In this document: one piece after another, positions 1-64,000 of the stretch
Layout of the letters: every line of letters starts with the position of its first letter
Position numbering within the stretch: position 1 is the stretch's first letter
DNA from: Candidatus Shapirobacteria bacterium
GTDB lineage: Bacteria > Patescibacteriota > Microgenomatia > UBA12405
Reading direction: 5' to 3'
Assembly (NCBI GenBank): GCA_041665485.1
Contig: JBAYIT010000001.1
Coordinates: 8,651-72,650, forward strand
Length of the DNA stretch: 64,000 nt
The notes under the pieces: model-generated
What the model was told of the DNA's origin: nothing
The model's input: only the letters and a program-made list of their open reading frames with translations
Databases searched by the model: none
Translations under genes and position numbers: made by a program

Positions 1-516
1 CATTCAATGTGGATGCAAATTGATGTGGTTGATGGTAAATTTACCAGCGGTAAAACTTTTGATCTAGAGCAATTGGCTAGCAAAGAGATCGTCAACAAGG
101 ATTGGTTGTTTGATGTTCATTTAATGGTAGACGATCCGGAAAAATGGATAAACAAAGCAATTATGGCCGGGGCCAGCCGAATCACCGGGCAAGTAGAAAA
201 AATGACTTCGGTGGAAAAATTTGTAGAAAAAGTAAGGGAATATAGAATTGAAGTCGGACTAGGATTTGATATTGAGACACCGGCTGAAAAAATTCCGGAA
301 GGGACGGACTTGATTTTATTAATGGCAAGGGAGGCGGGGTTTGAACCAAAAGAAATTGATGAAAGGGTTTGGGAAAAGATTGAGATGGCAAAAAAATGGG
401 AAATTAAGATCGGGGTTGATGGAGGAATAAAAAAAGAACATATAGCAAAATTAGAAGAAGCGGGGGTGGGTGTTGCTTATGTGGGCAAAGAATATTTAAA
501 TATAGTCAATGAATAA
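1..516 (+). CDS. rpe: Ribulose-phosphate 3-epimerase, 5' end outside window (partial)
   Basis: Translation matches Rpe landmarks (DVxDGxF near start, DVHLMV, ILLM, VDGGI). The RPE N-terminal ~35 aa are missing, so the gene starts upstream of the window. Confidence 0.6.
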   Translation, partial: HSMWMQIDVVDGKFTSGKTFDLEQLASKEIVNKDWLFDVHLMVDDPEKWINKAIMAGASRITGQVEKMTSVEKFVEKVREYRIEVGLGFDIETPAEKIPEGTDLILLMAREAGFEPKEIDERVWEKIEMAKKWEIKIGVDGGIKKEHIAKLEEAGVGVAYVGKEYLNIVNE

Positions 517-949
517 ATTAAGTGAAATTGAAATCAAAAAAATGATTGCGGTGGCTATTGAGGCCAGGGGAAATGCTTTTGCACCAAAGTCGAAGCATAA
601 AATCGGCGCCTGTATACTGACGACTGATGGGGAATATTTTGGCGGGTGCAACACCGAGGGAATAATATCCAGCCTTGGGGTGTGCGCGGAAATGTCGGCG
701 ATAGATCATGCAGTGGTTCACGGAAAATACGAATTTAGGGCTTTGGCAGTAGTGGATGAGAAAATTACCTACCCATGTGGCGCTTGCCGGCAGTATTTGG
801 GGCAGTTTTATCAAGTTAATGATGAAGATATCCCGATAATAGTGGCGAAAGAAAATGGAGAATATAAAATAAGTTCGTTACTTAAATTATTACCAGAGGT
901 ATTTTTGACAACAACTTTTAAAGAAAAAATTAGAGCGTTTAAAAAATGA
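509..949 (+). CDS. cdd: Cytidine deaminase
   Basis: Zinc-binding CDA motifs CAEMSAI and PCGACRQ. 146 aa, typical Cdd size. Confidence 0.75.
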   Translation: MNKLSEIEIKKMIAVAIEARGNAFAPKSKHKIGACILTTDGEYFGGCNTEGIISSLGVCAEMSAIDHAVVHGKYEFRALAVVDEKITYPCGACRQYLGQFYQVNDEDIPIIVAKENGEYKISSLLKLLPEVFLTTTFKEKIRAFKK

Positions 950-1527
950 TTAAAACAACAAAAATAATAAAGAGGGTGGCGATATTTGGTGATGCGGAGG
1001 CCAAAGAAACGGAGAAGTATTATCAAGACGCTTTTAAAACGGCCAAATTATTAGCGGAGAATGGCTACATAGTCGTCAATGGCGGGGGGCCTGGGATAAT
1101 GATGGCGGCCACACTGGGGGCAAAGGCGGGGGGCGGAAGAGTAGAGCAAGTAATAATGGACCCTAAAAAAGAGCCGGCCAATTATGAGGGGTCGAGCAAA
1201 AAATCAACCGAGTTTGCTGACTTAGTAATTACGACTGACACGTATCCGGAAAGGTTGAACAAACTAGTAGAAATTGCCGATGCTTTTGTGGTCTGCCGGG
1301 GTGGCACCGGGACACTGTCAGAAATGGCACTGGTGTGGGAATTGGCAAAATTTGAATATGGCCATCATGAACCAATTATATTTTTGGGGGAAGAGTGGAA
1401 AAAGATAGTTGAAGATATAATTAAAGGATTAAAATTTGAGGAGATCGAAAAGAGAGTAGTGACAGTGGTGGAAACACCTGAGGAGGTAATTAAATGTTTA
1501 CTTTTGGCTCACTCCGGGTCGTCGTAG
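946..1527 (+). CDS. LOG family (TIGR00730) cytokinin riboside 5'-monophosphate phosphoribohydrolase-like protein
   Basis: GGGPGIM and CRGGTGTLSE motifs of the LOG/YvdD Rossmann fold. 4-nt overlap with cdd suggests an operon. Confidence 0.75.
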   Translation: MIKTTKIIKRVAIFGDAEAKETEKYYQDAFKTAKLLAENGYIVVNGGGPGIMMAATLGAKAGGGRVEQVIMDPKKEPANYEGSSKKSTEFADLVITTDTYPERLNKLVEIADAFVVCRGGTGTLSEMALVWELAKFEYGHHEPIIFLGEEWKKIVEDIIKGLKFEEIEKRVVTVVETPEEVIKCLLLAHSGSS

Positions 1528-1733
1528 CAACCGCAGTTTTGACACCGGGAGGCAACTGTATTTTCGGAGATGTCCCTTTGTGGTAAAAAATAACAGACAC
1601 TGGTTTGCTGTCCACATAACGGGCAAGCCATGGTATCTAATTCCGTTTCTACAAGCCACTTTTGGACTTGAGTATTATTTTTCATATGATTTATTAATTG
1701 TTTATATTGATTATGGATTGGATAAATAGCCAA
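1509..1733 (-). CDS. Small hypothetical protein with CxxC...CxxC zinc-ribbon
   Basis: 74-aa ORF with CPLCG and CQNCGC cysteine pairs. No other support. Confidence 0.25.
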   Translation of the reverse strand: MAIYPIHNQYKQLINHMKNNTQVQKWLVETELDTMACPLCGQQTSVCYFLPQRDISENTVASRCQNCGCYDDPE

Positions 1734-1803
1734 TACTTGATATCTTCATCACAGGAAGGTCACTGACTATATTCAAATTACCGACTGATATAATAATGAT
1801 GTT

Positions 1804-2802
1804 GTGAGCGAAAAAATTTTGCAAGTGAGCGATCTGCCGATGAGTTTTAGGACAGAGGTAATGAGCGAGATTGAAAAAAAATTAGATAAGAATGATGGTT
1901 TACAACTAGTGGCCTTGCCTGGGATGGGAGCGTCGAGCCTTGGAATGCAATTAGCCTCTAATTTTAAGTTTAAATATCGGGTTAACTATGTAAATTTAAA
2001 TTTACTTTTGTTTGGTGATGGTGAAGAGCTACTTCTTAAACTTAAGAAGGGAACGAGTGGTAATGATCCGGTGGTTTTTTATTTGGATCCTTTTGACCGA
2101 TTGGCAAAACTTAACCGACCAGACATTTTATCGCTTTTAATGGGTTGGCGGCAGGAGAACTATGGAAAAATAAAGTATATATTTACACTGGAACAAGAAG
2201 TGACCAAGGCTTATGAATTGAAAAATTTAGAGCCTCTGATAAGTTTAATTGTTCAAGACAGGTATTTCTTACCACCACTCAACAAATCAGACGGAGGGTG
2301 GTTTGCTCGATCGGTGGCTAGTTTACATAAATTAAAAATAGAAAAGGAAGAGGAAGAGTTGATTTGGAAATTAAGTGGCGGACACATGCAACTAATAAAG
2401 CGACTAGTTTGTGCTAAAAGTCGCGGTGTTGTAATTGAGACAATGGAAAAAATAGCACCAACTGATAGCGATGTTATTTACCAATTGGAGAGGATTTTGG
2501 CAACGGGTAATTTTTGTTGTCCGGTTATGAATAACTATTTAAAAAGTAAATTAGACAAAAATGTGGCAGATAATTTAACTTGTTTCGAAGAAAAGTTACT
2601 CAAGTTTTTAAACCGGAATCAAAATAAAATTTGTAGCCGGGATCAAATAATTATGGCGGTTTGGGGAGAGGATGGGCTAGAAAAGGTAAACGATCATGCC
2701 TTGGATCAATTAATCCACAGACTAAGAAAGAAATTGGAGACGACTCCAAATTTAGGAAGACTGGAAATTATTAGAGGGCGGGGGGTGAAGTTGCAGGCAT
2801 AA
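1804..2802 (+). CDS. Transcriptional regulator with C-terminal OmpR/PhoB-type winged-helix domain and N-terminal ATPase-like region (GTG start)
   Basis: C-terminal segment IIMAVWGEDGLEKVNDHALDQLIHRLRKKLE...GRGVKL matches the trans_reg_C consensus. N-terminus has LVALPGMGASSLG, a degenerate P-loop-like motif. Confidence 0.55.
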   Translation: MSEKILQVSDLPMSFRTEVMSEIEKKLDKNDGLQLVALPGMGASSLGMQLASNFKFKYRVNYVNLNLLLFGDGEELLLKLKKGTSGNDPVVFYLDPFDRLAKLNRPDILSLLMGWRQENYGKIKYIFTLEQEVTKAYELKNLEPLISLIVQDRYFLPPLNKSDGGWFARSVASLHKLKIEKEEEELIWKLSGGHMQLIKRLVCAKSRGVVIETMEKIAPTDSDVIYQLERILATGNFCCPVMNNYLKSKLDKNVADNLTCFEEKLLKFLNRNQNKICSRDQIIMAVWGEDGLEKVNDHALDQLIHRLRKKLETTPNLGRLEIIRGRGVKLQA

Positions 2803-3691
2803 TCCAAGGTTGGGAGTTGGAGCGGATCTCAATGGGAAAATAGTCGATGGATGTGATGGCGGATCTGGTGAGAGTAAGGCGGGCGATTTGAGAATGGGAA
2901 GTTTCGTAGGACCAACTTTGATCGAAAATAAAATTACCAAAAGAGTAAAAAATGGGCTTACCTTGGTAGATTTCTGGCGCTTGCCAAACATGAGGGTGAT
3001 GGCCGTGAATAATATCAGCGCCGGCATCAATCATCTGATGAGCTAAATCCACCCGCCATTTTTCCGGTTTGGGCAGATACTCATTACCCCAATGGATAGA
3101 AACAATTAACCAATCAACCGACGGTTTGTATTTTTTAATGGAATCAATTATTTTTTGTGGGTCGGTTTGAGGATAGGTAATGAAATCGTAGCCCAAAAAG
3201 CCAAAAGTAATATTGTTAATGGTTTTGGTATAAAAATTGTCATAAAAATAATCAGTGGTGAGTAGGTTTTTGGTTTGATTCAGACCATCGAGGCCATAGT
3301 TAAGAATATGATTATTGTTAAGATTAAAAACAAAATTATTAAGATAAGGTAAAAATCGAGTGTCGCCACAAAAAGTAAAAGTGCCAGTAAGGCCTTGAGG
3401 GCAATTCTTAATAATCGGACTTTCAAGGTTGGCGAGAGTAAAATCGTTTTGACCAAGCCAAGGGGAAATGCCATCAAAGCTCCAAGAAAAATTGTTTTTG
3501 GATCTAGCAGTAGAAGTGATATGCCGGCCAAGGCCAAGATCACCGACGAGACCAATGGTGGCAATTTGGGTAATAGTTGGGGTTGGGGTGGAAGTCGGGA
3601 AAAAGGGTGTTGGAGTAATTGTTGGGGTAAGAACCGAAGAAGAAGGGAATAAAAGAGAGATGATGCCAACTAAAATAGCTTTTAAGGACAC
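2771..3691 (-). CDS. CapA/PgsA-family metallophosphatase (poly-gamma-glutamate/capsule synthesis-like) with signal peptide and Thr/Pro linker
   Basis: DWLIVSIHWGNEY...GADIIHGHHPHVWQ...FYSFGNFIFDQ is typical of CapA (YwtB). N-terminal hydrophobic segment followed by a TPTPT linker. Confidence 0.7.
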   Translation of the reverse strand: MSLKAILVGIISLLFPSSSVLTPTITPTPFFPTSTPTPTITQIATIGLVGDLGLGRHITSTARSKNNFSWSFDGISPWLGQNDFTLANLESPIIKNCPQGLTGTFTFCGDTRFLPYLNNFVFNLNNNHILNYGLDGLNQTKNLLTTDYFYDNFYTKTINNITFGFLGYDFITYPQTDPQKIIDSIKKYKPSVDWLIVSIHWGNEYLPKPEKWRVDLAHQMIDAGADIIHGHHPHVWQAPEIYQGKPIFYSFGNFIFDQSWSYETSHSQIARLTLTRSAITSIDYFPIEIRSNSQPWIMPATSPPAL

Positions 3692-3711
3692 AAGAAATTA
3701 TAATAGCTTTT

Positions 3712-4494
3712 ATGAAAAAAATCTTATTGGGGTTAATTTTGGCTTTCACTCTGTCGGGTTGTGATTTGCAATTAAAAAAGGCAGGGGTAGAAATAATCTC
3801 TAAACCAAGTGCAAAAGTAATCATTAACAACAAAGAAGCGGGGATGACACCGTATAAAAATGAGAGCCTAACTCCGGGAGTAGTGAAAGTAAAACTGGTT
3901 TTCGACAAAGGAGAATGGGAAAAAGAAATATTACTGGAAAAAAACGTAACGACGGTGGTTGATTGGGAAAATGAAAATCAGGGAAGTGGTTATATCTTGA
4001 GCCTTGAAAGAACTGGGGATAAAGGAAAATCAGGATTAATGGTCAACGTTGATCCGAACAAGGCAATAATAAGCGTTGACGGGGAGATTCTAGGGTACTC
4101 GCCAATTAAGATTGAGGACATTGGAGTCGGTGATAAACAAATTAAAATATCATTTCCGGGGTTTGGTAGCAAAACATTGTTTGTAAAAGCGAGAGCAGAA
4201 TATCGATTAGTGGTGGAAGCCAAATTAACAAAAGATGAAATTATTCAACCAACACCGACAATGGCATTAACTCAAACAGAAAATCCGGAAGTAAAGATGG
4301 TGACAATCAAAGCAACAGAGACCGGCTGGTTAAGAGTAAGAGAGGAAGCTAATAGTGGATCTAAGGAAAAAGCGAGAGTTAACCCGGGAGAAAAATACGA
4401 ATTAATAAAAAGTGAAGGTGGCTGGGCACAAATAAAATTGAAAAACGGAGAGAGTGGATGGGTATCGGCTAGTTATGTTGATAGCGGCGAATAA
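3712..4494 (+). CDS. Lipoprotein with PEGA-like and C-terminal bacterial SH3 (SH3b) domains
   Basis: Lipobox LSGC after signal peptide. C-terminus GWLRVREE...GWAQIKLKNGESGWVSASYV is SH3_3-like. Confidence 0.6.
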   Translation: MKKILLGLILAFTLSGCDLQLKKAGVEIISKPSAKVIINNKEAGMTPYKNESLTPGVVKVKLVFDKGEWEKEILLEKNVTTVVDWENENQGSGYILSLERTGDKGKSGLMVNVDPNKAIISVDGEILGYSPIKIEDIGVGDKQIKISFPGFGSKTLFVKARAEYRLVVEAKLTKDEIIQPTPTMALTQTENPEVKMVTIKATETGWLRVREEANSGSKEKARVNPGEKYELIKSEGGWAQIKLKNGESGWVSASYVDSGE

Positions 4495-5521
4495 AAAAGC
4501 TGAAAGAAATGATGGCAATGCCAATAAAAGTATAAAACTTTTGTTGACTATTGAGGGTGAGAGCAATGACACCAAGAACCAAACTGAAAGTCCAATAAAT
4601 GAGGGCAATTTTACGGCGACTCCAACCGCGATTTAAAAGATAGTGGTGGAGATGGATATTATTAGGTTTAAAGAGAGAATGATAACGAAAGATACGAACA
4701 GTCAAGACAAAAGTGGCGTCCAACATGGGAATACCAAGAAGAAAAATAACAGTGGCCAACTTGGCTCCGGAGAGAATGGCCAAAACAGAAAGAAAAAGAC
4801 CAGCCAAACTTTTACCGCTATACCCTGGCATAATCGATTGGGGGTAAAAATTAAAAGGCAGAAAGCCAAGATAGGCTCCGGAAACGGCCCCAGCAAGAAT
4901 TATGACAGGCCACTGGGTAATGTCGGCAGCATATTTAATACCAAGAATACCGATAAAAAAAGCAGAAATAGAGACGAAACCGGGAAGCTGACCTTCAACT
5001 CCTGCCGACCAGCCAACAATATTCATGCACCAAACTATCCAAAAGACGGCAATAAAGTCTGATAATATCCAAATACTTCTTGGGCCAAAAAGATCAAAAT
5101 AAAAACGAGGATGAGACAGATCAAGAACCCCGCCAAGAGGGTTACTAACGTAAGCGATGCCAATACCGGAAGCAACAACAATAAGGGCGGAAACCAAGTT
5201 GGTAAAGAGCCGTGTTTTAGGGCTTAAATCTTTAAGGTCGTCAATTAAACCAATGACCAGGGTTAGAAAAGCGGAAAATAAGATTGCTAAAAGATGTTTG
5301 TCACCGGGTAAGAATAAAAGCGAGGTAACTAAAACGGAGATAAAGATTGGCAACCCGCCACCCCGGGGTATGGGTTTGAGGGCAGTGGCGTTGTTGGTCT
5401 TCAGTTGCTTCTCCCGAGGATTTTCAATCCAACCATGGCTTTCAAAAAATTTCCGAGTTAATGGAGTTAAGAAAAAAGAGATGACAGCAGAAAGAAAAAT
5501 GGCAATAAATAATTGAGGCAT
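4469..5521 (-). CDS. Glycosyltransferase family 4 polyprenyl-phosphate sugar-1-P transferase (MraY/WecA family)
   Basis: Multi-pass membrane protein with GLIDDL motif and MraY/WecA topology. Confidence 0.7.
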   Translation of the reverse strand: MPQLFIAIFLSAVISFFLTPLTRKFFESHGWIENPREKQLKTNNATALKPIPRGGGLPIFISVLVTSLLFLPGDKHLLAILFSAFLTLVIGLIDDLKDLSPKTRLFTNLVSALIVVASGIGIAYVSNPLGGVLDLSHPRFYFDLFGPRSIWILSDFIAVFWIVWCMNIVGWSAGVEGQLPGFVSISAFFIGILGIKYAADITQWPVIILAGAVSGAYLGFLPFNFYPQSIMPGYSGKSLAGLFLSVLAILSGAKLATVIFLLGIPMLDATFVLTVRIFRYHSLFKPNNIHLHHYLLNRGWSRRKIALIYWTFSLVLGVIALTLNSQQKFYTFIGIAIISFSFFIRRYQHN

Positions 5522-5892
5522 TAGGGAAAGAGAGTAATTATCTTGATAATAGGAAAAAGGGAAAGAAGAGAAAAAATAAATGAAGTGGAAATAAGCAGGC
5601 GAGTGAGAAGATGATTTTTTTGGAAAATGAAGGCAAGAAAACTATTAATTAACATAATGGTAATAGAAAAGATTGGTAGTAGGAACAGAAGTGACGGCGG
5701 TGCTAACTGCGATTCTCCCCAAACCAAGGAGCGAAAAAGGGGAATTTGAGGAGGAAAATTGTTGAAAAAAATTATGATGAGAAATAAATCCAAGAAAAAA
5801 ATGAGGATATTCCAACGGAAAAGACGGGAAAGAGGACGATCCTGCCAGAACTGACCAATAAGAGAGAGGTGACTAAGAATTTGTTTGATCAT
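5521..5892 (-). CDS. Small integral membrane protein
   Basis: Hydrophobic 123-aa ORF, tightly packed between two glycosylation genes on the same strand. Confidence 0.35.
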   Translation of the reverse strand: MIKQILSHLSLIGQFWQDRPLSRLFRWNILIFFLDLFLIIIFFNNFPPQIPLFRSLVWGESQLAPPSLLFLLPIFSITIMLINSFLAFIFQKNHLLTRLLISTSFIFSLLSLFPIIKIITLFP

Positions 5893-7178
5893 AATTGATG
5901 ATAAATAAGAAGCGGGCCGATATTTTTTTCCAGATAATAATAACGGTTGATAAATTGATTAAATTCAGGAAAGGGTTCGGTAGCCTTGGCAACGACGATA
6001 AATTTTGGTTGATTAATTTTAAGGCGATTAATCAAATACTGGTAATCGTTAAACTGATCAACATGAAAGGTAGTAATATATTTGGTAGCGGGTAAACGGT
6101 TGGAGAGGAAATATATTTGAGGATAATTTCCCCAAACATAAAGAAGATCGTTGAGGTTTGAATTTTCCGAAATGAAATTGCTTGCTTGAGAAATTGAAGG
6201 AATATTTTGATCAAAATAAGAAGTAAAATCGGAGCGATAAAAACTTAGATAATAATTTAGAGTGGGATAACGGTAAAAATTAATAGGAAGGATGATAATT
6301 AAATAAGAAAGAAAAACAAAAATAAGGTTTGATAACTTAGGTGACCCCAAAACTAGACAAAAAGCAGGAACAACCTGAATAAGATAGTGGGGGTAGGGAC
6401 GTGAGGAAATTGTTGAAGCGAGGAGAGAGATAAAAAACCAAAGCAGTAAAAAAGAAGAATGGCGGTGGTAGCGAAAAAGAAAAACAACAAATAAGCCGAT
6501 GATGGCCTGGGAAAGAAAAAAATGACTGGACCAGGAAGAAATATAATTATAATTACTTAAAAATGCTGAGGAGATAAAAGAAAGAAGTTGGTGATTGAGG
6601 GCAAAATACACCAGCCAAAGGGAGATTGGGATGGAAAAGCCGAGTAAAGCACGAGGAATAACTTTTGGTTTAATTAGAAACAAAAAAAGAATAAAATCAA
6701 AAACACTTGGTGTTTTGAGAGTAAAGGCGAAACCAAACAGGAGGGCGGAGATAATAATTGACTTTTTCTGAAAATAGAGAAGAAAACCCAAGACTATTGG
6801 TAAAAGATTGATTATTTCGGCGTTGAAAATATTACCCTCGAGCAAGGGGATTGAGGTAAGGATTATAAATAGTAGAGTGGAAATTTTGGCTGATTTAGGT
6901 GATAAAAGCTTCTGGGCTAAGCGATAAAAAAAGAGAGTGGTGGCTCCCATCCAAACAAAAAGGAATAATTTGGCCTGAAAAAGAGAAGTAAAGAAACCAG
7001 AGAGATAATAAAGTGAGGGAGGCTTGTGATCAAAAAGTTGACTATAAAGGAAAAGCCCACGATTAATCCCCTGTCCTATAGCTAGATAGATGTTTTCATC
7101 AAGGTACCAGTATGGTTCAAAAAGAGAGGGTATCCGAAGAAATAAAAAAAGAAACAAAGCAACTAAAAAATATTTCAT
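5889..7178 (-). CDS. GT-C superfamily membrane glycosyltransferase (ArnT/PMT-like)
   Basis: Multi-pass membrane protein with DE motif (YLDENIY) in the first extracytoplasmic loop, as in GT39/GT83 enzymes. Confidence 0.5.
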   Translation of the reverse strand: MKYFLVALFLFLFLRIPSLFEPYWYLDENIYLAIGQGINRGLFLYSQLFDHKPPSLYYLSGFFTSLFQAKLFLFVWMGATTLFFYRLAQKLLSPKSAKISTLLFIILTSIPLLEGNIFNAEIINLLPIVLGFLLYFQKKSIIISALLFGFAFTLKTPSVFDFILFLFLIKPKVIPRALLGFSIPISLWLVYFALNHQLLSFISSAFLSNYNYISSWSSHFFLSQAIIGLFVVFLFRYHRHSSFLLLWFFISLLASTISSRPYPHYLIQVVPAFCLVLGSPKLSNLIFVFLSYLIIILPINFYRYPTLNYYLSFYRSDFTSYFDQNIPSISQASNFISENSNLNDLLYVWGNYPQIYFLSNRLPATKYITTFHVDQFNDYQYLINRLKINQPKFIVVAKATEPFPEFNQFINRYYYLEKNIGPLLIYHQL

Positions 7179-8680
7179 ATATTTTTGGCAGTAGTCTTGT
7201 ACTCGATTCTTTTGCCAAGCATTAACTTAGTGTGAGAATGGAGCCCAGGGAGAACAGACATGGTTAGAGTAGCAAGTGGCATAAGTGGCCATTGGAGAAA
7301 ATTGCGGAGAAAAACTTTAAGACCACGTTTTTGGGTTGGAGGGCGGAGTTGCCAGTCAAGAACAATGAGAATAAAAAGAGGAAGAAGACAGATAGTGAGA
7401 ATGACGTTGGAAATCTTAGGGAGATTGAAACCGATAGCGGTTTGAAAGAAGTTGGGATTCATAATTAAAGGAAGGGAAGTACCTAAAGTCAGGATAAACC
7501 AATTACTGGACCAAATAAAATGAGTCTCAAGAAGTTTGCCGATACGTAAAACTCTTCTGATCAGTGGAATTTCCGGATGGTTAACAGCCTGGGAAATAGC
7601 ATAGGGAATATCTATCGCCCCCCAAGCATGGCGTAAACATTGGTTATATCGGTTTTTAAGAGCAGAAAAATAGTTTATACCGTCGGGGGCGTCAACAAGG
7701 GTGGGTAGAAAAATTGGTTCAACACTGGCCTGACCTTGAGAAGAAAAGAAAGCTTGAAGAAAAATATGCCAGTCTTCAGGAATCATGTCAGTATCCCAAT
7801 AACCAACTTGGTTTATAAGGCGATAGGATGAGGAATAACAGGAATAATTAAAGAACAAACCGTCTGGTTCCTGGATGTTGGCAATATGAATAACATTTCC
7901 CATGGTTCCAATTATTCTGATTGGAGCCGGAACAGAGTTAATATTATGGTGCCAAAAAATGGGTGACTGCCAAAAACGGAAATAACGATCCGGCGATGAA
8001 GCAAAATGATAAGTTAGAGCAGAAAAATACTTGGGGTTAAAAACAGTGTCAACATCACAACTGGTCAAAGTAAGTTGATCCAACTTATACTTGCCAGTAT
8101 CGATAAAGTGTTTTTTAAAATATTTGGCGGCCCAAGCTTCATTGCTGTGTTTGCCGGCGGTTTCTCCGGGAATGTTTCCCGGATGTTCGGTAAAAAGTAA
8201 AAGGCCAAATGTTTTATCGTATTTTTTGGTAATATAATCAATTGTCTTTTGGTTATTTTCTTCCCCGGCTCTGGCTTCTTGGCCGATAACAACAATAATT
8301 TTTTTGAGGTCAATGTCAACCTGTTCTTTAAGGCTGGTAACGGCCATTTGATCAATGATCTCAACCGGCTCCTTATAGGAAGAGATAAAAACAACGTGAC
8401 GAATGTCATTGTATTTGAGCCAACTACTTCTAAAGTTAAGTCGAAAAAAATCTAACCAGTTGGTAGATTGAGAAGATTTAATTTTGAAATAACCAATAAT
8501 AGCTAAAATAGCTGATTTAAACGATTGGTAAAGCCAAAAAAGAAGAAAAGCGATAACAAAATAGGCGACAACACGGGGAATCAGCAATGACCCCCAAATT
8601 GGAAAAGTGATGGTTGTCCAGGCAATAATGCCGGGAATCATCTCAAAAAGACGGTATGTTTTGGAATTTTTATTCATCAA
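7175..8680 (-). CDS. Family 2 glycosyltransferase, processive type (cellulose/chitin synthase-like), membrane
   Basis: TM helices flank a catalytic domain with DVD (CDVDT) and QxxRW-like (QCLRHAWG) motifs. Confidence 0.55.
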   Translation of the reverse strand: MMNKNSKTYRLFEMIPGIIAWTTITFPIWGSLLIPRVVAYFVIAFLLFWLYQSFKSAILAIIGYFKIKSSQSTNWLDFFRLNFRSSWLKYNDIRHVVFISSYKEPVEIIDQMAVTSLKEQVDIDLKKIIVVIGQEARAGEENNQKTIDYITKKYDKTFGLLLFTEHPGNIPGETAGKHSNEAWAAKYFKKHFIDTGKYKLDQLTLTSCDVDTVFNPKYFSALTYHFASSPDRYFRFWQSPIFWHHNINSVPAPIRIIGTMGNVIHIANIQEPDGLFFNYSCYSSSYRLINQVGYWDTDMIPEDWHIFLQAFFSSQGQASVEPIFLPTLVDAPDGINYFSALKNRYNQCLRHAWGAIDIPYAISQAVNHPEIPLIRRVLRIGKLLETHFIWSSNWFILTLGTSLPLIMNPNFFQTAIGFNLPKISNVILTICLLPLFILIVLDWQLRPPTQKRGLKVFLRNFLQWPLMPLATLTMSVLPGLHSHTKLMLGKRIEYKTTAKNI

Positions 8681-8732
8681 CTATTTCTGTATATTATAAA
8701 ATAAACTAGAGGAAGACAAAAGCCTTAAACTA

Positions 8733-9518
8733 ATGAGAGTGAAAAACGACGATTTGGTCAATATAATCAAAGAGACAGTATCTCATGCCCACAAATATGG
8801 GCAAATATTAACAATGGACCAATTGGAGACGAGATTGATATCCCCTATCGCCTGGGAAAGGGAGGAGATAAGGAAAGTGGCTTTGAAGGAAAAAATAAAA
8901 TTAAAGACGGGAAACGGTAAAAACAGAGAAGCGAGAAGAAAAACTGAGTTTGTCAGGCAGATTTTTAGAAAGAAGTTTATAGAAGTAGTGCCAATCGAAA
9001 TGGTGGCAGTTACCGGTTCAGTGGCAGCAGGAAACCCGAAAAGCAATGATGATATAGATTTGTTGGTGGTGGCAAGAGCAAACAGAATGTGGCTAGTAAG
9101 GCCACTGATAACAATTTGGTTGCGACTAATGGGAGTTGGAGTAAGAAGGGCGGGGAGCAAAGAAAAGAAGGATGACTTTTGTTTAAACCTGTGGCTGGAA
9201 GATGGCTATTTATTGATTCCAAAGTCAAAACAAACACTTCAAAGTGCGATTGATATGGTCAATATGGTGGTTATCTATGATAAAAATAATGTTAGAGAAA
9301 AGATGACAAATATTAATTTTTGGGCAAAAAGCTTTCTGGCGACAGGAATAAGAAAAATAGCAGAAAAACAGAGTAAGTCATTGATATTTTCCAGTAATTT
9401 CATTTTAGATGGGTTGAATACATTGGCTTTTGTTTGCCAATATCAGTGGATGAGAGATAAAATAACTTCAGAAGTAGTTGGTAAGCATCAAGCTTTCTAT
9501 CATCCTGATAGAATATAG
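8733..9518 (+). CDS. Nucleotidyltransferase-domain protein (Pol-beta superfamily)
   Basis: GSVAAGNPKSNDDIDLLVV is the minimal NTase GS...D.D motif. Confidence 0.5.
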   Translation: MRVKNDDLVNIIKETVSHAHKYGQILTMDQLETRLISPIAWEREEIRKVALKEKIKLKTGNGKNREARRKTEFVRQIFRKKFIEVVPIEMVAVTGSVAAGNPKSNDDIDLLVVARANRMWLVRPLITIWLRLMGVGVRRAGSKEKKDDFCLNLWLEDGYLLIPKSKQTLQSAIDMVNMVVIYDKNNVREKMTNINFWAKSFLATGIRKIAEKQSKSLIFSSNFILDGLNTLAFVCQYQWMRDKITSEVVGKHQAFYHPDRI

Positions 9519-9524
9519 GGTGGT

Positions 9525-10115
9525 ATGCGACGAATTATATTTTCCTTGATATTATTGTCCCTTGGGGGGTTAATTCTTTTTTTGTCATTGGTAAGAGCCG
9601 GCTGGGAGGCAACAGTGATAAACAGAGATATTGGTGGTTTAAGGACAGAACCGATATTTTTTGAAGTGTTGGGGCCAGATGGAGGAGTTAACGAGAGATG
9701 CTACAAAACTCCTAACTCGGTAATATTGCCTGGTGGGCCAGCTTACCGACTAAAAGAATTGAGAGATTTCATTTGGTACAAATTAGCAAATAACCCCGTA
9801 GCCAAGTTTAGAATGGCACTGCTGATTGCCGACAAAAGAATAGGTGAGGCAATAAAGATGGAACAAGACGATAATTTTAGTGGGGATGATTTTGCAGTAG
9901 TAGCAAAAGAGGCGGTTGACTGGTTGTCAACAGCAAGCCGTTTAGCAAAAGACATTGAATCAAAAAATCAAATTAGTCAGGCCAGTTTAGCTTATCGCCA
10001 CGAAATAGAAGAAGCCAGAGTAAAATGGGGAAACAATGGTGTAGAATACCTCGAACTACTGAAAAAATTGAAAGCAATTGATGACCAAAATTTTGAAACG
10101 TCTAAAAATAACTAA
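9525..10115 (+). CDS. Hypothetical membrane-anchored protein
   Basis: N-terminal TM segment. No recognisable domain. Confidence 0.35.
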   Translation: MRRIIFSLILLSLGGLILFLSLVRAGWEATVINRDIGGLRTEPIFFEVLGPDGGVNERCYKTPNSVILPGGPAYRLKELRDFIWYKLANNPVAKFRMALLIADKRIGEAIKMEQDDNFSGDDFAVVAKEAVDWLSTASRLAKDIESKNQISQASLAYRHEIEEARVKWGNNGVEYLELLKKLKAIDDQNFETSKNN

Positions 10116-12204
10116 ATTGGTGGTGATATTGGGCTTAATCGGTTTACTGGTGGCGTTTTTAATGATGGTGGTAGAACTACCTAACCCAAAAAAGTTGCAA
10201 AGTAGTGAGTATCCAGAATCTTCAAGAATATATGACAGAAATGGTTTATTGCTTTATGAAATATATGCCGACAAAAGAAGGTCTCCAGTAAAGATTGACC
10301 AAGTACCCAAGTATCTAAAGGAGGCGACGGTGGCAATTGAAGATGCCAACTTTTATCATCATATTGGTTTCGACATAAAAGGAATCGGTCGAGCAATATA
10401 CCGGACTTTGTTTAGGAAAAGAATCGAGGGCGGATCAACATTGACCCAGCAATTGGTTAAAAATGCCCTTTTAACTCCGGAAAAAACTATTTCCCGAAAA
10501 GTCAAAGAGGCATTCTTAACTCTGGCAACGGAAATAATTTATAGTAAAGAGCAAATACTAGAGATGTATTTAAATCAGACACCTTACGGAGGAACAATGT
10601 GGGGGGTGGAAGCGGCAGCAAATGGCCTTTTTAATAAAACGGTTGATAAGTTAGATCTGGCAGAATCGGCAATGATTGCCGGCTTGCCCGGATCACCGAC
10701 GAGATATTCTCCTTTTGCTTATCCAGAGGTGGCTAAAAAAAGGCAAGCTTTGGTTTTAAAGAGGATGGTTGAGGAAAAGTACATAACGGCAGAACAGGCA
10801 AGAGAGGCGGAAAACGAGGAACTTAAATACTTTGTTAGTAGAGTAGGGATTGAAGCACCTCATTTTGTTTTTTATGTCAAAGAGCAGTTAATTGAAAAGT
10901 ACGGAATTAAAAAAGTTAACGAAGGAGGTTTGAAGGTGATAACCACTTTAGATTTGACGATAGAGCAAATGGCAGAAAAAATAGTTGAAGAAGAATTGGC
11001 TAAGCTAAGTAAATTAAGGGTTAGTAATGGGGCAGTTTTGATAACTAAGCCGGATACCGGAGAAATATTGGCAATGGTTGGATCTAAAGATTATTTTGCT
11101 AACGATATTGATGGTAAGTTTAATGTGACAACCGCTCTAAGACAGCCTGGGAGCTCAATTAAACCGTTTAATTATGCCTTAGGAATAGAGACAGGAAAAG
11201 TGACGGCAGCGAGTGTTTTTTATGACGGGCCGACTTGTTTTGAATCTGTAGGGCAAAAAAATTATTGTCCAACAAATTATGGAGGAAATTACTTTGGAAT
11301 CCAAACACTAAGAAACTCTCTGGCAAGTTCTTTAAATATCCCGGCGGTGAAAATGCTTAAAATTAACGGCTTGGAAACGTTCGTGGCGTCAGCAGCAGCA
11401 ATGGGAATAACCACTTTAACCAATCCGGATAATTACGGATTGTCACTAACATTGGGAGGAGGAGAGGTAACAATGATGGATATGGCGACGGCTTTTGGGA
11501 CAATTGCCAATGCCGGAGTAAAACAAAATTTAATAACAATAAGGGAAACAACGGGAAAAGGATCAGAAAAACTGGAAGAATATGGTTTTATCCCGGGAGA
11601 GAGAAAATTATCAAGAGAGACAGCCTTTATAATTTCTCAAATATTATCTGACGATAACGCCAGAGCGATGGTATTTGGTCGAGGCTCAATGTTAAATATT
11701 AAAGGTCATCCAGAGGTGGCAGTAAAGACAGGAACGACAAACGACATGAGAGATAACTGGACGATTGGTTATACCCCTGATTTGGTGGTGGCAACTTGGG
11801 TAGGAAACAATAACAACACCAAAATGGGAGGATTAGTTTCGGGGACAACCGGAGCAGCACCAATTTGGAACAAGATAATGACTAAGATTTTGGCCGATAA
11901 ACCAATAAGGAAAGTCGGCAAACCGGATGGAGTAAAAACGGCAGTAGTTTGTAATTTAACGGGAATGTTGGTGCCGGAAGAAGGTTGTGAGTCTCATCAG
12001 GAATACTTCAAAGAAGGCTTCGAACCAAAAACAAGGGTAAGCCTGACAAGAAACGTGTTGATAGATAAAGATACCGGTCAAATAGTAAAGGAGGGGGAAG
12101 AAAAAACCAACGTAGAGTGGCAAAATCATCCGGTAGTGGAAGACGTAACAGGAGCATTAGTTTGTCTTGACTGCCCAAAAATAGAAAATGGAAATGGTAA
12201 TTAA
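10078..12204 (+). CDS. mrcA: Penicillin-binding protein 1A (bifunctional transglycosylase/transpeptidase), copy 1
   Basis: GT51 motifs (EDANFYHHIGFD, GGSTLTQQL) and transpeptidase motifs (SSIKP, KTGT). Single N-terminal TM. Confidence 0.9.
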   Translation: MMTKILKRLKITKLVVILGLIGLLVAFLMMVVELPNPKKLQSSEYPESSRIYDRNGLLLYEIYADKRRSPVKIDQVPKYLKEATVAIEDANFYHHIGFDIKGIGRAIYRTLFRKRIEGGSTLTQQLVKNALLTPEKTISRKVKEAFLTLATEIIYSKEQILEMYLNQTPYGGTMWGVEAAANGLFNKTVDKLDLAESAMIAGLPGSPTRYSPFAYPEVAKKRQALVLKRMVEEKYITAEQAREAENEELKYFVSRVGIEAPHFVFYVKEQLIEKYGIKKVNEGGLKVITTLDLTIEQMAEKIVEEELAKLSKLRVSNGAVLITKPDTGEILAMVGSKDYFANDIDGKFNVTTALRQPGSSIKPFNYALGIETGKVTAASVFYDGPTCFESVGQKNYCPTNYGGNYFGIQTLRNSLASSLNIPAVKMLKINGLETFVASAAAMGITTLTNPDNYGLSLTLGGGEVTMMDMATAFGTIANAGVKQNLITIRETTGKGSEKLEEYGFIPGERKLSRETAFIISQILSDDNARAMVFGRGSMLNIKGHPEVAVKTGTTNDMRDNWTIGYTPDLVVATWVGNNNNTKMGGLVSGTTGAAPIWNKIMTKILADKPIRKVGKPDGVKTAVVCNLTGMLVPEEGCESHQEYFKEGFEPKTRVSLTRNVLIDKDTGQIVKEGEEKTNVEWQNHPVVEDVTGALVCLDCPKIENGNGN

Positions 12205-14218
12205 AATACTGATTGGATTGGGGAAGCCAATATTACTTGGAATAAAGGTAGTATTAAAACATTTTGGTTATGTCTTTTTGACGCTAATTTTGATGGTAAT
12301 GACGGGAGGTTTGGTTTGGGGTTGGCAAAGAGTAATTGCCGGAATGCCCAACATCGACAAAATTTATGAACCGCCGTCAATGACCTCAAAGATCACCGAT
12401 AGAAATGGACGAGTACTTTACAAATATTATGAAAAAGAAAACAGAAGCTGGGTAAACCTGGAAAAGATCCCCAAGGTAATGGTAGAAGCAACCTTGGCAA
12501 TTGAGGATAAAGATTTTTATAATCATCACGGAATCTCTTGGAGAGGAATAATAAAGGCAATTTGGCATAATTTTACGACGAGAGGCAATAATAATGGATT
12601 GTGGGGCGGTTCAACAATAACTCAACAATTGGCAAAAAATGTTTTCCTAAACGGTGAAAAAACATGGGTGAGAAAAGCCAGAGAGGCAATATTGGCAATA
12701 ATGTTGGAAAGAAAGTTAACTAAAGATGAAATTTTAGAAAGATATTTTAATCAAGTCCCCTATGGTGGAGAAATCTATGGGGTAGCAGAGGCGGCAAAAA
12801 AATTTTTTGACAAAGATATCAGTGAAATTAGCGTAGCCGAGGCAACGTTTTTGGCGGGATTGCCGGCAGCGCCAACAGCTTATTTACCACGAAAGGGAGA
12901 TTTGGAGTTAGGCAAAGAGAGACAAAAACAAGTATTGAATCAGATGGTAACGGCGGGCTATTTAACTGAGATGGAGGCAGACAAAATCAGCAGGGAAGAA
13001 CTAAAGATTATCGAACCAAGAATCGCGATTAAGGCGCCACACTTTGTTTTTTATATTAGGGACTATCTTAAGGACAAAATGGGGATTGAAAATATTGGCC
13101 GACAGGGGTTAACGGTCAAAACGACACTTGATCTTGATCAACAATTAATAGCAGAAAAGATTGTAAAAAATGAAGTGGAAAAGGTAAGGGGTTTGGGAAT
13201 TAGTAATGGAGCGGCACTAGTACTTGAGGTCAGGACAGGAAAAATACTGGCGATGGTGGGATCTAAAGATTATTTTGCTAACGATATTGATGGTAAGTTT
13301 AATGTGACAACGGCCCTAAGACAGCCGGGGAGCTCAATTAAACCGATCAACTATCTTCTCGCCATACAGAACGGAAAAACATTAATGGATATGATTGATG
13401 ACAGCCCGGTAACTTATTACGTTAAGGGCCAGAAACCATATAGCCCGCAAAATTATAATGGCAAATACATGGGAAGAGTGACTTTAAAAACAGCCCTGGC
13501 GTCTTCCTTAAATGTGCCGTCAGTAAAACTGCTGGCGGAAAATGGAGTGGAGGAAATGATTGATTTGGGGAGAAAAATGGGAATAACCAGCTGGGATCAA
13601 CCAAATCGATTTGGTTTATCATTGGCCTTAGGGAGCGGTGAAGTGAAAATGACCGAACTTTCCCAGGCATACAGTATCTTTGCCAATTTGGGGGAAAAAG
13701 CAGAAATTAATCCGATTGTTTTAATCGAAAATTACATGGGAGAAACGGTATACGAAAGAATAAACGAGACAAGAATGGTGGTAGAGCCAAAATATGCCTT
13801 TTTAATAAACCAAGCTTTGGCAGATAACGAAGCTAGAACACCGATTTTTGGAGCAAATTCTAAATTGAAAATAACGGGAAAGACGGTAGCAGTAAAAACC
13901 GGGACGACAAATAGTCTTCGAGACAATTGGTGTATTGGTTGGACACCGGATTTGTTGGTGGCAACTTGGGTGGGAAATAATGATAATCACCCGATGGGAT
14001 GGGTGGCTTCAGGAGTTAGCGGAGCAACGCCAATATGGTATGAAATCATGAGCCAAGCATTAGCAAAAAAAGGGAATATGGAATGGGAGCCACCAATGGA
14101 TGTTTATAAGGCTAGCGTCTGTGGAAAAGAAGAGTATTTTACCGACGGAAGGGAAATAAATATAAAATGCCCGATGTTAAAACCGACCGGTGAACCCCCA
14201 GTAAAGACGGTCAACTAA
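12188..14218 (+). CDS. mrcA: Penicillin-binding protein 1A, tandem paralog (copy 2)
   Basis: Same domain order and motifs as copy 1 (EDKDFYNHHGIS, GGSTITQQL, SSIKP, KTGT). Overlaps the end of copy 1. Confidence 0.9.
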   Translation: MEMVIKILIGLGKPILLGIKVVLKHFGYVFLTLILMVMTGGLVWGWQRVIAGMPNIDKIYEPPSMTSKITDRNGRVLYKYYEKENRSWVNLEKIPKVMVEATLAIEDKDFYNHHGISWRGIIKAIWHNFTTRGNNNGLWGGSTITQQLAKNVFLNGEKTWVRKAREAILAIMLERKLTKDEILERYFNQVPYGGEIYGVAEAAKKFFDKDISEISVAEATFLAGLPAAPTAYLPRKGDLELGKERQKQVLNQMVTAGYLTEMEADKISREELKIIEPRIAIKAPHFVFYIRDYLKDKMGIENIGRQGLTVKTTLDLDQQLIAEKIVKNEVEKVRGLGISNGAALVLEVRTGKILAMVGSKDYFANDIDGKFNVTTALRQPGSSIKPINYLLAIQNGKTLMDMIDDSPVTYYVKGQKPYSPQNYNGKYMGRVTLKTALASSLNVPSVKLLAENGVEEMIDLGRKMGITSWDQPNRFGLSLALGSGEVKMTELSQAYSIFANLGEKAEINPIVLIENYMGETVYERINETRMVVEPKYAFLINQALADNEARTPIFGANSKLKITGKTVAVKTGTTNSLRDNWCIGWTPDLLVATWVGNNDNHPMGWVASGVSGATPIWYEIMSQALAKKGNMEWEPPMDVYKASVCGKEEYFTDGREINIKCPMLKPTGEPPVKTVN

Positions 14219-14749
14219 AACAGGAATAAGCTCGGACGACTCCGGTGGTGACTTAATAATCATAAAAAATGGGTTTTGAGGGATGTTGACGTATAGACAA
14301 GTGACATCACTTTGGGGATTGTATTGATGTAAATCAAATCCTTTGGGAAGAAGATCAAAAACTGGTCCAGAAGTAAGGAGTGGGGTTTTTTGGGTAAAAG
14401 CAAGGAGTTTACTGATCTGATCTGGAGAACCAATTTGATCAGGATTTTTTGACCAAATTAGATTTTGATTGTTTTGGGAAGCACCACCAACATAAAAAGA
14501 CCAATCAATAAAGTCCTGGCTAATAACAGGAAATGAGACTTCTGGAGTGGAAATTGATTTTTTAGGACTTAATGAAAACTGACGATAAAGCATAAAAACA
14601 AGAGGCAAAAAAATAGTGAGAGTCATGATGACAAAAACTAGGCGACGTTTGGAAGAGAGGTTTTTGTCTTGGGAAAGGGTTTCCACCAAGTCGAGCTGTT
14701 CACTCTCTTGAGAACGACCTTTTCTGACTTTTTCTGGTTTCGGAAGCAT
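14177..14749 (-). CDS. Hypothetical membrane-anchored protein (start trimmed to internal Met)
   Basis: ORF 14177-14863 overlaps the MFS gene by ~85 nt. The internal Met at 14749 removes the overlap. Confidence 0.35.
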   Translation of the reverse strand: MLPKPEKVRKGRSQESEQLDLVETLSQDKNLSSKRRLVFVIMTLTIFLPLVFMLYRQFSLSPKKSISTPEVSFPVISQDFIDWSFYVGGASQNNQNLIWSKNPDQIGSPDQISKLLAFTQKTPLLTSGPVFDLLPKGFDLHQYNPQSDVTCLYVNIPQNPFFMIIKSPPESSELIPVLVDRLYWGFTGRF

Positions 14750-14777
14750 ATTTAGACTAATAGTATAATACACACTA

Positions 14778-15950
14778 ATGTCTATTTCTGTCCATTCAAA
14801 CGTTAAATTCCTAACTTGGTTTAATTTTTTTGTTGACTTTACCTTGTATGGCCCAATTGCCATCTTATATTTTTCAAAGGTGGCCGGGTCGTATGCATTG
14901 GGGTTGTCAATTTTTTCGATAGAAATGATATCTTCGAGTATTTTTGAACTGCCAACAGGAGTGTTATCGGATTATATCGGAAGACGAAAAACAGTAATTT
15001 ATGGGGCAATGTGCGCTTTGATGGCGGGAATTTTTTATGCTTTAGGGGTTAATTATTGGTATTTATTTGTCGGGGGAATTTTTGCCGGTTTGGCGAGGTC
15101 TTTTTATAGTGGAAACAACGCTGCCCTGCTCCATGAATCATTGAGAGAAAATAATCAGGAAGAGGAATATTCAAAATATTCAGGACAAACGAGTTCGATG
15201 TTTCAAGTGGCTTTAGCGGTTTCAGCTCTCCTTGGTGGAATAATTTCATACTGGTCGTTTCCAGCAGTAATGTGGTTATCAGTACTCCCCCGACTGTTGG
15301 GTTTGCTAGTAGCATTTAAATTAATTGAGCCAAAGTTACTAGATAATAAAAGTGAAAATAATATTTTGACTCATCTTAAAGAATCGGTGGCTAACTTTAA
15401 ACGAAACCGAGAATTAAGAAGTTTGAATATTGTGTCTATTTTGAATTATGGAATCGGAGAAACGATGCATCAGTTTAAAGCGGCGTTTATTGCCACTCTC
15501 TGGCCGGTATGGGCAATAGGCATATCTGGCACTTTGACCCATGTTTGGGCAACGATTGGATTTAGGACTGGATCGTATTTGTCAAAGAAATTTGGTTTTT
15601 TGAAAGTGTTGTTTTTAGGAAGCATTTTTAACCGATTTTTTAGCATTTTTATGCTGTTAACGGCAAACGTGATATCGCCCTTAATTATGCCTTTTACATC
15701 TTTTACATATGGGGTAAGTTCGGTGGCTCAAGATACATTATTTCAGAAGCATTTTACCAATCGAGAAAGGGCGACTATGGGCAGTTTAAACAGTTTGGCA
15801 GGAAATTTATTTTTTGGATTATTTGCCCTAGTTTTTGGGATGTTGGCGGACAAAATTCGGCCAACACAAGCAATGATTGTTGGCGAGGTGTTGATGTTTT
15901 CGGTAGTTTACATCTACTGGCGATTGTATAGAACGGAAAAAGCAAGATAA
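14778..15950 (+). CDS. MFS transporter
   Basis: 12-TM-like hydrophobicity pattern and MFS-like loop motif (GVLSDYIGRRK). Confidence 0.65.
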   Translation: MSISVHSNVKFLTWFNFFVDFTLYGPIAILYFSKVAGSYALGLSIFSIEMISSSIFELPTGVLSDYIGRRKTVIYGAMCALMAGIFYALGVNYWYLFVGGIFAGLARSFYSGNNAALLHESLRENNQEEEYSKYSGQTSSMFQVALAVSALLGGIISYWSFPAVMWLSVLPRLLGLLVAFKLIEPKLLDNKSENNILTHLKESVANFKRNRELRSLNIVSILNYGIGETMHQFKAAFIATLWPVWAIGISGTLTHVWATIGFRTGSYLSKKFGFLKVLFLGSIFNRFFSIFMLLTANVISPLIMPFTSFTYGVSSVAQDTLFQKHFTNRERATMGSLNSLAGNLFFGLFALVFGMLADKIRPTQAMIVGEVLMFSVVYIYWRLYRTEKAR

Positions 15951-15951
15951 T

Positions 15952-16866
15952 TTATTTCCTTATCTGTTTTAGGGTTAAGAGGCCGGGTTTGGCGCCGATG
16001 AAGCTGACAACTGAAGCAGAGTTTTTAATCCCCCACTCGAGGGCTTGTTCGGGAGATAGATTATGGGCTAGAGCAGCAACAAAAGCGGAACCAAAAGCAT
16101 CACCAGCGCCAGTTTCGTCAACAGGCTTAGTGTTAATAATGGGAGAATAAAGCTTTTTTGTTGGAGTGAGGATGTAAGCTCCATCACGGCCATTGGTGAC
16201 AGCAACCAAAGGGCAGTTCCAGGAATTAATTTTTGGCCAAAAACGAGAATCAGAAAATTCAAGACCGGTTAACATCTCTGATTCAACCCGATTTAAAAGA
16301 AGGAAATCAACTAGAGGCAAAAATGATTCGAGTTGACGACGGAGAAGAAGTTCTCCCCGACCAGGGTTAAGGGATATTTTTGTATGATTTTCTCTGGCAA
16401 AACCAATTATTTTTTCCAAAAGGGAAAGATTGCCCTCAAGTGAGGTGATGTAAAACCATCCGGCGGATTTTAGCGAGGACCATTTAACGTTTTTGGACTC
16501 CAAACGACTTGGGCCACGTTGAGTTAGAATGGTTCGGCCACCATCGGGAGCAATTAAAATAACTGAAAAATCAGTATCTTCTTTTGATTGATAAACCAAA
16601 CTATTAACTTTTTCGGAAGCAAGATTGTTAATAATTATCTCTGAAAACGGATCGGAACCAATCAGAGAAAGACAGGCTGATTTCAAACCAAGACGAGAAA
16701 AGGAGACAGAGGAATTGGTGGCGCCACCACCGGAGCAGACCAAGGTTTGTTTAACTTCGTTTTTGGAGGAATAGGGTAAAAGAAGACGGTTTTGTTTGAC
16801 TTCAAAAATGTTGGATTTAAGAAAAATGTCGAATGTAGCAGCGCCAATAGAAACAATATCGATCAT
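15952..16866 (-). CDS. PfkB-family carbohydrate/nucleoside kinase
   Basis: C-terminal DETGAGDAFGSAF signature and N-terminal GGGATN. Confidence 0.75.
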   Translation of the reverse strand: MIDIVSIGAATFDIFLKSNIFEVKQNRLLLPYSSKNEVKQTLVCSGGGATNSSVSFSRLGLKSACLSLIGSDPFSEIIINNLASEKVNSLVYQSKEDTDFSVILIAPDGGRTILTQRGPSRLESKNVKWSSLKSAGWFYITSLEGNLSLLEKIIGFARENHTKISLNPGRGELLLRRQLESFLPLVDFLLLNRVESEMLTGLEFSDSRFWPKINSWNCPLVAVTNGRDGAYILTPTKKLYSPIINTKPVDETGAGDAFGSAFVAALAHNLSPEQALEWGIKNSASVVSFIGAKPGLLTLKQIRK

Positions 16867-17702
16867 GAAATTGTCGAAAAAGTATTAATTTTATCGATAA
16901 CAACTTTGGTAACATCGTCAATAACTGGTGTGAGATAGTCGTAAATTTTATCAGACTGAGTACTATTGATTTCGCGAAGGAGAGAACTTTTGTATTGGTT
17001 ACGAAGATCGGTATTAATATTGATTTTGACGACGCCAAGTTTGATGGCCTGATGGATGGCGTCAAGATCAATGCCGGAGCCACCGTGAAGAGTAAAAAGA
17101 ACTGAAGGCGGAACAACTTGCTTAATTTTATTAAGTCGGTCAAGATCAATTTTTTCTGGAGTAAGGGTGTTAACACCGTGGAGGTTGCCAATAGAAATAG
17201 CGAGAAGATCGGGGTTAGTTGTCAGGACAAACTCAGCGGCTTGATCGGGGTCAGTAAAACTATCGGGGGAGATTTCTGAGCCGGAAAGATTGATCCTGTT
17301 AAATTCAGTTTCAATAATAATTTCGGGGCTAATTTGCCTGGCTGACTTGACAAATTCTTGAGATCGGGAAAGTCCGGTTAAATAATCAAGCGAAGAGGCA
17401 TCGAAGTGAAGCATGTCAAAACCTAACCTGGCCAATTCCAAAAGGCGGGCGGTGTCCTGGCCGTGGTCCATATTAAGATAGATTGGCAAACCGTCGATGT
17501 TAGCTTTTTTAACTAATATTAAAAGACGTTTGGCGTCGATAAATTTATCTTCGCCGGCAGAAAGTTGGACAATACAAGGCAGGTTGGTTTTCTTGACCGC
17601 CAATTCAACAGCTTGATAAATTTCGAAAGAATCAATGTTAAAGGCAGGAATAGCCTTGTGACCCTGAAAAGAAGTCAGTAATTGTTTGAGGGGTGTGATC
17701 AT
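16863..17702 (-). CDS. fba: Class II fructose-bisphosphate aldolase
   Basis: NMDHG and LHGGSG motifs. 279 aa. Confidence 0.8.
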   Translation of the reverse strand: MITPLKQLLTSFQGHKAIPAFNIDSFEIYQAVELAVKKTNLPCIVQLSAGEDKFIDAKRLLILVKKANIDGLPIYLNMDHGQDTARLLELARLGFDMLHFDASSLDYLTGLSRSQEFVKSARQISPEIIIETEFNRINLSGSEISPDSFTDPDQAAEFVLTTNPDLLAISIGNLHGVNTLTPEKIDLDRLNKIKQVVPPSVLFTLHGGSGIDLDAIHQAIKLGVVKININTDLRNQYKSSLLREINSTQSDKIYDYLTPVIDDVTKVVIDKINTFSTIS

Positions 17703-18649
17703 GATTTTTGGGAAAGTAAATTATTAATTGATTTTTCAATGTCTGATGGCGACAAGCCGTAGTGCTGATAAAGAAGTTCGGGGGTGCCAGATTGGCCAAA
17801 AGAGTTATCAACGGCTAGGTGGGCGAATTTAACTTTGACACCAGAAGTGGCAATAAGGTGGGAGACGGCCTCGCCTAAACCGCCAATTTTTTGGTGATCT
17901 TCAATGACTAAACAATGGCCGGTTTTTTTAAGAGATTTAAGGATAGTCTCTTCGTCTAAAGGCTTGAGAGAAGAACAGTTAATAATTTCTAATTTCCAAT
18001 TTCTAATGTCTAAACTTAGGACTGAAGTGAGGAGGGGGCCGTAACCAAGAATAGTAATGTCTTTACCGGCATGGAGAAGATAAGATTTACCGATAGTAAA
18101 GGATTTTTTTGAATCATAATAATTTTCTGACGAAGGGCGACTAAGACGGATGTAGCAAGGAAGATGGCTTTGAGAAACGGTAGTGACGATTTTTTTGGTC
18201 TCGACGGCATCAAGTGGGGCAAAGACGTGGAGACCAGGCATAGTCCGAGTTAAAGCGATATCTTCAAGCATTTGGTGAGTAGCGCCAAGGTCGCCACTTG
18301 CCAGACCAGCGTGAGAACCGATAATTTTGACGTTGGCATGGTTCATACAAATAGACTGTTTGATAACCCCCCAATTGAGGGCGGGGGAAAAACAAGCAAA
18401 GGAAGTGAGGAAAACAACTTTACCGTTCTTGGCGAGGCCAGCAGCTACGCCTGTGGCGTTAGACTCGGCCACACCGGCTTCGATAAATCTCTTAGCAAAG
18501 TCTTGTTTAAATTTTTCTAAGAATAGGGAGGGGTAAAGGCCGGCGTCGACAACGTAGATGCGAGGATCGACCTTGGCGAGTTGGTATAAAGTGTCGCCAA
18601 AAGACTGACGCATGGAGGTTAGAGTTTGTTTAGGTCGCGTTGGGCGCAT
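17699..18649 (-). CDS. Transketolase C-terminal subunit (pyrimidine-binding and C-terminal domains)
   Basis: Split-transketolase B-subunit homology. Overlaps the A-subunit gene. Confidence 0.85.
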   Translation of the reverse strand: MRPTRPKQTLTSMRQSFGDTLYQLAKVDPRIYVVDAGLYPSLFLEKFKQDFAKRFIEAGVAESNATGVAAGLAKNGKVVFLTSFACFSPALNWGVIKQSICMNHANVKIIGSHAGLASGDLGATHQMLEDIALTRTMPGLHVFAPLDAVETKKIVTTVSQSHLPCYIRLSRPSSENYYDSKKSFTIGKSYLLHAGKDITILGYGPLLTSVLSLDIRNWKLEIINCSSLKPLDEETILKSLKKTGHCLVIEDHQKIGGLGEAVSHLIATSGVKVKFAHLAVDNSFGQSGTPELLYQHYGLSPSDIEKSINNLLSQKS

Positions 18650-19380
18650 AGGTAGAGATCTTCGGAAAGATTTTTAACGTCATGATATTTATGGTTGTTT
18701 TTAGCAAACGAGAGACCAGAACCGAAGACAGTATGGGCAATAATACAGTTGGGATAATTAGAATGGGTGGCTTTTTTGAGAGCCGAAGTGATTTTGCCAA
18801 AATTATGACCGTCTACTTCAGTAACTGTCCAACCGAAACGAACATATTTAGCGGCTAGGTCGCCCTGGGGCATAATCTCGTCAGTACTACCGCCGATTTG
18901 ATAACGATTAACATCGACAATATTGATTAAATTACCAAGATGATATTTGGCGGCAAATTGGGCAGCTTCCCAAACTTGGCCTTCTTGATGTTCGCCGTCG
19001 GTAGTAAGACAAATAATATGATTAGAACTGCCTATGGCTAAACCGGCAGAAAAAGATAATCCCTGACCGAGAAGCCCAGAGGAATAATTAACGCCGGGGG
19101 TTTCAGTGGAGATGTGGCCCTGCAAAATTGAGCCAAAACTAGCATAGGAGGAAAGGTACTCTTTGGGAAAATAGCCGGCGTGAGCTAAAACAACGTAAAG
19201 AGCGGGAGCGAGGTGGCCGGCAGAGAGAATAAATTTATCAAGCTTCAAATTAAAAATTTCACCAAAACAAACGGCAATCATAAGGTCAAGGGAGGAAAAA
19301 GAGCCGCCAAGATGACCACCGCCAGAGTGGTAAATTAGGTCAAGTAGATCGAGCCGGAGCTCTTTTCTGAGGCTTTGCAT
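18619..19380 (-). CDS. Transketolase N-terminal (TPP-binding) subunit; start trimmed to internal Met MQSLRKEL
   Basis: GGHLGGSFS TPP motif. The 66-codon upstream extension is low-complexity and would overlap the divergent sigma gene. Confidence 0.85.
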   Translation of the reverse strand: MQSLRKELRLDLLDLIYHSGGGHLGGSFSSLDLMIAVCFGEIFNLKLDKFILSAGHLAPALYVVLAHAGYFPKEYLSSYASFGSILQGHISTETPGVNYSSGLLGQGLSFSAGLAIGSSNHIICLTTDGEHQEGQVWEAAQFAAKYHLGNLINIVDVNRYQIGGSTDEIMPQGDLAAKYVRFGWTVTEVDGHNFGKITSALKKATHSNYPNCIIAHTVFGSGLSFAKNNHKYHDVKNLSEDLYLCAQRDLNKL

Positions 19381-19408
19381 AGTTAATGATAGAATAATTG
19401 TTACCAAA

Positions 19409-19933
19409 ATGGAAAGATACAGGAAAAGCATATGGGGTTTTGTGGCCAAAAAGATAGATGATGTGGGAGTAGTCGAGGAAATAACCAATGATGTAATGAT
19501 GGCAGGAATGATAGGTAGGCCAGGTTTTCGCCAAGAAGCGGGAGAATTTAGCTGGCTTTGCTCGATTGCCAAACACAAAGTAATTGATTACTACCGAAAA
19601 AAGAAATTAAAAACGATTTTGTTTTCCAGCAACCCAATGTGGGAAGAAGTGGCCAGCGAAGCAATTGGGCCGGAAAGGGACGCTCTAAAAAATGAATTAA
19701 AACAGGAGATAAATAAAACTCTTAGGGAGCTGGGAGAAGGATATGAAAAATTGTTGCGACTTAAGTATGTAGAGGGCCTCAAAATTGCTGAAATTGCCAA
19801 ACTGTTTAAATCAAGTGTTAAGGCGATTGAATCGAAGTTAATTCGGGCAAAGATGAGGTTTCGAAACAATTGGGCTTATGATAAAGCAACATATAAAGAA
19901 AATCGGAAAATTAACGGCACTGATCGGGGTTAG
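19409..19933 (+). CDS. RNA polymerase sigma factor, sigma-70/ECF family (start uncertain)
   Basis: Region-2-like FSWLCSIAKHKVIDYYRK and region-4 HTH LKIAEIAKLFKSSVKAIESKLIRAKMRFR. Confidence 0.65.
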   Translation: MERYRKSIWGFVAKKIDDVGVVEEITNDVMMAGMIGRPGFRQEAGEFSWLCSIAKHKVIDYYRKKKLKTILFSSNPMWEEVASEAIGPERDALKNELKQEINKTLRELGEGYEKLLRLKYVEGLKIAEIAKLFKSSVKAIESKLIRAKMRFRNNWAYDKATYKENRKINGTDRG

Positions 19934-20213
19934 ACAGGGGTGGTTTTTGCTAAGAAATACTTACAATCTGTTAACCAAGCCGGAAATTAGTTTTAGGGAG
20001 ATTTGGGCGAAGAAAGATAAATCGGAGATATTTTTTTTAATAATACTGGCAACACTGCCCAGCTGGGGGTATGGGGTTTTAAGGCTAGTTTGGGATAAAT
20101 ATAATTATGGGCAAGTTTTGCGAACAGCAGGGTTGGTGTTTGATGTAGTAGTGACTTTACAAATCCTAATCTTGGTATTTATTGGTTATTGGGGATGGAG
20201 GGGGAGGAAATGA
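19878..20213 (+). CDS. Small membrane protein downstream of ECF sigma (candidate anti-sigma)
   Basis: Two predicted TM segments. Overlaps the sigma gene end. Position only. Confidence 0.3.
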   Translation: MIKQHIKKIGKLTALIGVRQGWFLLRNTYNLLTKPEISFREIWAKKDKSEIFFLIILATLPSWGYGVLRLVWDKYNYGQVLRTAGLVFDVVVTLQILILVFIGYWGWRGRK

Positions 20214-20416
20214 TTTTTTCTGAAGGACCGGCAAGAAATTGGAGAACAAGACAACAGAGGTATTTGTTAAAAGCAGAGATTTGTGACAATTGCAGTAAGG
20301 CCATATTCCCGCCAAGGGATGTCTGCCCACATTGCGCCGAGATTAAGATGAGGGATATTATTCTCTGGCAAGGTTTACTAGAAATTCAAGTGAGGCCGAC
20401 AGAGAATCAAGGTTAG
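20189..20416 (+). CDS. Small zinc-ribbon protein (DUF35_N-like)
   Basis: CDNC...CPHC rubredoxin-like ribbon. Short and overlapping both neighbours. Confidence 0.2.
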   Translation: MGMEGEEMIFSEGPARNWRTRQQRYLLKAEICDNCSKAIFPPRDVCPHCAEIKMRDIILWQGLLEIQVRPTENQG

Positions 20417-21527
20417 CAAATTCGTTGGGGGCATGGAAATTGTCGCCAGTGGGGCCAAAGCCGGCAATAGTAGGAATCCCCTTCTTGATTAACATATAAC
20501 TTTCGTTAATCGGCCCGGAGCCTTTAATAATCGGTTTAATGCCAAAGGTCTGGTAATTTAATTTGGCGACAGCCTTAATAAATGGATCTTTGGGGTTTGA
20601 GAGAGCGGCGGGGACACTGTTTTTGATAATGATTTCAAAATGGCGTTTGGGAGTGGTTAATTTTTTGATAATGGCATTGATTTTGGTAATAATATTTTCG
20701 GCCGGAGTGTTGGGGAGAAGACGGATGTCGTAAAAAATTTTGGCAGTGTCGGGAACAAGGGACTCGCCCGATCCCCCGTCGATTAAAGTCGGAGTGGCAA
20801 TGGTTTTATAGCCGGGAAAATAGCGATGACGGGCGGGAAATTTAATTTTAGTAAATTCTTTTATAAACTCTAATAAACCTTCGATGGCGCTTTCGCCCTT
20901 AAGGCGCTCTTGCCATTCTTTGGAGCCACTGTGGGCGGCTTGCCCAAGGCATTTAAGCCAAAAACGGAGAACACCACGATGGCCGATATTGAGAGAATCA
21001 TGCTGGGAGTTGCCCCCGTAAGTGTAAATGGCGGCCTTAGCATTAAGGCCAAGAGTTAAAAGATGACGGAGGCCAAAATCAGAATCGCCGGCAATTTCTT
21101 CGTCGGCAACAGCAACAACTTTGACCAGATTGGGGTGGCCAAGGTCGGTAAGAATTTTTAAGATATAAAGATTGAGAGCGACACCGCCTTTGCAATCAAT
21201 GGCACCACGGCCAAAGATTTTGTTGTCAGTAATAGTGCCGGAAAAGGGCGAATGGGTCCATTTGGCAGGGTCACCAGCGGTAACAGTATCGGTGTGAGCA
21301 ACCAGTAAAAGCTCTTTATTTGAACTAAAACTTTGTCCAATAAAAATATTGGGGTGACGAGGATCTTTGGCAATAATTTTGTAAGGCAAATTAAGTTTTT
21401 TGGCTTCGGTGGCGATGACATCAACAACAGCCACTTCACTATCTTGGCCATTGACCGACGGGGCTTGAATGAGTTTTTGAAGGAAGTTGGTGAGGTCGGG
21501 GAGGTATTTGGAATAGTCGATCTCCAT
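20358..21527 (-). CDS. M20-family metallopeptidase (ArgE/DapE-like); start trimmed to MEIDYSKYL
   Basis: HTDTV, GRGAIDCKGG and ADEE metal-binding motifs. The 116-codon N-terminal extension in the raw ORF is low-complexity and overlaps the divergent gene. Confidence 0.75.
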   Translation of the reverse strand: MEIDYSKYLPDLTNFLQKLIQAPSVNGQDSEVAVVDVIATEAKKLNLPYKIIAKDPRHPNIFIGQSFSSNKELLLVAHTDTVTAGDPAKWTHSPFSGTITDNKIFGRGAIDCKGGVALNLYILKILTDLGHPNLVKVVAVADEEIAGDSDFGLRHLLTLGLNAKAAIYTYGGNSQHDSLNIGHRGVLRFWLKCLGQAAHSGSKEWQERLKGESAIEGLLEFIKEFTKIKFPARHRYFPGYKTIATPTLIDGGSGESLVPDTAKIFYDIRLLPNTPAENIITKINAIIKKLTTPKRHFEIIIKNSVPAALSNPKDPFIKAVAKLNYQTFGIKPIIKGSGPINESYMLIKKGIPTIAGFGPTGDNFHAPNEFANLDSLSASLEFLVNLARE

Positions 21528-21555
21528 GCTTGGATTATAACGATATAATACAGAC

Positions 21556-22161
21556 ATGAGGAAGATAATTGTGGTGACGGGATTGGGGGATGACGGCAAG
21601 GCGACAGCATTGGCAACAGTGGGATGGAAAAAATTAGAGTTGAGGCCGATTGTTTTTGTGCCTAAGTGGGAAAATAAGGAGGGGTTGGAATCAAAGTTGG
21701 CCAAATTATTGGAAATAATTGATAAGGAAAGTAAAACCGAAAAAATATTTTTATTAGGGATAAGTGCCGGGGCTAGTTTGGCAATGAATGCATTTATGCA
21801 AAGACTAGACAGATTGGAAAAGTTGGTAAGTGTGTGCGGAAGGTTAAGATTCGGCTGGTCGAGGGATAAAATCAAAAGGAAATTACAGGAAAATACTTTG
21901 AGTTATCTGGCCTTTAGAGAATCAGTGGAAATGCTAGAAAAAAATATCAAATATTTAGGAAAAGTTGATAGGAGAAGAATTATGACAGTGAGCGCTAAGT
22001 TTGGGGATGAAATGATTCCGAGAGGAACATCACAGTTGCCGGGGGCAAAAAATATTTTGATACCAACTATCGGACACTTGTTGTCGATTTTGTCGGCGAT
22101 GACAGCTAATTTCGAGCCAATTAGGAAGTTTTTGGTGGGAGAAAGTTCTGGCTTGGATTGA
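21556..22161 (+). CDS. Alpha/beta-hydrolase-fold-like protein (GxSxG), paralog A
   Basis: Nucleophile elbow GISAG. Clear paralogy with 23848-24531. Confidence 0.5.
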   Translation: MRKIIVVTGLGDDGKATALATVGWKKLELRPIVFVPKWENKEGLESKLAKLLEIIDKESKTEKIFLLGISAGASLAMNAFMQRLDRLEKLVSVCGRLRFGWSRDKIKRKLQENTLSYLAFRESVEMLEKNIKYLGKVDRRRIMTVSAKFGDEMIPRGTSQLPGAKNILIPTIGHLLSILSAMTANFEPIRKFLVGESSGLD

Positions 22162-22171
22162 TGTTTTCAAC

Positions 22172-22205
22172 TGGTCACAAAATGTGACCAACTGATTTTT
22201 ATCTT
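22172..22205 (+). terminator. Rho-independent terminator
   Basis: 8-bp stem TGGTCACA/TGTGACCA with AAA loop, followed by a T-rich tract, 11 nt after the stop of 21556-22161. Confidence 0.45.
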
Positions 22206-22273
22206 ATTTTAGACATTTTATTCTGCTTGATGAAACGAAGAGGAAGTCTAATTGGGAAAATTGAAATTAATAG

Positions 22274-22858
22274 ATGAGACAATTGGTAGTGAAAACCGTT
22301 AAGGAAGAACATTTCTGTTTGGATATAGGTGATTTCCCAATAGATAAATATTTCCAAAAAGGAATTGACAAGGGTAAGAGAATGTTAATTGTGGGTGAAT
22401 CACCGGCTGAAAATGGATGGCGAAAATCTGGAAAAGCCTTTTATTCACCAGAAGGAAAACTATTGACAACTGGAAAGAGATTAAATGAGTTGTTGGATAT
22501 ATTTGATTTGGATGTCAGTAAATGCGGATTTACCGAATTGTCAAAATGTTTTATTGGCAACAACAGAAAAATCTTGGGTAGTTGTTGCAAAAAATGTTGG
22601 CCTATATTTGAGAAGCAAGTGGATAATGGGGATTTTCACTTGATAATTACCTTGGGTGTTATACCGGCCCAAATCATTGGAGACATTTTAGGAGAAGCGA
22701 TTGAAATGGGCATTTTGAAAGAAATAGAAATTAGAAATAGGCAAATTAAACTACTGCCGATTTACCACCCTTCTCCTGCCAACCCTTTCGGAAGGGAGAA
22801 GAACAGAAAGATTTTTGATAGGTACGATAAAGAAATAAGAAACCTTGTCTTAGGATAA
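22274..22858 (+). CDS. Uracil-DNA glycosylase superfamily protein (family 4/5-like)
   Basis: GESPAENG motif-A analogue, C-terminal HPSPAN motif-B analogue, and four Cys. Confidence 0.6.
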   Translation: MRQLVVKTVKEEHFCLDIGDFPIDKYFQKGIDKGKRMLIVGESPAENGWRKSGKAFYSPEGKLLTTGKRLNELLDIFDLDVSKCGFTELSKCFIGNNRKILGSCCKKCWPIFEKQVDNGDFHLIITLGVIPAQIIGDILGEAIEMGILKEIEIRNRQIKLLPIYHPSPANPFGREKNRKIFDRYDKEIRNLVLG

Positions 22859-22968
22859 TTTTGTAATGAGAGACCGACGATATTGGAAGGAAGTCAAGAT
22901 TACAACTTAATTATGACATGTTTTGGGTTGAATAAGGAGATTAAAAGAATAGGAGTAAAATATCAGGA

Positions 22969-23625
22969 ATGAATACCAAATATCGGCAAAAAATACTAAC
23001 TTTAACCAAAAATTATCGTGACAAACTAAATAAAAAGGATTTCAGCCACGATAGCGATCACTTTTTTAGGGTTGAAAGATTGGCAAAATTGATTGCTGAA
23101 CAAGAGGGGGCTGACATGGAAATCATTGAAGCTTCAAGTTTGATTCTTGATATTGCCAGAGACATGGAAGATATGGGAAAAGTCGAGGATCATGCAGAGG
23201 AAGGTGTAAATATTGCACGTAAAGTTCTTAAAGAAATTAATTTCCCTGCGGATAAAATTGAAAAAGTTTGTCATGCAATTTTTGTTCACCGAAGAAGTAA
23301 GGGTAGGGTAGCGGAAACAATTGAAGCAAAAATTTTAAGTGATGCGGATTTGTTAGACGCCATGGGGGCAATAGACGTAGCCAGATCGATTTCAAGCTCT
23401 TTACAAACCAAAAAATATAAGCGGCCAATTTACATCGATAAACCGTTCGAAACCGGTGATGGTGGTATTTCGGCTATTCACTTTATGATTTATCAATTGA
23501 AACATGAAAAACATCAACCAAGTAATTTCTTTACAAAAATGGGCAAGGAATTAGCTAAAGGAAGATATAAATTTATGAAAGAATATGTCGAAAGATTTAT
23601 TGATGAATGGCACGGAACGAAATAA
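22969..23625 (+). CDS. HD-domain phosphohydrolase
   Basis: H..HD...R pattern (DSDHFFRVERL) and a downstream H/D. Confidence 0.65.
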   Translation: MNTKYRQKILTLTKNYRDKLNKKDFSHDSDHFFRVERLAKLIAEQEGADMEIIEASSLILDIARDMEDMGKVEDHAEEGVNIARKVLKEINFPADKIEKVCHAIFVHRRSKGRVAETIEAKILSDADLLDAMGAIDVARSISSSLQTKKYKRPIYIDKPFETGDGGISAIHFMIYQLKHEKHQPSNFFTKMGKELAKGRYKFMKEYVERFIDEWHGTK

Positions 23626-23699
23626 GTGGTGAGTCCCGAGTGGCCCACCTTCGCCAAGGCTACGGCGGGTAAAAGAGTCGAATCCGACTGAGTTTATTG

Positions 23700-23770
23700 A
23701 GTCCCGGGTGGGAGTTGAACCCACCTGAACGGTTTTGCAGACCGCTGTATAACCGCTTTACTACCGGGAC
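23700..23770 (-). tRNA. tRNA-Cys (GCA)
   Basis: Manual cloverleaf on the minus strand: acceptor GTCCCGG/CCGGGAC, D-arm GTA/TAC, anticodon stem GCGGT/ACCGT, loop CTGCAAA, T-arm GTGGG-TTCAACT-CCCAC, discriminator T. No encoded CCA. Confidence 0.8.
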
Positions 23771-23847
23771 ATTAAACTGTCTTTGATGCGTAATTTTAAT
23801 GCATTTCGAGTGTTTTCGCCAGACTTTAGAAACAATTGAGGTAAAAT

Positions 23848-24531
23848 TTGTGTATGAACAATATAATTATTGCAGGCCTGATTTTGTTTTTATTTGCCTT
23901 TTTATTGACAATTGTCATAAAAAGAAACAATAGTGCATTAAAGTCTAGTAATAGTACCGTCATAATTGTCCTAGGATTAGGAGATAACCGAGAATCAAAA
24001 GTGGTGACTTACTTGTGGAAAGAACAGAGAATCAAAGTTGTATTTTTTCAAACAAACTGGAAGAGTGATGAAAATTATCAAGACAAACTAAATAGATTGT
24101 TAGTGTTAATTGACAGAGAGGCTAAATTGAACAGGGTATCATTGGTAGGGACGAGCGCGGGTGGAAGTATGGTTATAAACGCATACGCTCTAAGAAAAAA
24201 TACTGTTAATAAGATGGTTACGGTATGTTCTCGTCTAAAAAAAGGTCAAATTAAAGGATTTCGTGGATTTGAGGAAAGAACAAAAGGTTATCCGGCTTTT
24301 CGGGATTCAGTGATTTTGGCAGAAGAAGTTGAGAAATCATTTTCTGAAAATGATAGGCAAAAAATAATGACGGTACATTCGTTGCTGGGCGACGAATTAG
24401 TGCCTACTAATACAGCAATCATCGATGGGGCGAAAAATATAGTCGTGCCACTTGGAGAACATATGGTTAGTATCGCTTCTAGTTTAACGATATTTTCAAA
24501 ACCACTGGTAGAATTTATGGTTTCAAACTGA
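23848..24531 (+). CDS. Alpha/beta-hydrolase-fold-like protein (GxSxG), paralog B, with N-terminal TM
   Basis: GTSAG elbow. Alignable along its length with 21556-22161. Confidence 0.5.
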   Translation: MCMNNIIIAGLILFLFAFLLTIVIKRNNSALKSSNSTVIIVLGLGDNRESKVVTYLWKEQRIKVVFFQTNWKSDENYQDKLNRLLVLIDREAKLNRVSLVGTSAGGSMVINAYALRKNTVNKMVTVCSRLKKGQIKGFRGFEERTKGYPAFRDSVILAEEVEKSFSENDRQKIMTVHSLLGDELVPTNTAIIDGAKNIVVPLGEHMVSIASSLTIFSKPLVEFMVSN

Positions 24532-24562
24532 CCACCACAAATGATACGAGTCGTCCTATTTT

Positions 24563-25558
24563 TTATTTCTTCTCGGCGCTGATGAGAACCATGAAGCCGT
24601 TGAGAGAGCGGACACAGGCGTGGGTGTAGATTTTGTTTAAAATGGCCGAATCTTTGGCTTGAGACCAGGTGGTAGCAATATCAATAGCAGAAGTGGTTGG
24701 TTCGAGGTTGAAGATATTTTCGCCGACGTGATTATAGCCGGTAAAATAAGTTCTGGAAGTTTGAGCATCAGCCATATCTTCGTAAAAGCCCTTGGAATCG
24801 TCATATTTACCAAAGTCGTTAATTTGAGAAAGCCGACGTTGGCTATAGGCACAGAGTTTTTGATCAACTAAAAATGGCTTTAATTTAGCCACAGTACGAA
24901 CTTCATTAAGTCGGTCAAAAACTTCTTGATTAAGGCTGTCTAGTTCAGACTGGGTTTGAGTAGGAAGAACTTCTTTGAATTCTTTTTTGATTTCGGGAAG
25001 AACTTGTTTTTTGAAAGTATCGGAATTCTTAAGAGCCAAACCCATGCCGAGAGCGGCTAGGGCACCACCAATAACAAGAATGGAGGGCAAAATCAGAAAA
25101 ATCGAAGAGAGGAAAAGTCTACGTTTGTTGTCGGTTTTAATTACTAGGGTGTGAGCAATTTTGTCATGCCAACCTTGCTTGCGACGATCAAAAGCGGCGG
25201 AGAGAAACCCGAGCATAAAAATTGAGGAGACGAGATAGCCGATGTAACGAAGGACACCGGTATTGACATCAATAGGACTGCCGTCTTCTTTAACAACTTT
25301 TAAACCCATGGCTCTTTTACCCAAAGTTTGGCCATTTTGTTTGGACCAAAAATAGATGGCATAAAGAGCAGAAATAAGCATGCTGGGAGCAAAAGAGGTG
25401 AAGTTAAAATCTTTACCGGTGGAGATAAAACTAAAGGAGACTGATCCAATAATCAGACCAATGATAACCCCGTCAATCATGTTGGCAACGTAGCGTTTCC
25501 AAAAACCGCCATAGCCAAACTCGGAAACAAAGGAATCTTGGGACATTTTTGTTTTCAT
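24563..25558 (-). CDS. RDD-family membrane protein fused to a C-terminal CAP (SCP/PR-1-like) domain
   Basis: N-terminus GFWKRYVANMIDGVIIG is RDD. C-terminus GENI...HACVRS is CAP-like. Confidence 0.55.
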   Translation of the reverse strand: MKTKMSQDSFVSEFGYGGFWKRYVANMIDGVIIGLIIGSVSFSFISTGKDFNFTSFAPSMLISALYAIYFWSKQNGQTLGKRAMGLKVVKEDGSPIDVNTGVLRYIGYLVSSIFMLGFLSAAFDRRKQGWHDKIAHTLVIKTDNKRRLFLSSIFLILPSILVIGGALAALGMGLALKNSDTFKKQVLPEIKKEFKEVLPTQTQSELDSLNQEVFDRLNEVRTVAKLKPFLVDQKLCAYSQRRLSQINDFGKYDDSKGFYEDMADAQTSRTYFTGYNHVGENIFNLEPTTSAIDIATTWSQAKDSAILNKIYTHACVRSLNGFMVLISAEKK

Positions 25559-25561
25559 GGA

Positions 25562-27280
25562 CTATTTTACCAATAATCCACCCCATTCGACTAGGGTGAA
25601 GCCGGTGCGGGCGGGAGCGGAGAGTTTTTGAGGAACTAAATCAACTGGTTTTTCCAAAGGAGCAAAATCAAGAAAAACCCGAATGGCCGTATCTGGCCGA
25701 GGAGAAACAGCCAAAGGCGCTAATTGATTCATCTCAACAGTGGTTAACCAAGTAAGACGAGTGTAGGCACTGGTAGGTAATTTTGACTGCCAGAATTCCA
25801 AAAAGTCGGCGGTTTCCTGCTGATTTAAACCGAGTTGGGAGAGGTGAGAAACAATAGTGGGAATTAAATCTTTTTTAGCCACCACAAATCCCCTGCCAGA
25901 AATGTCAGGATAGAGACCATGGCCCAGGCCTTCCCAAAAAAGTGAGGGGTAAGTTTGACCTTGATAATCAAGCTGGCCGTTTTTATGAGCCAAAACTGTC
26001 CAGCCATTTTGCGGATAAAGAGGTTCGGACTTAGTAATATCGGCGCCAACTTTGACAGTGACAGTGGTGTCGGTTTTGGGGTAAAGATAAATAACCGGCT
26101 TGCCACATTCGGCTTGTGGCCGATAGTCTTCATTGGAATAGATCTGCCAGTCACCCAAAGAGTCCCTAAAAAGAAAATGAGTCTTTTTAGTGAAAAAATC
26201 AGCATTAGAAAGGCTAGACTGATCTGTTTTGTCCATCAAATACGTTTTGTAAAGATGGGCAATAACTGGGTCGTCTGGACTGGAGAATGCATAAATGTCT
26301 AAAGTTTTGTTGATAAAGCTTAGAGTGCCAGCCTTAGTTAACCGATTGGGTAAATTTTCGTCAGTAAAAACATTACCCACTTCCGAACCACACCCACCAG
26401 TATTTCTCAAACCACTGGTAAACAGTGAAGAGTTTTTCTGCCCATCGTTCCACTTAATATCTGGTAGGCGATCATCGCCCATAATTTGGGGGTTATAAGA
26501 GTAGGTGGTAATAGTGTTGTCTTTAAGTTTTAAGTTGAATTGGCGATAAAACACGTCTTTTAGTTGAACGTATTCCTTTCCGTAATTTAAGTAAGTGGCA
26601 TAAATAGGTCCATATTCTGTGTCTGTAATAAGCTTCGGTTTATTTTTCTGAAGCTCGGTTATATCAGATGAGTTTCTGGCTGGTAAAAAAAGAGTACCAA
26701 TATTTAAATCGACGGTTTCCGGAGATACGATGCCATTAATTTGAGAGGTAAAAGCCTTGACTTCAGGATTGATCAGGACCAATAATTCATTATCGTAATT
26801 TCCGTCAGGTGAATAAATTCTAATTCCGCCACTCTGGTCAACAATGAATCTAAACAGGCTTTGATATGTTGCCATCCCGCACAGGTAATTTATATACATG
26901 TTGTAAAGTTTGGAGCCACTAGAAAATTCGGCGGTTTGGTGAAACTTTGCTGTCTTCGGATCGTAGCAAACTCCATCTGTGGGTAAGTTGGGACGAAATA
27001 CAGAAAGTTTGGCTACCTTTGGAAAAGACAACCATGTCGCACTTCCTAAATCAGAATTATCGATTTTTATTAATTCTGACGGTTGGGGTTGCTGAGATGG
27101 GATGATGGAGACTTCAGGAATAGTTGAAGTTGGCCCCATGGCGGGTGGAATAGAGGGAGTGGGGACGACGGAGGCGAGGGAGCGGTAACGGAGATAGAAA
27201 AAGATAGAGGAAGAAATGGCGGACAAAATAATAGTGGCAATGGCACCACCGAGGAGGGCGAATTTGAAGTTATTGGACAT
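25562..27280 (-). CDS. Large membrane-anchored extracytoplasmic protein of unknown function
   Basis: N-terminal TM, 572 aa. No motif recognised. Confidence 0.4.
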   Translation of the reverse strand: MSNNFKFALLGGAIATIILSAISSSIFFYLRYRSLASVVPTPSIPPAMGPTSTIPEVSIIPSQQPQPSELIKIDNSDLGSATWLSFPKVAKLSVFRPNLPTDGVCYDPKTAKFHQTAEFSSGSKLYNMYINYLCGMATYQSLFRFIVDQSGGIRIYSPDGNYDNELLVLINPEVKAFTSQINGIVSPETVDLNIGTLFLPARNSSDITELQKNKPKLITDTEYGPIYATYLNYGKEYVQLKDVFYRQFNLKLKDNTITTYSYNPQIMGDDRLPDIKWNDGQKNSSLFTSGLRNTGGCGSEVGNVFTDENLPNRLTKAGTLSFINKTLDIYAFSSPDDPVIAHLYKTYLMDKTDQSSLSNADFFTKKTHFLFRDSLGDWQIYSNEDYRPQAECGKPVIYLYPKTDTTVTVKVGADITKSEPLYPQNGWTVLAHKNGQLDYQGQTYPSLFWEGLGHGLYPDISGRGFVVAKKDLIPTIVSHLSQLGLNQQETADFLEFWQSKLPTSAYTRLTWLTTVEMNQLAPLAVSPRPDTAIRVFLDFAPLEKPVDLVPQKLSAPARTGFTLVEWGGLLVK

Positions 27281-28319
27281 AAGTTAGTGTACCAGTATTT
27301 AAATCGATTTTAAATTTAGGGTTGGAAAGATGAGGCGAGAGAAGAGATTTGAGTGAGTCTTTTTTGGCTTGGCCTATTTGAAAGAAAGTTTGATTATTTT
27401 TGGTAAAAATGGGAAGAAAAATTAAAGTGACTTTTGACTTGTCAATGGTGCCGGCAGTGACAAAATTGGGGGGAATTGAGAAAGGCGGAGGAATGGGTGA
27501 CTTTTTTAATTCTGTGCCGTAAAAGAAACGTTCACCAAGACTGGTTAAATTATCCGATTGGGAGATTGGCGGAGAAGACATAAAAGTAGTGGAGCGGTCG
27601 GGAAAAAGATTTGGCAAGAGCGAGAAGGAATAAGAGCCAAAAATGTGAGTGGTGGTTTCGGCATCAAAATTGTTAGCGAGAATTCCAGAATTGGTGTGGG
27701 CAAACAAGTGCCATTTTTTAATATTTTTTTGCAGGGCGTAATTAATTAGGAAATAAAGAGACTGGGGACTATCGACTTCGGCCTGTTGAATAAGTTTGGG
27801 ATCAAGATTATTTAGGGCTTTAAGAGTAAAACGGTCATGGACATTAGCAAGAGTGGCCGGGAGGTAGTGGGAAAAATCAACAGAGGCGAGGAGGAGACAG
27901 TTTTTTTGACAAATTTTAGCCACTTGGGAAATTAAGGGGTCGAGTTTGGAAAAAGAATACTTTTGGCCGATTAAAATGGGAAAAATTTGGGCGTTGGGCC
28001 AAACACTTTTGATATCTGGTAAGAGATTGTAAATAGTGTGATCGTTTCTAACGATGCCATTATTAAGATTTAGGTAGGGCGAAAGTTTAGTTTCTAGACC
28101 TTTGGCAAAATCGATTTGGGAATTAACTAATTGCCAATTGAGGTTGCCGTAAGAAGTCGATTTTTGGTAAGGAGAAAAGTGATCAGGACCAATGATAATG
28201 ATCGTTTCGACATTGGGATTTTGGCGGACAATTTGGGTGAGGTAGTCAAGACGGAGATTTTTGACCAGATTATGGTGGGGGACAACAAGGGCAAAGACGG
28301 CAGTTAATAAACCAAACAT
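27270..28319 (-). CDS. Memo-like / AmmeMemoRadiSam system protein B-like
   Basis: VVPHH...IIIIGPDHFS arrangement typical of the Memo1 family. Confidence 0.45.
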   Translation of the reverse strand: MFGLLTAVFALVVPHHNLVKNLRLDYLTQIVRQNPNVETIIIIGPDHFSPYQKSTSYGNLNWQLVNSQIDFAKGLETKLSPYLNLNNGIVRNDHTIYNLLPDIKSVWPNAQIFPILIGQKYSFSKLDPLISQVAKICQKNCLLLASVDFSHYLPATLANVHDRFTLKALNNLDPKLIQQAEVDSPQSLYFLINYALQKNIKKWHLFAHTNSGILANNFDAETTTHIFGSYSFSLLPNLFPDRSTTFMSSPPISQSDNLTSLGERFFYGTELKKSPIPPPFSIPPNFVTAGTIDKSKVTLIFLPIFTKNNQTFFQIGQAKKDSLKSLLSPHLSNPKFKIDLNTGTLTYVQ

Positions 28320-28322
28320 GGT

Positions 28323-30959
28323 TTATTGTGACATAAGAGTGGCTTGGGCGGCAGCAAGCCGGGCAATAGGCACCCGGTAGGGCGAACAAGAAACGTAGTC
28401 AAGACCGATCTGGTGACAGAATTTAATTGTTTCCGGGTCGCCACCTTGTTCACCGCAAATACCAATATGGATTTTAGGGCGGGAAGAACGAGCAAGCTTC
28501 ACTGTCATTTCCATTAGTTTGCCAACACCTTTTTGATCGACACTGCAGAAAGGGTCTTCGGACAATATTTTTTTGTCAAGGTAATCTTTGATAAATTTGG
28601 TGGCGTCATCCCGAGAAAAACCGTAGGTCATTTGGGTTAAGTCGTTAGTACCAAAGGAGAAAAAGTCGGCTTCGGTGGCCAGTTCATCGGCAATAAGAGC
28701 GGCTCGAGGAATTTCGATCATAGTGCCGATTTCATATTTCATTTTGACGCCAAAACGGCTGATGGTGGCTTCAATTATGGGAACTAAACGGTTTTTTAAC
28801 CATTTGAATTCGTTAAGTTCGCCAACTAAGGGAATCATGATTTCGGGAATTATTTGATAACCATCTTTAATGAGCTCACAGGCAGCTTCGGAAATGGCCC
28901 TAACTTGCATTTCAAAAATTTCTGGAAAGGTAACGCCAAGGCGACAGCCACGGTGGCCCATCATGGGGTTGAATTCATGAAGGTAGTCTATTTTTTCCTT
29001 AAGTTTTTCCACCGACACCCCAATTTCTTTAGCGATGTTTTCAATATCTGTTTCTTCTTTGGGTAAGAATTCATGAAGGGGCGGATCAAGAAGACGGATT
29101 TTAACCGGCAGGCCTTTCATAATTTTGAAAAGTTCCTTAAAGTCGTTCTTTTGGATGGGGAAAATTTTATTAAGAGCAACTAAGCGTTGATCGAGGTTGT
29201 CGGCCACAATCATTTGGCGAACGGCAAAAATGCGGTCGGCCTCAAAGAACATGTGTTCGGTACGGCAAAGCCCAATCCCTTCGGCACCAAAATTACGGGC
29301 AGTTTGGGCATCTTTGGGAGTATCAGCATTGGTGCGGACACCAAGACGACGGAAGTCGTCGGCCCATTTCATAATAGTGCCAAAATCGCCGGAAAGGGTG
29401 GGTGTAATGGTGGGAACCTGGCCTAAAAAGATTTCCCCAGTGGAACCATCAAGGGTAATGAAATCACCTTCAGAGATAACAAGGTCGCCGACCTTAAATT
29501 TCTTTTCCAGTTCGGAAACAATGATTGCCTCACAACCGGAAACACAGCTTTTACCCATACCTCTGGCAACAACGGCGGCGTGCGAAGTCATGCCGCCACG
29601 GGCGGTGAGAATGCCTTGAGCAGCATTCATGCCGGAAATATCTTCGGGGCTAGTTTCGGATCGGACAAGAATAACTTTTTTATCCATCTCCTTCCAATCA
29701 ACGGCAGTATTGGCGTCAAAAACAACCTGACCAACGGCAGCGCCGGGCGAGGCAGGTAGGCCCTTAGTCAATAATTTAAAGTTGGACTTTGATTTGGGGT
29801 CAAGGGTGGGATGAAGAATCTGGTCGATCTTATCGGCCTCAATTCTTAAGATGGCCTCTTTTTTGGTGATTAGTTTTTCCTCAACTTGATCAACGGCAAT
29901 TTTTACTGAAGCAAAGGCAGTTCTCTTACCATTTCGGGTTTGAAGAATAAAAAGCTGGCCGTTTTCGATAGTAAATTCAACGTCCTGCATATCACGATAA
30001 TGAGATTCAAGTTGATGAAAAATTTCTATAAGTTGGCTGTAAGCAATTTCATTGTCTTCCTTAAGTGAGCTAAGAGTTTTGGGGGTACGGATACCGGCAA
30101 CAACATCTTCGCCTTGAGCATTCATTAGATATTCACCGTAAGGTAGATTTTCTCCGGTTGAAGGGTTTCTAGTAAAAGCAACACCGGTGCCGGAATCGGC
30201 GCCAAGATTACCAAAAACCATCGACTGAATATTAACGGCTGTGCCAAACACTTTTGATTCATCGATGCGATTAAGTCGACGATAAGTAATGGCCCGGGCA
30301 TTTTGCCAGGAACCAATAACAGCGCCGACGGCTCCCCAAAGTTGAACTAATGGATCTTGAGGAAATTCGCGATTTTTTTCGATTTTAAATAGCTTATGAT
30401 AACCAGCAACAACCTGTTGCCAATCAGTGGCGGTCATGTCGGTGTCGGCTTTAATTCCCCGGGTGGCTTTGGTGGAATTAATAATATGTTCGAACTTTTC
30501 ATGATCAATTCCCTCAACAACATTACCGTACATTTGAATAAAGCGACGATAAGAATCGTAAGCAAAACGGGGATTGTCTGTTTTGCTGGCGACACCTTTA
30601 ACGACATCATCATTAAGACCCAGATTAAGGATGGTGTCCATCATACCCGGCATAGAGGCGGCGGCGCCGGAGCGGACAGAAACCAAAAGAGGATTTTTAG
30701 GGTCAGCAAAAGTTTTTTTAGTGATGGTTTCAAGTTGCTTAAGATATTTAGCAACCTCGGTCTCAAAATTTTTCGGATACGTTTGATTGTTTTGGTAGTA
30801 ATATTGGCAAACTTCAGTGGAAATAGTGAATCCGGCAGGAACAGGGAGGCCGATTTGACACATCTGAGCCAAGTTAGCACCTTTGCCACCGAGTATAAAT
30901 TTCATGTCAGCCTGACCTTCGGTGTTTTTCCCACCAAAGAAATAGAGATATTTTTTCAT
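28323..30959 (-). CDS. ppdK: Pyruvate, phosphate dikinase
   Basis: 878 aa. N-terminal ATP-grasp region, central GGMTSHAAVVARGMG phosphohistidine region, C-terminal PEP-utilising domain. Confidence 0.9.
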   Translation of the reverse strand: MKKYLYFFGGKNTEGQADMKFILGGKGANLAQMCQIGLPVPAGFTISTEVCQYYYQNNQTYPKNFETEVAKYLKQLETITKKTFADPKNPLLVSVRSGAAASMPGMMDTILNLGLNDDVVKGVASKTDNPRFAYDSYRRFIQMYGNVVEGIDHEKFEHIINSTKATRGIKADTDMTATDWQQVVAGYHKLFKIEKNREFPQDPLVQLWGAVGAVIGSWQNARAITYRRLNRIDESKVFGTAVNIQSMVFGNLGADSGTGVAFTRNPSTGENLPYGEYLMNAQGEDVVAGIRTPKTLSSLKEDNEIAYSQLIEIFHQLESHYRDMQDVEFTIENGQLFILQTRNGKRTAFASVKIAVDQVEEKLITKKEAILRIEADKIDQILHPTLDPKSKSNFKLLTKGLPASPGAAVGQVVFDANTAVDWKEMDKKVILVRSETSPEDISGMNAAQGILTARGGMTSHAAVVARGMGKSCVSGCEAIIVSELEKKFKVGDLVISEGDFITLDGSTGEIFLGQVPTITPTLSGDFGTIMKWADDFRRLGVRTNADTPKDAQTARNFGAEGIGLCRTEHMFFEADRIFAVRQMIVADNLDQRLVALNKIFPIQKNDFKELFKIMKGLPVKIRLLDPPLHEFLPKEETDIENIAKEIGVSVEKLKEKIDYLHEFNPMMGHRGCRLGVTFPEIFEMQVRAISEAACELIKDGYQIIPEIMIPLVGELNEFKWLKNRLVPIIEATISRFGVKMKYEIGTMIEIPRAALIADELATEADFFSFGTNDLTQMTYGFSRDDATKFIKDYLDKKILSEDPFCSVDQKGVGKLMEMTVKLARSSRPKIHIGICGEQGGDPETIKFCHQIGLDYVSCSPYRVPIARLAAAQATLMSQ

Positions 30960-30973
30960 ACGGGTACTTTACC

Positions 30974-31005
30974 AAAAAATCCCCCGGTGTTCACCAGGGG
31001 ATTTT
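30974..31005. terminator. Strong hairpin (bidirectional intrinsic-terminator-like) between groEL 3' end and ppdK start
   Basis: AAAATCCCC...GGGGATTTT 9-bp stem plus inner cggtg/cacca pairing, flanked by an A-run and a T-run. Confidence 0.4.
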
Positions 31006-31020
31006 CGTAGACAACAAAAT

Positions 31021-32706
<1,686 letters not shown>

Positions 32707-32760
32707 TTAATTTGAAATTTTTAATTTTTAATCAATTTTTAAATTCTTAAATTTTTAAAT

Positions 32761-33048
32761 TTATTTTATTATGGCCATGATGTCCTCGAATTTGAGGATT
32801 AAAAGATCTTCAGTGCCTTCTTTGTATTCTTTACCGCCCCATTCACGATAAATAACAACATCGTTTTTTTCGCAAGGGGCTTTAACCTCATGGTTGTCTT
32901 GAAAGGTGGAGACGCCAACACTCAAAACAGTGCCTTGTTGGGGTTTATCTTCGTGAGAGTCGGGCAAAACTATGCCGGAGGCAGTGGTCTTATCGCGCTT
33001 TTGAGGTTTAACTAAAACGTAACCAGCAACGGGGTGAATTTGGGACAT
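32761..33048 (-). CDS. groS: Co-chaperonin GroES
   Basis: 95-aa Cpn10 immediately upstream of groEL. Confidence 0.9.
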   Translation of the reverse strand: MSQIHPVAGYVLVKPQKRDKTTASGIVLPDSHEDKPQQGTVLSVGVSTFQDNHEVKAPCEKNDVVIYREWGGKEYKEGTEDLLILKFEDIMAIIK

Positions 33049-33074
33049 AAAATGTAAAAAAATAATTAATAATG

Positions 33075-33101
33075 ATTATCAGTCTAACGAGTAGACTGCT
33101 A
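33075..33101 (-). promoter_or_regulatory. CIRCE-like HrcA operator upstream of groES
   Basis: Minus strand reads TTAGCAGTC-N9-GACTGATAA against CIRCE consensus TTAGCACTC-N9-GAGTGCTAA (3 mismatches). A second partial half-site lies at 33117-33127. Confidence 0.45.
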
Positions 33102-33144
33102 ATATTGTAAACACTTTTAGCAGACTGTCAAGAGGGGTGACAAT

Positions 33145-33801
33145 TTATGGTTTAACAAGTAATCGAGAAAAAGAATCAAGTGAACCATTAAAAACATTTA
33201 AGTCAACATAACCTTTGATTCCTGATACTCGTCCCCTATTTTTATATTGCCAAAAGGTCCAATTAAGACTCTTGGGGTAAAAAAAGATATCGCGAATCCA
33301 AAGCTGGTAGTCGTTGTATTTTGAACCCAAATAATGTTTATAAAATTCGTAAGTAGTGTAAATTAACGGTTTTTGATTATAGTGTTTAGCAATAGTAGAC
33401 AAAAATATGTTTAACTCATTTTGAAATTCGTCAATTGTTGGTCGGACCTGACTATTGCCTCCAAATTCCAAATCAACAACCGGAGGGAGTGACAGTTCTT
33501 TTGGTACTGTTTGAATAAAGTTTTTGGCTTGGGAAATAGCGGTAAAACGGAGGGAATAGAAATGATAGGCGCCGACAATAAGTCCATTATCTTTGGCTTG
33601 TTGCCAATTGACAGTAAATGATTTGTCAACAAAGTCATCACCTTCGGTCGCTTTGATGTAGGCAAATTTATAATTTTGTTGACTAACCTTGAACCAGTTG
33701 ATATCACCTTGATGGTGGGAAACATCAATGCCCCTGACCGGGTACTGCGTGATGGAAGGGGTATTGGGCCAAAATATACCAAAGTAAAACAAGACCCCCA
33801 A
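33145..33801 (-). CDS. Glycoside hydrolase family 25 muramidase (lysozyme) with signal/TM
   Basis: GIDVSHHQGDINW...IKATEG...GAYHFY, a GH25 signature. Confidence 0.7.
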   Translation of the reverse strand: MGVLFYFGIFWPNTPSITQYPVRGIDVSHHQGDINWFKVSQQNYKFAYIKATEGDDFVDKSFTVNWQQAKDNGLIVGAYHFYSLRFTAISQAKNFIQTVPKELSLPPVVDLEFGGNSQVRPTIDEFQNELNIFLSTIAKHYNQKPLIYTTYEFYKHYLGSKYNDYQLWIRDIFFYPKSLNWTFWQYKNRGRVSGIKGYVDLNVFNGSLDSFSRLLVKP

Positions 33802-33899
33802 AGTAAGCGTAAAAATAATGGATGTTGCGAGAATGAGATGTGATCTAATAGGTGAATTGTAAATGATGAAAGCGTAAGTTCAAAACGGAACGACGGGGA

Positions 33900-34298
33900 T
33901 CATTGTAGGACAGTAAAGCCGAAGCGGGAAAAGTGGGAATCGAAAGTGAGAACGTTGGTTAAACAATATTCGGACATACAGGCGAAGTGAATATGATCAA
34001 AAATGTTGGGGCCAGATTTAGTGTGGCGGGAAATAATATTTTTAAAGGCACTTTCCCAAATTTTTTGGTTTAAAGAAATGGTGTTAAAGGCAGGACGGCT
34101 AAACCAAGAATTAAGATATTTGGCAAGTTTTAGCTCACCTTTTCTGATAGCAACGTTGACTGATTCGTATTTAACCAAGTCGTTAATGTAATAAGATGAA
34201 CCTTGGTATTTTCTTAGTAATTTTTGGGCTAAAAGATGGTTAGTGTCTTCTTTGTAAGAAAGAGCAACTATAAATGAACTGTCAAGAAATACATTCAT
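33900..34298 (-). CDS. vapC: PIN-domain toxin VapC
   Basis: MNVFLDSSFIVAL PIN N-terminus. 4-nt overlap with the upstream antitoxin gene. Confidence 0.6.
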   Translation of the reverse strand: MNVFLDSSFIVALSYKEDTNHLLAQKLLRKYQGSSYYINDLVKYESVNVAIRKGELKLAKYLNSWFSRPAFNTISLNQKIWESAFKNIISRHTKSGPNIFDHIHFACMSEYCLTNVLTFDSHFSRFGFTVLQ

Positions 34299-34558
34299 CT
34301 AAGGTTTTCTGGTAAATACTTATCGATATTTTCAGAAATATTAATAGATCTTTTGGAAACGGGGCGACGAACGGCCATTCTGGCCAATAGAATAAGCGGA
34401 TCGGTGTTTTTTATTTTGGCACCAGAATCAAGACGGGGTTTTGCGTTTAATAATTGACGAATATAGGCGGAAACGGTGATTTTGTTCAATTTGGCGCCCG
34501 TGCGAAGAGAAGCGGCTAGATTTTGGTCGAGATAGATTTGGGTTCTGGTCATGGGCAT
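34295..34558 (-). CDS. vapB: Ribbon-helix-helix antitoxin (VapB/CopG-like); start probably at an internal Met after the palindrome
   Basis: MPMTRTQIYLDQNLAASLR is an RHH beta-strand signature. Listed here as 34295-34558; the six-frame ORF runs to 34576. Confidence 0.5.
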   Translation of the reverse strand: MPMTRTQIYLDQNLAASLRTGAKLNKITVSAYIRQLLNAKPRLDSGAKIKNTDPLILLARMAVRRPVSKRSINISENIDKYLPENLR

Positions 34559-34576
34559 GATGTATATATACATCAT
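34557..34576. promoter_or_regulatory. Perfect 20-bp palindrome ATGATGTATATATACATCAT at the vapBC 5' end (candidate operator/-10)
   Basis: Read directly from sequence: the tract is its own reverse complement and contains TATATA. Confidence 0.4.
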
Positions 34577-34623
34577 CTAGAGTTTGATGTCAAGAGGAGT
34601 GATTGATGATATAATACCGATAG

Positions 34624-35100
34624 ATGGAAAATATCTCAATGTGGACTGAATTTGGGAGAACGTGTGGGAAACTTTTTTCTGACAATGGTCCATGTTGCGA
34701 GAGATGGACAAAGGAAGGTGGAGTGGAAGTATGTTTAGTGGGATTAGGGACCGGAGACGTAGAAGGGGGATTACCTGGCCGATGGGTTGTTGCGATTATA
34801 GAGACCAACGAAGTTGATTTGGTGGGGCCAGTAAAATTTAGAGTAGCTATGTTAGCCCAAATGGTTGAGGGCAGAGGAAGTGGGTCTGTTTGCGGTTTTT
34901 TAATAGAAGCCAGACAGTTCCACCAACAAGTCTTAGAATTAGAATTTGAGGATAGAGGCGGGCTTTGGGTTGGAAAGGCCGCCCGGTTTGTGGGTGTGGC
35001 GAAACCCGAAAAGCCAATTGATACAGATTTGCAGGAGATACTTTTGGCTTATAAAGATGCTAAACGCGGAAAACTCGTTTCTGAAAAGAGTTTGGTGTAA
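34624..35100 (+). CDS. Hypothetical protein in a locally GC-rich segment
   Basis: 158-aa ORF with Gly/Val-rich composition. The opposite-strand ORF is Pro/Ser/Thr low-complexity and likely a shadow. Confidence 0.3.
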   Translation: MENISMWTEFGRTCGKLFSDNGPCCERWTKEGGVEVCLVGLGTGDVEGGLPGRWVVAIIETNEVDLVGPVKFRVAMLAQMVEGRGSGSVCGFLIEARQFHQQVLELEFEDRGGLWVGKAARFVGVAKPEKPIDTDLQEILLAYKDAKRGKLVSEKSLV

Positions 35101-35186
35101 ATTAAGAACAGAATGAAGATAGAGGAGGTTTTGGCTAATATCTTCCAATATCTTCTAAAATATTCTAAAAATCGGTAAACTAAGGC

Positions 35187-35525
35187 ATGTCAACTTTGAT
35201 TATTAAATATAAATCCGATACGGCGGGGAGTTTTATAGAGAAGAATGGAGAAGAGTTAAGGGTAAAATTGGTAAAAATTACAAGTGAAGTTTTAAATAAA
35301 AGGCCGGAGGAAATTATTGTGGATATGGAAACGTGGCATAACAACATAAATGTCCCAGATCTTTTAGTTCGGGCAGAAACTTCGATTAGCAGGAGGAGTC
35401 TTTTGAAAGAATGGGCAGAAAAACTACATAGCGAAATTAAAATGATGACGGAAGAACACAAACCGGAGTGTGGTTGGAAAATAGCAGTTAAAAGCTATGT
35501 AATAGATTCAGAGTGGGTGGAGTAA
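35187..35525 (+). CDS. Hypothetical protein
   Basis: 112-aa ORF with no recognisable motif. Confidence 0.3.
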   Translation: MSTLIIKYKSDTAGSFIEKNGEELRVKLVKITSEVLNKRPEEIIVDMETWHNNINVPDLLVRAETSISRRSLLKEWAEKLHSEIKMMTEEHKPECGWKIAVKSYVIDSEWVE

Positions 35526-35586
35526 ACAGTAGGTTGCCGAAGAGGTCTTCACTAGATTTGATATTTTGGCTTGGTAAACTAGGGTC

Positions 35587-36291
35587 ATGATAGAACACGA
35601 ACTGCAACGAACAATTCTTAACAAAATAAAGTTTATGGTTGGTGGGGCACGTTACGGCGAACTTAAGTTACTGGATATTGAAAACGATTTGTTCAACTAT
35701 CACCTCCAACAATTGGTTAAAAATGAATATTTGGAAAAGAAAGATGGTAAATATTGGCTAACACTTAAGGGCAAATCATTGGTAACCAATATTGATGATG
35801 TAACGAAAACTGTTTTTGGGGGTTACAAAGTTAGTGTTTATATGTGCCCGGTAATTGATGGTAAAGTTTTACTCTATCGGAGACTAAAGCATCCACAATA
35901 TGGATATGTGGGGTTAACTTCAGGCAAAATCGCCTTTGGAGAGCGGATTTTGGAAACGGCAAGCCGAGAATTATTAGAAGAAACCGGACTGGTGGCGGAT
36001 TTTGAAATTATTGGGAACCTACGACAGATTAGAAAAGATGGTGAAGGTAAAGTGATAGAAGATGGCTTATTTTATGTTTGTTTTACCGATAAAGTTGAAG
36101 GCAAATTAACAGAAAAAGGGCTAGAAGGTGAATATTTTTGGACAGAACTTGATAAAGTGTCGGCGATAGAAAAGATTTTTAAACCAAGTGTGGAAATAAT
36201 AATTAAGGAAGTGAAACTAAGACTAACGGTAGAAGTGGATTGGCAAACAAAGTTTATTTACGAGCTTGAGCCGGCGCCGGAAGCATATTAA
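35587..36291 (+). CDS. NUDIX hydrolase with N-terminal winged-helix domain
   Basis: Nudix box GKIAFGERILETASRELLEETGL. The N-terminal ~90 aa is wHTH-like. Confidence 0.7.
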   Translation: MIEHELQRTILNKIKFMVGGARYGELKLLDIENDLFNYHLQQLVKNEYLEKKDGKYWLTLKGKSLVTNIDDVTKTVFGGYKVSVYMCPVIDGKVLLYRRLKHPQYGYVGLTSGKIAFGERILETASRELLEETGLVADFEIIGNLRQIRKDGEGKVIEDGLFYVCFTDKVEGKLTEKGLEGEYFWTELDKVSAIEKIFKPSVEIIIKEVKLRLTVEVDWQTKFIYELEPAPEAY

Positions 36292-36764
36292 TAAGCTGCA
36301 GGTGGAATTTTTTTGGGGCCGAGATAATTAAGGTTTAATTTGCAGACTTCGGCGTATATTTGGCCAATTTGTTCGGTGACATATTGAGTGTCAATGTCTT
36401 TTAATTTTAGTTCAGAGAGAACATAAGCTAAGGATTGGTCGTAATTATTTTTAAACTTTTGGTTGACTTCTTTCCATTTAATATTGGCCAAAGGAGGCAG
36501 AAGATTAGGGCTATATTGTATTTGGCCTTTCAACATAAGAAAAGCGATCATCGGATAACTGATAGTGCCAGTGTAGTAGGCACTATTGTCGTTTGACATA
36601 ATACTATTAGTATTTGGATCGAAACTAATGTCGTAGTATTTATTGCCAGAGGTTGAATGGCAGATGGCATTATTACCATTAACTTCAATACGTTTGTCGG
36701 CAATAGCACTTAACGCTTCGTAAACTTTAGAAATATGAGGTTTAGTCCAAGTCTGATTTACCAT
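36288..36764 (-). CDS. Hypothetical protein
   Basis: 158-aa ORF with no motif. Confidence 0.35.
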   Translation of the reverse strand: MVNQTWTKPHISKVYEALSAIADKRIEVNGNNAICHSTSGNKYYDISFDPNTNSIMSNDNSAYYTGTISYPMIAFLMLKGQIQYSPNLLPPLANIKWKEVNQKFKNNYDQSLAYVLSELKLKDIDTQYVTEQIGQIYAEVCKLNLNYLGPKKIPPAAY

Positions 36765-36790
36765 ATAGAGTTATTTTATAATAAGTTACT

Positions 36791-38065
36791 ATGTCGAACA
36801 TCAAATCAATTTCAGCAAGGGAAATATTAAGTAGTGGTGGGGCGCCGACGGTTGAGGCAAAAGTAATTTTGGATTCGGGGGTGGAGGGAAAGGCGAGTGT
36901 GGCCTTTGGGGCGTCGGCGGGAAGCAGAGAGGCGGTGACTTTGGTGGATGGCGATGAAAAAAGATTTGGAGGAAAAGGAATGCTTTTGGCTGTTAAAAAT
37001 ATCGAAGAAAAAATTGGGCCAGCGCTGGCCGGAATGGAAGTGACGGAACAAGTGGCAATGGATAAAAAAATGCTGGAGTTGGATGGGACGGAACAAAAAT
37101 CAAATTTGGGGGGTAATGCGATTTTGGCGGTGTCGTTGGCGGTAGCCCGAGCGGGAGCTAAAGAGAATAATAATGAGCTGTATGAATACATAGGAAAAAT
37201 TTTTGAGATTAAAAGGGCAGTCAAACTGCCCAAGCCAATGGTGGTGATGATTGAAGGGGGAAAGCATGCTGACAAAACCACCGATTTACAGGAATATCTA
37301 GTCAGTGCTCTGGATGGTAGAACGGTGGCCGAAATGGTGCGGATGGAGATGGAGATTTATGGGGAGTTAAAAAAGATTTTGAAGGCAGAAGGACTGTCGG
37401 TAAATGTGGGGAACGAGGGGGCGTTTGCGCCGAGTGGAATAGACGGCAACGAAAAACCAATGGAATATTTGGTGAGAGCGATTGAGGCGGCGGGGTACCG
37501 GCCGGGAATTGATTGTGGAATAAGTTTGGATGCAGCGGCGAGTGAATTCGCCGAAGCGAATTCAGAGTTATCAGTTACGAATTACGAGTTACGAGTTGAG
37601 AATAAAAAATTAACCAGTGATGAGCTGATTGAGTATTATGGGCAGTGGATAGGAAAATATCCATTTGTAAGTTGGGAGGATATGTTGGATGAAAATGATT
37701 GGGAGGGGTGGGTGAAATTGACAGAAAAAATTGGAGGTAAATTTCCTAATATTGCCGATGATTTAACGGTGACGAATACTAAATTGTGGCAAAAGGCGCT
37801 GGAGATGAAGGCGGCCAGCGCGATCTTGGTTAAATTAAATCAGGCGGGGACGTTAACGGAAACAGTTGAATGTTGCAAATTAGCCAGAGAAAAAGGTTTG
37901 TGGACTGTCCCCTCTCACCGGGGAGGCGGGGAAACTAATGATACTTTTATGGTGGATTTGGCGGTGGCAGTGGGGGCGGAATATATTAAGTGCGGACCGA
38001 CGAGAGGAGAGAGAGTGGAGAAATATAATAGATTGATGGAAATAGAAGACAAATCTTCAATCTAG
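36791..38065 (+). CDS. eno: Enolase
   Basis: Full-length enolase signatures (SGASTG-like N-terminus, SHRSGETED-like SHRGGGETNDT, metal ligands). Confidence 0.95.
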   Translation: MSNIKSISAREILSSGGAPTVEAKVILDSGVEGKASVAFGASAGSREAVTLVDGDEKRFGGKGMLLAVKNIEEKIGPALAGMEVTEQVAMDKKMLELDGTEQKSNLGGNAILAVSLAVARAGAKENNNELYEYIGKIFEIKRAVKLPKPMVVMIEGGKHADKTTDLQEYLVSALDGRTVAEMVRMEMEIYGELKKILKAEGLSVNVGNEGAFAPSGIDGNEKPMEYLVRAIEAAGYRPGIDCGISLDAAASEFAEANSELSVTNYELRVENKKLTSDELIEYYGQWIGKYPFVSWEDMLDENDWEGWVKLTEKIGGKFPNIADDLTVTNTKLWQKALEMKAASAILVKLNQAGTLTETVECCKLAREKGLWTVPSHRGGGETNDTFMVDLAVAVGAEYIKCGPTRGERVEKYNRLMEIEDKSSI

Positions 38066-38081
38066 AATCTTCAAACTTCAA
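38051..38081. repeat. Left arm of inverted repeat flanking the four-helix-bundle gene (aatcttca x2 + acttcaa)
   Basis: Reverse-complementary to 38463-38491 (tgaagatt x2 + gaagttt). Read directly from sequence. Confidence 0.5.
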
Positions 38082-38096
38082 TTAAATTGAAACAAG

Positions 38097-38462
38097 ATGG
38101 AAGGAAATATTTTGAGGGATAAAAGTTATGCTTTTGCCTTGAAAGTAATCGGTGTATATCGATATTTGTCCTCAAATAAAAATGAGTTTGTCTTATCAAA
38201 GCAACTTTTACGGAGTGGAACGTCGATAGGAGCAAATATCGAAGAATCAATTGGAGGTTATAGTGAAAAGGATTTTAGTGCCAAGTTGAGCATTGCTTAC
38301 AAAGAAGCGAGAGAAACGCATTATTGGATTAGATTGCTAAAAGATACTAATTTATTGACGGAAAATCAGACAACCGAACTATTGGATAATTGTGATGAAT
38401 TAATAAGAATTACTGGTAAAATATTGTCGACAATGAGGAAAAAACAAAAATATCAGAAATGA
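38097..38462 (+). CDS. Four-helix-bundle protein (TIGR02436; '23S rRNA intervening-sequence protein' family)
   Basis: RSGTSIGANIEES and ETHYWIRLL hallmark motifs. 121 aa. Confidence 0.7.
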   Translation: MEGNILRDKSYAFALKVIGVYRYLSSNKNEFVLSKQLLRSGTSIGANIEESIGGYSEKDFSAKLSIAYKEARETHYWIRLLKDTNLLTENQTTELLDNCDELIRITGKILSTMRKKQKYQK

Positions 38463-38491
38463 TGAAGATTGTAGTTTGAAGATTGAAGTTT
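38463..38491. repeat. Right arm of inverted repeat flanking the four-helix-bundle gene
   Basis: See left arm 38051-38081. Confidence 0.5.
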
Positions 38492-39071
38492 AAATACTGT
38501 ATTCAAAATAACTGTCGTACGGGATTACCCAGGCGCAGGTTTCGTCGACGGTGGCGGATTCCATGATTTTTCGGAAAAGGCGGATAGAGTTGCCGTGGGC
38601 GGAGATGGCGACGTTAGTTCCTAGATTAGAGATCCTAGATTTTAGATCGTCGATGAAATTTTGGACACGGATTTCAACATCAGCAAAGGACTCACCACCC
38701 GGAGGTTTGTCGTTCCAACCACGATGCCACTTGTCGAATTGTTCTTGGCCATATTTGGCAATAGTGTCGGCATGAGTTTGGCCAGCAAGATCGCCGTAAG
38801 AGCGTTCAATAATCCGATCATCAATAATGATTTGCTGACATTCGGGATGATAAACCAAAACTTCCTTAAGGGTGTCTTGAGCGCGAGAAAGTCTTGAAGT
38901 AATGGCTAAATTTATTTTTTTGTCTTTGAGCATTAAACCTAAGGCTTTGGCTTGGTCAATACCGAGTGGAGTTAGCTTGGCGTCAAGCCAGCCGGTAAAG
39001 GTTTTGCTAAGATTAAATTCTGATTGGCCGTGGCGGAAAAGAAAGATGGTGGACATACTCAAGTTTACCAA
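38490..39071 (-). CDS. Histidine-phosphatase (phosphoglycerate mutase) family protein
   Basis: LFRHGQSEFN RHG catalytic motif. Adjacent to eno. Confidence 0.7.
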   Translation of the reverse strand: MVNLSMSTIFLFRHGQSEFNLSKTFTGWLDAKLTPLGIDQAKALGLMLKDKKINLAITSRLSRAQDTLKEVLVYHPECQQIIIDDRIIERSYGDLAGQTHADTIAKYGQEQFDKWHRGWNDKPPGGESFADVEIRVQNFIDDLKSRISNLGTNVAISAHGNSIRLFRKIMESATVDETCAWVIPYDSYFEYSI

Positions 39072-39087
39072 GTTATAAAGTTAAAAG

Positions 39088-39789
39088 TTACAAGTGGAGG
39101 TAGTGTTGACGCTGGGGTTCGGGGAGTTTTTCGATGGCGTAACGAAGAGCGGTGCGAGGCATAACGGGAGCGTGCTGATCAAGAAAAGTGGTTAGAGTTT
39201 TAAGGTCACGTTTGCCGACCTCGCGAAGCATCCAACCAACGGCTTTGTGGATAAGATCATGTTTATCTTTTAAAAGATTTTCGCTGATTTTGATCGTATC
39301 TTTAAGCTGATTTACGCGGATGAAGGCGAAGGTGGAAATAATGGCGATACGGCGATCCCAAACTAGTTTAGATTTGGCAAGTTTGTATAAAATATCTCTT
39401 GGTTTATCGAGCAAATAAACTCCAACTATCTTTCCGGCGGAGATATCAACTAAGTCCCAATTGTTAATGCGGGCAGTATTGGCAAGGTAAAAATCATAGA
39501 TCTGTTTTTGTTTTGGGGGGTCGGCCTTAGCAAACTGGCGAACCAAAAACATGATAGCTAAAGTGCGGAATTCGTGGACGGGGTGAATAAGAAGTTTTTT
39601 GATATCAATTAAATCTACTTTTTGCCAATATTTTTGCTCAATAGAGTGGGTTTGGGGGAGGGTTAGGCCGAAAAATTCGTCCCCTTCTCCGTATTGGCCC
39701 GGCCCGGTTTTAAAAAAACGTTTAAAGCGGTCGATTTTTTCAGGGTTCTTAAGGGCCTTTAAAGCGGATTCGATTTGGGAGAAAAACAT
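39088..39789 (-). CDS. DNA alkylation repair (AlkD/AlkC-like HEAT-repeat) protein
   Basis: Overall similarity to the PF08713 family (N-terminal KRFFKTGPGQYGEGDEFFGL). Confidence 0.5.
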   Translation of the reverse strand: MFFSQIESALKALKNPEKIDRFKRFFKTGPGQYGEGDEFFGLTLPQTHSIEQKYWQKVDLIDIKKLLIHPVHEFRTLAIMFLVRQFAKADPPKQKQIYDFYLANTARINNWDLVDISAGKIVGVYLLDKPRDILYKLAKSKLVWDRRIAIISTFAFIRVNQLKDTIKISENLLKDKHDLIHKAVGWMLREVGKRDLKTLTTFLDQHAPVMPRTALRYAIEKLPEPQRQHYLHL

Positions 39790-39842
39790 GATTTATTATA
39801 AACGTTTCAGTTTCCTTTCAGTCAAGGGGCTATAATTGGCTT

Positions 39843-41042
39843 ATGAAAAAAGTGGCGATTTTGATGGTGGTAGCAGGAATGGTGGGTTTGGGAATTTGGA
39901 AACTGCGGGGAACTAAAACGGCGGCGGTGGAATATCAAACAGCAGTGGCGTCCAGGGGAACACTAATAGTATCGCTAACGGCTTCGGGGCAAGTGGCAGC
40001 AACTAACAGCCGGACAGTGACGACAACGGCTTCGGGAGTGGTGAAAAAAGTTTATGTAAAAGAAGGAGATAAGGTAACGACCGGGACGCCAATAATGCTA
40101 ATTGATCTAGATTTGGACGGAAAACAACAACTGGAATCGGCTTATGCTCAATTACAATCGGCCCAAAATAGTTTAATGACTGCTCAAACCAAAATTTATA
40201 CTCTAGAGAGTTCTTTGGTTAATGCTAAAAATATTTTTGACAATCAATGGTCAATGCAGTCGCCTGATGATCCGACCTATAAACAGAGGCATAATGATCT
40301 TTTAACGGCTCAAGCTAATTTTGATGCCCAACAAGCGGCAATACAACAGGCCCAAACATCCTTGAATTCGGCAAGACTATCATATCAACTATCAAGTGCA
40401 ACTGTGTATGCGCCAATTTCAGGAACAGTATCGGCAATTTCTTTGACAACTGGGATGGTGCTTAACCCAACCAGTAGTTCAAGCAGTAGTACTAATGTGT
40501 CGAATAAAATTGCCATCGTAAAAACTAATGCTACTCCGGCAATTTCGGTAGCGTTGACGGAAATTGATGTGCCAAAAGTAAAAGTGGGCGATCAGGCGAC
40601 AGTAACTCTTGATGCCCTGCCGGGAAAAACCTATACCGGAAAAGTAACAGCGGTGGATACGAGCGGAGCCATAAGTTCGGGAGTGGTGAGCTATACAACA
40701 ACGATTAGACTGGATTCGGATGTGCCGGAAATTTTGTCAAATATGTCAGCCACAGCCAACATTATTACCGACGTAAGAGATAATGTAATTTTGGTGCCGG
40801 TGGCGGCAGTGCAAACAAGCAATGGAGAAACAACGGTTCGGGAATTGGTAGGTGGGGCATTGACCAATGTGCCGGTGGAAGCGGGAAGGTCGAGCGCCAC
40901 TCAAACAGAAATTGTGTCGGGGGTGAAAGAGGGGGACACGGTGGTAACCGGAGTTAGTAGTAGTACTAGTACAACCACTACCACTGGAACGTCGGTGTTT
41001 GGCAATACCAGAGGCGGATTTGGGGGATTTGGAGGCCGGTAA
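39843..41042 (+). CDS. Efflux ABC periplasmic adaptor subunit (HlyD/MacA family)
   Basis: N-terminal TM, biotinyl/lipoyl-like half-barrels, long coiled-coil. Followed by MacB-type ABC genes. Confidence 0.7.
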   Translation: MKKVAILMVVAGMVGLGIWKLRGTKTAAVEYQTAVASRGTLIVSLTASGQVAATNSRTVTTTASGVVKKVYVKEGDKVTTGTPIMLIDLDLDGKQQLESAYAQLQSAQNSLMTAQTKIYTLESSLVNAKNIFDNQWSMQSPDDPTYKQRHNDLLTAQANFDAQQAAIQQAQTSLNSARLSYQLSSATVYAPISGTVSAISLTTGMVLNPTSSSSSSTNVSNKIAIVKTNATPAISVALTEIDVPKVKVGDQATVTLDALPGKTYTGKVTAVDTSGAISSGVVSYTTTIRLDSDVPEILSNMSATANIITDVRDNVILVPVAAVQTSNGETTVRELVGGALTNVPVEAGRSSATQTEIVSGVKEGDTVVTGVSSSTSTTTTTGTSVFGNTRGGFGGFGGR

Positions 41043-41048
41043 TTTAAT

Positions 41049-41765
41049 ATGAAAGCAATTATTGAGGCAAGCCATTTAATGAAAGTTTATAAAACCGGCG
41101 GGATAGAAACGCTGGCGGTGAACGATGTGTCGTTTGAAATTAAAGAGGGTGAATTTGTAGCAATTATGGGGCCGTCGGGAAGCGGAAAGTCGACTTTAAT
41201 GCATATTTTGGGAGCCCTGGACAAGCCAACTTCGGGAAAATATATACTTGATGGAGAAAATGTGGAAAATTTGGACGATGATGAGTTGTCAGATATTCGC
41301 AATCGAAAAATTGGTTTTGTGTTTCAGGCATTTAATTTACTACCAAGAATTACGACTTTGAAAAATGTGATGTTACCAATGGCATATGCTGATGTGCCCT
41401 TGGAAGAAAGGGAGGAAATTGCAACTAGGTTTCTAAAGATGGTGGGGCTTTCCGACCGAATGCACCACACTAGTAACCAAATTTCGGGAGGACAACAACA
41501 AAGAGTGGCGATTGCCAGATCATTGGTAATGAATCCGGCCTTGATTTTGGCCGATGAGCCAACAGGAAATATTGCCTCGGCCCAGGCGGAAGAAATAATG
41601 GAAATATTTCAGAAACTAAATGATGATGGGCACACAATTGTGATGATTACTCATGAGCCAGATATCGCCGAACATGCCAAAAGGATTATTCATATTAAAG
41701 ATGGAAGAATTGACAGCGATAAAAACATTCATCAGAAAAGATTAGTTCAATTAAAAAGGCCATGA
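41049..41765 (+). CDS. ABC transporter ATP-binding protein (MacB/LolD-type)
   Basis: Walker [10 protein letters not shown], signature LSGGQQQR, Walker B ILADEPT. Confidence 0.9.
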
Positions 41766-42985
41766 AAATAACAGAATTATTTTGGGAAAGCTTAGGAACA
41801 CTGACTTTAAATAAGACCCGGACTGGCCTGGCAATTCTGGGAATAGTGATTGGTATTGGAAGTGTGATTGCCCTAATCTCTTTGGGCCAGGCAACGCAAT
41901 TATCAATTCAGTCGCAAATAGAATCATTGGGGGCTAATTTATTAACCATCAATCCAGGGTCTCAACGAAGCGGGGCAGTGCGAGGAGCGCCGGGCGGAAG
42001 CACAACGCTAACCAACGCTGACGCAACGGCGATTGCGACTTCGACCCAAATTACGACTATCAATAGTGTGTCGGCGGAATATTCGGGTAGAGCTCAAGTG
42101 ATTGCGGGTGGCAATAATGCTAATTCGCAAATCACCGGAGTCCAACCAACCTATTTGTCAATTCATAAATTAGCTATGGATTCGGGAGTTTTTATATCAG
42201 AAACCGATGAGGCAAACATGAACAAAGTGGCGGTGTTGGGACCAGGAATAGTAGCCGATTTATTTACCGATGGAAGCTCCCCAATTGGTCAGACTATAAG
42301 GATTAAGGGGCAGATATTTACAATTATTGGAATAACAGTGTCGAAGGGTGGAAATGGATTTAATAATCAGGACAGTGCCATTTATGTGCCATTATCAACG
42401 GCACAAAAGCAGATATTTGGAGTGAGTTATTTAACTTCGATTGCCATGGAGGCAAAAAGCTCTGAAGTGATGACGGCGGCCCAAGACGAGGTGGGTTACT
42501 TTTTACTAGCACGGCACAAAATCACTGATCCAACCAAAGCAGATTTTTCCATATTTTCCCAACAAGACATATTAACCACAGCGACGTCGACGACAGGAAC
42601 ATTTACTACACTTTTGTCGGGAGTGGCGGCAATATCGCTTTTGGTGGGAGGAATTGGAATTATGAATATAATGCTGGTAACAGTGACGGAAAGAACGAGG
42701 GAAATTGGACTAAGAAAAGCATTGGGGGCGAAAAAGAAAACAATTACAACGCAGTTTTTAACGGAGTCGATTATTCTGACATTTACCGGAGGAATAGTGG
42801 GAGTAATGGTGGGAGTTTTGGCGTCGTTTATAATTTCTAAAGTGTCGAGTTCGTTGTTTGTGATATCACCATATTCAATATTGTTGGCGTTTGTAGTGTC
42901 GGCCGGGATTGGGATTTTATTTGGTTGGTATCCGGCTAAAAGAGCATCGAATTTACAGCCAATTGAGGCGTTGAGGTATGAGTAG
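41762..42985 (+). CDS. ABC transporter permease (FtsX/MacB family)
   Basis: N-terminal TM, large periplasmic domain, three C-terminal TM helices. Confidence 0.8.
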   Translation: MKITELFWESLGTLTLNKTRTGLAILGIVIGIGSVIALISLGQATQLSIQSQIESLGANLLTINPGSQRSGAVRGAPGGSTTLTNADATAIATSTQITTINSVSAEYSGRAQVIAGGNNANSQITGVQPTYLSIHKLAMDSGVFISETDEANMNKVAVLGPGIVADLFTDGSSPIGQTIRIKGQIFTIIGITVSKGGNGFNNQDSAIYVPLSTAQKQIFGVSYLTSIAMEAKSSEVMTAAQDEVGYFLLARHKITDPTKADFSIFSQQDILTTATSTTGTFTTLLSGVAAISLLVGGIGIMNIMLVTVTERTREIGLRKALGAKKKTITTQFLTESIILTFTGGIVGVMVGVLASFIISKVSSSLFVISPYSILLAFVVSAGIGILFGWYPAKRASNLQPIEALRYE

Positions 42986-43056
42986 ATTGAGAATCTACGA
43001 ATATACGAATTAACGAATATAGAATAAGAATTTAAAATTTAAAAATTTAAAAAAAT

Positions 43057-43518
43057 ATGAAACAAAATAATTTGATCATGATGGTGGTGTTGGTGTTAGT
43101 GGTTGGGGGCGGGGCATTTTTTGGCGGAATGACCTATAGCCAATCAAAGGCGACGGCGACTAGACGGCAATTTGCCGGGGGAATGGCGGGTCAAGCCGGG
43201 CAATTTGGAGGGAATCGGGCAGGCGGAGCCGGCGTCCGAGGAGGACAGGTAATGGGTGATATAGTGAGTGTGAGCGACACGTCAATGACAGTGAAATTGG
43301 CTGATGGTAGCTCTAAAATTGTGATTTTATCGGAAACAGGCAGTATTGTTAAATCGTCACCAGCAACGAAAACCGATCTGGTAGTCGGAGAAAAAGTGGC
43401 GGTGTTTGGAGCAACTAATAGCGACGGGTCGGTGACGGCGCAAAATATTCAGCTAAACCCAATTATGAGAGGGCCGGCTGATGCAACCAGGTCCCCCGCT
43501 CCAACTCAGGGGCAATAA
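43057..43518 (+). CDS. Secreted Gly-rich hypothetical protein
   Basis: Signal/TM followed by a GGxAG-rich region. Confidence 0.4.
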   Translation: MKQNNLIMMVVLVLVVGGGAFFGGMTYSQSKATATRRQFAGGMAGQAGQFGGNRAGGAGVRGGQVMGDIVSVSDTSMTVKLADGSSKIVILSETGSIVKSSPATKTDLVVGEKVAVFGATNSDGSVTAQNIQLNPIMRGPADATRSPAPTQGQ

Positions 43519-43519
43519 A

Positions 43520-44230
43520 TTATCGAACAACGTCGGTAAAAATTTCTTCTAGATTATTTTTTCCGAAGAATTTGCAGATATTGCCAATATCCCTTAACAA
43601 AAATTCATTGGCATTGGGGTTGTGGCGAACATCGATGGCTTGAGGAAAATCGATGATGTAGGGCGAATCTTGCCACCAGAGGATATTGAATTCGGACAGG
43701 TCGCCATGGACAATGCCGCATGTGTAAAATGTTTTGATAGAGTCAATGATTTGGTCAAAAACCTGGTTTAGCTGGTTTTGATCTAAATCAACGTCTTTAA
43801 GGAGTGGAGCGGGAAGATTAATATCGCCTAAATACTCCATTAAAATTGAGTCAGTGTTGTAGTCAAAAACTCCCGGAACATTGGCACCTAATTCATAAAA
43901 TTTCTTCAACAGATAAAACTCGCGTTTGGTCCACAATCTTCTGATTAAATCCTTGCCAAATTTATTACCTTTGGCGACTGACTTTTTTTGACTTGGATTT
44001 CTAAAATATTTACCGGCCAAATAGAGACTATTGCCTTGGGTGGTGCTCAATGACCGATTTTTGTATGTTTTAAGGCAATAAAGCTGGTTTTTGATGTCAA
44101 CGAGCAGACAATCGGCCTCTTTGCCAGATTTGATATTTTTAACCAAACGAATACTGGGGTATTTTTTAGACCAAATTTCAACTGATTGAGAACGAGTGGA
44201 CATTGGATTAATTATAGAGGTAAGGCACAA
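43520..44230 (-). CDS. RIO-type (atypical) serine protein kinase-like
   Basis: IVHGDLSEFNILW catalytic-loop motif, as in RIO/Kdo-kinase families. Confidence 0.55.
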   Translation of the reverse strand: MCLTSIINPMSTRSQSVEIWSKKYPSIRLVKNIKSGKEADCLLVDIKNQLYCLKTYKNRSLSTTQGNSLYLAGKYFRNPSQKKSVAKGNKFGKDLIRRLWTKREFYLLKKFYELGANVPGVFDYNTDSILMEYLGDINLPAPLLKDVDLDQNQLNQVFDQIIDSIKTFYTCGIVHGDLSEFNILWWQDSPYIIDFPQAIDVRHNPNANEFLLRDIGNICKFFGKNNLEEIFTDVVR

Positions 44231-44276
44231 GGTTTACCGAAATTAGACCATTTATTTGATATACTTCGAACATCAA

Positions 44277-44364
44277 GGAAGGGTGCGCCGAATGGTAAGG
44301 CACAGGTTTGCTAAACCTGCGTCCCGCAAGGGGCATGAGGGTTCGACTCCCTCCCCTTCCGCCA
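44277..44364 (+). tRNA. tRNA-Ser (GCT), class II, CCA encoded
   Basis: Manual fold: acceptor GGAAGGG/CCCTTCC, anticodon stem CAGGT/ACCTG with loop TTGCTAA, long variable arm, T-arm GAGGG-TTCGACT-CCCTC, discriminator G, CCA. Confidence 0.9.
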
Positions 44365-44500
44365 AAGGGTCAAAGTTCTATGCGACCCACTTGGTAGTCA
44401 AGTATTGCCCCAACCTGTTGCCATATATTCGTCAAATACAACATTTTTCGATTTAACGGCCTGTAATAGGTAGTTTTGTTGTTTGTTGATATAATCCATT

Positions 44501-45001
44501 ATGTCCTATTTAATTGATATTTTAAAGATAATTTTCTCTTGGCCGTTTGTTGTTACTGTGATATTTCTTGTTTTAAAAAAAGACATCTCAAATATTTTGG
44601 GTAAGTCTAATTTAAGCGAAATTTCAATCAAAGATATGATTCGGATTATTTTTAGCGGTCAGTATCAAGCAAAAAAAGAGCCAGAAAAGAAAGATGAGTT
44701 GATGGAAAAGTTGTACGAAAAGATGACAAGAGCCCAATTAAGATTTTTATTTTTATTAAGAGAGTCTTCGTTTAAAGGTCGTGGTCTGGATTGTGGTTAC
44801 GTCAGCAACTACTTCCAACAAATAATTAAGTCCAAAACAGATCGATATGACGGATGGATAACCCCGTTTATTACCCAGTATCTACAAGAGAATCAATTAT
44901 TGTCAGTTTCTGATAACTATTACAAACTTGAAAAGTTAGGTGATGTATTTTTGAAATATATTGAAGATAAGGGATATTCTACTCAAGATAAACCTCTTTA
45001 A
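44501..45001 (+). CDS. Hypothetical protein with N-terminal TM
   Basis: ORF only. Confidence 0.4.
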   Translation: MSYLIDILKIIFSWPFVVTVIFLVLKKDISNILGKSNLSEISIKDMIRIIFSGQYQAKKEPEKKDELMEKLYEKMTRAQLRFLFLLRESSFKGRGLDCGYVSNYFQQIIKSKTDRYDGWITPFITQYLQENQLLSVSDNYYKLEKLGDVFLKYIEDKGYSTQDKPL

Positions 45002-46320
45002 CCGATTGCCAGTTGTTTGTTGTGGAGGATAAATTTAGTTTTTATTGCCGACATTATTTGAATTCTATCTTCGGCAGATCCGGCTTTTAAGACATGGAGT
45101 AAATACTCTTTGGCGGTATCCCGATCTAGCGGTATTTTTTGAGGGTAGTCGAATTGGTTAAGATTTCCAGCTAGAAATTCCTGATGGAGTACTTCGCCTC
45201 GAAGTGAATGGAATCTCTCGATTTCCTCTTTTAACTGATTGGTTAGTGCTTTTTCATCAAGTTTGATTTCATCTATGTGGCTAACTAATTGGTTTATTAA
45301 TTCTTCTTCGCTGATGTATGGCTCGTCGCAGTCGTAATCAACGTGGCGACCGCAGTGGTAGTAAACATATTTTTTGAATGATCCGTATTTGTATCGCTTG
45401 TATTTTTCTTCCGCCGTTATCCATTCTCCACAACTGCCACATTTACATAATCCACGGAACGGGAAGAGCTTTTTATTCCATTCTTTTGGTGGGACATAAA
45501 GTTGTTTTTGGGCCTTATCAAATATTGCTTTAGTAATTAATGGTTCGTGATTTCCTTTGTAGATAATTCCTCCAAATTCAAATTCACCGTAGTAATAAGT
45601 ATTTTTTAACGTTTTGTATACCTTGCTTAGGGCCAGCGGTTTTCCGCTTCTGGTCGTAAATCCAATTTTATCGAGCCACATTTTTATCGTTCTACCGCTT
45701 TGGCCTTTATTTGCCACCCGGTCAAATATTTGTTTAATTATCGGAGCTCGTTCTTTGTCGACCTCAACGTAACTGATTCGGTTATAGCTCATGACGTTGA
45801 GGTACCCAAGCGGGGCAATATTTGGCCTCCATCCGGCCTCACACTTAGCTTTCATGCCTCTTTTGACATTAATACCCCGATTATCGTTTTCCAGCTTGGC
45901 TTGAGAGCAGAGAATCATTAGCAAGAATTTTTCATTTGGGTTGTCGGAGAATGATTGAGAGAAGGTTCTTATTGTTTGAAGTTTTCCCTGATCCATGAGG
46001 TCAACTAGTGTTCCCAAGTCTCCGGCATTCCTGCTTAATCTGTCCGGTGCCCAGGTTAATATGGCATCAAATTCTCCGGCTCTGATATCGATCAGTAGTT
46101 GATTGAATACTGGCCTCAATCCTGATGATTTAGCAGAATGGCTTTCTTGTCGAATTTCTTTTATGAATAAATTTTCTCTTTCGGCCAGCGTCTTCATCTC
46201 ATTGATTTGAGACTCGATCGACATGGCTTGTCTCTCATCCGATTCTGATGACTTTCTGGCGTAAAGGCAATATCTTGTTTGTTTTATTTCCTGTGTCTTT
46301 CCATCTTCTTTGATCTTCAT
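44998..46320 (-). CDS. Large serine recombinase (resolvase catalytic domain + recombinase domain + zinc ribbon); start trimmed to MKIKEDGKT
   Basis: YARKSSESDERQAMSIESQ catalytic-serine region. C-terminal CxxC...C pattern typical of phage-type serine integrases. Confidence 0.85.
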   Translation of the reverse strand: MKIKEDGKTQEIKQTRYCLYARKSSESDERQAMSIESQINEMKTLAERENLFIKEIRQESHSAKSSGLRPVFNQLLIDIRAGEFDAILTWAPDRLSRNAGDLGTLVDLMDQGKLQTIRTFSQSFSDNPNEKFLLMILCSQAKLENDNRGINVKRGMKAKCEAGWRPNIAPLGYLNVMSYNRISYVEVDKERAPIIKQIFDRVANKGQSGRTIKMWLDKIGFTTRSGKPLALSKVYKTLKNTYYYGEFEFGGIIYKGNHEPLITKAIFDKAQKQLYVPPKEWNKKLFPFRGLCKCGSCGEWITAEEKYKRYKYGSFKKYVYYHCGRHVDYDCDEPYISEEELINQLVSHIDEIKLDEKALTNQLKEEIERFHSLRGEVLHQEFLAGNLNQFDYPQKIPLDRDTAKEYLLHVLKAGSAEDRIQIMSAIKTKFILHNKQLAIG

Positions 46321-46381
46321 GACACAACTGTACCGCAGGTTTTGTGGAAGTCTAGGAGATGAATTAGTGCTAAAATAGGGC

Positions 46382-47062
46382 ATGAAAGCTTTTGCTTTGT
46401 CCGTACTACTGGCTATTTCAAGTTTCTTCGGTATAAAAAATAAATCGCAGGTAGTTTTGGTCGAACCGATACCCACAGTTATTCAAAATCAAACCATAGT
46501 TCCGACAGAGGTAGTTGAGATACCCACACAAATAGTTACGCCAACAATTCGTGTAATACCTACCACTATTGCGCCAAAATCATCTATTAATGAGGATATT
46601 CTTAAAAAGTTTTTTGGGGTTTCGGATATTGACTCTGTGAATCAGGTTCTAAATAATAAGTCTCAATTACAAAAATATGAGCAGGAATTTTATCAAAAGT
46701 TTTTAACTTCTCCGATTCCAAGAGTTACAATTTCAAGCAATACTCAACTTATTGCTATGCCGGGAATGAATGGAATGGTTATCTGCACTGGAAGTCAATT
46801 AAAAAAGCTTTATGAAGAAATCGGCCCTATCGAAAGTCAAATATATTTTGAAAAAATGGATTATGACTGTCATCATAACCCCAAAGTGCAAGAAACCAAG
46901 GAATGCCAAGACTGGAGAAAAATAAACGACGCTAACAGGGTCCAGCCCACCAAAGGATCAATTGATGACGAAATTTCAGCCCTACAAAAAAAGATAAACG
47001 AATATGCCAATAAAAAGAATGTTTATGATGATCTTTTAGTTAAATACTGCCCAAAGAAATGA
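46382..47062 (+). CDS. Hypothetical secreted protein
   Basis: ORF with N-terminal hydrophobic segment. Confidence 0.35.
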   Translation: MKAFALSVLLAISSFFGIKNKSQVVLVEPIPTVIQNQTIVPTEVVEIPTQIVTPTIRVIPTTIAPKSSINEDILKKFFGVSDIDSVNQVLNNKSQLQKYEQEFYQKFLTSPIPRVTISSNTQLIAMPGMNGMVICTGSQLKKLYEEIGPIESQIYFEKMDYDCHHNPKVQETKECQDWRKINDANRVQPTKGSIDDEISALQKKINEYANKKNVYDDLLVKYCPKK

Positions 47063-47562
47063 CAAAAACTAAGATAACAATTCTACTCATATCAATACTT
47101 CTAGTTGTTGGAGCAACATCCTTTATTTACCTCAATATTAATAAAATCCCTGCCGAAGATTTCAAAGCACCGGGTAAAAGTTGGCAGTCCCCTAAAAAAG
47201 TTGAGGATTATTTTATTGATAAGTTAAGATTTACTCAAAGTGATTTGGAAAGACAAAAACAAAGCGAGACGGTAGATTTTCGGCCCGGCAAAGGCTCTAC
47301 ACTTGACGCAATCATTAGTAATCTCAACTATTATGGATTCATCCGAAGTGAAAAAGCATTAATGTATGCTTTGGAGAATACGAAAGATATTACTCAAGGA
47401 AATCCGGGATTATTGTCGGTTGGTAAAAATGGGTCGATTGATATTGTTGCCAGTTACCGGATTTCGGAAAATATGACGGCTTGGGAAATAGCGGACACTC
47501 TACTTAATAAATCACACTATTTTGGTCCGAATGATGAGTATAACTATATGTTTATGCCTTAA
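47059..47562 (+). CDS. Hypothetical membrane-anchored protein (weak MltG/YceG-like N-terminal resemblance)
   Basis: TM followed by GKGSTLDAIISNLNYYGFIRS. Weak. Confidence 0.35.
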   Translation: MTKTKITILLISILLVVGATSFIYLNINKIPAEDFKAPGKSWQSPKKVEDYFIDKLRFTQSDLERQKQSETVDFRPGKGSTLDAIISNLNYYGFIRSEKALMYALENTKDITQGNPGLLSVGKNGSIDIVASYRISENMTAWEIADTLLNKSHYFGPNDEYNYMFMP

Positions 47563-47574
47563 AACTAATTAATA

Positions 47575-48294
47575 TTAGCGTGCTTCTTTTATATAAATAT
47601 CCATAAGTTTAGCTGCCCAATCGGAATAGGTTTGATATTGGCCTTCCGTTCCTTTAGAGGTATACATGTGCTTTACCATTTCAGATACTCCTTCATTTGA
47701 AATCTGGGCACATTCTGTCGTAGATAATGTCGGACACTCAGCCTTTAATTTGGCAACATACTTGTTGTAAATCGTCTGGTAACCACTGGTACCATTTGTA
47801 GTAGGACTATTTGTTTTTGACGTTACGGAATTTGTCTTAGTTGGTGCTACTGTTGGGCTAATTACTGAAATCGGCCAGTTGTCTTTCACACCTTCAATTC
47901 CAATTTTTGACCATTCGTCTTTAGACACATTGTATTCATTTAAAATTTCCTGTCGATATTTTTCTTCAAGCTCTTGGACCAATTCTGCATTTGGCTCAAC
48001 ATTTTTTTTGGCTTGTTCAGCATCTATGTGATTTAAGCTGGTAGGATATTTTTCTTCAGCTTCCTTCATTGCTCTGTCTTCTGCTTGGGCAATTTTAGTG
48101 AATATTTCCTGTTTTTCTTCTAAGCTTCTACTGCTTGTTTCAAGTGTCTTTGTGGCAGTATTCACACCATCTTGGAAGCCTTTTTGAGTATCTCTATTTT
48201 TAGCACCAATAATCATCATTAGAATGATAAAGAGAATTATCCCAGAAACTATTTTGTGGCTTAAAAACCAGTTTCGTTGCTTATCTTTTTCCAT
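47575..48294 (-). CDS. Hypothetical membrane-anchored protein
   Basis: ORF with N-terminal TM. Divergent from the XRE gene. Confidence 0.35.
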   Translation of the reverse strand: MEKDKQRNWFLSHKIVSGIILFIILMMIIGAKNRDTQKGFQDGVNTATKTLETSSRSLEEKQEIFTKIAQAEDRAMKEAEEKYPTSLNHIDAEQAKKNVEPNAELVQELEEKYRQEILNEYNVSKDEWSKIGIEGVKDNWPISVISPTVAPTKTNSVTSKTNSPTTNGTSGYQTIYNKYVAKLKAECPTLSTTECAQISNEGVSEMVKHMYTSKGTEGQYQTYSDWAAKLMDIYIKEAR

Positions 48295-48419
48295 ATATTT
48301 ATTAATTATTAATTCAACCCAATGCTAACTGCAACTTAGCACAAAGTCAAGGCTATGTCATGCCTATTTGCTAAGTAGAGCTTAGTGGAGTACAAAGGTT
48401 TTTATTTCCATACTTCGGT

Positions 48420-48635
48420 ATGAGAAGTAATGCCAAATTGTTGAAAGTTATCAGCAAAAGAATTAAGAATTGTCGCAATGAATTAGGTCTGACCCAGGAG
48501 GACTTGGCCGAGAAAGTTGGTGTGAGTCGGGTTTACATTGGTTACGTCGAGCAAGGACGCAACACTCCCTCGCTCGAGATCTTGGAAAAAATTGCCAAAG
48601 CCTTGAAAATTAATCTTTCCGGATTAATCACCTAA
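48420..48635 (+). CDS. XRE-family helix-turn-helix transcriptional regulator (Cro/CI-like)
   Basis: GLTQEDLAEKVGVSRVYIGYVEQGRNTPSLEILEKIAKAL is a canonical HTH_3. Confidence 0.7.
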   Translation: MRSNAKLLKVISKRIKNCRNELGLTQEDLAEKVGVSRVYIGYVEQGRNTPSLEILEKIAKALKINLSGLIT

Positions 48636-50196
48636 TCAAATTTACCCAATTACCCCGAGGATTAATTTGATGGAGCATTTCATGGTCCTCTCTATCAGCC
48701 CAATCTTCACCACGAATACCATTATTTCCCCGATTAGAAAAATTTACCCGAACCGCTATTGGACATCGAGATGTTAACCCTTTGGGAGGAGAAACAAAGA
48801 CATAGTTAACTAGCATAGAAAAGGCATCAACCAAATCATCGTACCTTTCTACTCCAAAGTTCAACAGTTGATCAATCAATTCACCCGAACCGTTCTTAGG
48901 AAAATAGACGTTTCCATTTTTAACGAAGTCACTAGCAATCCTTAGTCTGGTTGATTTATCCTGACCGTGAAGCTCAACTCCAATTGCAGGATAGCCAACC
49001 TTTTGTAAGTCTTGCAACATAAATGTCTGAGAAGCTACTTGTTCAACCAATATAGTACTTTTTCTTTTGGAGTTAACCGTGTTTGATAGTTCTTTAAGAA
49101 TCACCTTTACGTCTGGGTAATCTACTCTTTTGTTAAAAATTTTTGGGAGGATATAAAGAGACAAAAGATCTTTTGTTTTATAAATTCTGCCAACCAGAAT
49201 GGCTGTTTTATCAGCTTTTTCTTTTTCAGAAATAGCCGAATCAATCGAAATAATATAACCAACACAGTTGGCCTCTAGATGAGCCGGAAACACATCATAA
49301 TATCTTACCCATTCTTTTTTAATTATTTGATCTTCTGGTGGGAGGATAATTAACAAATATTCCCGATACCACGACGACTCTGATCCAACCGACATCTTTA
49401 ATTTATCAATTGCATCCATATCTGGAAATTTGTCTTTCCAAGATATATTTCGGTTACTGTCTAATAGTGGATAATTAAAAAACTTCCCACTAAGTGTGGT
49501 ATTTTCAATCATTGCTTTTAGTCTCATCAGTAAACAATCCTCGTGTAACAAATTGCCAACAACAATAAATTTCGTGTTGGTGTCACCGATGGGGAGTATC
49601 TCGCCTGTAAACCACTGAAAAGTTTTGTCTCGACTATCTCTAGTTTTGATACTATTCAAATCTTCAACGTCGTCACACACAACCAAGTCCGGCCGGTATT
49701 GACCATGTCTAATGCCTCGAATACTCTGCTCCGTTGACGCAATGGTGATTCTGGCATTGAAATTAGACAGAACGATTGATGTTGACCCCCACTCATCATT
49801 AACTTCTTGAAATGGGCCAATATCTTTTTTCAGTAATTCATTGGTTTCTAGCTCCTTTTTGATGTTCGCCAAATGAAGTCTGGCTTGGTTCTGGGTTTGG
49901 CTAACTATCAATACAAATTTTCTTTGTTGACAACCAATAATTGCCCAAATTGGATATGAAAGACTCATTAGTGTTGATTTACTAGAACCTCTAAAAGCCA
50001 CGAACACGGCCAATTTCAATCTTATATCTTCAGTAACAGAAAACATTTCGTTGTGAAATGGAGCAAATGGATGGCTTATATAGTGATTAAAGTAAATTGT
50101 AAAAAACCAAAAATGGCTGTTTCTAGCCAAAGTCTTCCGTACAGACCTATTTTTTGCAATTTGTAATTTTTCTGCTTCATTTAATACTTGTTTCAT
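48628..50196 (-). CDS. Phage terminase large subunit-like protein
   Basis: Walker-A-like FRGSSKST, Walker-B-like LVVCDDVED, C-terminal RNaseH-like nuclease region. Preceded by a small HTH protein. Confidence 0.55.
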   Translation of the reverse strand: MKQVLNEAEKLQIAKNRSVRKTLARNSHFWFFTIYFNHYISHPFAPFHNEMFSVTEDIRLKLAVFVAFRGSSKSTLMSLSYPIWAIIGCQQRKFVLIVSQTQNQARLHLANIKKELETNELLKKDIGPFQEVNDEWGSTSIVLSNFNARITIASTEQSIRGIRHGQYRPDLVVCDDVEDLNSIKTRDSRDKTFQWFTGEILPIGDTNTKFIVVGNLLHEDCLLMRLKAMIENTTLSGKFFNYPLLDSNRNISWKDKFPDMDAIDKLKMSVGSESSWYREYLLIILPPEDQIIKKEWVRYYDVFPAHLEANCVGYIISIDSAISEKEKADKTAILVGRIYKTKDLLSLYILPKIFNKRVDYPDVKVILKELSNTVNSKRKSTILVEQVASQTFMLQDLQKVGYPAIGVELHGQDKSTRLRIASDFVKNGNVYFPKNGSGELIDQLLNFGVERYDDLVDAFSMLVNYVFVSPPKGLTSRCPIAVRVNFSNRGNNGIRGEDWADREDHEMLHQINPRGNWVNLIR

Positions 50197-50609
50197 TTTT
50201 GCTCCTCCTTTTTTAAATTTTGTAAATTGTTTGGTAATACTGATGCTAGTTTTAGTGCTTTCATAACCAAAATATTTTGTTCGGGTGTTAGTTGCTCGTC
50301 TTCGTGTCCCAACTTGGCTGTTACTTCGATTTTGTTGGCATAAGCAGGGTGTCGATGATTAAGCCAATAAGCAATGGCTGAGAAATTTTTATCCTTTATG
50401 GACGAAATCAATTGCGACTCTGCCATTTCGTTAATTAAAGAGACGCCTTCACCAATAGCTATTTCTACCGTCTTAGCAAATTCCCGATCTTCATTTTTCC
50501 AACGATAGAAGGTTGCTCGGCCGATACCGATTTTTTCGCAGGCCACCTGAATGATAGGTGTTTTTTTAAGTTGCTCGATCAATAGTTGTTTATCATTATC
50601 AGTTTTCAT
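50193..50609 (-). CDS. Terminase small subunit-like HTH protein
   Basis: HTH IGIGRATFYRWKNED. Position immediately 5' of the terminase large subunit, with overlapping stop/start. Confidence 0.35.
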   Translation of the reverse strand: MKTDNDKQLLIEQLKKTPIIQVACEKIGIGRATFYRWKNEDREFAKTVEIAIGEGVSLINEMAESQLISSIKDKNFSAIAYWLNHRHPAYANKIEVTAKLGHEDEQLTPEQNILVMKALKLASVLPNNLQNLKKEEQK

Positions 50610-51337
50610 ACTTTTAATAACTTGTTATAACGGTCGACGATAATTTGGCAGTATTCTGGATCAATTTCGATTCCCAAGCATTTCCTTTTCGTCTGTTGAC
50701 AAGCAATGAGTGTTGACCCAGACCCCAGAAATGGGTCATAGACATAGTCACCAATTTGAGAGCTATTTAAGATCAAGTGTCGCAGAAGCGATATTGGCTT
50801 CATGGTGGGGTGAAGTGGACTTTTGTTAGGTTTTGGAAAAGCCAAAACACTCTTATCTTTGCTTTTAAAGAACTTGTGTGTCCCAAACCACCCATAAGCA
50901 ACAAGTTCGTGCATGGGTAGATAATCCATTCGTCCGATAACAGCATGGTTTTTTATCCAAATTAGAAGCTGACAAAATTTAAAACCTGAACCGTCAAGAG
51001 CATTCTTTAAAGCAAATATCATCTTGTCAGAGTTGAAGATATAGAAGCTATTTTTTGGAGCCAAATAGGGCTTCACTACCTCTAACCACAGCTGAGTAAA
51101 TTGTTTATATGATTCGTCAGTTTGTAGTTGATCGTTGGCAATAATCTTTCGCTTAATATTTGATTTCGAGAAGCCATCTTTACCCTCAACCAGTGCCACG
51201 GCGTACGGCGGATCTGAGAGTATTAGTGATACTTTTTTATCAACTAATAACTTTTCAATCGATATTTTATCGGTGGCATCACTACATAAAAATAAATGAT
51301 TGCCGATTGCAATTAAGTCTCCCTTTTTAATTGACAT
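50606..51337 (-). CDS. Beta-class DNA methyltransferase (N6-adenine or N4-cytosine), orphan
   Basis: Motif IV DPPY (ILSDPPYAV) N-terminal to motif I (DPFLGSGSTLIA), which is beta-class order. Confidence 0.8.
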   Translation of the reverse strand: MSIKKGDLIAIGNHLFLCSDATDKISIEKLLVDKKVSLILSDPPYAVALVEGKDGFSKSNIKRKIIANDQLQTDESYKQFTQLWLEVVKPYLAPKNSFYIFNSDKMIFALKNALDGSGFKFCQLLIWIKNHAVIGRMDYLPMHELVAYGWFGTHKFFKSKDKSVLAFPKPNKSPLHPTMKPISLLRHLILNSSQIGDYVYDPFLGSGSTLIACQQTKRKCLGIEIDPEYCQIIVDRYNKLLKV

Positions 51338-52604
51338 AAGTAACCTCCTTGCCCGTCAGTTTTGTAAAACGGGAAATAATTAAATCGCAAAAAATTGGCT
51401 CAATCTCCACCATCAAGCACTTTCGCTTTAACTGTTCGCAACTACACATGGTTGAGCCGGAACCGGCAAATAAATCTAGGACTGTGTCTCCAACTTTAGT
51501 ACAACGTCTTATCGCTTTTTCATGGAGTGTTGGACTTTTTTCAGTAGGATGACTATATTCGCTACCTGGCAATCTTTTGACTAACCAGATATTTAGCAAA
51601 TCTAAGATATCGTCTATGGTTCGATTGCCTGAGCCAATTTCTTTATTGAGAATTTCATTTAAATTTTTTGGGTTTTCAGAGATTGATGGTTTGCCTATAG
51701 TTCCATAAATACAAGCTTCATAAGATTTATTAAAAGCCACATTTGGTGTAGGAGAAAATCCGTTCTTAATCCATAAACAAACTCTCTTGTTTTCGATTCC
51801 GATTTCTTTGTATAGATCTTGGATCAAACCGATATGGCGTTCGTCATTCCATATAAATACATGGACATCAGGTTTGGAAATAGCCAGCCCATTTTCGATT
51901 ACCCTTTTTAAAAACTCGCGATATCCCAAATCGGTTTTATTGTCATCAGTTTTACCTCCATACTTTCCTTTACCACCAACACCTTTGTTGTAGTCGAGTC
52001 CAATATTAAAAGGTGGATCAAAATAGGCCATTGATACCATCTTTTCTGATGTTAATCTTTGAACAACCTTAAGATCCATGCTGTTTCCACAAACCAGCAA
52101 ATGTGGTCCGAGTTTGATGATATCCCCCAGTTTTGTCTTGGGAACTTTTATCTTCTCTATTTCCGCTTGAGTATCAAAATCGTCTTCATAAGTTTCCAAA
52201 TTTTCGTCCCAAATTTTAGATAAGTCGTTATTGTCGAAACCAATGTCCATCAATGTTTCTATGTCGAAGTTTTTGAGAAGTTCAAAATCCCAATCACCAA
52301 CTACCCGGTTCAATGTTAGATTTAGTTTTCTCTCTTTTTCGATATCAGAGATGTCAATAAAATTTACTGGAACTACCTTGTACCCCAGATCTTTAGCTAT
52401 CTTTAATCGAAAATGCCCGGCAATTACAACTCCATATCGAGACTTGTTTCCATTAGCTAAAATTGGTATCACAAAGCCATTTTCTCTAATGCTCTTTTTT
52501 AAATCAGAGATAGCTTTCTCGCTCCAATATCGTGGGTTATATTCCGAAGGTTTTAAATCTGTAACTTTTACCAGGACCGTTTTGATACTTGGTGTATTGA
52601 CCAT
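51327..52604 (-). CDS. ParB-like nuclease domain fused to beta-class DNA methyltransferase
   Basis: N-terminus KPSEYNPRYWSEKAISDLKKSIRENGFVIPIL is ParBc. Motif IV FDPPFNIG, then motif I DLFAGSGSTM. Confidence 0.8.
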   Translation of the reverse strand: MVNTPSIKTVLVKVTDLKPSEYNPRYWSEKAISDLKKSIRENGFVIPILANGNKSRYGVVIAGHFRLKIAKDLGYKVVPVNFIDISDIEKERKLNLTLNRVVGDWDFELLKNFDIETLMDIGFDNNDLSKIWDENLETYEDDFDTQAEIEKIKVPKTKLGDIIKLGPHLLVCGNSMDLKVVQRLTSEKMVSMAYFDPPFNIGLDYNKGVGGKGKYGGKTDDNKTDLGYREFLKRVIENGLAISKPDVHVFIWNDERHIGLIQDLYKEIGIENKRVCLWIKNGFSPTPNVAFNKSYEACIYGTIGKPSISENPKNLNEILNKEIGSGNRTIDDILDLLNIWLVKRLPGSEYSHPTEKSPTLHEKAIRRCTKVGDTVLDLFAGSGSTMCSCEQLKRKCLMVEIEPIFCDLIISRFTKLTGKEVTYVN

Positions 52605-52814
52605 AAAAAAAACTCCATAAAGTAATAATGCTCCCGGCCCTGCCTGGAGTGTATCTACTTTCGGAGTTTACAGGTTAAACACCTACGCTCTTGATTGAGT
52701 TAATATAATTTACCACATGTACCAGTTCCTTTCAATAGTGTTTCCCTTGATGTTTATTTGGTTGAAAAGTGTTAATAAATTTTATACAATATTGGTATCA
52801 ACTGGTAAGTAATT

Positions 52815-52988
52815 ATGGAAGAACTTTTGACATTAAATGAAACCGCTCAAATACTGAAAGTTCACCCAAACACTCTTCGATCGTGGGATAAAAAGGGGGT
52901 ATTAATTGCAATTCGGATCGGGGTAAAGAAAGCTAGAAGATACAAAAAAGAAGATATTGAAAAATTTATTAATAAGAAGAATAAATAA
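52815..52988 (+). CDS. Excisionase/AlpA-family helix-turn-helix DNA-binding protein (57 aa; not in supplied ORF track)
   Basis: Manual translation: MEELLTLNETAQILKVHPNTLRSWDKKGVLIAIRIGVKKARRYKKEDIEKFINKKNK. Fits the TIGR01764 excisionase-type HTH. Ends 2 nt before the PLD-SNF2 start. Confidence 0.55.
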   Translation: MEELLTLNETAQILKVHPNTLRSWDKKGVLIAIRIGVKKARRYKKEDIEKFINKKNK

Positions 52989-52990
52989 AC

Positions 52991-55900
52991 ATGTCATTAA
53001 TCGATAATAAAAACCAAACTTTACAAAATGCACTCAAAAATGCTTTAGTAACAGCCGACCGAATTGATATTGCGGTCGGATTTTTTTATTTCTCCGGATT
53101 TGAAGCACTGGCCGACGAGTTAAGAGATAAAAAAATACGTATTTTGGTTGGTTTGGAGGTTGATCCAAAGCTTATTTCGGAGATTTCTCAAAAAGCGAAG
53201 GATGGTGATGTTGATTTATCTAAATATCAAACCAGGGATTCAATTAATTCCAGAACAGTAAAAAAATTAAATTATGTTGATACTTTTGTGGGGTTTATGA
53301 ATGATAGTGACGTATTCGATTCAGATAAAGCTAACGAACTTTACGAACTTTATATTCAAAAAATAAACGACGGTTCTCTTGAGATTAGAAAAACTGTTGA
53401 TGATTACCACGGTAAATATTATGTAGTTCATAACAAAAAAGAAACATCTCAAAGTGGTGACTTCCCGGGTACTGTATTTTTTGGTTCCAGCAATCTTTCT
53501 TATCGAGGACTGAGTGGCCAGGGAGAATTAAATCGTTCCAGTCGAGAGAAAAATGAGTTTGATGAATTTACTGGTCAATTTGAAGAGATGTGGAGCGATT
53601 CAAAATCAATTTCAATAGCAGACGCAAACACTAAAGACCAATTTATCGAAGCGATTAAACCCCGTATTTGGAAGTACTGCACACCTCTCCCTTATTACCT
53701 ATATATTCGAGTACTGCACGAGATATTTTATCAACAGGAAATTAATACACTCAAAACTCCCAAAGCCACCACTAATGGTCTTTACATTGATCTGGAATAT
53801 CAGATTGATGCCATTAAAATGGTTATCGACAAACTCAACAAATATGATGGCGCCATTCTTGCCGATGTTGTCGGTCTTGGAAAAAGCATTATTGCTTCTG
53901 CTGTAGCTAGGAACATGGACGCAAAGACGGTGATAATTGCTCCTCCACACCTTATGTCCCAATGGGAAGAATATAAAGAACAATTTGGCATCAGGGGGTC
54001 GAAAGTATTCAGTTCGGGAAAGATTCAAGAAATTTATGATCGATATCATGAGGCTAAAGAACCCGTATTTTTCATTCTTGATGAAGCTCATCGATATCGT
54101 AATGAAGACACGAATGACTACAAGTTATTACACCAAGTTTGTCGTAGTCATCCAGAAAATAAAGTTTTATTGTTAACTGCCACCCCTTTCAATAATGATC
54201 CAAAAGATGTTTTTGCATTAATAAAGTTGTTTCAAACTCCTGGACAATCAACCATTCGCTCAGTCGACAATTTAAGTCTCCGGTATCGAGACCTTATCCA
54301 ACGATATAAAAAATTACGCAGAGACATGACAAAAGGAGCTATCCAGGAAGCGGTTGATAAAGAAACGGCCGAAATTGCGGCGGAACAGAGAAGATTAATT
54401 GAAACAATTATTATCCGAAGATCGCGACTTGATCTTAACTACATCACTCGTTATCGGGAGGACTTACAACGTCAAAATATTTCCTTTGCTGAAGTACGAG
54501 GTCCAGATCCACTTGAATACGATCTGGGAGAACTTTTTGAACCTTATATGAAAACTTTGGATTTAATCATTAAACCAGATAATGAAGGATTCCTTGGTGC
54601 CCGATATAAGCCTACATCGGAGACCTATATGGATGAAGAGAATCGCAAGAAATTTATCGATAAATATAAAAGTGAGTTTGACGATATTGAGGATCTTCGG
54701 ATTGCTCAGTCAAACTTGGCAAAATTTATGAGACGACTCTTGGTTATGCGTTTTGAAAGCTCAAAAGATGCTTTCCGTTCTACATTGGAAAAAATGATTG
54801 AGTCTAATAAACTTATTGAACATTGGTGGAGTGAGCTGGGAATTGTACCAATTATGAAAAAAGGGCAACTTCCCGATCCGCAGGACTATGACTTAGAAGA
54901 TGGTGAATCTGATTCGCTTACTGAGGAATTGGAATTATTGCGAAATAAAAAAGGTTTCCTGGAAATAAGCAAGGACATGTTAAATCCTCAATTTATTGAA
55001 GATGTACAACACGATACAAAACTATTACAGTCAATTCATGACGATTGGTATTCAAATCCCCAATTTGCTGACCTAGATCCGAAACTAGATAACATTATTG
55101 AAAAAATTGAGGAATTATTGTCTGAAAATAAAGATAGAAAAATTGTTATCTTCTCTAGCTATAAAGACACGGTCGATTATTTGTATAAGATAATGGTCGA
55201 TCGTGGATTTAGCCGCGTTACTAAATATTCAGCTTCGGAGGGAACAGACGCAAACAAAAAAATAATTCGTCAAAACTTTGATGCTTCAATTCAGGAAGCA
55301 CAACAAACAAATGACTTTGATGTTTTAATAGCCACAGACGCATTGAGCGAAGGATTTAATCTTCATAGGGCTGGAATTGTTATTAACTATGACATACCCT
55401 ACAACCCCACTAGAGTTATCCAAAGAGTTGGACGCATTAATCGTATAAATAAGAAGGTTTTTGAGTTCCTAAATATCTACAATTGTTTTCCAACAGCAAT
55501 CGGCGAAGAAGAAACTAGAGTAAAAAGTATTTCTACTCTCAAAATGAAACTAATCAATGCGGTTGTGGGAAGTGATACAAAAACTCTAACCAAAGATGAA
55601 GAATTGGTTAGTTATTTTAAAGATGAATTTGACAAAGCCCAAAAAGAGGACGAAAGGTTGTCTTGGGATACAGTACATAGAGAAAATTTTGAAAGAGCAT
55701 TAAAAGACAGTGATCTTATGAAAAAAGTCCTGGAGCTTCCTAGAAGGAGTCGTATAAAAAGGATTGGTCGTAAAAACTCCGGTACAATAGTATTTGGGAA
55801 GAAGGGGCAGAACTCCGTGTTTACTTATGGTATTACTACTGACGACATTAGAGTTACTTCAGCCGAGGAATCTTTGCCAGTTTTCGAAGCAAAACCAGAT

Positions 55901-56275
55901 GAAAAAAGTGAATTAGTTGATAAGGAGTTTACTAATATTTTTAATTTGGCTAAAGAAAAACTTTTCGCCAAACACGAGTTGCCCCAAATAAAGGGTAGAA
56001 GGGCAACTGCTATTAATATTTTAAAAGTGATTGCTGACAAAATGCCAATTGCTAGAGATTATTGCGAAGACATTATTTCTATTATCAAGACCCTTGATGA
56101 TATTAGCGATGGGTCTCTAAAAGATATTTCTCAATTGAATGCAAACAAGGTTGATGAGTCATACAAAAAATTGTTAAACATTATTCCGGAAGTGTATGTG
56201 AGAAATATTTTAAATCGATCTAAACATACTGACGAGGCACAAGAATTACTGTTGTTTGCGGAACAATTACTATGA
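52991..56275 (+). CDS. PLD-family (HKD) nuclease domain fused to SNF2/DEAH-box superfamily-2 helicase
   Basis: N-terminus has HxK...GSxN (VHNKKETSQSGDFPGTVFFGSSNLS). Helicase motifs I LADVVGLGKS, II ILDEAHRYRN, III LLTATPFNN, V LIATDALSEGFNL, VI QRVGRINRI. Confidence 0.85.
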   Translation: MSLIDNKNQTLQNALKNALVTADRIDIAVGFFYFSGFEALADELRDKKIRILVGLEVDPKLISEISQKAKDGDVDLSKYQTRDSINSRTVKKLNYVDTFVGFMNDSDVFDSDKANELYELYIQKINDGSLEIRKTVDDYHGKYYVVHNKKETSQSGDFPGTVFFGSSNLSYRGLSGQGELNRSSREKNEFDEFTGQFEEMWSDSKSISIADANTKDQFIEAIKPRIWKYCTPLPYYLYIRVLHEIFYQQEINTLKTPKATTNGLYIDLEYQIDAIKMVIDKLNKYDGAILADVVGLGKSIIASAVARNMDAKTVIIAPPHLMSQWEEYKEQFGIRGSKVFSSGKIQEIYDRYHEAKEPVFFILDEAHRYRNEDTNDYKLLHQVCRSHPENKVLLLTATPFNNDPKDVFALIKLFQTPGQSTIRSVDNLSLRYRDLIQRYKKLRRDMTKGAIQEAVDKETAEIAAEQRRLIETIIIRRSRLDLNYITRYREDLQRQNISFAEVRGPDPLEYDLGELFEPYMKTLDLIIKPDNEGFLGARYKPTSETYMDEENRKKFIDKYKSEFDDIEDLRIAQSNLAKFMRRLLVMRFESSKDAFRSTLEKMIESNKLIEHWWSELGIVPIMKKGQLPDPQDYDLEDGESDSLTEELELLRNKKGFLEISKDMLNPQFIEDVQHDTKLLQSIHDDWYSNPQFADLDPKLDNIIEKIEELLSENKDRKIVIFSSYKDTVDYLYKIMVDRGFSRVTKYSASEGTDANKKIIRQNFDASIQEAQQTNDFDVLIATDALSEGFNLHRAGIVINYDIPYNPTRVIQRVGRINRINKKVFEFLNIYNCFPTAIGEEETRVKSISTLKMKLINAVVGSDTKTLTKDEELVSYFKDEFDKAQKEDERLSWDTVHRENFERALKDSDLMKKVLELPRRSRIKRIGRKNSGTIVFGKKGQNSVFTYGITTDDIRVTSAEESLPVFEAKPDEKSELVDKEFTNIFNLAKEKLFAKHELPQIKGRRATAINILKVIADKMPIARDYCEDIISIIKTLDDISDGSLKDISQLNANKVDESYKKLLNIIPEVYVRNILNRSKHTDEAQELLLFAEQLL

Positions 56276-59200
56276 TGCAATTAAATAATGATTACCAACG
56301 TGATGATTTTCTAAAATTTCTCGAAGAAGATTTTTTAACTGACTTCAAAAGAGATATTAGATCTGTAAATACTAGTAGTCTCTCGTCTATTCAAAAAGCT
56401 AATTACTTGGGTGAAAGTAGGGATTTGGATCTTCAGGTTTTTGAGTTCTTATTTGAAGGCTCTCCAAACAAACGCATCGCTTTAACAAAAGATGCTTTTT
56501 CAGTTATGCGATCAAGCGCTATTTATAATGCATTGGCCGTCTTCCATTCTCCAAACAAGAAAGACTGGAGATTCTCCTTGATGACTGCTACCCCAGAACC
56601 GACTCAAAAAGGTAAGGTGTCACTTTCATATTCAAATCCTAGGCGCTTGTCTTTCTTTTTGGGTCCTAATGCTAAAACAAACACTCCCACAAAATTTCTC
56701 ATAAACAAGGGGAAAATTATTGACCTTGAAGACTTGAAAAAAAGATTTTCTATAGAAGTTGTTAATAGGGAGTTCTATAAAGAAATATCCCAAACATTCA
56801 CAAAATTAGTTAATGGATTACTTAAACTACCATCAACCCAAGATAAAAGCCAAGCTAATATTGATTTTGCAGTCCGGTTAATTGGTCGTGTTATTTTTTG
56901 TTGGTTTTTACGTGAGAAAAAAAGTAATACTGGAATTGCGCTAATGCCAAAAGACCTTTTATCACTCGAAGCGGTTAAGGAAAACGATGATTATTATCAC
57001 AAAATCCTTGAGCCAATATTCTTTGAAGTTCTTAACAAACCAATCAAACTAAGAAAAGAAGATTTTTCTAAAGAACCTTTCTCTTCTGTTCCTTATCTTA
57101 ATGGAGGCTTATTTTCCCCTCAAGTAGATGACTACTACAAGCGAACGAATGGAGATTTTCAGTCGCAACACCACAACACACTAATTGTCCCAGATAGTTG
57201 GATTAAAAGCTTCTATGAAATTCTTGAAACTTACAACTTTACAATTGATGAGAACACAAGTTATGACGAAGAGCTTTCCATTGACCCGGAAATGTTGGGT
57301 AGAATTTTCGAAAATCTTTTGGCGGAAATTAACCCAGAAACAGGGGAATCGGCCAGAAAAAGCACAGGGAGTTTCTATACCCCCAGAATTATCGTTAATT
57401 ATATGGTTGATGAGAGTCTATTACTTTATCTTAAGGAAAATACTGGGATACATGAAGAAAAGTTGCGGACAATTATTAGTTATGACCTTGATGATGATTT
57501 GGAAAATCCCGTAACTACAGATGAAAAAGAAAAAATAATCGATGCACTAGAAAAAGTTAAAATTCTTGACCCAGCCTGTGGTTCTGGAGCTTTTCCAATC
57601 GGGGCATTACAAAAAATTGTTTTTATTCTTCAACAAACCGATCCAGACGGGCAAATGTGGTTCAAAAAGCAGATAAAAAACACTTCTCCGGAAATAAAAA
57701 GGGTTGTAGAACGTGAGTTTGCTCATAAAAATTTTGATTATATTAGAAAGCTTGGAATCATTAGAGAAAACATATACGGAATTGATATTCAACCAATTGC
57801 TACAGAAATCTCACGACTTCGTTGCTTCCTAACTCTTGTAGTCGACGAAGGCATCCAAGAAGACCTAGAAAATAGAGGTATAGAACCACTACCAAACCTG
57901 GATTTTAAATTTGTTACAGCTAACACGCTGATCGGTCTTCCTGGGTCACAAACAATTAATCAAATGGGATTGTTTGAAGATGATGCAGGAATTAAGGAGC
58001 TAAAAGAGCTTCGAGATATGTTTTTTAATGCCTCAGGTACAGAGAGAGAACAGCTTAAACTTGAATTTGTCCAATCACAAAATCACATGTTTCAACGGTT
58101 AGTAAGTGAAGGAAGAAGGGGTCATGCGGACTTAACTACAAAATTAACTACTTGGGATCCGTTTAGCCACAAGACATCCTCATGGTTTGACTCAGAATGG
58201 ATGTTTGGAATTAAGGATGGTTTTAATATTGTCATTGGGAACCCTCCATATGTCCAATTACAAACAAACGGGGGATACCTTGCAAACCTGTACGAAAATC
58301 AAAGTTATAGTACGTTCTGTAGATCAGGAGATATCTATTCTCTATTTTATGAAAAAGGTATTCAGTTGATTACCAACAAAGGTTGTTTGTGTTTTATATC
58401 TTCTAATAAATGGATGAGAACATCATATGGTTCAAAATTAAGAAGCTTTCTAAGTAAGCTAAACATGCTAAATCTTATTGATTTTGCAGGATTTCAAGTG
58501 TTCGAAACAGCCGCTGTAGATACCACCATAGCCCTAGTGCAAAGATCAGAAAATCTAAATAAACTTGAAGCTGCACATTTCAAGGACAATTATGTCCAAG
58601 GTGATGATATTAGGGACTATTTTAATAAAAATAAGGTTGATTTAAAAAACTTAGATAGCGAACCATGGTTTATCGGCGGATATGAAACAATTAGTCTCAA
58701 ATCCAAGATTGAACATGAAGGAGTACCTATTAAACGATGGCCGGAATTATCAATTAACTATGGAATAAAAACTGGGGCCAATGATGTTTTTATAATCAAC
58801 GAAGAATTTAGGAATAAATTAATTAATTTGGAACCACAATCAGCCAGTATAATGAAACCTCTTCTTCGTGGATTACATACAAAAAACTATTACACTGAGT
58901 GGGAAAATGACTACTTACTTTACGTTCCATGGCATTTTCCATTAGAAGGTGCCATTAAAGGTTCCTCGTTAAAAGCAGAAGAAACTTTTAAAGTGCAATA
59001 TCCTCGATTATATGAATATTTTCATAGTCGGAAAGAACGACTACTTAAAAGAAACAAGGCTGAGACAGGGATAAGATATGAATGGTATGCGCTACAAAGG
59101 AGTGGGTCAAGCTATAAATCTGATTTTCTCAAACCAAAAGTGGTTTGGATGAATATGAATAGAGGGTGGAAATTTGCATATTCAGAAAGAGATTTTTATG

Positions 59201-59553
59201 TCGATATGACTTTGAACTTTTTAGCATCTGAAAAATACGCAAAATTTATGACAGGCGTTTTGTCAAGTCCTGTACACAAATGGTACTTTTTACAAACCGG
59301 AAGAATTTTTGATAACGGCGGCTTTATGACAAAGGTAGACAGCGTGAGTAATTTCCCCGTACCAACGATTAATGAAGACAATAAATTAATTTTTACTGCA
59401 GTTGAAAAACTAATAGAAAAAATACTTGACATTAAGTCACATAATAAAGAAGCAGATACAATAAAAATTGAAAACGAATTGAACGAACAAGTATATCTAC
59501 TTTATAAACTTACACCGGATGAAATTGAAATTATTAAAGAGGCAACAAAATAA
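56272..59553 (+). CDS. Large gamma-class N6-adenine DNA methyltransferase with TaqI_C-type specificity domain (PglX/Eco57I/MmeI-like architecture)
   Basis: NGGLF helical-domain motif, motif X GSFYTP, motif I ILDPACGSGAFP, motif IV VIGNPPYVQ, C-terminal GIKTGANDVFII (TaqI_C). ATGA start/stop overlap with the upstream gene. Confidence 0.85.
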   Translation: MMQLNNDYQRDDFLKFLEEDFLTDFKRDIRSVNTSSLSSIQKANYLGESRDLDLQVFEFLFEGSPNKRIALTKDAFSVMRSSAIYNALAVFHSPNKKDWRFSLMTATPEPTQKGKVSLSYSNPRRLSFFLGPNAKTNTPTKFLINKGKIIDLEDLKKRFSIEVVNREFYKEISQTFTKLVNGLLKLPSTQDKSQANIDFAVRLIGRVIFCWFLREKKSNTGIALMPKDLLSLEAVKENDDYYHKILEPIFFEVLNKPIKLRKEDFSKEPFSSVPYLNGGLFSPQVDDYYKRTNGDFQSQHHNTLIVPDSWIKSFYEILETYNFTIDENTSYDEELSIDPEMLGRIFENLLAEINPETGESARKSTGSFYTPRIIVNYMVDESLLLYLKENTGIHEEKLRTIISYDLDDDLENPVTTDEKEKIIDALEKVKILDPACGSGAFPIGALQKIVFILQQTDPDGQMWFKKQIKNTSPEIKRVVEREFAHKNFDYIRKLGIIRENIYGIDIQPIATEISRLRCFLTLVVDEGIQEDLENRGIEPLPNLDFKFVTANTLIGLPGSQTINQMGLFEDDAGIKELKELRDMFFNASGTEREQLKLEFVQSQNHMFQRLVSEGRRGHADLTTKLTTWDPFSHKTSSWFDSEWMFGIKDGFNIVIGNPPYVQLQTNGGYLANLYENQSYSTFCRSGDIYSLFYEKGIQLITNKGCLCFISSNKWMRTSYGSKLRSFLSKLNMLNLIDFAGFQVFETAAVDTTIALVQRSENLNKLEAAHFKDNYVQGDDIRDYFNKNKVDLKNLDSEPWFIGGYETISLKSKIEHEGVPIKRWPELSINYGIKTGANDVFIINEEFRNKLINLEPQSASIMKPLLRGLHTKNYYTEWENDYLLYVPWHFPLEGAIKGSSLKAEETFKVQYPRLYEYFHSRKERLLKRNKAETGIRYEWYALQRSGSSYKSDFLKPKVVWMNMNRGWKFAYSERDFYVDMTLNFLASEKYAKFMTGVLSSPVHKWYFLQTGRIFDNGGFMTKVDSVSNFPVPTINEDNKLIFTAVEKLIEKILDIKSHNKEADTIKIENELNEQVYLLYKLTPDEIEIIKEATK

Positions 59554-59556
59554 AAT

Positions 59557-60261
59557 ATGGCTAGAGACACATTTGTTTTGAACATAGATCTTGAGAGTGG
59601 AGGTAGAAGCAGTGCTCAGATAAGCGAATATCCAGATAAGTGTCCAACGTGCCACGAAGGTGGACAGCCAAAGTTTGTTTTGGCTCATTCATTAGGTGCA
59701 GCTTGGGATTATGACGAAGTTATTGAAGCCATTTTTAAATGTCCTATAAATAAGTGTAAAAGATATTATATTGGCTATTATTACAAACCTAGTAGAACAG
59801 GCGATATCTTCTTTCTTAAAGAAACGCTTGCTCCGCAGTTTTGGAAACCAATATACTTTTCAGACGAAATCAAGAATATTAGTTCACGATTTGAAAGAAT
59901 TTACAATCAAGCCGCTATTGCTGAAAACTTTGGTTTGGATGAAATTGCCGGTGGTGGTTACCGAAAGTCATTAGAATTTTTAGTAAAGGATTACCTTATT
60001 TACCTTAAATTAAAGACTAAAACCCAAATAGCCGAATTAAAGCTTAGTAAAGCTGTTGCCTTAATTAATGACAATCGTATCCAAGTTTGTGCTAAAAGAG
60101 CTGCCTGGTTAGGTAATGATGAAATTCATTTCAATCGTGTCTGGGAAAACAAAGATATTCAAAACCTTAAGGAATTAATAAAACTTTCTACTAATTTAAT
60201 GGAAAGTGATGTAATTGCTAAAAAATACGAGAAAGAAATGCCTGAAAAAAAGAAAAATTAA
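59557..60261 (+). CDS. Zinc-ribbon protein with possible HEPN/DUF4145-like C-terminal domain
   Basis: CPTC...CPINKC ribbon. C-terminal ...CAKRAAWLGNDEIHFN weakly resembles DUF4145. Starts 3 nt after the MTase stop. Confidence 0.4.
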   Translation: MARDTFVLNIDLESGGRSSAQISEYPDKCPTCHEGGQPKFVLAHSLGAAWDYDEVIEAIFKCPINKCKRYYIGYYYKPSRTGDIFFLKETLAPQFWKPIYFSDEIKNISSRFERIYNQAAIAENFGLDEIAGGGYRKSLEFLVKDYLIYLKLKTKTQIAELKLSKAVALINDNRIQVCAKRAAWLGNDEIHFNRVWENKDIQNLKELIKLSTNLMESDVIAKKYEKEMPEKKKN

Positions 60262-60265
60262 TTTT

Positions 60266-60499
60266 ATGAATAAATATCAACAAAGAATCAGAAACTTATA
60301 CATTTTTGACGCTAATAAACCTTTTCGTCTCTCCCGGTCAAAAATCGACATGTTTTTGGAGTGTCCCCGTTGTTTTTATCTGGATAGAAGACTGGGGCTT
60401 GGGAGACCAAGCACGCCGAGATGGTCACTAAACACAGTTGTGGATGAACTGCTTAAAATAGAATTTGACTTACTTCGAAAAAAATATGTTTATGCTTAA
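60266..60499 (+). pseudogene. N-terminal fragment of RecB-family (COG2887/PD-(D/E)xK) nuclease, truncated
   Basis: LSRSKIDMFLECPRCFYLDRRLGL matches the conserved N-terminal SPSRxxxFxxCPxxYxxR motif of these ~260-aa nucleases. The ORF stops after ~77 aa and the next ORF is in another frame. Confidence 0.35.
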
Positions 60500-61286
60500 A
60501 ACCTATTTTAAACAACTCATTTCATCGTTAGATTTACTTGGTGGTGCTTTTTCTGGATTAATTTTATTAATCACAGCACTTACCTACTTGTCTTATAATT
60601 TTTCAAAAGCCCCAGTGCTGATTAAGTTAGTTGTTCTGTTCATGGTCTTAGTTATTGTAATTTTTGTTGTTAGGCAGTTCAGGAAAATAAAAGACGTATT
60701 AGACGAGAAAGTTCTAAACAAGGAAATTCAATTTAAAGTTGATAGGGATAAAAAAATCAATAAATTTGACCCTTCAACAATCCCCACAACTTCAGACATT
60801 AAGAAGTGGGTAAAGTTATTGTCTATTAAATCAAGAAAATGGGCGAGTGACGCTAAGATATCGAGTTACACGTTCTACTACACATTAAAGTGGCATAAAT
60901 CTTATGGAGTTAATCACACTTTTGGTATTAGTTTTAATTCTGATGAAAGAGGTGAGAACTTAACTCTTTATATAGAAAGTAACATGGAAATCCTCACAGA
61001 ATCTATTGGTGCTAATAAACCAAAGATATCAATTGACTATGGAGAAGCCCCTTTTTATTTAAAAGTACATAATTGGAGAAAAGCTGTGATTTTCTTGTAT
61101 AGAAGGATGGAAAATAAAGTTGAAGATAGTTTCGAAATAAAAGTATCCAACAGTATGGATAGAAAAATATTCCTTTATTTTAATTATTCTTATGGACCCA
61201 AAAAAATACATTCCAGTTTTCATGGAGAGTACGATGGCAAGATACTAACTCTATATAGGACAGGTGAAAAAATTAATTTAAAATAA
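60465..61286 (+). CDS. Hypothetical membrane protein (2 N-terminal TM)
   Basis: ORF with hydrophobic N-terminus. Confidence 0.4.
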   Translation: MTYFEKNMFMLKTYFKQLISSLDLLGGAFSGLILLITALTYLSYNFSKAPVLIKLVVLFMVLVIVIFVVRQFRKIKDVLDEKVLNKEIQFKVDRDKKINKFDPSTIPTTSDIKKWVKLLSIKSRKWASDAKISSYTFYYTLKWHKSYGVNHTFGISFNSDERGENLTLYIESNMEILTESIGANKPKISIDYGEAPFYLKVHNWRKAVIFLYRRMENKVEDSFEIKVSNSMDRKIFLYFNYSYGPKKIHSSFHGEYDGKILTLYRTGEKINLK

Positions 61287-61288
61287 AT

Positions 61289-61600
61289 ATGCAAGATATT
61301 GATCAAAAAATTAAAAGCGTTCTTCAAGATCTCCGAGAAGCCCACGCAGAGTCGGAAAAGCATTATGCTAAACAAATTATTCCAGGCGAACCCACAAAGC
61401 CACATGATATATACGATATGGCTTTGGCATTTGATACCGAAAAGAAAATACATTTGGAACTTAATCTTGCTAGAAGTGAAAAGTTTCCAGATCGATTCTC
61501 AGTAGAGGAGGTTGAAAGCATAAAAAGGGAAATTAACGAACTTTCTTTTAACATTAAGGCTTGGAGAAATAGAAAATTCCCCTGTCAATTTAAAGAGTAA
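61289..61600 (+). CDS. Small hypothetical protein
   Basis: ORF 2 nt after the previous gene. Confidence 0.35.
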   Translation: MQDIDQKIKSVLQDLREAHAESEKHYAKQIIPGEPTKPHDIYDMALAFDTEKKIHLELNLARSEKFPDRFSVEEVESIKREINELSFNIKAWRNRKFPCQFKE

Positions 61601-61604
61601 AAGT

Positions 61605-62624
61605 ATGACTGACAATATTAAACCAATTATTGAAGACATTAAAGCTCGTGGACTTGCTGCAATCGAAGATGTTGTTGCCAGGAAGGAATCTGAAATGTTT
61701 TTTATCGATTTTAAACTAACACAAAGAGATGATTACTCAAGACAAAGGACTTTATTCGAGTCTGATAAAAAGAATTTAGCAAAAGCAATTTCAGGCTTTG
61801 GAAATTCGGAAGGAGGTTTAATTATATGGGGAGTTGACGCTTCCGGAAGTTCTGATGACTATGCAAAATCAATTAAGTTAATTAAAAATATAGATAATTT
61901 TAAATCTCTCCTTGAGTCGTTTGTCTCTTTATTAACAGTCCCAGCTCATAAAAACGTTGAAAGTTTTGTGGTTAAAAAATCAAATAAGGATACTAATGGT
62001 ATTGCTGTGACTGTTATTCCAAAAGGCAACGAACGCCCTTATCAATGTATTGGTGATTATAAATATTACATGAGAGCCGGAGACTCATTTGTACCTGTCC
62101 CTCATGGGGTCTTACAAGGTATGTTTGGTCAAACTCCTCAACCAAATGTGTTTTGGATGTTTAATATTAGTAAAATTCCTAAAATTGATGAAAGTAAGGC
62201 TATGACTTGGCAAGCGGGACTGATGGCCGTTAATGGAGGCCTTGGAATAGGTGAAGACATTTATGGTTTCGCTCGAGTATGGACTCCAGGTGATAACTCA
62301 GAAATTGGTATCGAACTAATTGATCAGGTGAATTACGATTTTTTTAAAGCATATGGTATTGAATTCAGTTTTATGTCAAAGAAGGATTTTAGGCTTGGAT
62401 GTGAACAAAGGTCACAAATGATGGTTTTAAATTTTTGGCTACGTCCTCCATTTACTAAAGAACTTTATATAGATCTATTAATTGGAGGAAGAAATCAGCA
62501 AATTTATAGAAGGCTTATTAAAAGAAAACCAAAAGAGTTAACTTCTATTTACAAAAAATGCCTTACTGATCCATCAAGTGAACGCATTGAAGAAATATGG
62601 GGAGGCGAAGGAAAGATAGTCTAG
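61605..62624 (+). CDS. AlbA_2 (Schlafen-like, 'divergent AAA') domain protein
   Basis: FESDKKNLAKAISGFGNSEGGLIIWGVD matches the PF04326 core motif. Confidence 0.6.
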   Translation: MTDNIKPIIEDIKARGLAAIEDVVARKESEMFFIDFKLTQRDDYSRQRTLFESDKKNLAKAISGFGNSEGGLIIWGVDASGSSDDYAKSIKLIKNIDNFKSLLESFVSLLTVPAHKNVESFVVKKSNKDTNGIAVTVIPKGNERPYQCIGDYKYYMRAGDSFVPVPHGVLQGMFGQTPQPNVFWMFNISKIPKIDESKAMTWQAGLMAVNGGLGIGEDIYGFARVWTPGDNSEIGIELIDQVNYDFFKAYGIEFSFMSKKDFRLGCEQRSQMMVLNFWLRPPFTKELYIDLLIGGRNQQIYRRLIKRKPKELTSIYKKCLTDPSSERIEEIWGGEGKIV

Positions 62625-62642
62625 TTAGTGACATTCAGTGAT

Positions 62643-64000
62643 ATGGATTATCTAAAAGACAAACGAGAATATATTGACCGCTATGACTTGTGGACCATTG
62701 AGGAATGTTTAAAGTGGTACTGGGATCTTAAAGATAATTTTCAAAAACACCGAAAGAACAAGGAATTTATTAAATATTCTGATGAGGAATTTGACGAAGA
62801 GGTGGGTAAAGTTTTATACCGCTTCTTATTGACTGTCAAAACCCAAAGATTTGAAAATAAACAAAAAACCATTGAAAAGTGGATCGATGACGACAAAAGG
62901 CTTCAAGACAAACAAGACAATACTCAGGCTCCCGAAAATATTAAGTGCCCAATATGCGGCAGGCAAATGGAATTAACCATAAAGGGCTTACACAATACTT
63001 ATGGCAAAGATCCAAAAATGTGGTTTATGTTTGAATGCAAAAAATGTAATAAACGAAGATCGGTTAACGAAGATGGAAGTGAGTGGAAGTACGAAAAACC
63101 AAAATGTCCCAAATGTAAGGCTGTACTAAAAACTGAGAATAAGTACGAGGGTGAGATTGCGACATTCATCGAAGAATGTCCCAAGTGTGGTTACAAAAAC
63201 GTGGATGTCAGCGATCATAAAAAATGGAAACGAGAGCAAGAGGCCAAGGAAAAAAGAAATAAGGAATTATTGGAGAAATATCGGGAGGAGTTTTGTTTAT
63301 CCGAAGAAAAAGGGAAAGAAATGGTTGAGCTAATGGAAGTTTTAGCCTTTGCCCATGAGGTCAGAGAGTTTGAAGCCAGTAAATATGACGATCCGGCTTT
63401 TGAAAAAGCGGCCACAATTAACAAGATTGGTATTGCTGAGGTAGAAAAAACGTTGGGTGAGGTTTTAGAAAAGGAAAGTTACACCAAGTTCTCAACAGAT
63501 AAACCCGAAATTGACCGCTATGTAATCGTCCCGTTTAGTCTTCAGGATGGTGATAGTTTGAGAAATAGAAGAGATACCCTGCGTGAATTAGAAAAGCTTA
63601 TTTGTAAGACCCTTGAGGGGACTAATTGGCGATTATTAAGCGGGAGTTTAATGAACCGACTCGGATTTATTTCGGGAAGATTAAAAGGATACGAACAGGA
63701 GGAAGACTTGCAGGAAATTTGTGGTTACAAAAAAGAGAAAGAGAAGAAAAAGTTGGATCCGGAGAAACTGGCGAAATATGGGAGTAACAATATGGTCCAA
63801 TTGGAAAAGATGCTTGGTGAACATGATGGGGTTGAAAACATGAGAAAGAGAAGACTTGTTAAAGAACCAAATGGATTTTTACTTGACAATACGGGTAGTT
63901 CATATACCTGTACTATTTGCCATGAACAATCACCTACGGGAGAAACATGGTGGTTACCTGATGCCTTGTGGTGTAAGGAGTGTAAAAGAAATATAGATGA
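62643..64000 (+). CDS. Zinc-ribbon-rich protein, 3' end outside window (not in supplied ORF track)
   Basis: Manual translation shows an open frame from ATG 62643 to the window end (>450 aa). It has repeated CxxC pairs (CPICG, CKKCN, CPKCK, CPKCG, CTICH, CKECK). Confidence 0.5.
   Translation, partial: MDYLKDKREYIDRYDLWTIEECLKWYWDLKDNFQKHRKNKEFIKYSDEEFDEEVGKVLYRFLLTVKTQRFENKQKTIEKWIDDDKRLQDKQDNTQAPENIKCPICGRQMELTIKGLHNTYGKDPKMWFMFECKKCNKRRSVNEDGSEWKYEKPKCPKCKAVLKTENKYEGEIATFIEECPKCGYKNVDVSDHKKWKREQEAKEKRNKELLEKYREEFCLSEEKGKEMVELMEVLAFAHEVREFEASKYDDPAFEKAATINKIGIAEVEKTLGEVLEKESYTKFSTDKPEIDRYVIVPFSLQDGDSLRNRRDTLRELEKLICKTLEGTNWRLLSGSLMNRLGFISGRLKGYEQEEDLQEICGYKKEKEKKKLDPEKLAKYGSNNMVQLEKMLGEHDGVENMRKRRLVKEPNGFLLDNTGSSYTCTICHEQSPTGETWWLPDALWCKECKRNID

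What the first reader, a model, noticed from the sequence alone, without database searches (positions are those of the whole stretch)
38051..38491. Four-helix-bundle 'rRNA-IVS protein' gene inserted between eno and a PGAM gene, bracketed by ~30-bp inverted repeats
The 121-aa gene carries the TIGR02436 hallmarks (SGTSIGANIEES, ETHYWIRLL). It is flanked immediately outside its start and stop by reverse-complementary repeats: aatcttca x2 + acttcaa at 38051-38081, and tgaagatt x2 + gaagttt at 38463-38491. In rRNA intervening sequences, such terminal inverted repeats form the stem that is excised. Here the same architecture sits in a protein-coding intergenic region, suggesting a mobile or RNA-processed cassette. 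The left repeat overlaps the enolase stop codon.
Basis: seen in the sequence. Interest (0 to 1): 0.55.

Follow-up and report, generated by a model that had tools for sequence, protein, structure and literature searches.

The report
IVS-type gene cassette outside ribosomal RNA
A small, well-conserved gene of unknown function sits between two glycolysis genes, bracketed by mirror-image runs of a 7-base repeat. This is the layout known from the "intervening sequences" cut out of ribosomal RNA, and I found it around about two-thirds of this gene's relatives sampled from many bacterial phyla.

Summary
A 121-aa PF05635/TIGR02436 four-helix-bundle gene (38097-38462) lies between convergent eno and a dPGM-like gene. 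It is bracketed by inverted arms at 38052-38080 and 38463-38491. The 22-nt core is 91% complementary, the predicted pairing probability is about 1, and duplex dG is -28.5 kcal/mol.

The cassette is an insertion: relative L101 has the empty site, with the eno and dPGM stop codons overlapping. It is not a recent one. Five further lineages, all from Shapirobacteria or unnamed close relatives, carry the orthologous gene at the same site with the same heptamer arrays. Synonymous sites are saturated, and dN/dS is 0.04-0.06 where measurable.

The architecture is family-wide. About 53 of 78 PF05635 genes sampled from many phyla, and 4 of 4 on cyanobacterial plasmids, have inverted heptamer arrays hugging the ORF. 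None of the 78 is in rRNA. The upstream gene is co-oriented in 47 of 49 cases, and the left array overlaps its stop codon. The Coxiella 23S IVS has the same features.

Best reading: a promoter-less cassette transcribed from eno, whose arms form a dsRNA stem that is processed, probably by RNase III. The processing and the protein's role are inferred.

The parts
36791..38065 (+). Enolase gene (424 aa), the host gene immediately upstream and co-oriented. Its last four codons and its stop codon (TAG, 38063-38065) lie inside the left heptamer array.
   Evidence: Pfam Enolase_N and Enolase_C, E 8e-48 and 3e-78. ORF list. Sequence.
38052..38081 (+). Left arm: a tandem array of about four 7-nt units (AATCTTC AATCTAG AATCTTC AAACTTC AA).
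   Evidence: direct repeat D7, inverted repeats I1-I3. Unit count. Pairs with the right arm at P about 1.
38082..38096 (+). 15-nt leader between the left arm and the ATG (TTAAATTGAAACAAG). No promoter-like site and no obvious Shine-Dalgarno sequence.
   Evidence: Sequence. Promoter/terminator scan found no site here.
38097..38462 (+). PF05635 / TIGR02436 four-helix-bundle protein gene (121 aa; S23p / IVS-protein / Avd-like).
   Evidence: Pfam E 2.8e-27. TIGR02436 E 7.4e-30. PDB 2RLD E 4e-26. AF2 model pLDDT 95 with four helices. Foldseek: 2RLD TM 0.86-0.96, 2GSC, and Avd 4DWL/8UBE TM 0.7-0.8. dN/dS 0.04-0.06 among orthologs.
38463..38491 (+). Right arm: a tandem array of the complementary unit (TGAAGAT TGTAGTT TGAAGAT TGAAGTT T). 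It starts at the base after the ORF's TGA and overlaps the His_Phos_1 stop codon.
   Evidence: D4, I1-I3. TRF period 7/14, score 51.
38490..39056 (-). His_Phos_1 / dPGM-like phosphoglycerate mutase gene (188 aa as called on the source contig), convergent with eno. It is the downstream neighbour abutting the right arm.
   Evidence: Pfam His_Phos_1 E 5.6e-38. TIGR01258 pgm_1 scores 107.9 bits against a cut-off of 81.7. Gene call in L001.
37557..37618 (+). Heptamer-periodic stretch inside the eno coding sequence, in a variable surface loop (...ANSELSVTNYELRVEN...). Units are GAGTTAC and GAATTAC. Possibly related to the cassette arrays.
   Evidence: TRF period 7/21. Sequence. The loop is heptamer-periodic only in cassette-bearing relatives. 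In L004 the loop is 37/38 identical to the left arm of L011.
38614..38648 (-). AATCTAG-like 14-nt x 2.5 array inside the His_Phos_1 coding sequence. It is partly complementary (70-76%) to the left arm on the + strand.
   Evidence: D6, I4, I5.. Found in the window lineage only.

Best explanation
This is an IVS-type cassette: a promoter-less, purifying-selected PF05635 four-helix-bundle gene enclosed by inverted arrays of a 7-nt repeat. It is wedged exactly between the stop codons of eno and a convergent dPGM-like gene.

Shown here:
1. The arms are real, highly non-random and predicted to pair.
2. The site is empty in one relative, and other genes occupy it in other relatives.
3. The gene and the AATCTTC/GAAGATT arrays are conserved together at this site in six lineages, although synonymous sites are saturated. 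Both gene and arrays are therefore maintained.
4. The same layout surrounds about two-thirds of sampled family members in many phyla, none of them in rRNA. The upstream gene is almost always co-oriented, the left array overlaps its stop codon, and the right array starts at the ORF's own stop codon.

Inferred mechanism:
1. The cassette is transcribed by read-through from eno.
2. In that transcript the arms form a 22-29 bp duplex that encloses the ORF.
3. A dsRNA endonuclease (RNase III, as shown for the S23p-bearing Coxiella 23S IVS) cuts the stem.
4. This separates the cassette RNA from the eno mRNA and sets how much PF05635 mRNA survives and is translated.

Because the arms are tandem heptamers, they can pair in several registers and tolerate copy-number slippage. 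rRNA IVSs would then be the special case in which such a cassette landed in an rRNA helix.

The protein is a homologue of the RNA-stem-binding Avd pentamer. It plausibly binds this stem or the heptamer arrays. That step is speculation.
For: - Arms and fold.
- No own promoter or terminator found. No rRNA in the window.
- Empty site in L101, where the eno and His_Phos stop codons overlap. Unrelated ORFs occupy the site in L095, L097, L096 and L099.
- Syntenic orthologs with AATCTTC-type arrays in L175, L176, L177/178, L011 and L003-L010. Their duplex dG is -31 to -55 kcal/mol.
- pS is 0.69-0.85 and dN/dS 0.04-0.06.
- Array copy number differs between near-identical contigs L003, L004 and L005.
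- Family-wide survey: IR score >=14 in about 53 of 78 loci, against about 2% of control ORFs.
- Lag 7 or 14 is the best self-similarity lag in 109 of 155 flanks, against 69 of 402 control flanks (p = 1e-38). No rRNA probe hits.
- The upstream neighbour is co-oriented 47:2, and the gap between its stop codon and the array is mostly -27 to +29 nt. The right array begins -3 to 0 nt from the ORF stop in most loci.
- Cassette length is 383-658 bp, median 462.
- Cyanobacterial plasmid copies also carry inverted heptamer arrays.
- Literature: the Coxiella IVS (428 nt) has an S23p ORF in sense orientation, an inverted-repeat stem cut by RNase III at the first of 2-3 strain-variable GACAGAT heptamers (PMC4990558). 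The Avd pentamer binds an RNA stem-loop with all five protomers (bioRxiv 10.1101/2023.10.23.563531).
Against: - There is no transcript or cleavage data for this organism, and no RNase III gene in the 64-kb window.
- Arm mismatches show no strand-specific wobble signature: 47 G.U-type, 53 A.C-type and 159 transversions. Complementarity could therefore be kept at the DNA level or by inter-arm conversion.
- Roughly 30% of family members lack detectable arms, for example L012-L014.
- One Nostoc copy has the arms in everted orientation.
- Arrays of the same unit occur without the gene, in viral contigs and at extra sites near cassettes (47 sites against 2.2 expected).
- In Coxiella the authors concluded that S23p is probably not translated. 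The strong purifying selection seen here does not fit that.
Confidence: 0.55

Rival explanations
1. DNA-level mobile element. The inverted heptamer arrays are terminal inverted repeats recognised by a recombinase or transposase supplied in trans, or they drive hairpin-mediated insertion and excision. The PF05635 gene is cargo or an accessory factor. RNA pairing is incidental.
For: - Patchy presence. Cassette-bearing lineages are paraphyletic on the eno tree, and each has a cassette-less sister (100% bootstrap for window+L095 and for L011+L102).
- Empty site in L101.
- Near relatives of the protein (50-66% identity) in many phyla at unrelated loci.
- Extra arrays of the same unit near cassettes.
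- A copy of arm sequence inside the eno coding loop.
- A tandem [PF05635-His_Phos] duplication bounded by arrays in L003.
- No G.U bias in the arms.
Against: - No transposase or integrase in or next to the cassette.
- No direct target-site duplication. The TAA/TTA at the junctions is part of the inverted repeat.
- Single copy in 64 kb.
- Same site, same heptamer and saturated synonymous divergence in six lineages. This means long vertical residence.
- A pure DNA transposon would not be expected to show a 47:2 orientation bias, unless expression of the ORF is required.
Confidence: 0.2
2. Cognate binding sites. The heptamer arrays, as RNA stem, ssRNA or DNA, are the binding sites of the PF05635 pentamer itself. 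The result would be autoregulation, or a trans-acting role on dispersed heptamer arrays of the genome. This can coexist with RNase III processing.
For: - The gene-array association is strong and specific across phyla.
- Arrays of the same unit are enriched nearby (47 sites against 2.2 expected).
- In L087 every intergenic gap of a pilus operon carries the same unit.
- The structural homologue Avd binds an RNA stem-loop through all five protomers, with flipped-out bases (fold match).
- Arrays typically hold 3-8 units, of the order of a pentamer footprint.
Against: - The unit sequence differs widely (AATCTTC, AATTACG, GGTCGGA, ACCAGTG, GACAGAT) among proteins that are 35-70% identical. The window protein is closest to AATTACG-flanked proteins outside its own clade.
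- One group (Shapirobacteria MAGs) holds both AATCTTC and AATTACG cassettes (L056).
- Arrays occur in viral contigs with no PF05635 gene nearby.
Confidence: 0.3
3. Chance low-complexity sequence or an ordinary AT-rich intergenic simple-sequence repeat. The symmetry has no functional meaning.
For: - Heptanucleotide repeats are a common class of bacterial SSR (PMC4679880).
- The window has other short AT-rich arrays.
Against: - z = 11 against shuffles.
- Control ORF flanks show no lag-7 enrichment: 17%, which is the random expectation.
- Conservation across saturated divergence.
- The pattern recurs in about two-thirds of sampled family members.
Confidence: 0.01
4. The gene is the Avd accessory protein of a diversity-generating retroelement.
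For: Same fold superfamily as Avd (4DWL, 8UBE; TM 0.7-0.8). PF05635 is the Pfam family that resembles Avd (PMC10053308).
Against: - No reverse transcriptase among the called genes within 10 kb on either side.
- The sequence match is to the S23p branch (2RLD, 43% identity), not to Avd (12-15% identity).
Confidence: 0.01

Closest known systems
ORF-bearing intervening sequences (IVS) of 23S/16S rRNA, known from Leptospira, Coxiella burnetii and CPR bacteria
   Same: - Same protein family (S23p / PF05635).
- Similar size: 440 bp here, 428-444 nt in Coxiella.
- The ORF is in sense orientation relative to the host transcript.
- Terminal inverted repeats enclose the ORF.
- Tandem heptamers with strain-variable copy number lie at the arm next to the ORF.
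   Different: - The host is not an rRNA helix but the gap between the stop codons of two protein-coding genes.
- The heptamer unit differs (AATCTTC here, GACAGAT in Coxiella).
- The protein is under strong purifying selection here, whereas the Coxiella ORF is described as decaying and probably untranslated.
- RNase III excision has not been shown here.
Free-standing 'four helix bundle protein' genes (TIGR02436; for example BT_0352, PDB 2RLD; XCC0516, PDB 2GSC)
   Same: The sequence and predicted fold are those of this family. Thousands of such genes are annotated outside rRNA.
   Different: In the literature I could search, these genes are treated as isolated hypothetical genes. I found no description of flanking inverted heptamer arrays, or of the insertion rule of abutting the stop codon of a co-oriented gene.
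Intergenic heptanucleotide tandem repeats: cyanobacterial STRR, and TAACTGA repeats of Beggiatoaceae, Cyanobacteria and Bacteroidetes
   Same: - Tandem 7-nt units.
- Intergenic, often ending just upstream of a start codon.
- Variable copy number and patchy phylogenetic distribution.
- Cyanobacterial plasmid PF05635 genes are flanked by such arrays.
   Different: - Those repeats are described as direct arrays with no associated gene. Only one inverted case is reported in the Beggiatoa genome.
- Here two arrays in inverted orientation bracket one specific gene family.
Avd of diversity-generating retroelements
   Same: Four-helix-bundle fold. Pentamers are known for the homologues. Avd binds an RNA stem-loop encoded next to its own gene, and the 3' end of the avd coding region pairs with downstream RNA.
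   Different: No reverse transcriptase or TR/VR here. Only 12-15% identity to Avd.
MITE / REP-like palindromic elements, including Rickettsia palindromic elements that insert in frame into genes
   Same: - Inverted termini and intergenic location.
- ORF-less hairpin versions exist, for example L087 positions 1397-1519.
- Array sequence is found in frame inside the eno coding loop.
   Different: - The termini are tandem heptamer arrays of variable length, not a fixed terminal inverted repeat.
- No target-site duplication and no cognate transposase identified.
- Single copy in this window.

Membership tests
PF05635 / TIGR02436 four-helix-bundle (S23p, 'rRNA IVS protein') family | HMM score above the curated cut-off | tested here: met
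   PF05635 scores 95.5 bits against a cut-off of 33.8. TIGR02436 scores 103.4 bits against 24.
PF05635 / TIGR02436 four-helix-bundle (S23p, 'rRNA IVS protein') family | Four-helix-bundle fold matching solved family members | tested here: met
   AF2 model has pLDDT 95.4 and four helices. Foldseek gives 2RLD at TM 0.86-0.96 and rmsd 0.7 A, and 2GSC at TM about 0.8. Pentamer assembly was not tested.
rRNA intervening sequence (IVS) element | Located within a helix of a 23S or 16S rRNA gene | tested here: not met
   Rfam finds no rRNA in the window. The cassette lies between eno and a dPGM-like gene.
rRNA intervening sequence (IVS) element | Terminal inverted repeats that form a stem enclosing the ORF | tested here: met
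   (P about 1, dG -28.5 kcal/mol).
rRNA intervening sequence (IVS) element | ORF in sense orientation within the host transcript, with no promoter of its own | tested here: met
   Co-oriented with eno, 31 nt after its stop codon. No promoter-like site between them. Family-wide co-orientation is 47:2. Actual co-transcription was not measured.
rRNA intervening sequence (IVS) element | Excision from the precursor by RNase III | not testable with these tools
   No expression data. No rnc gene in the window.
rRNA intervening sequence (IVS) element | Tandem heptamers of variable copy number at the arm next to the S23p ORF (Coxiella) | tested here: met
   Period-7 arrays. Copy number differs among L003, L004 and L005. 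Literature.
Diversity-generating retroelement (Avd accessory gene) | Adjacent reverse transcriptase gene and TR/VR repeat pair | tested here: not met
   No RVT family among the called genes within 10 kb on either side.
Transposable element / MITE | Direct target-site duplication flanking the terminal inverted repeats | tested here: not met
   The junctions read TAA|array ... array|TTA. This is an inverted, not a direct, duplication and is part of the inverted repeat. The empty site in L101 is TCTTAAAT.
Transposable element / MITE | Multiple dispersed copies and/or a cognate transposase | tested here: not met
   The arm motif occurs only at the cassette in 64 kb. No transposase is adjacent. The rest of the genome was not searched.
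Heptanucleotide tandem repeats (STRR-like SSR) | Tandem 7-nt units, intergenic, with variable copy number | tested here: met
Integron gene cassette | Single attC at the 3' end, within an array next to an integrase | tested here: not met
   There are two arms, one on each side of the ORF. No integrase or cassette array is present.

The most novel reading that the evidence does not exclude
PF05635 genes bracketed by inverted heptanucleotide arrays form a ubiquitous, so far undescribed class of transcript-embedded cassette. Such a cassette lodges at the stop codon of a co-oriented host gene, or in an rRNA helix or after a tRNA. On this reading, ORF-bearing rRNA IVSs and at least part of the enigmatic bacterial and cyanobacterial heptamer repeats (STRR-like) are facets of one system. 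The Avd-like pentamer would act on the heptamer stem or arrays by binding, protecting, propagating or mobilising them. The copies of arm sequence inside the eno coding loop would be footprints of that activity.
Probability: 0.3. Interest if true: 0.85.

Novelty: new variant of a known kind. Interest (0 to 1): 0.68.

Why it matters
PF05635/TIGR02436 is a very large family: my search returned its ceiling of 8000 scored hits at E <= 1e-3. Its only characterised relative is the DGR accessory protein Avd. The non-DGR members have had no function since the Leptospira IVS ORF was described in 1993.

The survey here shows three things. The gene comes as a unit with inverted heptamer arrays. The unit sits at a stereotyped position, at the stop codon of a co-oriented gene. 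The unit is kept under selection long after insertion. Together these turn an annotation dead end into testable hypotheses:
- RNase III processing of mRNA-embedded 'IVSs';
- binding of the pentamer to the heptamer stem;
- a link to the unexplained heptanucleotide repeats of cyanobacteria, Bacteroidota and others.

It also gives a simple explanation for rRNA IVSs. They would be the subset of these cassettes that landed where a stem extension is tolerated.

There is a practical point as well. PF05635 genes found inside cas operons or other systems may be inserted cassettes rather than functional partners.

Tried and rejected
- Motif copies: searching the 64-kb window for other copies of the arm motif found only the cassette.
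- Known RNA families: Rfam at gathering threshold on the window, and at E <= 1 on 37800-38800, found no family at the cassette.
- Promoter/terminator scan: no site between eno and the ORF, and no intrinsic terminator.
- Defence systems: PADLOC gave no meaningful hit.
- RNase III: a signature-motif search of the window found none, so I cannot say whether the genome encodes the enzyme.
- Strand test on arm mismatches (G.U vs A.C): 47 vs 53. This is uninformative or slightly against sense-strand RNA selection.
- Reverse association test: starting from (AATCTTC)x3 in IMG/VR gave 15 contigs, none with a PF05635 gene nearby. Arrays therefore do not imply the gene.
- Eno tree: only four clades have meaningful bootstrap support. 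The basal support values from my script are unreliable (0-40) and I did not use them.
- Within-genome comparison of two cassettes (L068 vs L077) failed, because the L068 frame contains stop codons. L068 is possibly a pseudogene. Not pursued.
- Literature: five of the six searches looked for a paper linking PF05635 to flanking heptamer inverted repeats. They found only the Coxiella IVS paper. Absence from that library is not proof of novelty.
Full report
**1. The observation**

- eno (36791-38065, + strand) is followed after 31 nt by a 121-aa ORF (38097-38462, + strand).
- That ORF is followed by a convergent His_Phos_1 / dPGM-like gene (38490-39056, - strand).
- The ORF is a clear PF05635 / TIGR02436 member: E 2.8e-27 and 7.4e-30.
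- An AlphaFold model (pLDDT 95.4) is a four-helix bundle. It superposes on BT_0352 (PDB 2RLD; TM 0.86-0.96), on XCC0516 (2GSC), and more distantly on the DGR protein Avd (4DWL, 8UBE).

The inverted repeat is real.
- Arms lie at 38052-38080 and 38463-38491 (29 nt, 79% complementary), with a 22-nt core that is 91% complementary.
- It is far beyond chance. The z-score is 11 against shuffled flanks. The IR score is 17, against a median of 8 and a 95th percentile of 11 for 323 control ORFs.
- The MFE and centroid folds of 38030-38510 pair the arms. Core pairing probability is about 1, and the arm-arm duplex dG is -28.5 kcal/mol against -12 +/- 3 for shuffles.
- The eno stop codon (TAG, 38063-38065) is inside the left arm. 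The dPGM stop codon (38490-38492) overlaps the end of the right arm.

**2. Origin and age of the cassette**

The window is from a Candidatus Shapirobacteria (CPR) metagenome-assembled genome.

The best database relatives of the protein whose contigs I read (70-74% identity, plus P0028 at 67%) all sit in the same eno-X-dPGM position. These are P0002, P0003, P0004, P0006 and P0028, on loci L175, L011, L176, L177-L180 and L003-L010. P0028 is named as Shapirobacteria; the others come from unnamed metagenome or MAG records and are close relatives by sequence.

Every one of them carries AATCTTC-type arrays on both sides, starting at the two stop codons. Their predicted duplex dG is -31 to -55 kcal/mol. 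L011 has a 38-nt arm pair that is 97% complementary.

Between these orthologs the synonymous sites are saturated (pS 0.69-0.85), and dN/dS is 0.04-0.06 where it can be measured. So the protein is translated and constrained. The arrays have persisted over a divergence that would have erased neutral intergenic sequence. Copy number of the unit differs between nearly identical contigs L003, L004 and L005, so the arrays also slip.

A metagenome scan with the enolase found cassette-less relatives.
- In L101 the stop codons of eno and the orthologous dPGM gene overlap (TCTTAAAT). This is an empty site.
- In L095, the well-supported sister of the window lineage, an unrelated 125-aa ORF fills the gap.
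- L097, L096 and L099 have other genes there.

On the enolase tree, cassette-bearing lineages are paraphyletic. The window pairs with L095 and L011 pairs with L102, each at 100% bootstrap. The simplest history is one old insertion followed by repeated loss or replacement. Repeated site-specific gain is not excluded.

The motif occurs nowhere else in the 64-kb window. There is no transposase, integrase or reverse transcriptase nearby.

**3. The layout is a property of the gene family**

I fetched 80 loci encoding relatives (50-66% identity) from one genome per species. They span Bacteroidota, Verrucomicrobiota, Planctomycetota, Pseudomonadota, Ignavibacteriota, Chloroflexota, Bacillota, Acidobacteriota, CPR and others.
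- About 53 of the 78 usable genes have a significant inverted repeat between their flanks (score >= 14). Only about 2% of neighbouring ORFs do, and several of those outliers are themselves cassettes.
- The arms are period-7 arrays. Lag 7 or 14 is the best self-similarity lag in 109 of 155 flanks, against 69 of 402 control flanks, which is the random expectation (Mann-Whitney p = 1e-38).
- None of the 78 loci contains rRNA probe sequences.
- The commonest units are AATTACG, AATTAAG and AATTAGG. Others include ACAGATG, AATGAGT and AGGTGAT. The Shapirobacteria eno locus has AATCTTC.
- Cassette length is 383-658 bp, median 462.

The position is stereotyped.
- The upstream neighbour is co-oriented in 47 of 49 cases.
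- The left array usually overlaps or abuts that gene's stop codon. The gap is -27 to +29 nt in 42 of those 49.
- The right array begins -3 to 0 nt from the PF05635 stop codon in most loci.
- The next gene, on either strand (28:16), abuts the right array.

More distant copies on cyanobacterial plasmids (34-51% identity) show the same thing with other units: GGTCGGA in Nostoc punctiforme, ACCAGTG/ACTGGTC in Euhalothece, and a perfect 35-nt AATTCGT/AATTACG pair in Nostoc flagelliforme.

About 30% of genes lack detectable arms, for example L012-L014.

**4. Link to what is known**

The Coxiella burnetii 23S IVS is 428 nt long.
- It carries an S23p (PF05635) ORF in sense orientation.
- It is excised by RNase III in a stem formed by inverted repeats.
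- It has two or three strain-variable tandem heptamers (GACAGAT) upstream of the ORF, with the RNase III site at the first repeat (PMC4990558).
- CPR rRNA insertions also sometimes encode this domain (PMC11270868).

The window cassette has every one of these features except the rRNA host.

Intergenic heptanucleotide direct repeats have been described in Beggiatoaceae, cyanobacteria and Bacteroidetes, with no link to this gene (PMC4679880).

The characterised homologue Avd is a pentamer. It grips an RNA stem-loop encoded next to its own gene with all five protomers.

In five of my six full-text searches I looked for a paper that connects PF05635 genes outside rRNA with flanking inverted heptamer arrays, or with the insertion rule above, and found none. 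This is a limited library, so novelty is probable but not proven.

**5. Mechanism**

Best supported (confidence about 0.55):
1. The cassette has no promoter and is read through from eno.
2. In that transcript the arms form a 22-29 bp duplex enclosing the ORF.
3. A dsRNA endonuclease of the RNase III type cuts the stem, as in rRNA IVSs.
4. This uncouples the cassette RNA from the host message and sets its stability and translation.

Arms made of tandem units can pair in many registers and survive slippage.

The shown steps are the anatomy, the conservation, the orientation rule and the predicted pairing. The inferred steps are co-transcription, cleavage and its consequences.

Evidence against or neutral:
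- Arm mismatches show no excess of G.U over A.C: 47 against 53, with 159 transversions. Complementarity may therefore be kept at the DNA level or by conversion between arms.
- One Nostoc copy has everted arms.
- Arrays exist without the gene.

Rivals:
- A DNA-level mobile element using the arrays as termini (0.2).
- Arrays as binding sites of the PF05635 pentamer (0.3, compatible with the main model).
- Chance, and DGR membership. Both are rejected.

**6. Verdict**

What is there is an old, selectively maintained, IVS-type cassette in a protein-coding context. It is not a recently mobile element.

Filed as a member of PF05635/TIGR02436. It works like an rRNA IVS but is not one, because the defining rRNA location is not met.

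The family-wide rule uncovered on the way is the more interesting result. It makes the long-standing question of what these proteins and the heptamer repeats do directly testable.

Noticed in passing
window 37557-37618; L004 3369-3404; L177 752-778; L011 eno loop: The variable surface loop of enolase (between DAAASEF and Y-x-L-x-V-E) is encoded by heptamer-periodic DNA in all cassette-bearing lineages (lag-7 identity 0.48-0.53). In cassette-less relatives it is 0.29-0.46, mostly about 0.34. In L004 the 38-nt loop sequence is 37/38 identical to the left arm of the cassette in L011. Arm sequence appears to have been copied in frame into the coding region about 500 bp upstream.
   Followed up: partly
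window 38614-38648 (inside the His_Phos_1 gene) and 39057-39095 (upstream of its start): There are two further short period-7/14 arrays related to the arm units: AATCTAG-like on the gene's sense strand, and AAGTTNN x about 4. The first is 70-76% complementary to the left arm. It is found only in the window lineage.
   Followed up: partly
L003 4001-6174; L004 4972-5019: In the P0028 lineage the unit [PF05635 gene - dPGM gene] is tandemly duplicated, with AATCTTC arrays at every junction. Contigs L003 and L004 end inside arrays. This is either array-mediated duplication or an assembly loop through the repeats.
   Followed up: no
L087 1-3000 (Eubacterium limosum MAG, type IV pilus operon): Arrays of one heptamer (GATAGTT / AACTATC) occupy every intergenic gap of the operon in alternating orientation. 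One pair forms an ORF-less hairpin (1397-1519), and another pair encloses the PF05635 gene.
   Followed up: partly
L026 700-3300 (Opitutales MAG): The cassette follows a tRNA-like sequence. There are eight additional AATTAGG arrays with GGCGCC clamps within 2.5 kb, plus a fragment of a second, different PF05635-like ORF.
   Followed up: no
L182 (Anabaena cylindrica PCC 7122 plasmid pANACY.01, 155585-155932): A PF05635 gene sits between cas2 and cas1, flanked by GTAAAAA-type arrays. Reported 'CRISPR association' of this domain may reflect cassette insertion rather than function.
   Followed up: no
L184 (Nostoc flagelliforme plasmid pNFSY06): A perfect 35-nt arm pair in the opposite ('everted') polarity, with CGTAATT-type upstream and AATTACG downstream. 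This is an exception to the usual orientation.
   Followed up: no
L101 3755-3775: The empty site reads CTT AAA TCT TAA ATTTCG. The native 3' end of eno (AAATCTTAA) already resembles one AATCTTC unit. Either the unit was seeded from the target, or this is a scar of cassette loss.
   Followed up: no
L185-L199 (IMG/VR contigs): (AATCTTC)x3 or longer arrays occur in 15 viral contigs, mostly intergenic and just upstream of genes, with no PF05635 gene nearby.
   Followed up: partly
window 44277-46476: tRNA-Ser (44277-44364) is followed by a large serine recombinase ORF (Resolvase / Recombinase / Zn_ribbon_recom, - strand) and several ORFs without family matches. This may be an integrated element about 6 kb from the cassette.
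   Followed up: no
L068 2501-2860: The PF05635 reading frame in this Ignavibacteria locus contains two stop codons although the arms are intact. It is possibly a decaying cassette.
   Followed up: no

What the first reader, a model, noticed from the sequence alone, without database searches (positions are those of the whole stretch)
44277..52990. Integrated phage-derived element next to tRNA-Ser: serine integrase, XRE repressor, TerL/TerS-like pair, two orphan MTases
The tRNA-Ser(GCT) is followed within 140 nt by the start of the element, which contains a large serine recombinase, a Cro/CI-like HTH, terminase-like large and small subunit genes, and two beta-class methyltransferases. No capsid, tail or portal genes are in the window. 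This pattern fits a satellite or cryptic prophage, or an integrative island that delivers the defence operon. Serine integrases do not obligatorily target tRNA 3' ends, so the adjacency may be incidental.
Basis: partly seen in the sequence, partly recalled or inferred. Interest (0 to 1): 0.6.

Follow-up and report, generated by a model that had tools for sequence, protein, structure and literature searches.

The report
Capsid-less terminase island at tRNA-Ser
This is one copy of a widespread mobile DNA island of ultra-small (CPR) bacteria, apparently undescribed, that keeps a phage DNA-packaging motor, two DNA methylases and a serine integrase but has no capsid genes, sits at the 3' end of a tRNA gene and carries anti-phage defence genes as cargo.

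Summary
All the listed genes are present: tRNA-Ser(GCT), a large serine recombinase, an XRE regulator, TerL, TerS and two N6/N4 methyltransferases. No capsid, portal or tail gene was detected. The interpretation needs three corrections.

1. This is not a decaying prophage. The block ParB-MTase/(MTase)/TerS/TerL plus a large serine recombinase recurs without structural genes in about 50 Patescibacteria loci. Their TerLs form one clade, sister to portal-linked phage TerLs, and keep all catalytic residues.

2. The tRNA adjacency is not incidental. In related loci, 12 of 16 tRNAs lie within 2 kb downstream of the recombinase gene (P≈8e-12). A conserved ~100-nt end motif abuts the tRNA 3' end. A conserved ~150-nt far end terminates in a tRNA-3'-like 25-mer. 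One relative (L008) shows both ends, 14.5 kb apart.

3. The element does not stop at 52,990. The PLD/SNF2–Eco57I defence block sits in a cargo slot between two backbone genes, so the island runs to at least 64,286. Its far end was not found within 72.6 kb.

Best reading: a satellite-like integrative element that packages itself with its own terminase into helper-phage capsids. That step is inferred, not shown.

The parts
44277..44364 (+). tRNA-Ser(GCT). Its 3' end (…CTTCCGCCA) is the inferred attB-derived arm of the left junction.
   Evidence: ARAGORN and Rfam. Related elements abut tRNA 3' ends tail-to-tail with the recombinase gene.
44365..44467 (+). Conserved ~100-nt terminal motif of the element (inferred P' side of attL). 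It is followed by an extended -10-like TGATATAAT at 44487-44495, just before the ATG at 44501.
   Evidence: nhmmer E=2e-17. The same motif follows tRNA-Ser(GCT), tRNA-Ser(CGA) and tRNA-Pro in L010, L067, L037 and L008. It has no Rfam family and no conserved RNA fold. The promoter reading is inferred from the sequence.
44501..45001 (+). 166-aa membrane-anchored protein of unknown function. It occupies the variable cargo position between the end motif and the recombinase gene.
   Evidence: No Pfam, PHROG or PADLOC hit and no homologue in the related loci. Other family members carry unrelated genes at this position.
44998..46320 (-). Large serine recombinase (integrase), 440 aa.
   Evidence: Resolvase + Recombinase + Zn_ribbon_recom; phrog_95 3.5e-67. 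It groups with the recombinases of L010, L008, L067 and L014, which are the loci that carry the same end motif.
46382..47562 (+). Two overlapping genes (226 aa and 167 aa) with N-terminal hydrophobic segments. They are conserved accessory genes next to the recombinase gene.
   Evidence: Counterparts of 233 aa and 166 aa sit in the same position and orientation in L008 (families f31 and f21). No family hits.
47575..48294 (-). 239-aa protein with an N-terminal transmembrane segment; function unknown.
   Evidence: Only weak PHROG hits (E about 2e-3). A partial homologue is present in L067.
48420..48635 (+). XRE/Cro-CI-type HTH regulator, convergent with TerL and overlapping its stop codon.
   Evidence: HTH_3 2.7e-19. 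The same gene sits in the same place in L008, L009 and L010 at 73-84% identity.
48628..50196 (-). Terminase large subunit (ATPase + nuclease).
   Evidence: phrog_38 4e-80. More than 2,400 homologues, many on Patescibacteria contigs of 100-900 kb. Catalytic motifs are invariant. It lies in the clade of capsid-less elements, sister to portal-linked phage TerLs.
50193..50609 (-). Terminase small subunit-like HTH protein, translationally coupled to TerL.
   Evidence: phrog_4102 7e-9 and other TerS PHROGs; HTH_Tnp_1_2. Present upstream of TerL in 52 of 62 loci.
50606..51337 (-). N6/N4 DNA methyltransferase (DPPY motif), with no partner endonuclease.
   Evidence: N6_N4_Mtase 3.4e-33; phrog_498 2.9e-64. 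DPPY is read from the translation.
51327..52604 (-). ParB-N-domain-fused N6/N4 DNA methyltransferase, the first gene of the four-gene packaging operon.
   Evidence: ParB_N + N6_N4_Mtase; phrog_498 1.5e-84. Conserved upstream of TerS in about 55 loci.
52815..59553 (+). Defence cargo cassette: HTH_17 protein (57 aa), PLD/HKD–SNF2 helicase (1094 aa) and an Eco57I/type IIG-like methyltransferase (1093 aa).
   Evidence: Pfam and PADLOC (C3a139 HKD+Snf2 4.8e-37, REase_MTase_IIG 5.7e-122). Homologous pairs sit inside related elements L057 and L030. L095 has a type I R-M cassette in the same slot.
59557..62624 (+). Further cargo or accessory genes: 234 aa (phrog_1305 DNA-binding protein), 266 aa, 103 aa, and a 339-aa Schlafen/AlbA_2 protein.
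   Evidence: None is conserved across the family.
62643..64000 (+). Backbone gene 'unk547', a 547-aa protein with multiple zinc ribbons. It runs off the window and ends at 64286 on the source contig.
   Evidence: At least 407 Patescibacteria homologues with no Pfam domain. It lies next to or near ParB-MTase, on the opposite strand, in L012, L018, L041, L048, L051 and L095. The AF2 model has pLDDT 87 but gives no informative fold match.

Best explanation
The region is the tRNA-proximal core of an integrative island of at least 20 kb (44,365 to at least 64,286). It belongs to a large family of Patescibacteria elements.

**Family backbone**
- A four-gene operon: ParB-MTase, (MTase), TerS, TerL.
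- A large serine recombinase.
- Often the 547-aa zinc-ribbon protein.
- Two conserved termini.
- No virion genes.

**Proposed mechanism**
1. The serine recombinase recombines an attP with the 3' end (…TCCGCCA) of a tRNA gene. The attP is made of the far-end 25-mer (a tRNA-3'-like P arm) and the ~100-nt motif (P'). The tRNA stays intact.
2. XRE, S24 or ImmR/ImmA-type repressors keep the element silent.
3. When a helper phage of the sister TerL clade infects, the element's own TerS–TerL recognises element DNA. It packages that DNA, either excised and concatemerised or in situ, into helper-made procapsids.
4. The two co-transcribed methyltransferases pre-methylate the DNA so that it survives restriction in the next host.
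5. Variable slots carry defence systems that pay for the element's keep.

**Shown:** gene content, family conservation and monophyly, intact catalytic motifs, tRNA targeting, both conserved termini (in relatives), and the cargo slots.

**Inferred:** the crossover point, induction, packaging into helper capsids, and the role of the methyltransferases.

The window copy lacks a detectable far end. It may be rearranged, immobilised, or longer than the 28 kb of sequence available from the tRNA.
For: **Gene identities:**

**The same capsid-less block recurs**
- It is present in L008 (906-kb contig), L010 and L011 (437-kb contig), and in about 50 of 79 IMG/VR loci.
- TerL is often followed within 100-300 bp by the recombinase gene.
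- Only four gene families are core: TerL in 62 loci, MTase in 60, TerS in 52 and SerRec in 45.

**TerL is conserved and forms a lineage**
- Its catalytic residues are invariant at 50-74% identity.
- Element TerLs are monophyletic. They are sister to the TerLs of L053, L058/59 and L062.
- In L058 that sister-clade TerL is followed by portal (phrog_2662, 1e-119), protease/scaffold and MCP (phrog_10, 6e-90). In L053, L059 and L062 it is followed by homologues of the L058 portal (family f20).

**tRNA targeting**
- 12 of 16 tRNAs in 656 kb of related loci lie in the 6.5% of sequence that is within 2 kb downstream of SerRec; binomial P=8e-12.
- The nearest tRNA is always tail-to-tail.

**Conserved termini**
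- The ~100-nt motif abuts the tRNA. It is confined largely to the window's SerRec clade.
- The ~150-nt far end stops at CCGCCA in L091, L095/96, L068, L008, L011 and L020.
- L008 has both ends 14.5 kb apart. Host Ddl and a terminator lie beyond the far end.

**Cargo slots**
- L095 has type I R-M where the window has PLD/SNF2–Eco57I. L012 has no cargo there.
- L057 and L030 carry homologues of the window's defence pair.
- Recurrent cargo is type I and type III-like R-M and reverse transcriptases.

**No structural proteins** in the complete L008 element or in the window.

**Size:** 14.5-19 kb for elements with both ends, against 32-50 kb for the sister-phage contigs.
Against: - No helper phage has been linked to these hosts.
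- There is no evidence of excision, circular junctions or encapsidated copies. No contig has terminal repeats, and no empty site was found.
- No recognisable replication module is in the core. The 547-aa protein has no informative fold match.
- No capsid-size-redirection gene is present.
- The TerS assignment is weak.
- The window copy has no far-end sequence anywhere in 1-72.6 kb. Its RIO-kinase flank is inverted relative to three related genomes, so this copy may no longer be mobile.
- The proposed att arms show no clear dyad symmetry, and the crossover is not mapped.
- Tandem 'fragment + motif' copies are not what strict attP×attB serine integration predicts.
Confidence: 0.55

Rival explanations
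1. It is a mobile defence island in which the terminase module itself is an anti-phage weapon. TerS–TerL would bind, cleave or mis-package the DNA or procapsids of infecting phages. The two methyltransferases would mark self DNA, in an R-M-like logic. The serine recombinase would only move the island. Transfer between cells would not depend on packaging.
For: - The MTase-MTase-TerS-TerL genes form one tightly coupled operon.
- The islands are packed with defence cargo.
- There is no replication module and no capsid-redirection gene.
- TerL retains its nuclease residues.
Against: - TerL, TerS and SerRec match no model in PADLOC.
- ParB-MTase upstream of TerL also occurs in more distant phage-like loci (L071, L073, L076), so the linkage is inherited from phages.
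- Known satellites already show that own packaging genes serve transfer.
Confidence: 0.2
2. It is a cryptic, decaying prophage. A temperate phage integrated at the tRNA has lost its structural and lysis genes by deletion, and what remains is non-functional.
For: - The genes are phage-derived.
- The window copy lacks a far end.
- G+C differs from the flank.
Against: - The same reduced gene set occurs in about 50 loci at 40-79% TerL identity, with invariant catalytic residues and intact reading frames.
- The TerLs of capsid-less loci form a single clade. That means one old origin followed by diversification, not many independent decays.
- Both termini are conserved.
Confidence: 0.08
3. There is no single element. 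The tRNA-Ser/RIO locus would be a recombination hot spot where unrelated genes and single-gene cassettes accumulate. Each cassette would be bounded by attP-like 'fragment + motif' sites, as in an integron-like array serviced by the serine recombinase. The terminase operon would be just one of those insertions.
For: - tRNA-less 'fragment + motif' copies flank single genes: RIO kinase in L091 and Ham1p in L010.
- Three relatives carry different islands at the same junction.
- An inversion separates the window from these relatives.
Against: - The ParB-MTase…SerRec block travels as a unit into unrelated genomic contexts.
- In L008 it is bounded by the two termini.
- Cassette-like units were seen in only two loci.
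Confidence: 0.12

Closest known systems
Capsid-forming PICIs (cf-PICIs)
   Same: - Integrative satellites that encode their own TerS and TerL.
- Their TerLs form old clades separate from phage TerLs (bioRxiv 10.1101/2022.09.08.507074; PMC10085698).
   Different: - cf-PICIs also encode capsid, portal, protease and head-tail connectors (usually HNH too), plus AlpA and a primase-replicase. They steal only tails.
- None of those genes was detected here.
- Here the host is Patescibacteria and the integrase is a large serine recombinase.
Classical PICIs / SaPIs
   Same: - About 15-kb islands with an integrase, a repressor and a packaging module that redirects helper capsids to island DNA.
- They carry defence cargo, and about three copies fit per helper-genome length.
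   Different: - PICIs encode TerS only and use the helper's TerL. They have a pri-rep replication module and AlpA/Stl-type regulation.
- Here TerL is element-encoded and no replication module is recognisable.
PLEs of Vibrio cholerae
   Same: They are satellites that use a large serine recombinase for integration and excision, and have no capsid genes (PMC9618062; PMC10085698).
   Different: - From my own knowledge, not tested here: PLEs integrate into Vibrio cholerae repeats, encode RepA and capsid-remodelling factors, and have no TerL.
- No sequence relationship was seen.
tRNA-targeting genomic islands and prophages with tyrosine integrases
   Same: - Insertion at the 3' end of a tRNA gene.
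- The element carries a tRNA-3'-like sequence at the other end.
- Tandem accretion of islands at the same tRNA.
   Different: - The recombinase here is of the serine family. In well-studied systems that family does not usually use tRNA genes (in mycobacteria Int-Y uses tRNAs and Int-S does not: PMC10654092).
- The repeat is short and imperfect: 18/25 matches, with 7 nt identical.
Temperate Caudoviricetes with a ParB-MTase–TerS–TerL packaging module (the IMG/VR loci L053, L058/59 and L062; more distantly Mu-like phages such as RcapMu and SuMu)
   Same: - TerL is 41-42% identical to the IMG/VR phages and about 27% to the Mu-like phages.
- ParB-MTase fragments lie upstream of TerL in phage-like loci.
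   Different: In L058 TerL is followed by portal, protease/scaffold and major capsid protein. In L053, L059 and L062 it is followed by homologues of that portal (family f20). The element goes from TerL straight to regulators and the recombinase gene.

Membership tests
Large serine recombinases (phage-type serine integrases) | N-terminal resolvase catalytic domain with the nucleophilic Ser, followed by the recombinase domain and the zinc beta-ribbon domain. | tested here: met
   PF00239 7e-21, PF07508 5e-13 and PF13408 5e-10, in that order. phrog_95 3.5e-67. The YARKSSESD motif is read from the translation.
Large serine recombinases (phage-type serine integrases) | Short att sites with a 2-bp crossover and no long direct repeats flanking the integrated element. 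| tested here: inconclusive
   No long repeats exist in the window. Relatives show only a 25-nt imperfect repeat ending in TCCGCCA. The crossover itself is not mapped.
Terminase large subunit (Caudoviricetes) | N-terminal ATPase with Walker A and B motifs, plus a C-terminal RNaseH-like nuclease with acidic residues. | tested here: met
   phrog_38 4e-80 across residues 15-517. G70-S71-x-K73-S74-T75, D175/D176 and C-terminal Asp residues are invariant in 20 sequences. Homologues carry PF17289 Terminase_6C. The window protein itself gives no Pfam hit at E<=0.01.
Functional tailed prophage | Portal, major capsid protein, and tail and lysis genes within the integrated unit. | tested here: not met
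   No such hits in the window element or in the complete 14.5-kb relative L008. The sister-phage portal and MCP have no homologue in the window plus 8.6 kb.
cf-PICI | Capsid, portal, protease, head-tail adaptor/connector, TerS and TerL, together with int, alpA and pri-rep (11 core components). | tested here: not met
   Only int (serine type), TerS and TerL are present. The definition is from PMC10085698 and bioRxiv 10.1101/2022.09.08.507074.
PICI / SaPI | Integrase, AlpA/Stl-type regulator, primase-replicase, and TerS or a capsid-morphogenesis gene; TerL is supplied by the helper. | tested here: not met
   No primase-replicase or AlpA hit was found. TerL is element-encoded.
PLE | Large serine recombinase plus the PLE core genes (RepA and others); host Vibrio cholerae. 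| tested here: not met
   Only the recombinase class is shared. The host is Candidatus Shapirobacteria. The core gene set is different. The PLE core profiles themselves were not searched.
Phage satellite (functional definition) | Mobilised in virions made by a helper phage. | not testable with these tools
   This needs virome or read-level data, or experiments. No circular or terminally redundant contigs were found.
The Patescibacteria MTase–TerS–TerL–SerRec element family defined here | ParB-MTase/(MTase)/TerS/TerL operon plus a ~440-aa serine recombinase on one contig, without structural genes. | tested here: met
   Window genes at 44998-52604. Family defined.
The Patescibacteria MTase–TerS–TerL–SerRec element family defined here | The recombinase-side end abuts a tRNA 3' end through the conserved ~100-nt motif. 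| tested here: met
   Window 44365-44467, nhmmer E=2e-17.
The Patescibacteria MTase–TerS–TerL–SerRec element family defined here | Conserved ~150-nt far end terminating in the tRNA-3'-like 25-mer. | tested here: not met
   It is absent from the window and the next 8.6 kb even at E<=100. It is present in L008, L011, L020, L068, L091 and L095/96.

The most novel reading that the evidence does not exclude
Patescibacteria (CPR) bacteria host a very large family of phage satellites that I could not find described. These satellites keep only a methylation-plus-terminase packaging module and a tRNA-targeting large serine recombinase. They use defined termini and act as the main shuttles for restriction-modification and other defence cassettes in this phylum. 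The same recombinase sites also bound single-gene cassettes, as in an integron-like array. A corollary is that many 'CPR viruses/proviruses' in viral catalogues such as IMG/VR are these capsid-less elements rather than phages.
Probability: 0.4. Interest if true: 0.8.

Novelty: new variant of a known kind. Interest (0 to 1): 0.66.

Why it matters
- CPR bacteria make up a large share of bacterial diversity. How they exchange DNA, and which viruses parasitise them, is poorly understood.
- A satellite family with thousands of TerL homologues would be a major route of gene flow for their defence systems.
- It would be a new satellite design: its own TerS and TerL but no capsid genes.
- It would also be a clear case of a serine integrase family that targets tRNA 3' ends.
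- In practice it warns that a TerL hallmark alone mislabels these islands as viruses. About 50 of the 79 best IMG/VR matches are such islands.
- The recombinases, with their reconstructable attP and attB sites, are also candidates for genome-engineering tools.

Tried and rejected
- **Repeats in the window:** I searched for direct and inverted repeats and for copies of the tRNA 3' end in the window and in the 8.6-kb extension. Nothing exceeded chance.
- **Close relatives and empty sites:**
  - The genome-contig scan with the flanking RIO kinase found only distant relatives.
  - A 60-nt tRNA pattern gave 0 hits in the metagenome collection.
  - The host-side sequence beyond L095's far end matched only the filled site.
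  - So no empty site was obtained.
- **RIO-kinase relatives**: these gave informative junctions, but they revealed an inversion relative to the window that I could not resolve.
- **The end motif as an RNA:** there is no Rfam family and no consensus structure. Rejected.
- **Circular or terminally redundant contigs:** none found.
- **Defence-system models for TerL, TerS and SerRec:** no PADLOC hit.
- **Function of the 547-aa backbone protein:**
  - The AF2 model is good (pLDDT 87).
  - Foldseek against PDB gave no hit below E=0.01.
  - PHROGs gave only a marginal Lar-like hit.
- **Single-protein scan of IMG/VR with TerL:** no hits. The alignment-based scan was needed.
- **Literature searches for a prior description:** none found. 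This is absence of evidence in the held library only.
- **Dyad symmetry in the proposed att arms:** not evident by eye.

Full report
**1. What is in the sequence**

The window comes from a 411,674-bp ENA metagenome contig that NCBI names Candidatus Shapirobacteria (CPR/Patescibacteria).

- tRNA-Ser(GCT) lies at 44277-44364.
- A 440-aa large serine recombinase lies at 44998-46320, minus strand. It has the Resolvase, Recombinase and Zn-ribbon domains and matches phrog_95 at 3.5e-67.
- An XRE regulator lies at 48420-48635.
- A tightly overlapping minus-strand operon holds four genes: ParB-MTase (51327-52604), MTase (50606-51337), a TerS-like protein (50193-50609) and TerL (48628-50196).

TerL is invisible to Pfam at E<=0.01 but matches phrog_38 at 4e-80. 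Its Walker A and B motifs and nuclease acidic residues are invariant across 20 homologues of 50-74% identity.

No capsid, portal, tail or lysis gene is detectable in 43-64 kb. The portal and capsid proteins of the nearest true phages have no homologue anywhere in the window or in the next 8.6 kb. Of the ten largest ORFs in the left 39 kb, seven are housekeeping genes (PPDK, PBPs, GroEL, enolase) and three have no Pfam hit; none is a phage structural family. G+C drops from about 0.43 to 0.32-0.40 at the tRNA.

**2. It belongs to a conserved lineage and is not a decaying prophage**

TerL has more than 2,400 homologues at E<=1e-10. Many are on Patescibacteria contigs of 100-900 kb.

- Gene neighbourhoods of three homologues and of 79 IMG/VR loci were mapped by tblastn and by clustering of all ORFs.
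- About 50 loci carry the same block: ParB-MTase, an optional second MTase, TerS, TerL and a ~440-aa serine recombinase.
- TerL is often followed directly by the recombinase gene.
- Only these four families are core: TerL in 62 loci, MTase in 60, TerS in 52 and SerRec in 45.
- Flanking genes differ from locus to locus.

Four loci (L053, L058, L059, L062) look like real phages. In L058, TerL is 42% identical to the window's and is followed by portal (1e-119), protease/scaffold and HK97-type major capsid protein (6e-90). The other three carry homologues of that portal directly after TerL.

In a neighbour-joining tree, all TerLs from capsid-less loci form one clade, sister to these portal-linked TerLs. 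Cultured-phage TerLs are only about 27% identical (Mu-like phages). This pattern is the signature used to argue that cf-PICIs are old lineages rather than degraded prophages. It points to a single old origin, long diversification and intact catalytic motifs.

**3. The tRNA adjacency is the integration site**

- In 51 related loci (656 kb) there are 16 tRNA genes. Twelve lie within 2 kb downstream of a recombinase gene, a zone that is 6.5% of the sequence (binomial P=8e-12).
- The nearest tRNA is always tail-to-tail with the recombinase gene. The tRNAs are Ser-GCT, Ser-CGA, Glu, Gln, Asp and Arg, and Pro at 3.3 kb.
- In the window, the 103 nt after the tRNA (44365-44467) are a conserved motif. 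The same motif follows tRNA-Ser(GCT), tRNA-Ser(CGA) and tRNA-Pro in L010, L067, L037 and L008 (nhmmer E from 1e-17 to 1e-4).
- The motif is not a known or structured RNA.
- The loci with the motif largely coincide with one recombinase clade, which includes the window.

**4. The other end of the family's elements**

Two relatives that share the 547-aa backbone gene (L091, L095) also share a ~150-nt non-coding sequence. It ends in GGTTCCAGACCCAC.TGCTCCGCCA, a 25-mer that is 18/25 identical to the 3' end of the tRNA. Homology stops exactly after CCGCCA.

- The same far end occurs in L068, L008, L011 and L020, and partly in L018.
- In L008 both ends are visible: the far end at 5775-5914 and tRNA-Pro plus the motif at 20217-20418.
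- These delimit a 14.5-kb element with no structural gene. Host Ddl and a strong terminator, which fits a native tRNA downstream region, lie just outside.
- In L020 the two ends are about 19 kb apart.

My reading is that attP is the 25-mer (P) plus the motif (P') and attB is the tRNA 3' end. Then attL is tRNA plus motif, and attR is far end plus host. The crossover would fall in or next to the shared TCCGCCA. This is inference: the crossover is not mapped and the arms show no obvious dyad symmetry.

Targeting of tRNA genes is unusual for serine integrases. In mycobacteria, tyrosine integrases use tRNAs and serine integrases do not (PMC10654092).

**5. The window element is larger than the finding**

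The 547-aa zinc-ribbon protein (62643-64286, running off the window) has at least 407 Patescibacteria homologues and no known domain. It lies next to or near ParB-MTase, on the opposite strand, in L012, L018, L041, L048 and L051.

- L095 shows the same backbone as the window, but with an HTH17-HsdM/HsdS/HsdR type I system between ParB-MTase and this gene.
- L012 has nothing in that position.
- The window's HTH17 / PLD-SNF2 / Eco57I-like block and the four genes after it (52815-62624) therefore occupy a cargo slot inside the element.
- Homologues of that defence pair (41-47% identity) also sit inside L057 and L030.
- A second variable slot lies between the end motif and the recombinase gene. 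It holds the 166-aa gene here, ars-like genes in L008 and other genes elsewhere.
- Recurrent family cargo is type I and type III-like R-M, reverse transcriptases and S24 repressors.

Beyond the window lie an ImmA-like M78 peptidase with an HTH partner, and then genes of uncertain status.

**6. What is unresolved in this copy**

No far-end sequence exists anywhere in 1-72.6 kb, even at E<=100. No tRNA fragment is present either.

Three genomes with 71-73% identical RIO kinase (L091, L093, L094) have a tRNA-less 'fragment + motif' directly upstream of RIO. Different islands lie beyond it in each. In the window, RIO sits on the other side of the tRNA, inverted, and keeps only the promoter-like part of the motif. 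An inversion therefore separates these genomes.

In L091, RIO is itself flanked by two 'fragment + motif' copies. In L010, Ham1p is flanked in the same way. These arrangements suggest tandem accretion or single-gene cassettes. Strict attP×attB serine integration does not predict them.

No empty site could be found. The window copy may be rearranged and immobile, or longer than 28 kb.

**7. Mechanism and rivals**

The best-supported model (about 0.55) is a satellite-like element.

- It integrates through the serine recombinase at tRNA 3' ends.
- XRE, S24 or ImmR-type repressors keep it silent.
- During infection by a helper of the sister TerL clade, its own TerS–TerL packages it into helper procapsids.
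- The co-transcribed methyltransferases protect the DNA from restriction in the next host.
- Element sizes of 14.5-19 kb, against phage contigs of 32-50 kb, fit this model.

Several points count against it. There is no helper, no excision or encapsidation evidence, and no replication module.

The rivals are:
- the terminase/MTase operon is itself an anti-phage device on a mobile island (0.2);
- an integron-like hot spot without a unitary element (0.12);
- a decaying prophage (0.08).

**8. Comparison with known kinds, and novelty**

The element works most like cf-PICIs (own TerS and TerL) and PLEs (serine recombinase, no capsid genes), but it fails the membership tests of both.

- It has no capsid, portal, protease or connector genes.
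- It has no pri-rep or AlpA.
- It has none of the PLE core.

Full-text searches found no description of this family. That shows absence in the held library only. I rate it a new variant of a known kind: a new family of satellite-like integrative elements, of which the window holds one, possibly rearranged, member.

Noticed in passing
L091 9849-10790 (relative of the host); L010 6582-7739: Single genes are flanked by tRNA-less 'tRNA-3' fragment + motif' copies, each with a promoter-like end. The genes are RIO kinase in L091 and Ham1p-like in L010. This looks like single-gene cassettes or tandem accretion at the recombinase site.
   Followed up: partly
window 43520-44364 versus L091, L093 and L094: RIO kinase is inverted and on the opposite side of the att-like site compared with three related genomes. 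Only the -10-like part of the motif remains upstream of RIO in the window. The rearrangement that produced this is unexplained.
   Followed up: partly
window 52815-59553; L030 10107-16162; L057 6359-12945: The HTH_17 + PLD/HKD-SNF2 helicase + Eco57I-type methyltransferase set recurs at 41-47% identity in three different positions relative to the packaging module. In L095 the HTH_17 domain is fused to HsdM, so an HTH_17 head may mark exchangeable defence cassettes.
   Followed up: partly
L026, L027, L031, L032, L033, L069: A subfamily of the elements carries two tandem, diverged TerL genes (about 45% identity to the window TerL each) between TerS and the recombinase gene.
   Followed up: no
L001 13946-15771 (window about 65,550-67,375) and L056 (f34+350, u+229): A metallo-beta-lactamase-fold protein followed by a ~230-250-aa protein recurs near another element of the family. 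It may be further cargo rather than host DNA.
   Followed up: no
L016/L020 (one 39-kb IMG/VR contig), L068, L010: Two elements of the family occur on the same contig, in tandem or inverted around a tRNA cluster. Some carry a second, 537-580-aa serine recombinase at the far end.
   Followed up: partly
L040, L047, L036, L020, L055, L050 (families f7 and f28): A reverse transcriptase (RVT_1, 8.5e-24) with a small ~115-aa neighbour recurs as cargo. It is probably a retron- or DRT-like defence module.
   Followed up: no
window 5889-8680 and 25562-27280: Three large ORFs (429, 501 and 572 aa) in the housekeeping part of the window have no Pfam domain at E<=1e-5.
   Followed up: no
L001 12651-13603 (window about 64,255-65,207): An ImmA/IrrE-type M78 peptidase with an HTH_3 partner lies just after the 547-aa backbone gene. 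It is a typical induction switch of mobile elements and is not conserved in other family members.
   Followed up: no

What the first reader, a model, noticed from the sequence alone, without database searches (positions are those of the whole stretch)
52815..59553. Candidate new defence module: excisionase-type HTH + PLD-nuclease/SNF2-helicase fusion, translationally coupled to a PglX/Eco57I-like N6-adenine MTase
Seen in sequence: three co-directional genes with 2-nt and -4-nt (ATGA overlap) spacing. Gene 2 carries one HKD motif (HxK...GSxN) N-terminal to a full set of SNF2/DEAH helicase motifs. Gene 3 has FYTP, FxGxG and NPPY motifs plus a TaqI_C target-recognition domain (GIKTGANDVFII) and an NGGLF helical domain, as in BREX PglX and type IIG/IIL enzymes. 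Established knowledge: an SNF2 helicase (DrmD), an adenine MTase (DrmMI) and a PLD nuclease (DrmC) co-occur in class-1 DISARM, but always with the DrmA/DrmB (DUF1998) core, which is absent here. Type ISP and type III R-M systems also pair a helicase-nuclease with an adenine MTase, but use PD-(D/E)xK or Mrr nucleases and SF2 Res helicases, not PLD-SNF2. Inference: the fusion of DrmC-like and DrmD-like parts with a stand-alone DrmMI/PglX-like MTase in a two- or three-gene operon on a mobile island looks like a streamlined, possibly undescribed modification-dependent restriction system.
Basis: partly seen in the sequence, partly recalled or inferred. Interest (0 to 1): 0.85.

Follow-up and report, generated by a model that had tools for sequence, protein, structure and literature searches.

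The report
Two-gene helicase-nuclease plus methylase restriction system
A mobile island in a tiny uncultured (CPR) bacterium carries a compact, widely conserved two-gene DNA-defence module, a motor-driven DNA cutter paired with a sequence-reading DNA methylase; it is built from known parts, but I found no paper that names or tests it as a system.

Summary
Three co-directional genes sit at 52815-59553 with a 2-nt gap and an ATGA overlap. They encode a 57-aa HTH_17 protein, a 1094-aa fusion of one PLD/HKD nuclease domain to a Swi2/Snf2 motor, and a 1093-aa gamma-class N6-adenine methylase of MmeI/PglX/Eco57I architecture with a TaqI_C target-recognition domain (TRD).

All catalytic residues are invariant across 115 family representatives. 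The helicase-then-methylase pair recurs in 34 of 35 related loci, from CPR bacteria to Actinomycetota and Bacteroidota. No third gene is conserved. DrmA/DrmB, DUF499, DUF3780 and PglZ are absent, including in the 10 kb beyond the window.

The methylase N-terminal domain co-varies with the helicase (rho 0.95). The TRD is replaced freely (rho -0.12, 30% identity or less).

Best reading: a minimal ATP-dependent restriction-modification system. The methylase marks self DNA and supplies specificity, and the PLD-SNF2 protein is the translocating nuclease.

It is not DISARM, BREX, MANTIS, type ISP or type IIG. It is a variant of known kinds: MANTIS MtsD has the same effector architecture, YeeA/B/C was predicted in 2009, and the pair was noted in passing in 2023. 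The HTH gene is an optional accessory.

The parts
52762..52790 (+). Promoter-like site (TTGAAA-17-TACAAT) 25 nt upstream of the HTH gene; candidate operon promoter
   Evidence: Consensus scan, 10/12 matches. Weak evidence only: fewer such sites were found than in shuffles. No terminator-like site on the + strand between 52815 and 59553.
52815..52988 (+). 57-aa HTH_17/MerR-type DNA-binding protein; optional accessory, probably a transcriptional controller of the operon
   Evidence: Pfam HTH_17 E 6e-12; PADLOC mad1 E 6e-13; NCBIfam 'excise' 25.2 bits, below its 28.8 cutoff. Present immediately upstream of the helicase gene in L003, L004, L026-L028 and L030-L032, and absent from the other loci.
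52991..56275 (+). 1094-aa PLD/HKD nuclease + Swi2/Snf2 translocase fusion; the restriction (R) subunit
53408..53500 (+). Single HKD catalytic motif (H140-x-K142 ... G165-S-S-N168)
   Evidence: Coordinates. H140, K142, S166 and N168 are invariant in 115/115 representatives. One motif per chain implies that a dimer is needed to build one active site, as in MtsD, SauUSI and BfiI.
53873..55444 (+). SF2/Snf2 ATPase core: motif I GLGKS (53873-53887), motif II DEAH (54080-54091), motif III TATP (54176-54190), motif VI QRVGRINR (55421-55444)
   Evidence: all key residues are 115/115.
56272..59553 (+). 1093-aa single-chain N6-adenine MTase with its own TRD; the modification + specificity (M+S) subunit
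   Evidence: Pfam Eco57I E 2e-37, TaqI_C, MmeI_Mtase, MmeI_hel. PADLOC type IIG models up to 407 bits, against PglX 72 and DrmMI 66. AF2 model pLDDT 72.9. Foldseek: CamA, M.BseCI and M.TaqI for MTase+TRD; alignments of about 1000-1100 columns to PglX/BrxX and MmeI.
56272..57306 (+). MTase N-terminal region (aa 1-345): alpha-beta-beta-beta-alpha-beta domain (aa 1-130) plus helical spacer; proposed docking/communication module for the helicase-nuclease
   Evidence: Secondary structure. Candidate nuclease residues D53, E58 and K73 are conserved in only 84-89% of 121 homologs (substituted by G, I/V, T), whereas R100, S102, S121, N122 and R125 are invariant. Similarity of this region tracks that of the helicase across 32 loci, Spearman 0.95.
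57307..58551 (+). Gamma-class MTase catalytic core: FYTP (57373-57384), motif I DPACGSGAF (57568-57594), motif IV NPPY (58240-58251)
   Evidence: D433-G439 and N657-P659 are invariant and Y660 is nearly invariant (>=90%) in the 35-sequence alignment.
58552..59553 (+). Hypervariable target-recognition domain (TaqI_C type) plus C-terminal helices
   Evidence: 30% identity or less in nearly every locus, even where the helicase is 91% identical. No correlation with helicase similarity, Spearman -0.12.

Best explanation
This is a minimal, self-contained ATP-dependent restriction-modification system of two proteins, with an optional small HTH controller.

The methylase (56272-59553) is a single-chain enzyme of the MmeI/PglX/Eco57I type that has no working nuclease of its own. 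Through its exchangeable TRD it recognises a short DNA sequence and N6-methylates an adenine in host DNA. It therefore supplies both self-marking and target specificity.

The upstream protein (52991-56275) is the restriction subunit. Two chains pair their single HKD motifs into one PLD active site. The Swi2/Snf2 motors use ATP to move along double-stranded DNA.

When the methylase sits on an unmethylated site in incoming DNA, its conserved N-terminal domain recruits or licenses the helicase-nuclease. That protein then translocates and cuts, probably most efficiently when two sites or complexes communicate.

Shown here: the domain identities, intact catalytic residues, strict gene pairing, absence of any other conserved partner, TRD swapping, and location in defence or mobile islands.

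Inferred: the physical interaction through the N-terminal domain, dimerisation, one-strand methylation, and the trigger for cleavage.
For: 1. Both enzymatic parts are intact and under strong constraint. HKD H/K/S/N and helicase motifs I, II, III and VI are 115/115. MTase motifs I and IV are invariant or nearly so.
2. The order helicase-then-MTase is kept in 34 of 35 loci with sequence available, down to 28% identity. These span CPR phyla, Actinomycetota (Acidithrix ferrooxidans), Izemoplasmatales, Chitinophagaceae and a Parabacteroides plasmid. The 4-nt overlap is kept in 10 loci.
3. No Pfam family occurs in more than 2 of 12 neighbourhoods (118 ORFs). DUF1998, DUF499, DUF3780 and PglZ were not seen there or in the 10 kb beyond the window.
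4. The TRD is decoupled from the rest (rho -0.12), while the MTase N-terminal domain tracks the helicase (rho 0.95). Conserved R subunit with swapped specificity module is the pattern of R-M systems.
5. The MTase lacks a conserved PD-(D/E)xK triad, so the HKD domain is the only credible nuclease.
6. Neighbours are often other defence genes: OLD/Gabija-like ATPase, UvrD-like helicase, SMODS cyclase, KAP NTPase, GmrSD, Schlafen, TIR.
7. There are precedents. MANTIS restricts phages and plasmids using MtsD, a PLD + SF2 dimer with one active site, directed by its MTase. YeeA/YeeB-type loci defend Vibrio crassostreae. Morgan et al. predicted this logic for nuclease-less MmeI homologs.
Against: - There is no experimental datum for this family: no methylation motif and no restriction phenotype.
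- The B. subtilis relative of the concept (DnmA-YeeB-YeeC) showed no restriction of plasmids or three phages.
- In MANTIS the MTase cannot act without two extra proteins (MtsA/MtsB), and MtsD nuclease activity has not been reconstituted. A two-protein system may therefore need host factors.
- D53, E58 and K73 of the MTase N-terminal domain are 84-89% conserved, so a non-canonical nuclease there is not excluded.
- The correlation between N-terminal domain and helicase is also what shared descent alone would give. Only the decoupling of the TRD is really diagnostic.
- Many of the IMG/VR loci are near-duplicates, so the 34/35 count overstates independent observations.
Confidence: 0.6

Rival explanations
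1. The methylase is itself a complete type IIG/IIL restriction-modification enzyme whose N-terminal restriction-endonuclease-like domain cuts DNA. The PLD-SNF2 protein would be an auxiliary or back-up effector rather than the main nuclease.
For: The best PADLOC matches of gene 3 are type IIG models (up to 407 bits). The N-terminal 130 residues fold as alpha-beta-beta-beta-alpha-beta, like PD-(D/E)xK enzymes. D53, E58 and K73 are present in 84-89% of homologs. Full-length structural alignment to MmeI.
Against: No canonical D...(D/E)xK spacing: E58 is followed by F-L, and K73 lies in a predicted helix. About 11-16% of full-length homologs replace each residue with G, I/V or T, while other N-terminal residues are 100% invariant. 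The type IIG model matches reported cover mainly aa 424-1090. MmeI homologs with a helicase neighbour were shown to lack endonuclease activity on their own. The invariance of the HKD residues would be unexplained for a dispensable back-up.
Confidence: 0.1
2. The PLD-SNF2 protein is an autonomous modification-dependent (type IV, SauUSI-like) or structure-sensing nuclease. The adjacent methylase would be an unrelated or merely co-mobilised orphan enzyme.
Against: Gene 2 has no recognisable modified-base reader (no SRA, EVE or other TRD). Its motor is Swi2/Snf2- or RapA-like rather than SauUSI-like. The MTase is kept downstream in 34/35 loci, with translational overlap. The MTase N-terminal domain co-varies with the helicase.
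Confidence: 0.08
3. It is a BREX-like exclusion system that blocks phage replication without cutting DNA, or one that needs further unlinked host or island factors (for example the tightly following 234-aa DNA-binding gene or the Schlafen gene).
For: The methylase has PglX-like architecture. MANTIS and BREX need extra ATPases for methylation. The gene at 59557-60261 starts 3 nt after the methylase stop and has a homolog near the pair in L033. Schlafen genes recur in 3 loci.
Against: No PglZ, BrxC or DUF499 in any neighbourhood. No accessory gene is present in more than a few loci. The invariant HKD catalytic residues argue for real phosphodiester cleavage.
Confidence: 0.12
4. The module mainly serves the mobile element that carries it, as an addiction or anti-competitor device or to protect and process the element's own DNA, rather than defending the host against phages.
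For: In the window and in L004, L029, L032, L033 and L045 the pair rides with the same serine recombinase, TerS/TerL and ParB-MTase gene set. IMG/VR classes these contigs as viral. The island also carries two more orphan MTases.
Against: Most loci lack that element and instead show defence-island or chromosomal contexts. R-M systems commonly act both as defence and as addiction modules, so this is not exclusive of the main explanation.
Confidence: 0.08

Closest known systems
MANTIS / Gao_RL / BREX-related (BR) type-2 system (MtsA-D)
   Same: The effector MtsD has the same order of parts: N-terminal HKD/PLD nuclease, then an SF2 helicase-like ATPase. It is a dimer with one PLD site. An N6-adenine MTase directs both modification and restriction. 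An optional small repressor gene (MtsR) is present. Sources. Gene 2 matches the PADLOC 'HKD+Snf2' model over its full length (E 5e-37) and NCBIfam 'phospholipD_antiphage' at 133 bits, far below the 1100-bit cutoff.
   Different: There is no DUF499 AAA+ ATPase (MtsA) and no DUF3780 protein (MtsB) here. The MTase is gamma-class with a C-terminal TaqI_C TRD and MmeI/PglX architecture, not the alpha-class MtsC with a central TRD that must be loaded by MtsA/B. Gene 2 is only a distant homolog of MtsD-type models.
DnmA(YeeA)-YeeB-YeeC type-I-like loci (MmeI homologs without nuclease)
   Same: A nuclease-less single-chain MmeI-like MTase-TRD sits next to an SF2 helicase and a nuclease. These were predicted in 2009 to give specificity plus single-strand modification while the partners cut DNA. 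yeeAB protects V. crassostreae from phages. A Rhodococcus plasmid pairs an HKD-SNF2 protein with a true MmeI-family MTase.
   Different: There the gene order is MTase first, and the nuclease is a separate GIY-YIG/T5orf172 protein (YeeC). Here one PLD domain is fused to the helicase N-terminus, the helicase comes first, and the MTase is Eco57I/TaqI_C-type. The B. subtilis locus is inactive in the assays tried.
Class 1 DISARM (DrmA, DrmB, DrmC, DrmD, DrmMI) and ARMADA (ArmA-ArmB-YprA)
   Same: All three contain a Swi2/Snf2 (RapA/BrxHII-like) helicase with a PglX-like adenine MTase, and DISARM also has a PLD nuclease.
   Different: The defining YprA-type helicase and DUF1998 partner (DrmA/DrmB, ArmC) are absent. 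The PLD domain is fused to the SNF2 protein instead of being a separate DrmC. DrmD and DrmMI models score far below family cutoffs (137 vs 610 bits).
Type ISP (LlaGI/LlaBIII) and type III R-M enzymes
   Same: The functional logic is the same: a helicase-like motor plus a nuclease plus a gamma-class or single-TRD adenine MTase that recognises asymmetric sites, with ATP-dependent communication between sites (PMC2790908 abstract).
   Different: Type ISP is one polypeptide with an Mrr/PD-(D/E)xK nuclease. Type III uses a beta-class Mod and a Res subunit with a C-terminal PD-(D/E)xK. Here there are two polypeptides, a PLD nuclease and a Swi2/Snf2 motor.
SauUSI and CglI/NgoAVII (PLD nuclease coupled to an SF2 ATPase)
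   Same: ATP-dependent restriction by a PLD nuclease joined to, or complexed with, a helicase-like motor. Some family members carry the RE_NgoFVII PLD signature.

Membership tests
Class 1 DISARM | DrmA (YprA-type helicase) and DrmB (DUF1998) core genes in the locus | tested here: not met
   Pfam scans of all ORFs from 41.7 to 62.6 kb, of the 10 kb beyond the window (L023 gene table) and of 118 neighbour ORFs in 12 related loci. No DUF1998 was found. UvrD-type helicases appear in 2 loci only.
Class 1 DISARM | SNF2 helicase DrmD, adenine MTase DrmMI, PLD nuclease DrmC | tested here: inconclusive
   The domains are present but as distant homologs. NCBIfam DISARM_DrmD scores 137 bits against a 610 cutoff. 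PADLOC DrmD E 2e-34, DrmMI E 5e-19. The PLD is fused, not separate.
MANTIS / BR type-2 | DUF499 AAA+ ATPase (MtsA) and DUF3780 protein (MtsB) | tested here: not met
   Neither family was found in the window ORFs scanned (41.7-62.6 kb), the downstream 10 kb or the 12 neighbourhoods.
MANTIS / BR type-2 | N-terminal HKD nuclease fused to SF2/Swi2-Snf2 helicase as effector | tested here: met
   Pfam PLDc_2 + SNF2 + Helicase_C. PADLOC 'HKD+Snf2' matches over aa 2-972. Catalytic residues are invariant.
MANTIS / BR type-2 | Alpha-class MTase with central TRD (MtsC) | tested here: not met
   The motif order FYTP (X), then motif I, then NPPY (IV), then a C-terminal TaqI_C TRD is gamma-class. The nearest structures are CamA, M.TaqI, PglX and MmeI. 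MtsC is described as alpha-class.
BREX (types 1-6) | PglZ phosphatase and BrxC/PglY ATPase alongside PglX | tested here: not met
   No PglZ or BrxC family in any scan. PglX models score 91 bits against a 500 cutoff.
Type IIG / IIL (MmeI, Eco57I) | Active PD-(D/E)xK nuclease domain in the same polypeptide as the MTase | tested here: not met
   No nuclease family hit in aa 1-170. There is no canonical motif. The candidate residues are substituted in 11-16% of 121 homologs. The fold is endonuclease-like, so a non-canonical activity is not strictly excluded.
Type IIG / IIL (MmeI, Eco57I) | Helical spacer + gamma-class N6A MTase + single TRD in one chain | tested here: met
   Pfam MmeI_hel/DUF7814, Eco57I, MmeI_Mtase, TaqI_C. 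Foldseek gives full-length alignment to MmeI 5hr4 and PglX.
Type ISP | Single polypeptide: Mrr-type nuclease, helicase, MTase, TRD | tested here: not met
   Two separate ORFs with a stop codon and overlap. The nuclease is PLD, not Mrr.
Type III R-M | Beta-class Mod plus Res with C-terminal PD-(D/E)xK | tested here: not met
   The MTase is gamma-class. ResIII matches only the generic helicase N-lobe. The nuclease is an N-terminal PLD.
DnmA-YeeB-YeeC type-I-like system | Nuclease-less MmeI-like MTase adjacent to an SF2 helicase | tested here: met
   the definition is taken.
DnmA-YeeB-YeeC type-I-like system | Separate GIY-YIG/T5orf172 nuclease (YeeC) | tested here: not met
   No such family in the window ORFs scanned (41.7-62.6 kb) or in the neighbourhoods. 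The nuclease here is a fused PLD domain.
Functional R-M system (any type) | Site-specific methylation that protects from cognate restriction | not testable with these tools
   This needs a methylome and plaque or transformation assays.

The most novel reading that the evidence does not exclude
The pair would be a distinct, still unnamed type of ATP-dependent restriction-modification system. A nuclease-less MmeI/PglX-like methylase acts as a combined M+S subunit and directly licenses a dimeric PLD-Swi2/Snf2 translocase, with no AAA+ loader, no YprA helicase and no PglZ. On this reading it is the minimal working core of the 'SNF2 helicase + PglX-like methylase' module embedded in DISARM class 1, ARMADA, BREX type 3 and, by analogy, MANTIS. 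In CPR bacteria it is spread by small terminase-bearing integrative elements.
Probability: 0.5. Interest if true: 0.6.

Novelty: new variant of a known kind. Interest (0 to 1): 0.5.

Why it matters
How PglX-like methylases tell a helicase or nuclease that a site is unmodified is unresolved for BREX, DISARM, ARMADA and MANTIS. All of those need four to six proteins and have resisted reconstitution.

A two-protein version with intact catalytic sites offers a much simpler experimental handle on that coupling. It has a clearly swappable specificity domain and hundreds of natural variants: 959 clusters (50%-identity clustering) with E <= 1e-30.

It also adds to the sparse picture of defence in CPR/Patescibacteria, and of the small mobile elements that move such systems between them.

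The swappable TRD on a conserved scaffold could interest enzyme engineers, as the MmeI family did.

Tried and rejected
- Attachment-site repeats: I compared the tRNA-Ser end (44.15-44.65 kb) with the far end of the island in L023. Only a 15-nt chance match was found, so the island limits (about 44.4 to 65.2 kb) rest on gene content and on GC and GC-skew shifts.
- Programmed-inversion TRD cassettes or shufflon-like repeats, as reported for relatives: no significant direct or inverted repeats in 52.6-62.7 kb.
- Sequence search of the methylase against PDB chains: no hit. A profile search with the helicase alignment found only generic SF2/Snf2 motors, not SauUSI or PLD nucleases.
- Phage genome collection: no full-length relative.
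- DUF4391 literature: nothing useful.
- COG co-occurrence search: nothing useful.
- HTH_17 as an excisionase of the island: rejected as the main reading. It accompanies the pair in loci without a recombinase nearby and is missing where the recombinase abuts the pair.
- PADLOC model 'C3a139 HKD+Snf2': I could not establish which system it belongs to. That it models the Gao_RL/MANTIS effector is my guess only.

Full report
**What is in the sequence.** The three ORFs exist exactly as reported: 52815-52988 (57 aa), 52991-56275 (1094 aa) and 56272-59553 (1093 aa), all on the + strand. There is a 2-nt gap between genes 1 and 2 (TAA-AC-ATG) and an ATGA overlap between genes 2 and 3. A promoter-like hexamer pair lies 25 nt upstream of gene 1, and no terminator-like site interrupts the three genes.

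Pfam gives these assignments:
- Gene 1: HTH_17/MerR.
- Gene 2: PLDc_2 (aa 23-201), SNF2-related/ResIII (269-482) and Helicase_C (703-820).
- Gene 3: Eco57I methylase (499-744), TaqI_C (863-1030) and an MmeI-type helical spacer (about 197-284).

**Are the catalytic parts intact?** I aligned 114 full-length cluster representatives at 31-51% identity with the query. The following are each conserved 115/115:
- HKD residues H140, K142, S166, N168.
- Walker A K298.
- DEAH residues D364, E365, H367.
- Motif III T398, P399.
- Motif VI Q811, R812, R815, R818.

The textbook aspartate of 'HKD' is not conserved. There is one HKD motif per chain.

The model of gene 3 (pLDDT 72.9) matches CamA, M.BseCI and M.TaqI over the methylase plus TRD. 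It aligns over about 1000-1100 columns with PglX/BrxX and MmeI.

**Does the methylase carry its own nuclease?** Its first 130 residues fold as alpha-beta-beta-beta-alpha-beta, reminiscent of restriction endonucleases. No nuclease family matches this region, and there is no canonical D...(D/E)xK. The only candidate residues (D53, E58, K73) are replaced by G, I/V or T in 11-16% of 121 full-length homologs. By contrast R100, S102, S121, N122 and R125 are invariant. I read this domain as a non-catalytic module. A non-canonical nuclease is not strictly excluded.

**Source and setting.** Gene 3 is 100% identical to an NCBI protein of a Candidatus Shapirobacteria MAG on a 411-kb contig. Homologs of gene 2 come mostly from CPR/Patescibacteria.

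The genes lie in a region of about 21 kb that begins after tRNA-Ser (44277-44364). This region has lower GC and loses the strong positive GC skew of the flanking chromosome. It encodes:
- a large serine recombinase;
- an HTH_3 protein;
- terminase large and small subunits;
- two N6/N4 methylases, one fused to ParB-N;
- the three genes of interest;
- a phrog_1305 DNA-binding protein;
- a Schlafen/AlbA_2 protein;
- a zinc-ribbon protein.

Beyond the window it continues with an ImmA/HTH pair, followed by housekeeping genes. No DrmA/DrmB, DUF499, DUF3780 or PglZ occurs there.

**Conservation of the pair.**
- A scan of species-representative genomes gave 15 loci. In all 11 with downstream sequence, a homolog of gene 3 follows the gene 2 homolog, with the same 4-nt overlap in 10 of them.
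- A Parabacteroides plasmid has the pair at 40% identity.
- IMG/VR gave 24 further loci at 28-75% identity. In 22 of them the methylase lies downstream. One is cut by the contig end. One has only an upstream fragment.
- Some IMG/VR loci are near-duplicates, so these counts overstate independent observations.
- The family is large: 959 clusters (50%-identity clustering) with E <= 1e-30.
- Nothing else is conserved. Among 118 neighbouring ORFs from 12 loci, no Pfam family occurs in more than two loci.
- Neighbours are often other defence genes: OLD-type ATPase, UvrD-like helicase, SMODS cyclase, KAP NTPase, GmrSD, Mrr, Schlafen, TIR. Others belong to mobile elements.

**Pattern of variation.** I compared similarity to the query across 32 loci.

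| Region of methylase | Spearman rho vs helicase |
|---|---|
| N-terminal region (aa 1-345) | 0.95 |
| Catalytic core | 0.86 |
| TRD (aa 761-1093) | -0.12 |

The TRD stays at 30% identity or less in nearly every locus, even where the helicase is 91% identical. Shared descent alone would explain the first two correlations. The decoupled, freely replaced TRD is the informative part. It is the signature of a specificity module being exchanged on a conserved restriction scaffold.

**The HTH gene.** It lies immediately upstream of the helicase gene in the window and in L003, L004, L026-L028 and L030-L032. It is absent from the other loci, including close relatives L001 and L002. It is found with the pair where no recombinase is nearby. 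It is missing in L029, L033 and L045, where the recombinase abuts the pair. That fits a controller of the operon better than an excisionase. It is an accessory, not a core part.

**Mechanism proposed.** The methylase reads a short sequence through its TRD and N6-methylates host DNA. On unmethylated sites its N-terminal module recruits or licenses the PLD-Swi2/Snf2 protein. That protein dimerises to form one PLD site, translocates with ATP and cleaves.

The steps have different standing:
- Shown here: domain identities, intact sites, obligatory pairing, lack of other partners, TRD exchange, and defence or mobile context.
- Inferred by analogy: dimerisation and a single active site (MtsD, SauUSI, BfiI), and MTase-directed restriction and site communication (MANTIS, type ISP/III).
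- Inferred from covariation only: interaction through the N-terminal domain.
- Open: methylation of one strand. TaqI_C-type enzymes can also read palindromes.

**Comparison with what is known.**
- *DISARM class 1 or ARMADA:* not a member. The YprA/DUF1998 core is absent, and DrmD/DrmMI models score far below cutoffs.
- *BREX:* not a member. There is no PglZ or BrxC.
- *Type ISP or type III:* not a member. This system has two chains, a PLD nuclease and a gamma-class methylase.
- *Type IIG/IIL:* not a member in the strict sense, because no conserved nuclease motif is present.
- *BR type-2/MANTIS:* its effector has the same architecture as MtsD. In MANTIS an HKD/PLD + SF2 dimer is directed by an adenine methylase (PMC12839542; bioRxiv 10.64898/2026.09.23.753747). 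MANTIS, however, needs a DUF499 AAA+ loader and a DUF3780 protein, and it uses an alpha-class methylase.
- *YeeA/YeeB/YeeC:* conceptually the closest. These are MmeI homologs without a nuclease motif, flanked by a helicase and a GIY-YIG protein. Morgan et al. proposed in 2009 that they form type-I-like systems using single-strand modification. That locus is silent in B. subtilis, but yeeAB protects Vibrio crassostreae.
- *Milman et al. 2023:* their table lists Cj0031-like type IIG genes with an adjacent CDS carrying PLD and SNF domains. The adjacency has therefore been seen, without analysis.
- *Wider modular theme:* more distant HKD-helicases (about 25% identity) pair with other methylases. 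Examples are a true MmeI-family enzyme in Rhodococcus, and a DUF4391 + Mod + Res set in Lactococcus and Citrobacter.

**Verdict.** The system is real, intact and widespread, and it is neither DISARM nor any other named system. I found no paper that names or tests it. Its parts and logic are now well precedented, so I class it as a new variant of a known kind. Interest is moderate: its value is as a two-protein model for how PglX-like methylases couple to motor nucleases.

Noticed in passing
window 44277-64000 and beyond (L023 to about position 13900, equivalent to about 65.2 kb): An integrated element of about 21 kb lies next to tRNA-Ser. It carries a large serine recombinase (44998-46476, -), an HTH_3 gene, TerL (48628-50196, -), TerS (50193-50609, -), two methylases and an ImmA/HTH pair at the far end. 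No recognisable capsid, portal or tail genes were found. The same recombinase/TerS/TerL/ParB-MTase set recurs with the defence pair, in different orders, in L004, L029, L032, L033 and L045. IMG/VR calls such contigs viral. It looks like a satellite-like or degraded prophage family of CPR bacteria.
   Followed up: partly
window 60215-60499 (homology over about 60266-60484): This is the N-terminal remnant (about 73 aa, 58-73% identical) of a Cas4/RecB-like PD-(D/E)xK gene with a Cys cluster. The gene is intact (248-255 aa) just downstream of the pair in L001 (18415-19161) and L008 (16585-17352). Here it is truncated and overlapped by other ORFs.
   Followed up: partly
window 61605-62624; L004 16466-17314; L016 6430-7974: Schlafen/AlbA_2-domain genes recur close to the helicase-methylase pair in three otherwise different loci. 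Schlafen RNases are reported as common auxiliary effectors of BREX-related systems (PMC12839542). They may be a back-up effector here.
   Followed up: partly
window 59557-60261: A 234-aa gene starts 3 nt after the methylase stop codon. It has an N-terminal Cys-rich part and matches phrog_1305 'DNA binding protein' (E 2e-31), with no Pfam hit. A 39%-identical homolog lies 1.7 kb upstream of the pair in L033. Whether it works with the system is unknown.
   Followed up: partly
window 50606-52604 (- strand): Two tandem N6_N4 DNA methylase genes are transcribed divergently from the defence operon. The second is fused to a ParB N-terminal domain. These are typical phage or mobile-element orphan methylases, probably anti-restriction cargo of the island.
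   Followed up: no
window 62644-64000 (continues to about 64287 by the L023 gene table): A 547-aa ORF runs off the end of the window. It has several CxxC zinc-ribbon pairs and matches no Pfam or PHROG family. Its function is unknown.
   Followed up: no
window 1-44000 versus 44000-62000: GC skew is strongly positive (0.2-0.4 per 2-kb window) across the first 44 kb and collapses to about 0 inside the island. GC content drops from about 0.40 to 0.32-0.37.
   Followed up: no
window 43520-44230 (- strand): A RIO-type protein kinase gene (Pfam RIO1, E 2e-41) lies next to the tRNA-Ser. This family is mainly archaeal and eukaryotic, so it is an unusual find in a bacterial genome.
   Followed up: no
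L019 (Lactococcus plasmid) and L020 (Citrobacter plasmid): A distant clade of HKD-helicases (about 25% identity) is followed by a DUF4391 gene, a site-specific methylase and a DEAD/DEAH (Res-like) helicase. It is preceded by an HTH or WYL regulator. I found no paper describing this multi-gene arrangement.
   Followed up: no
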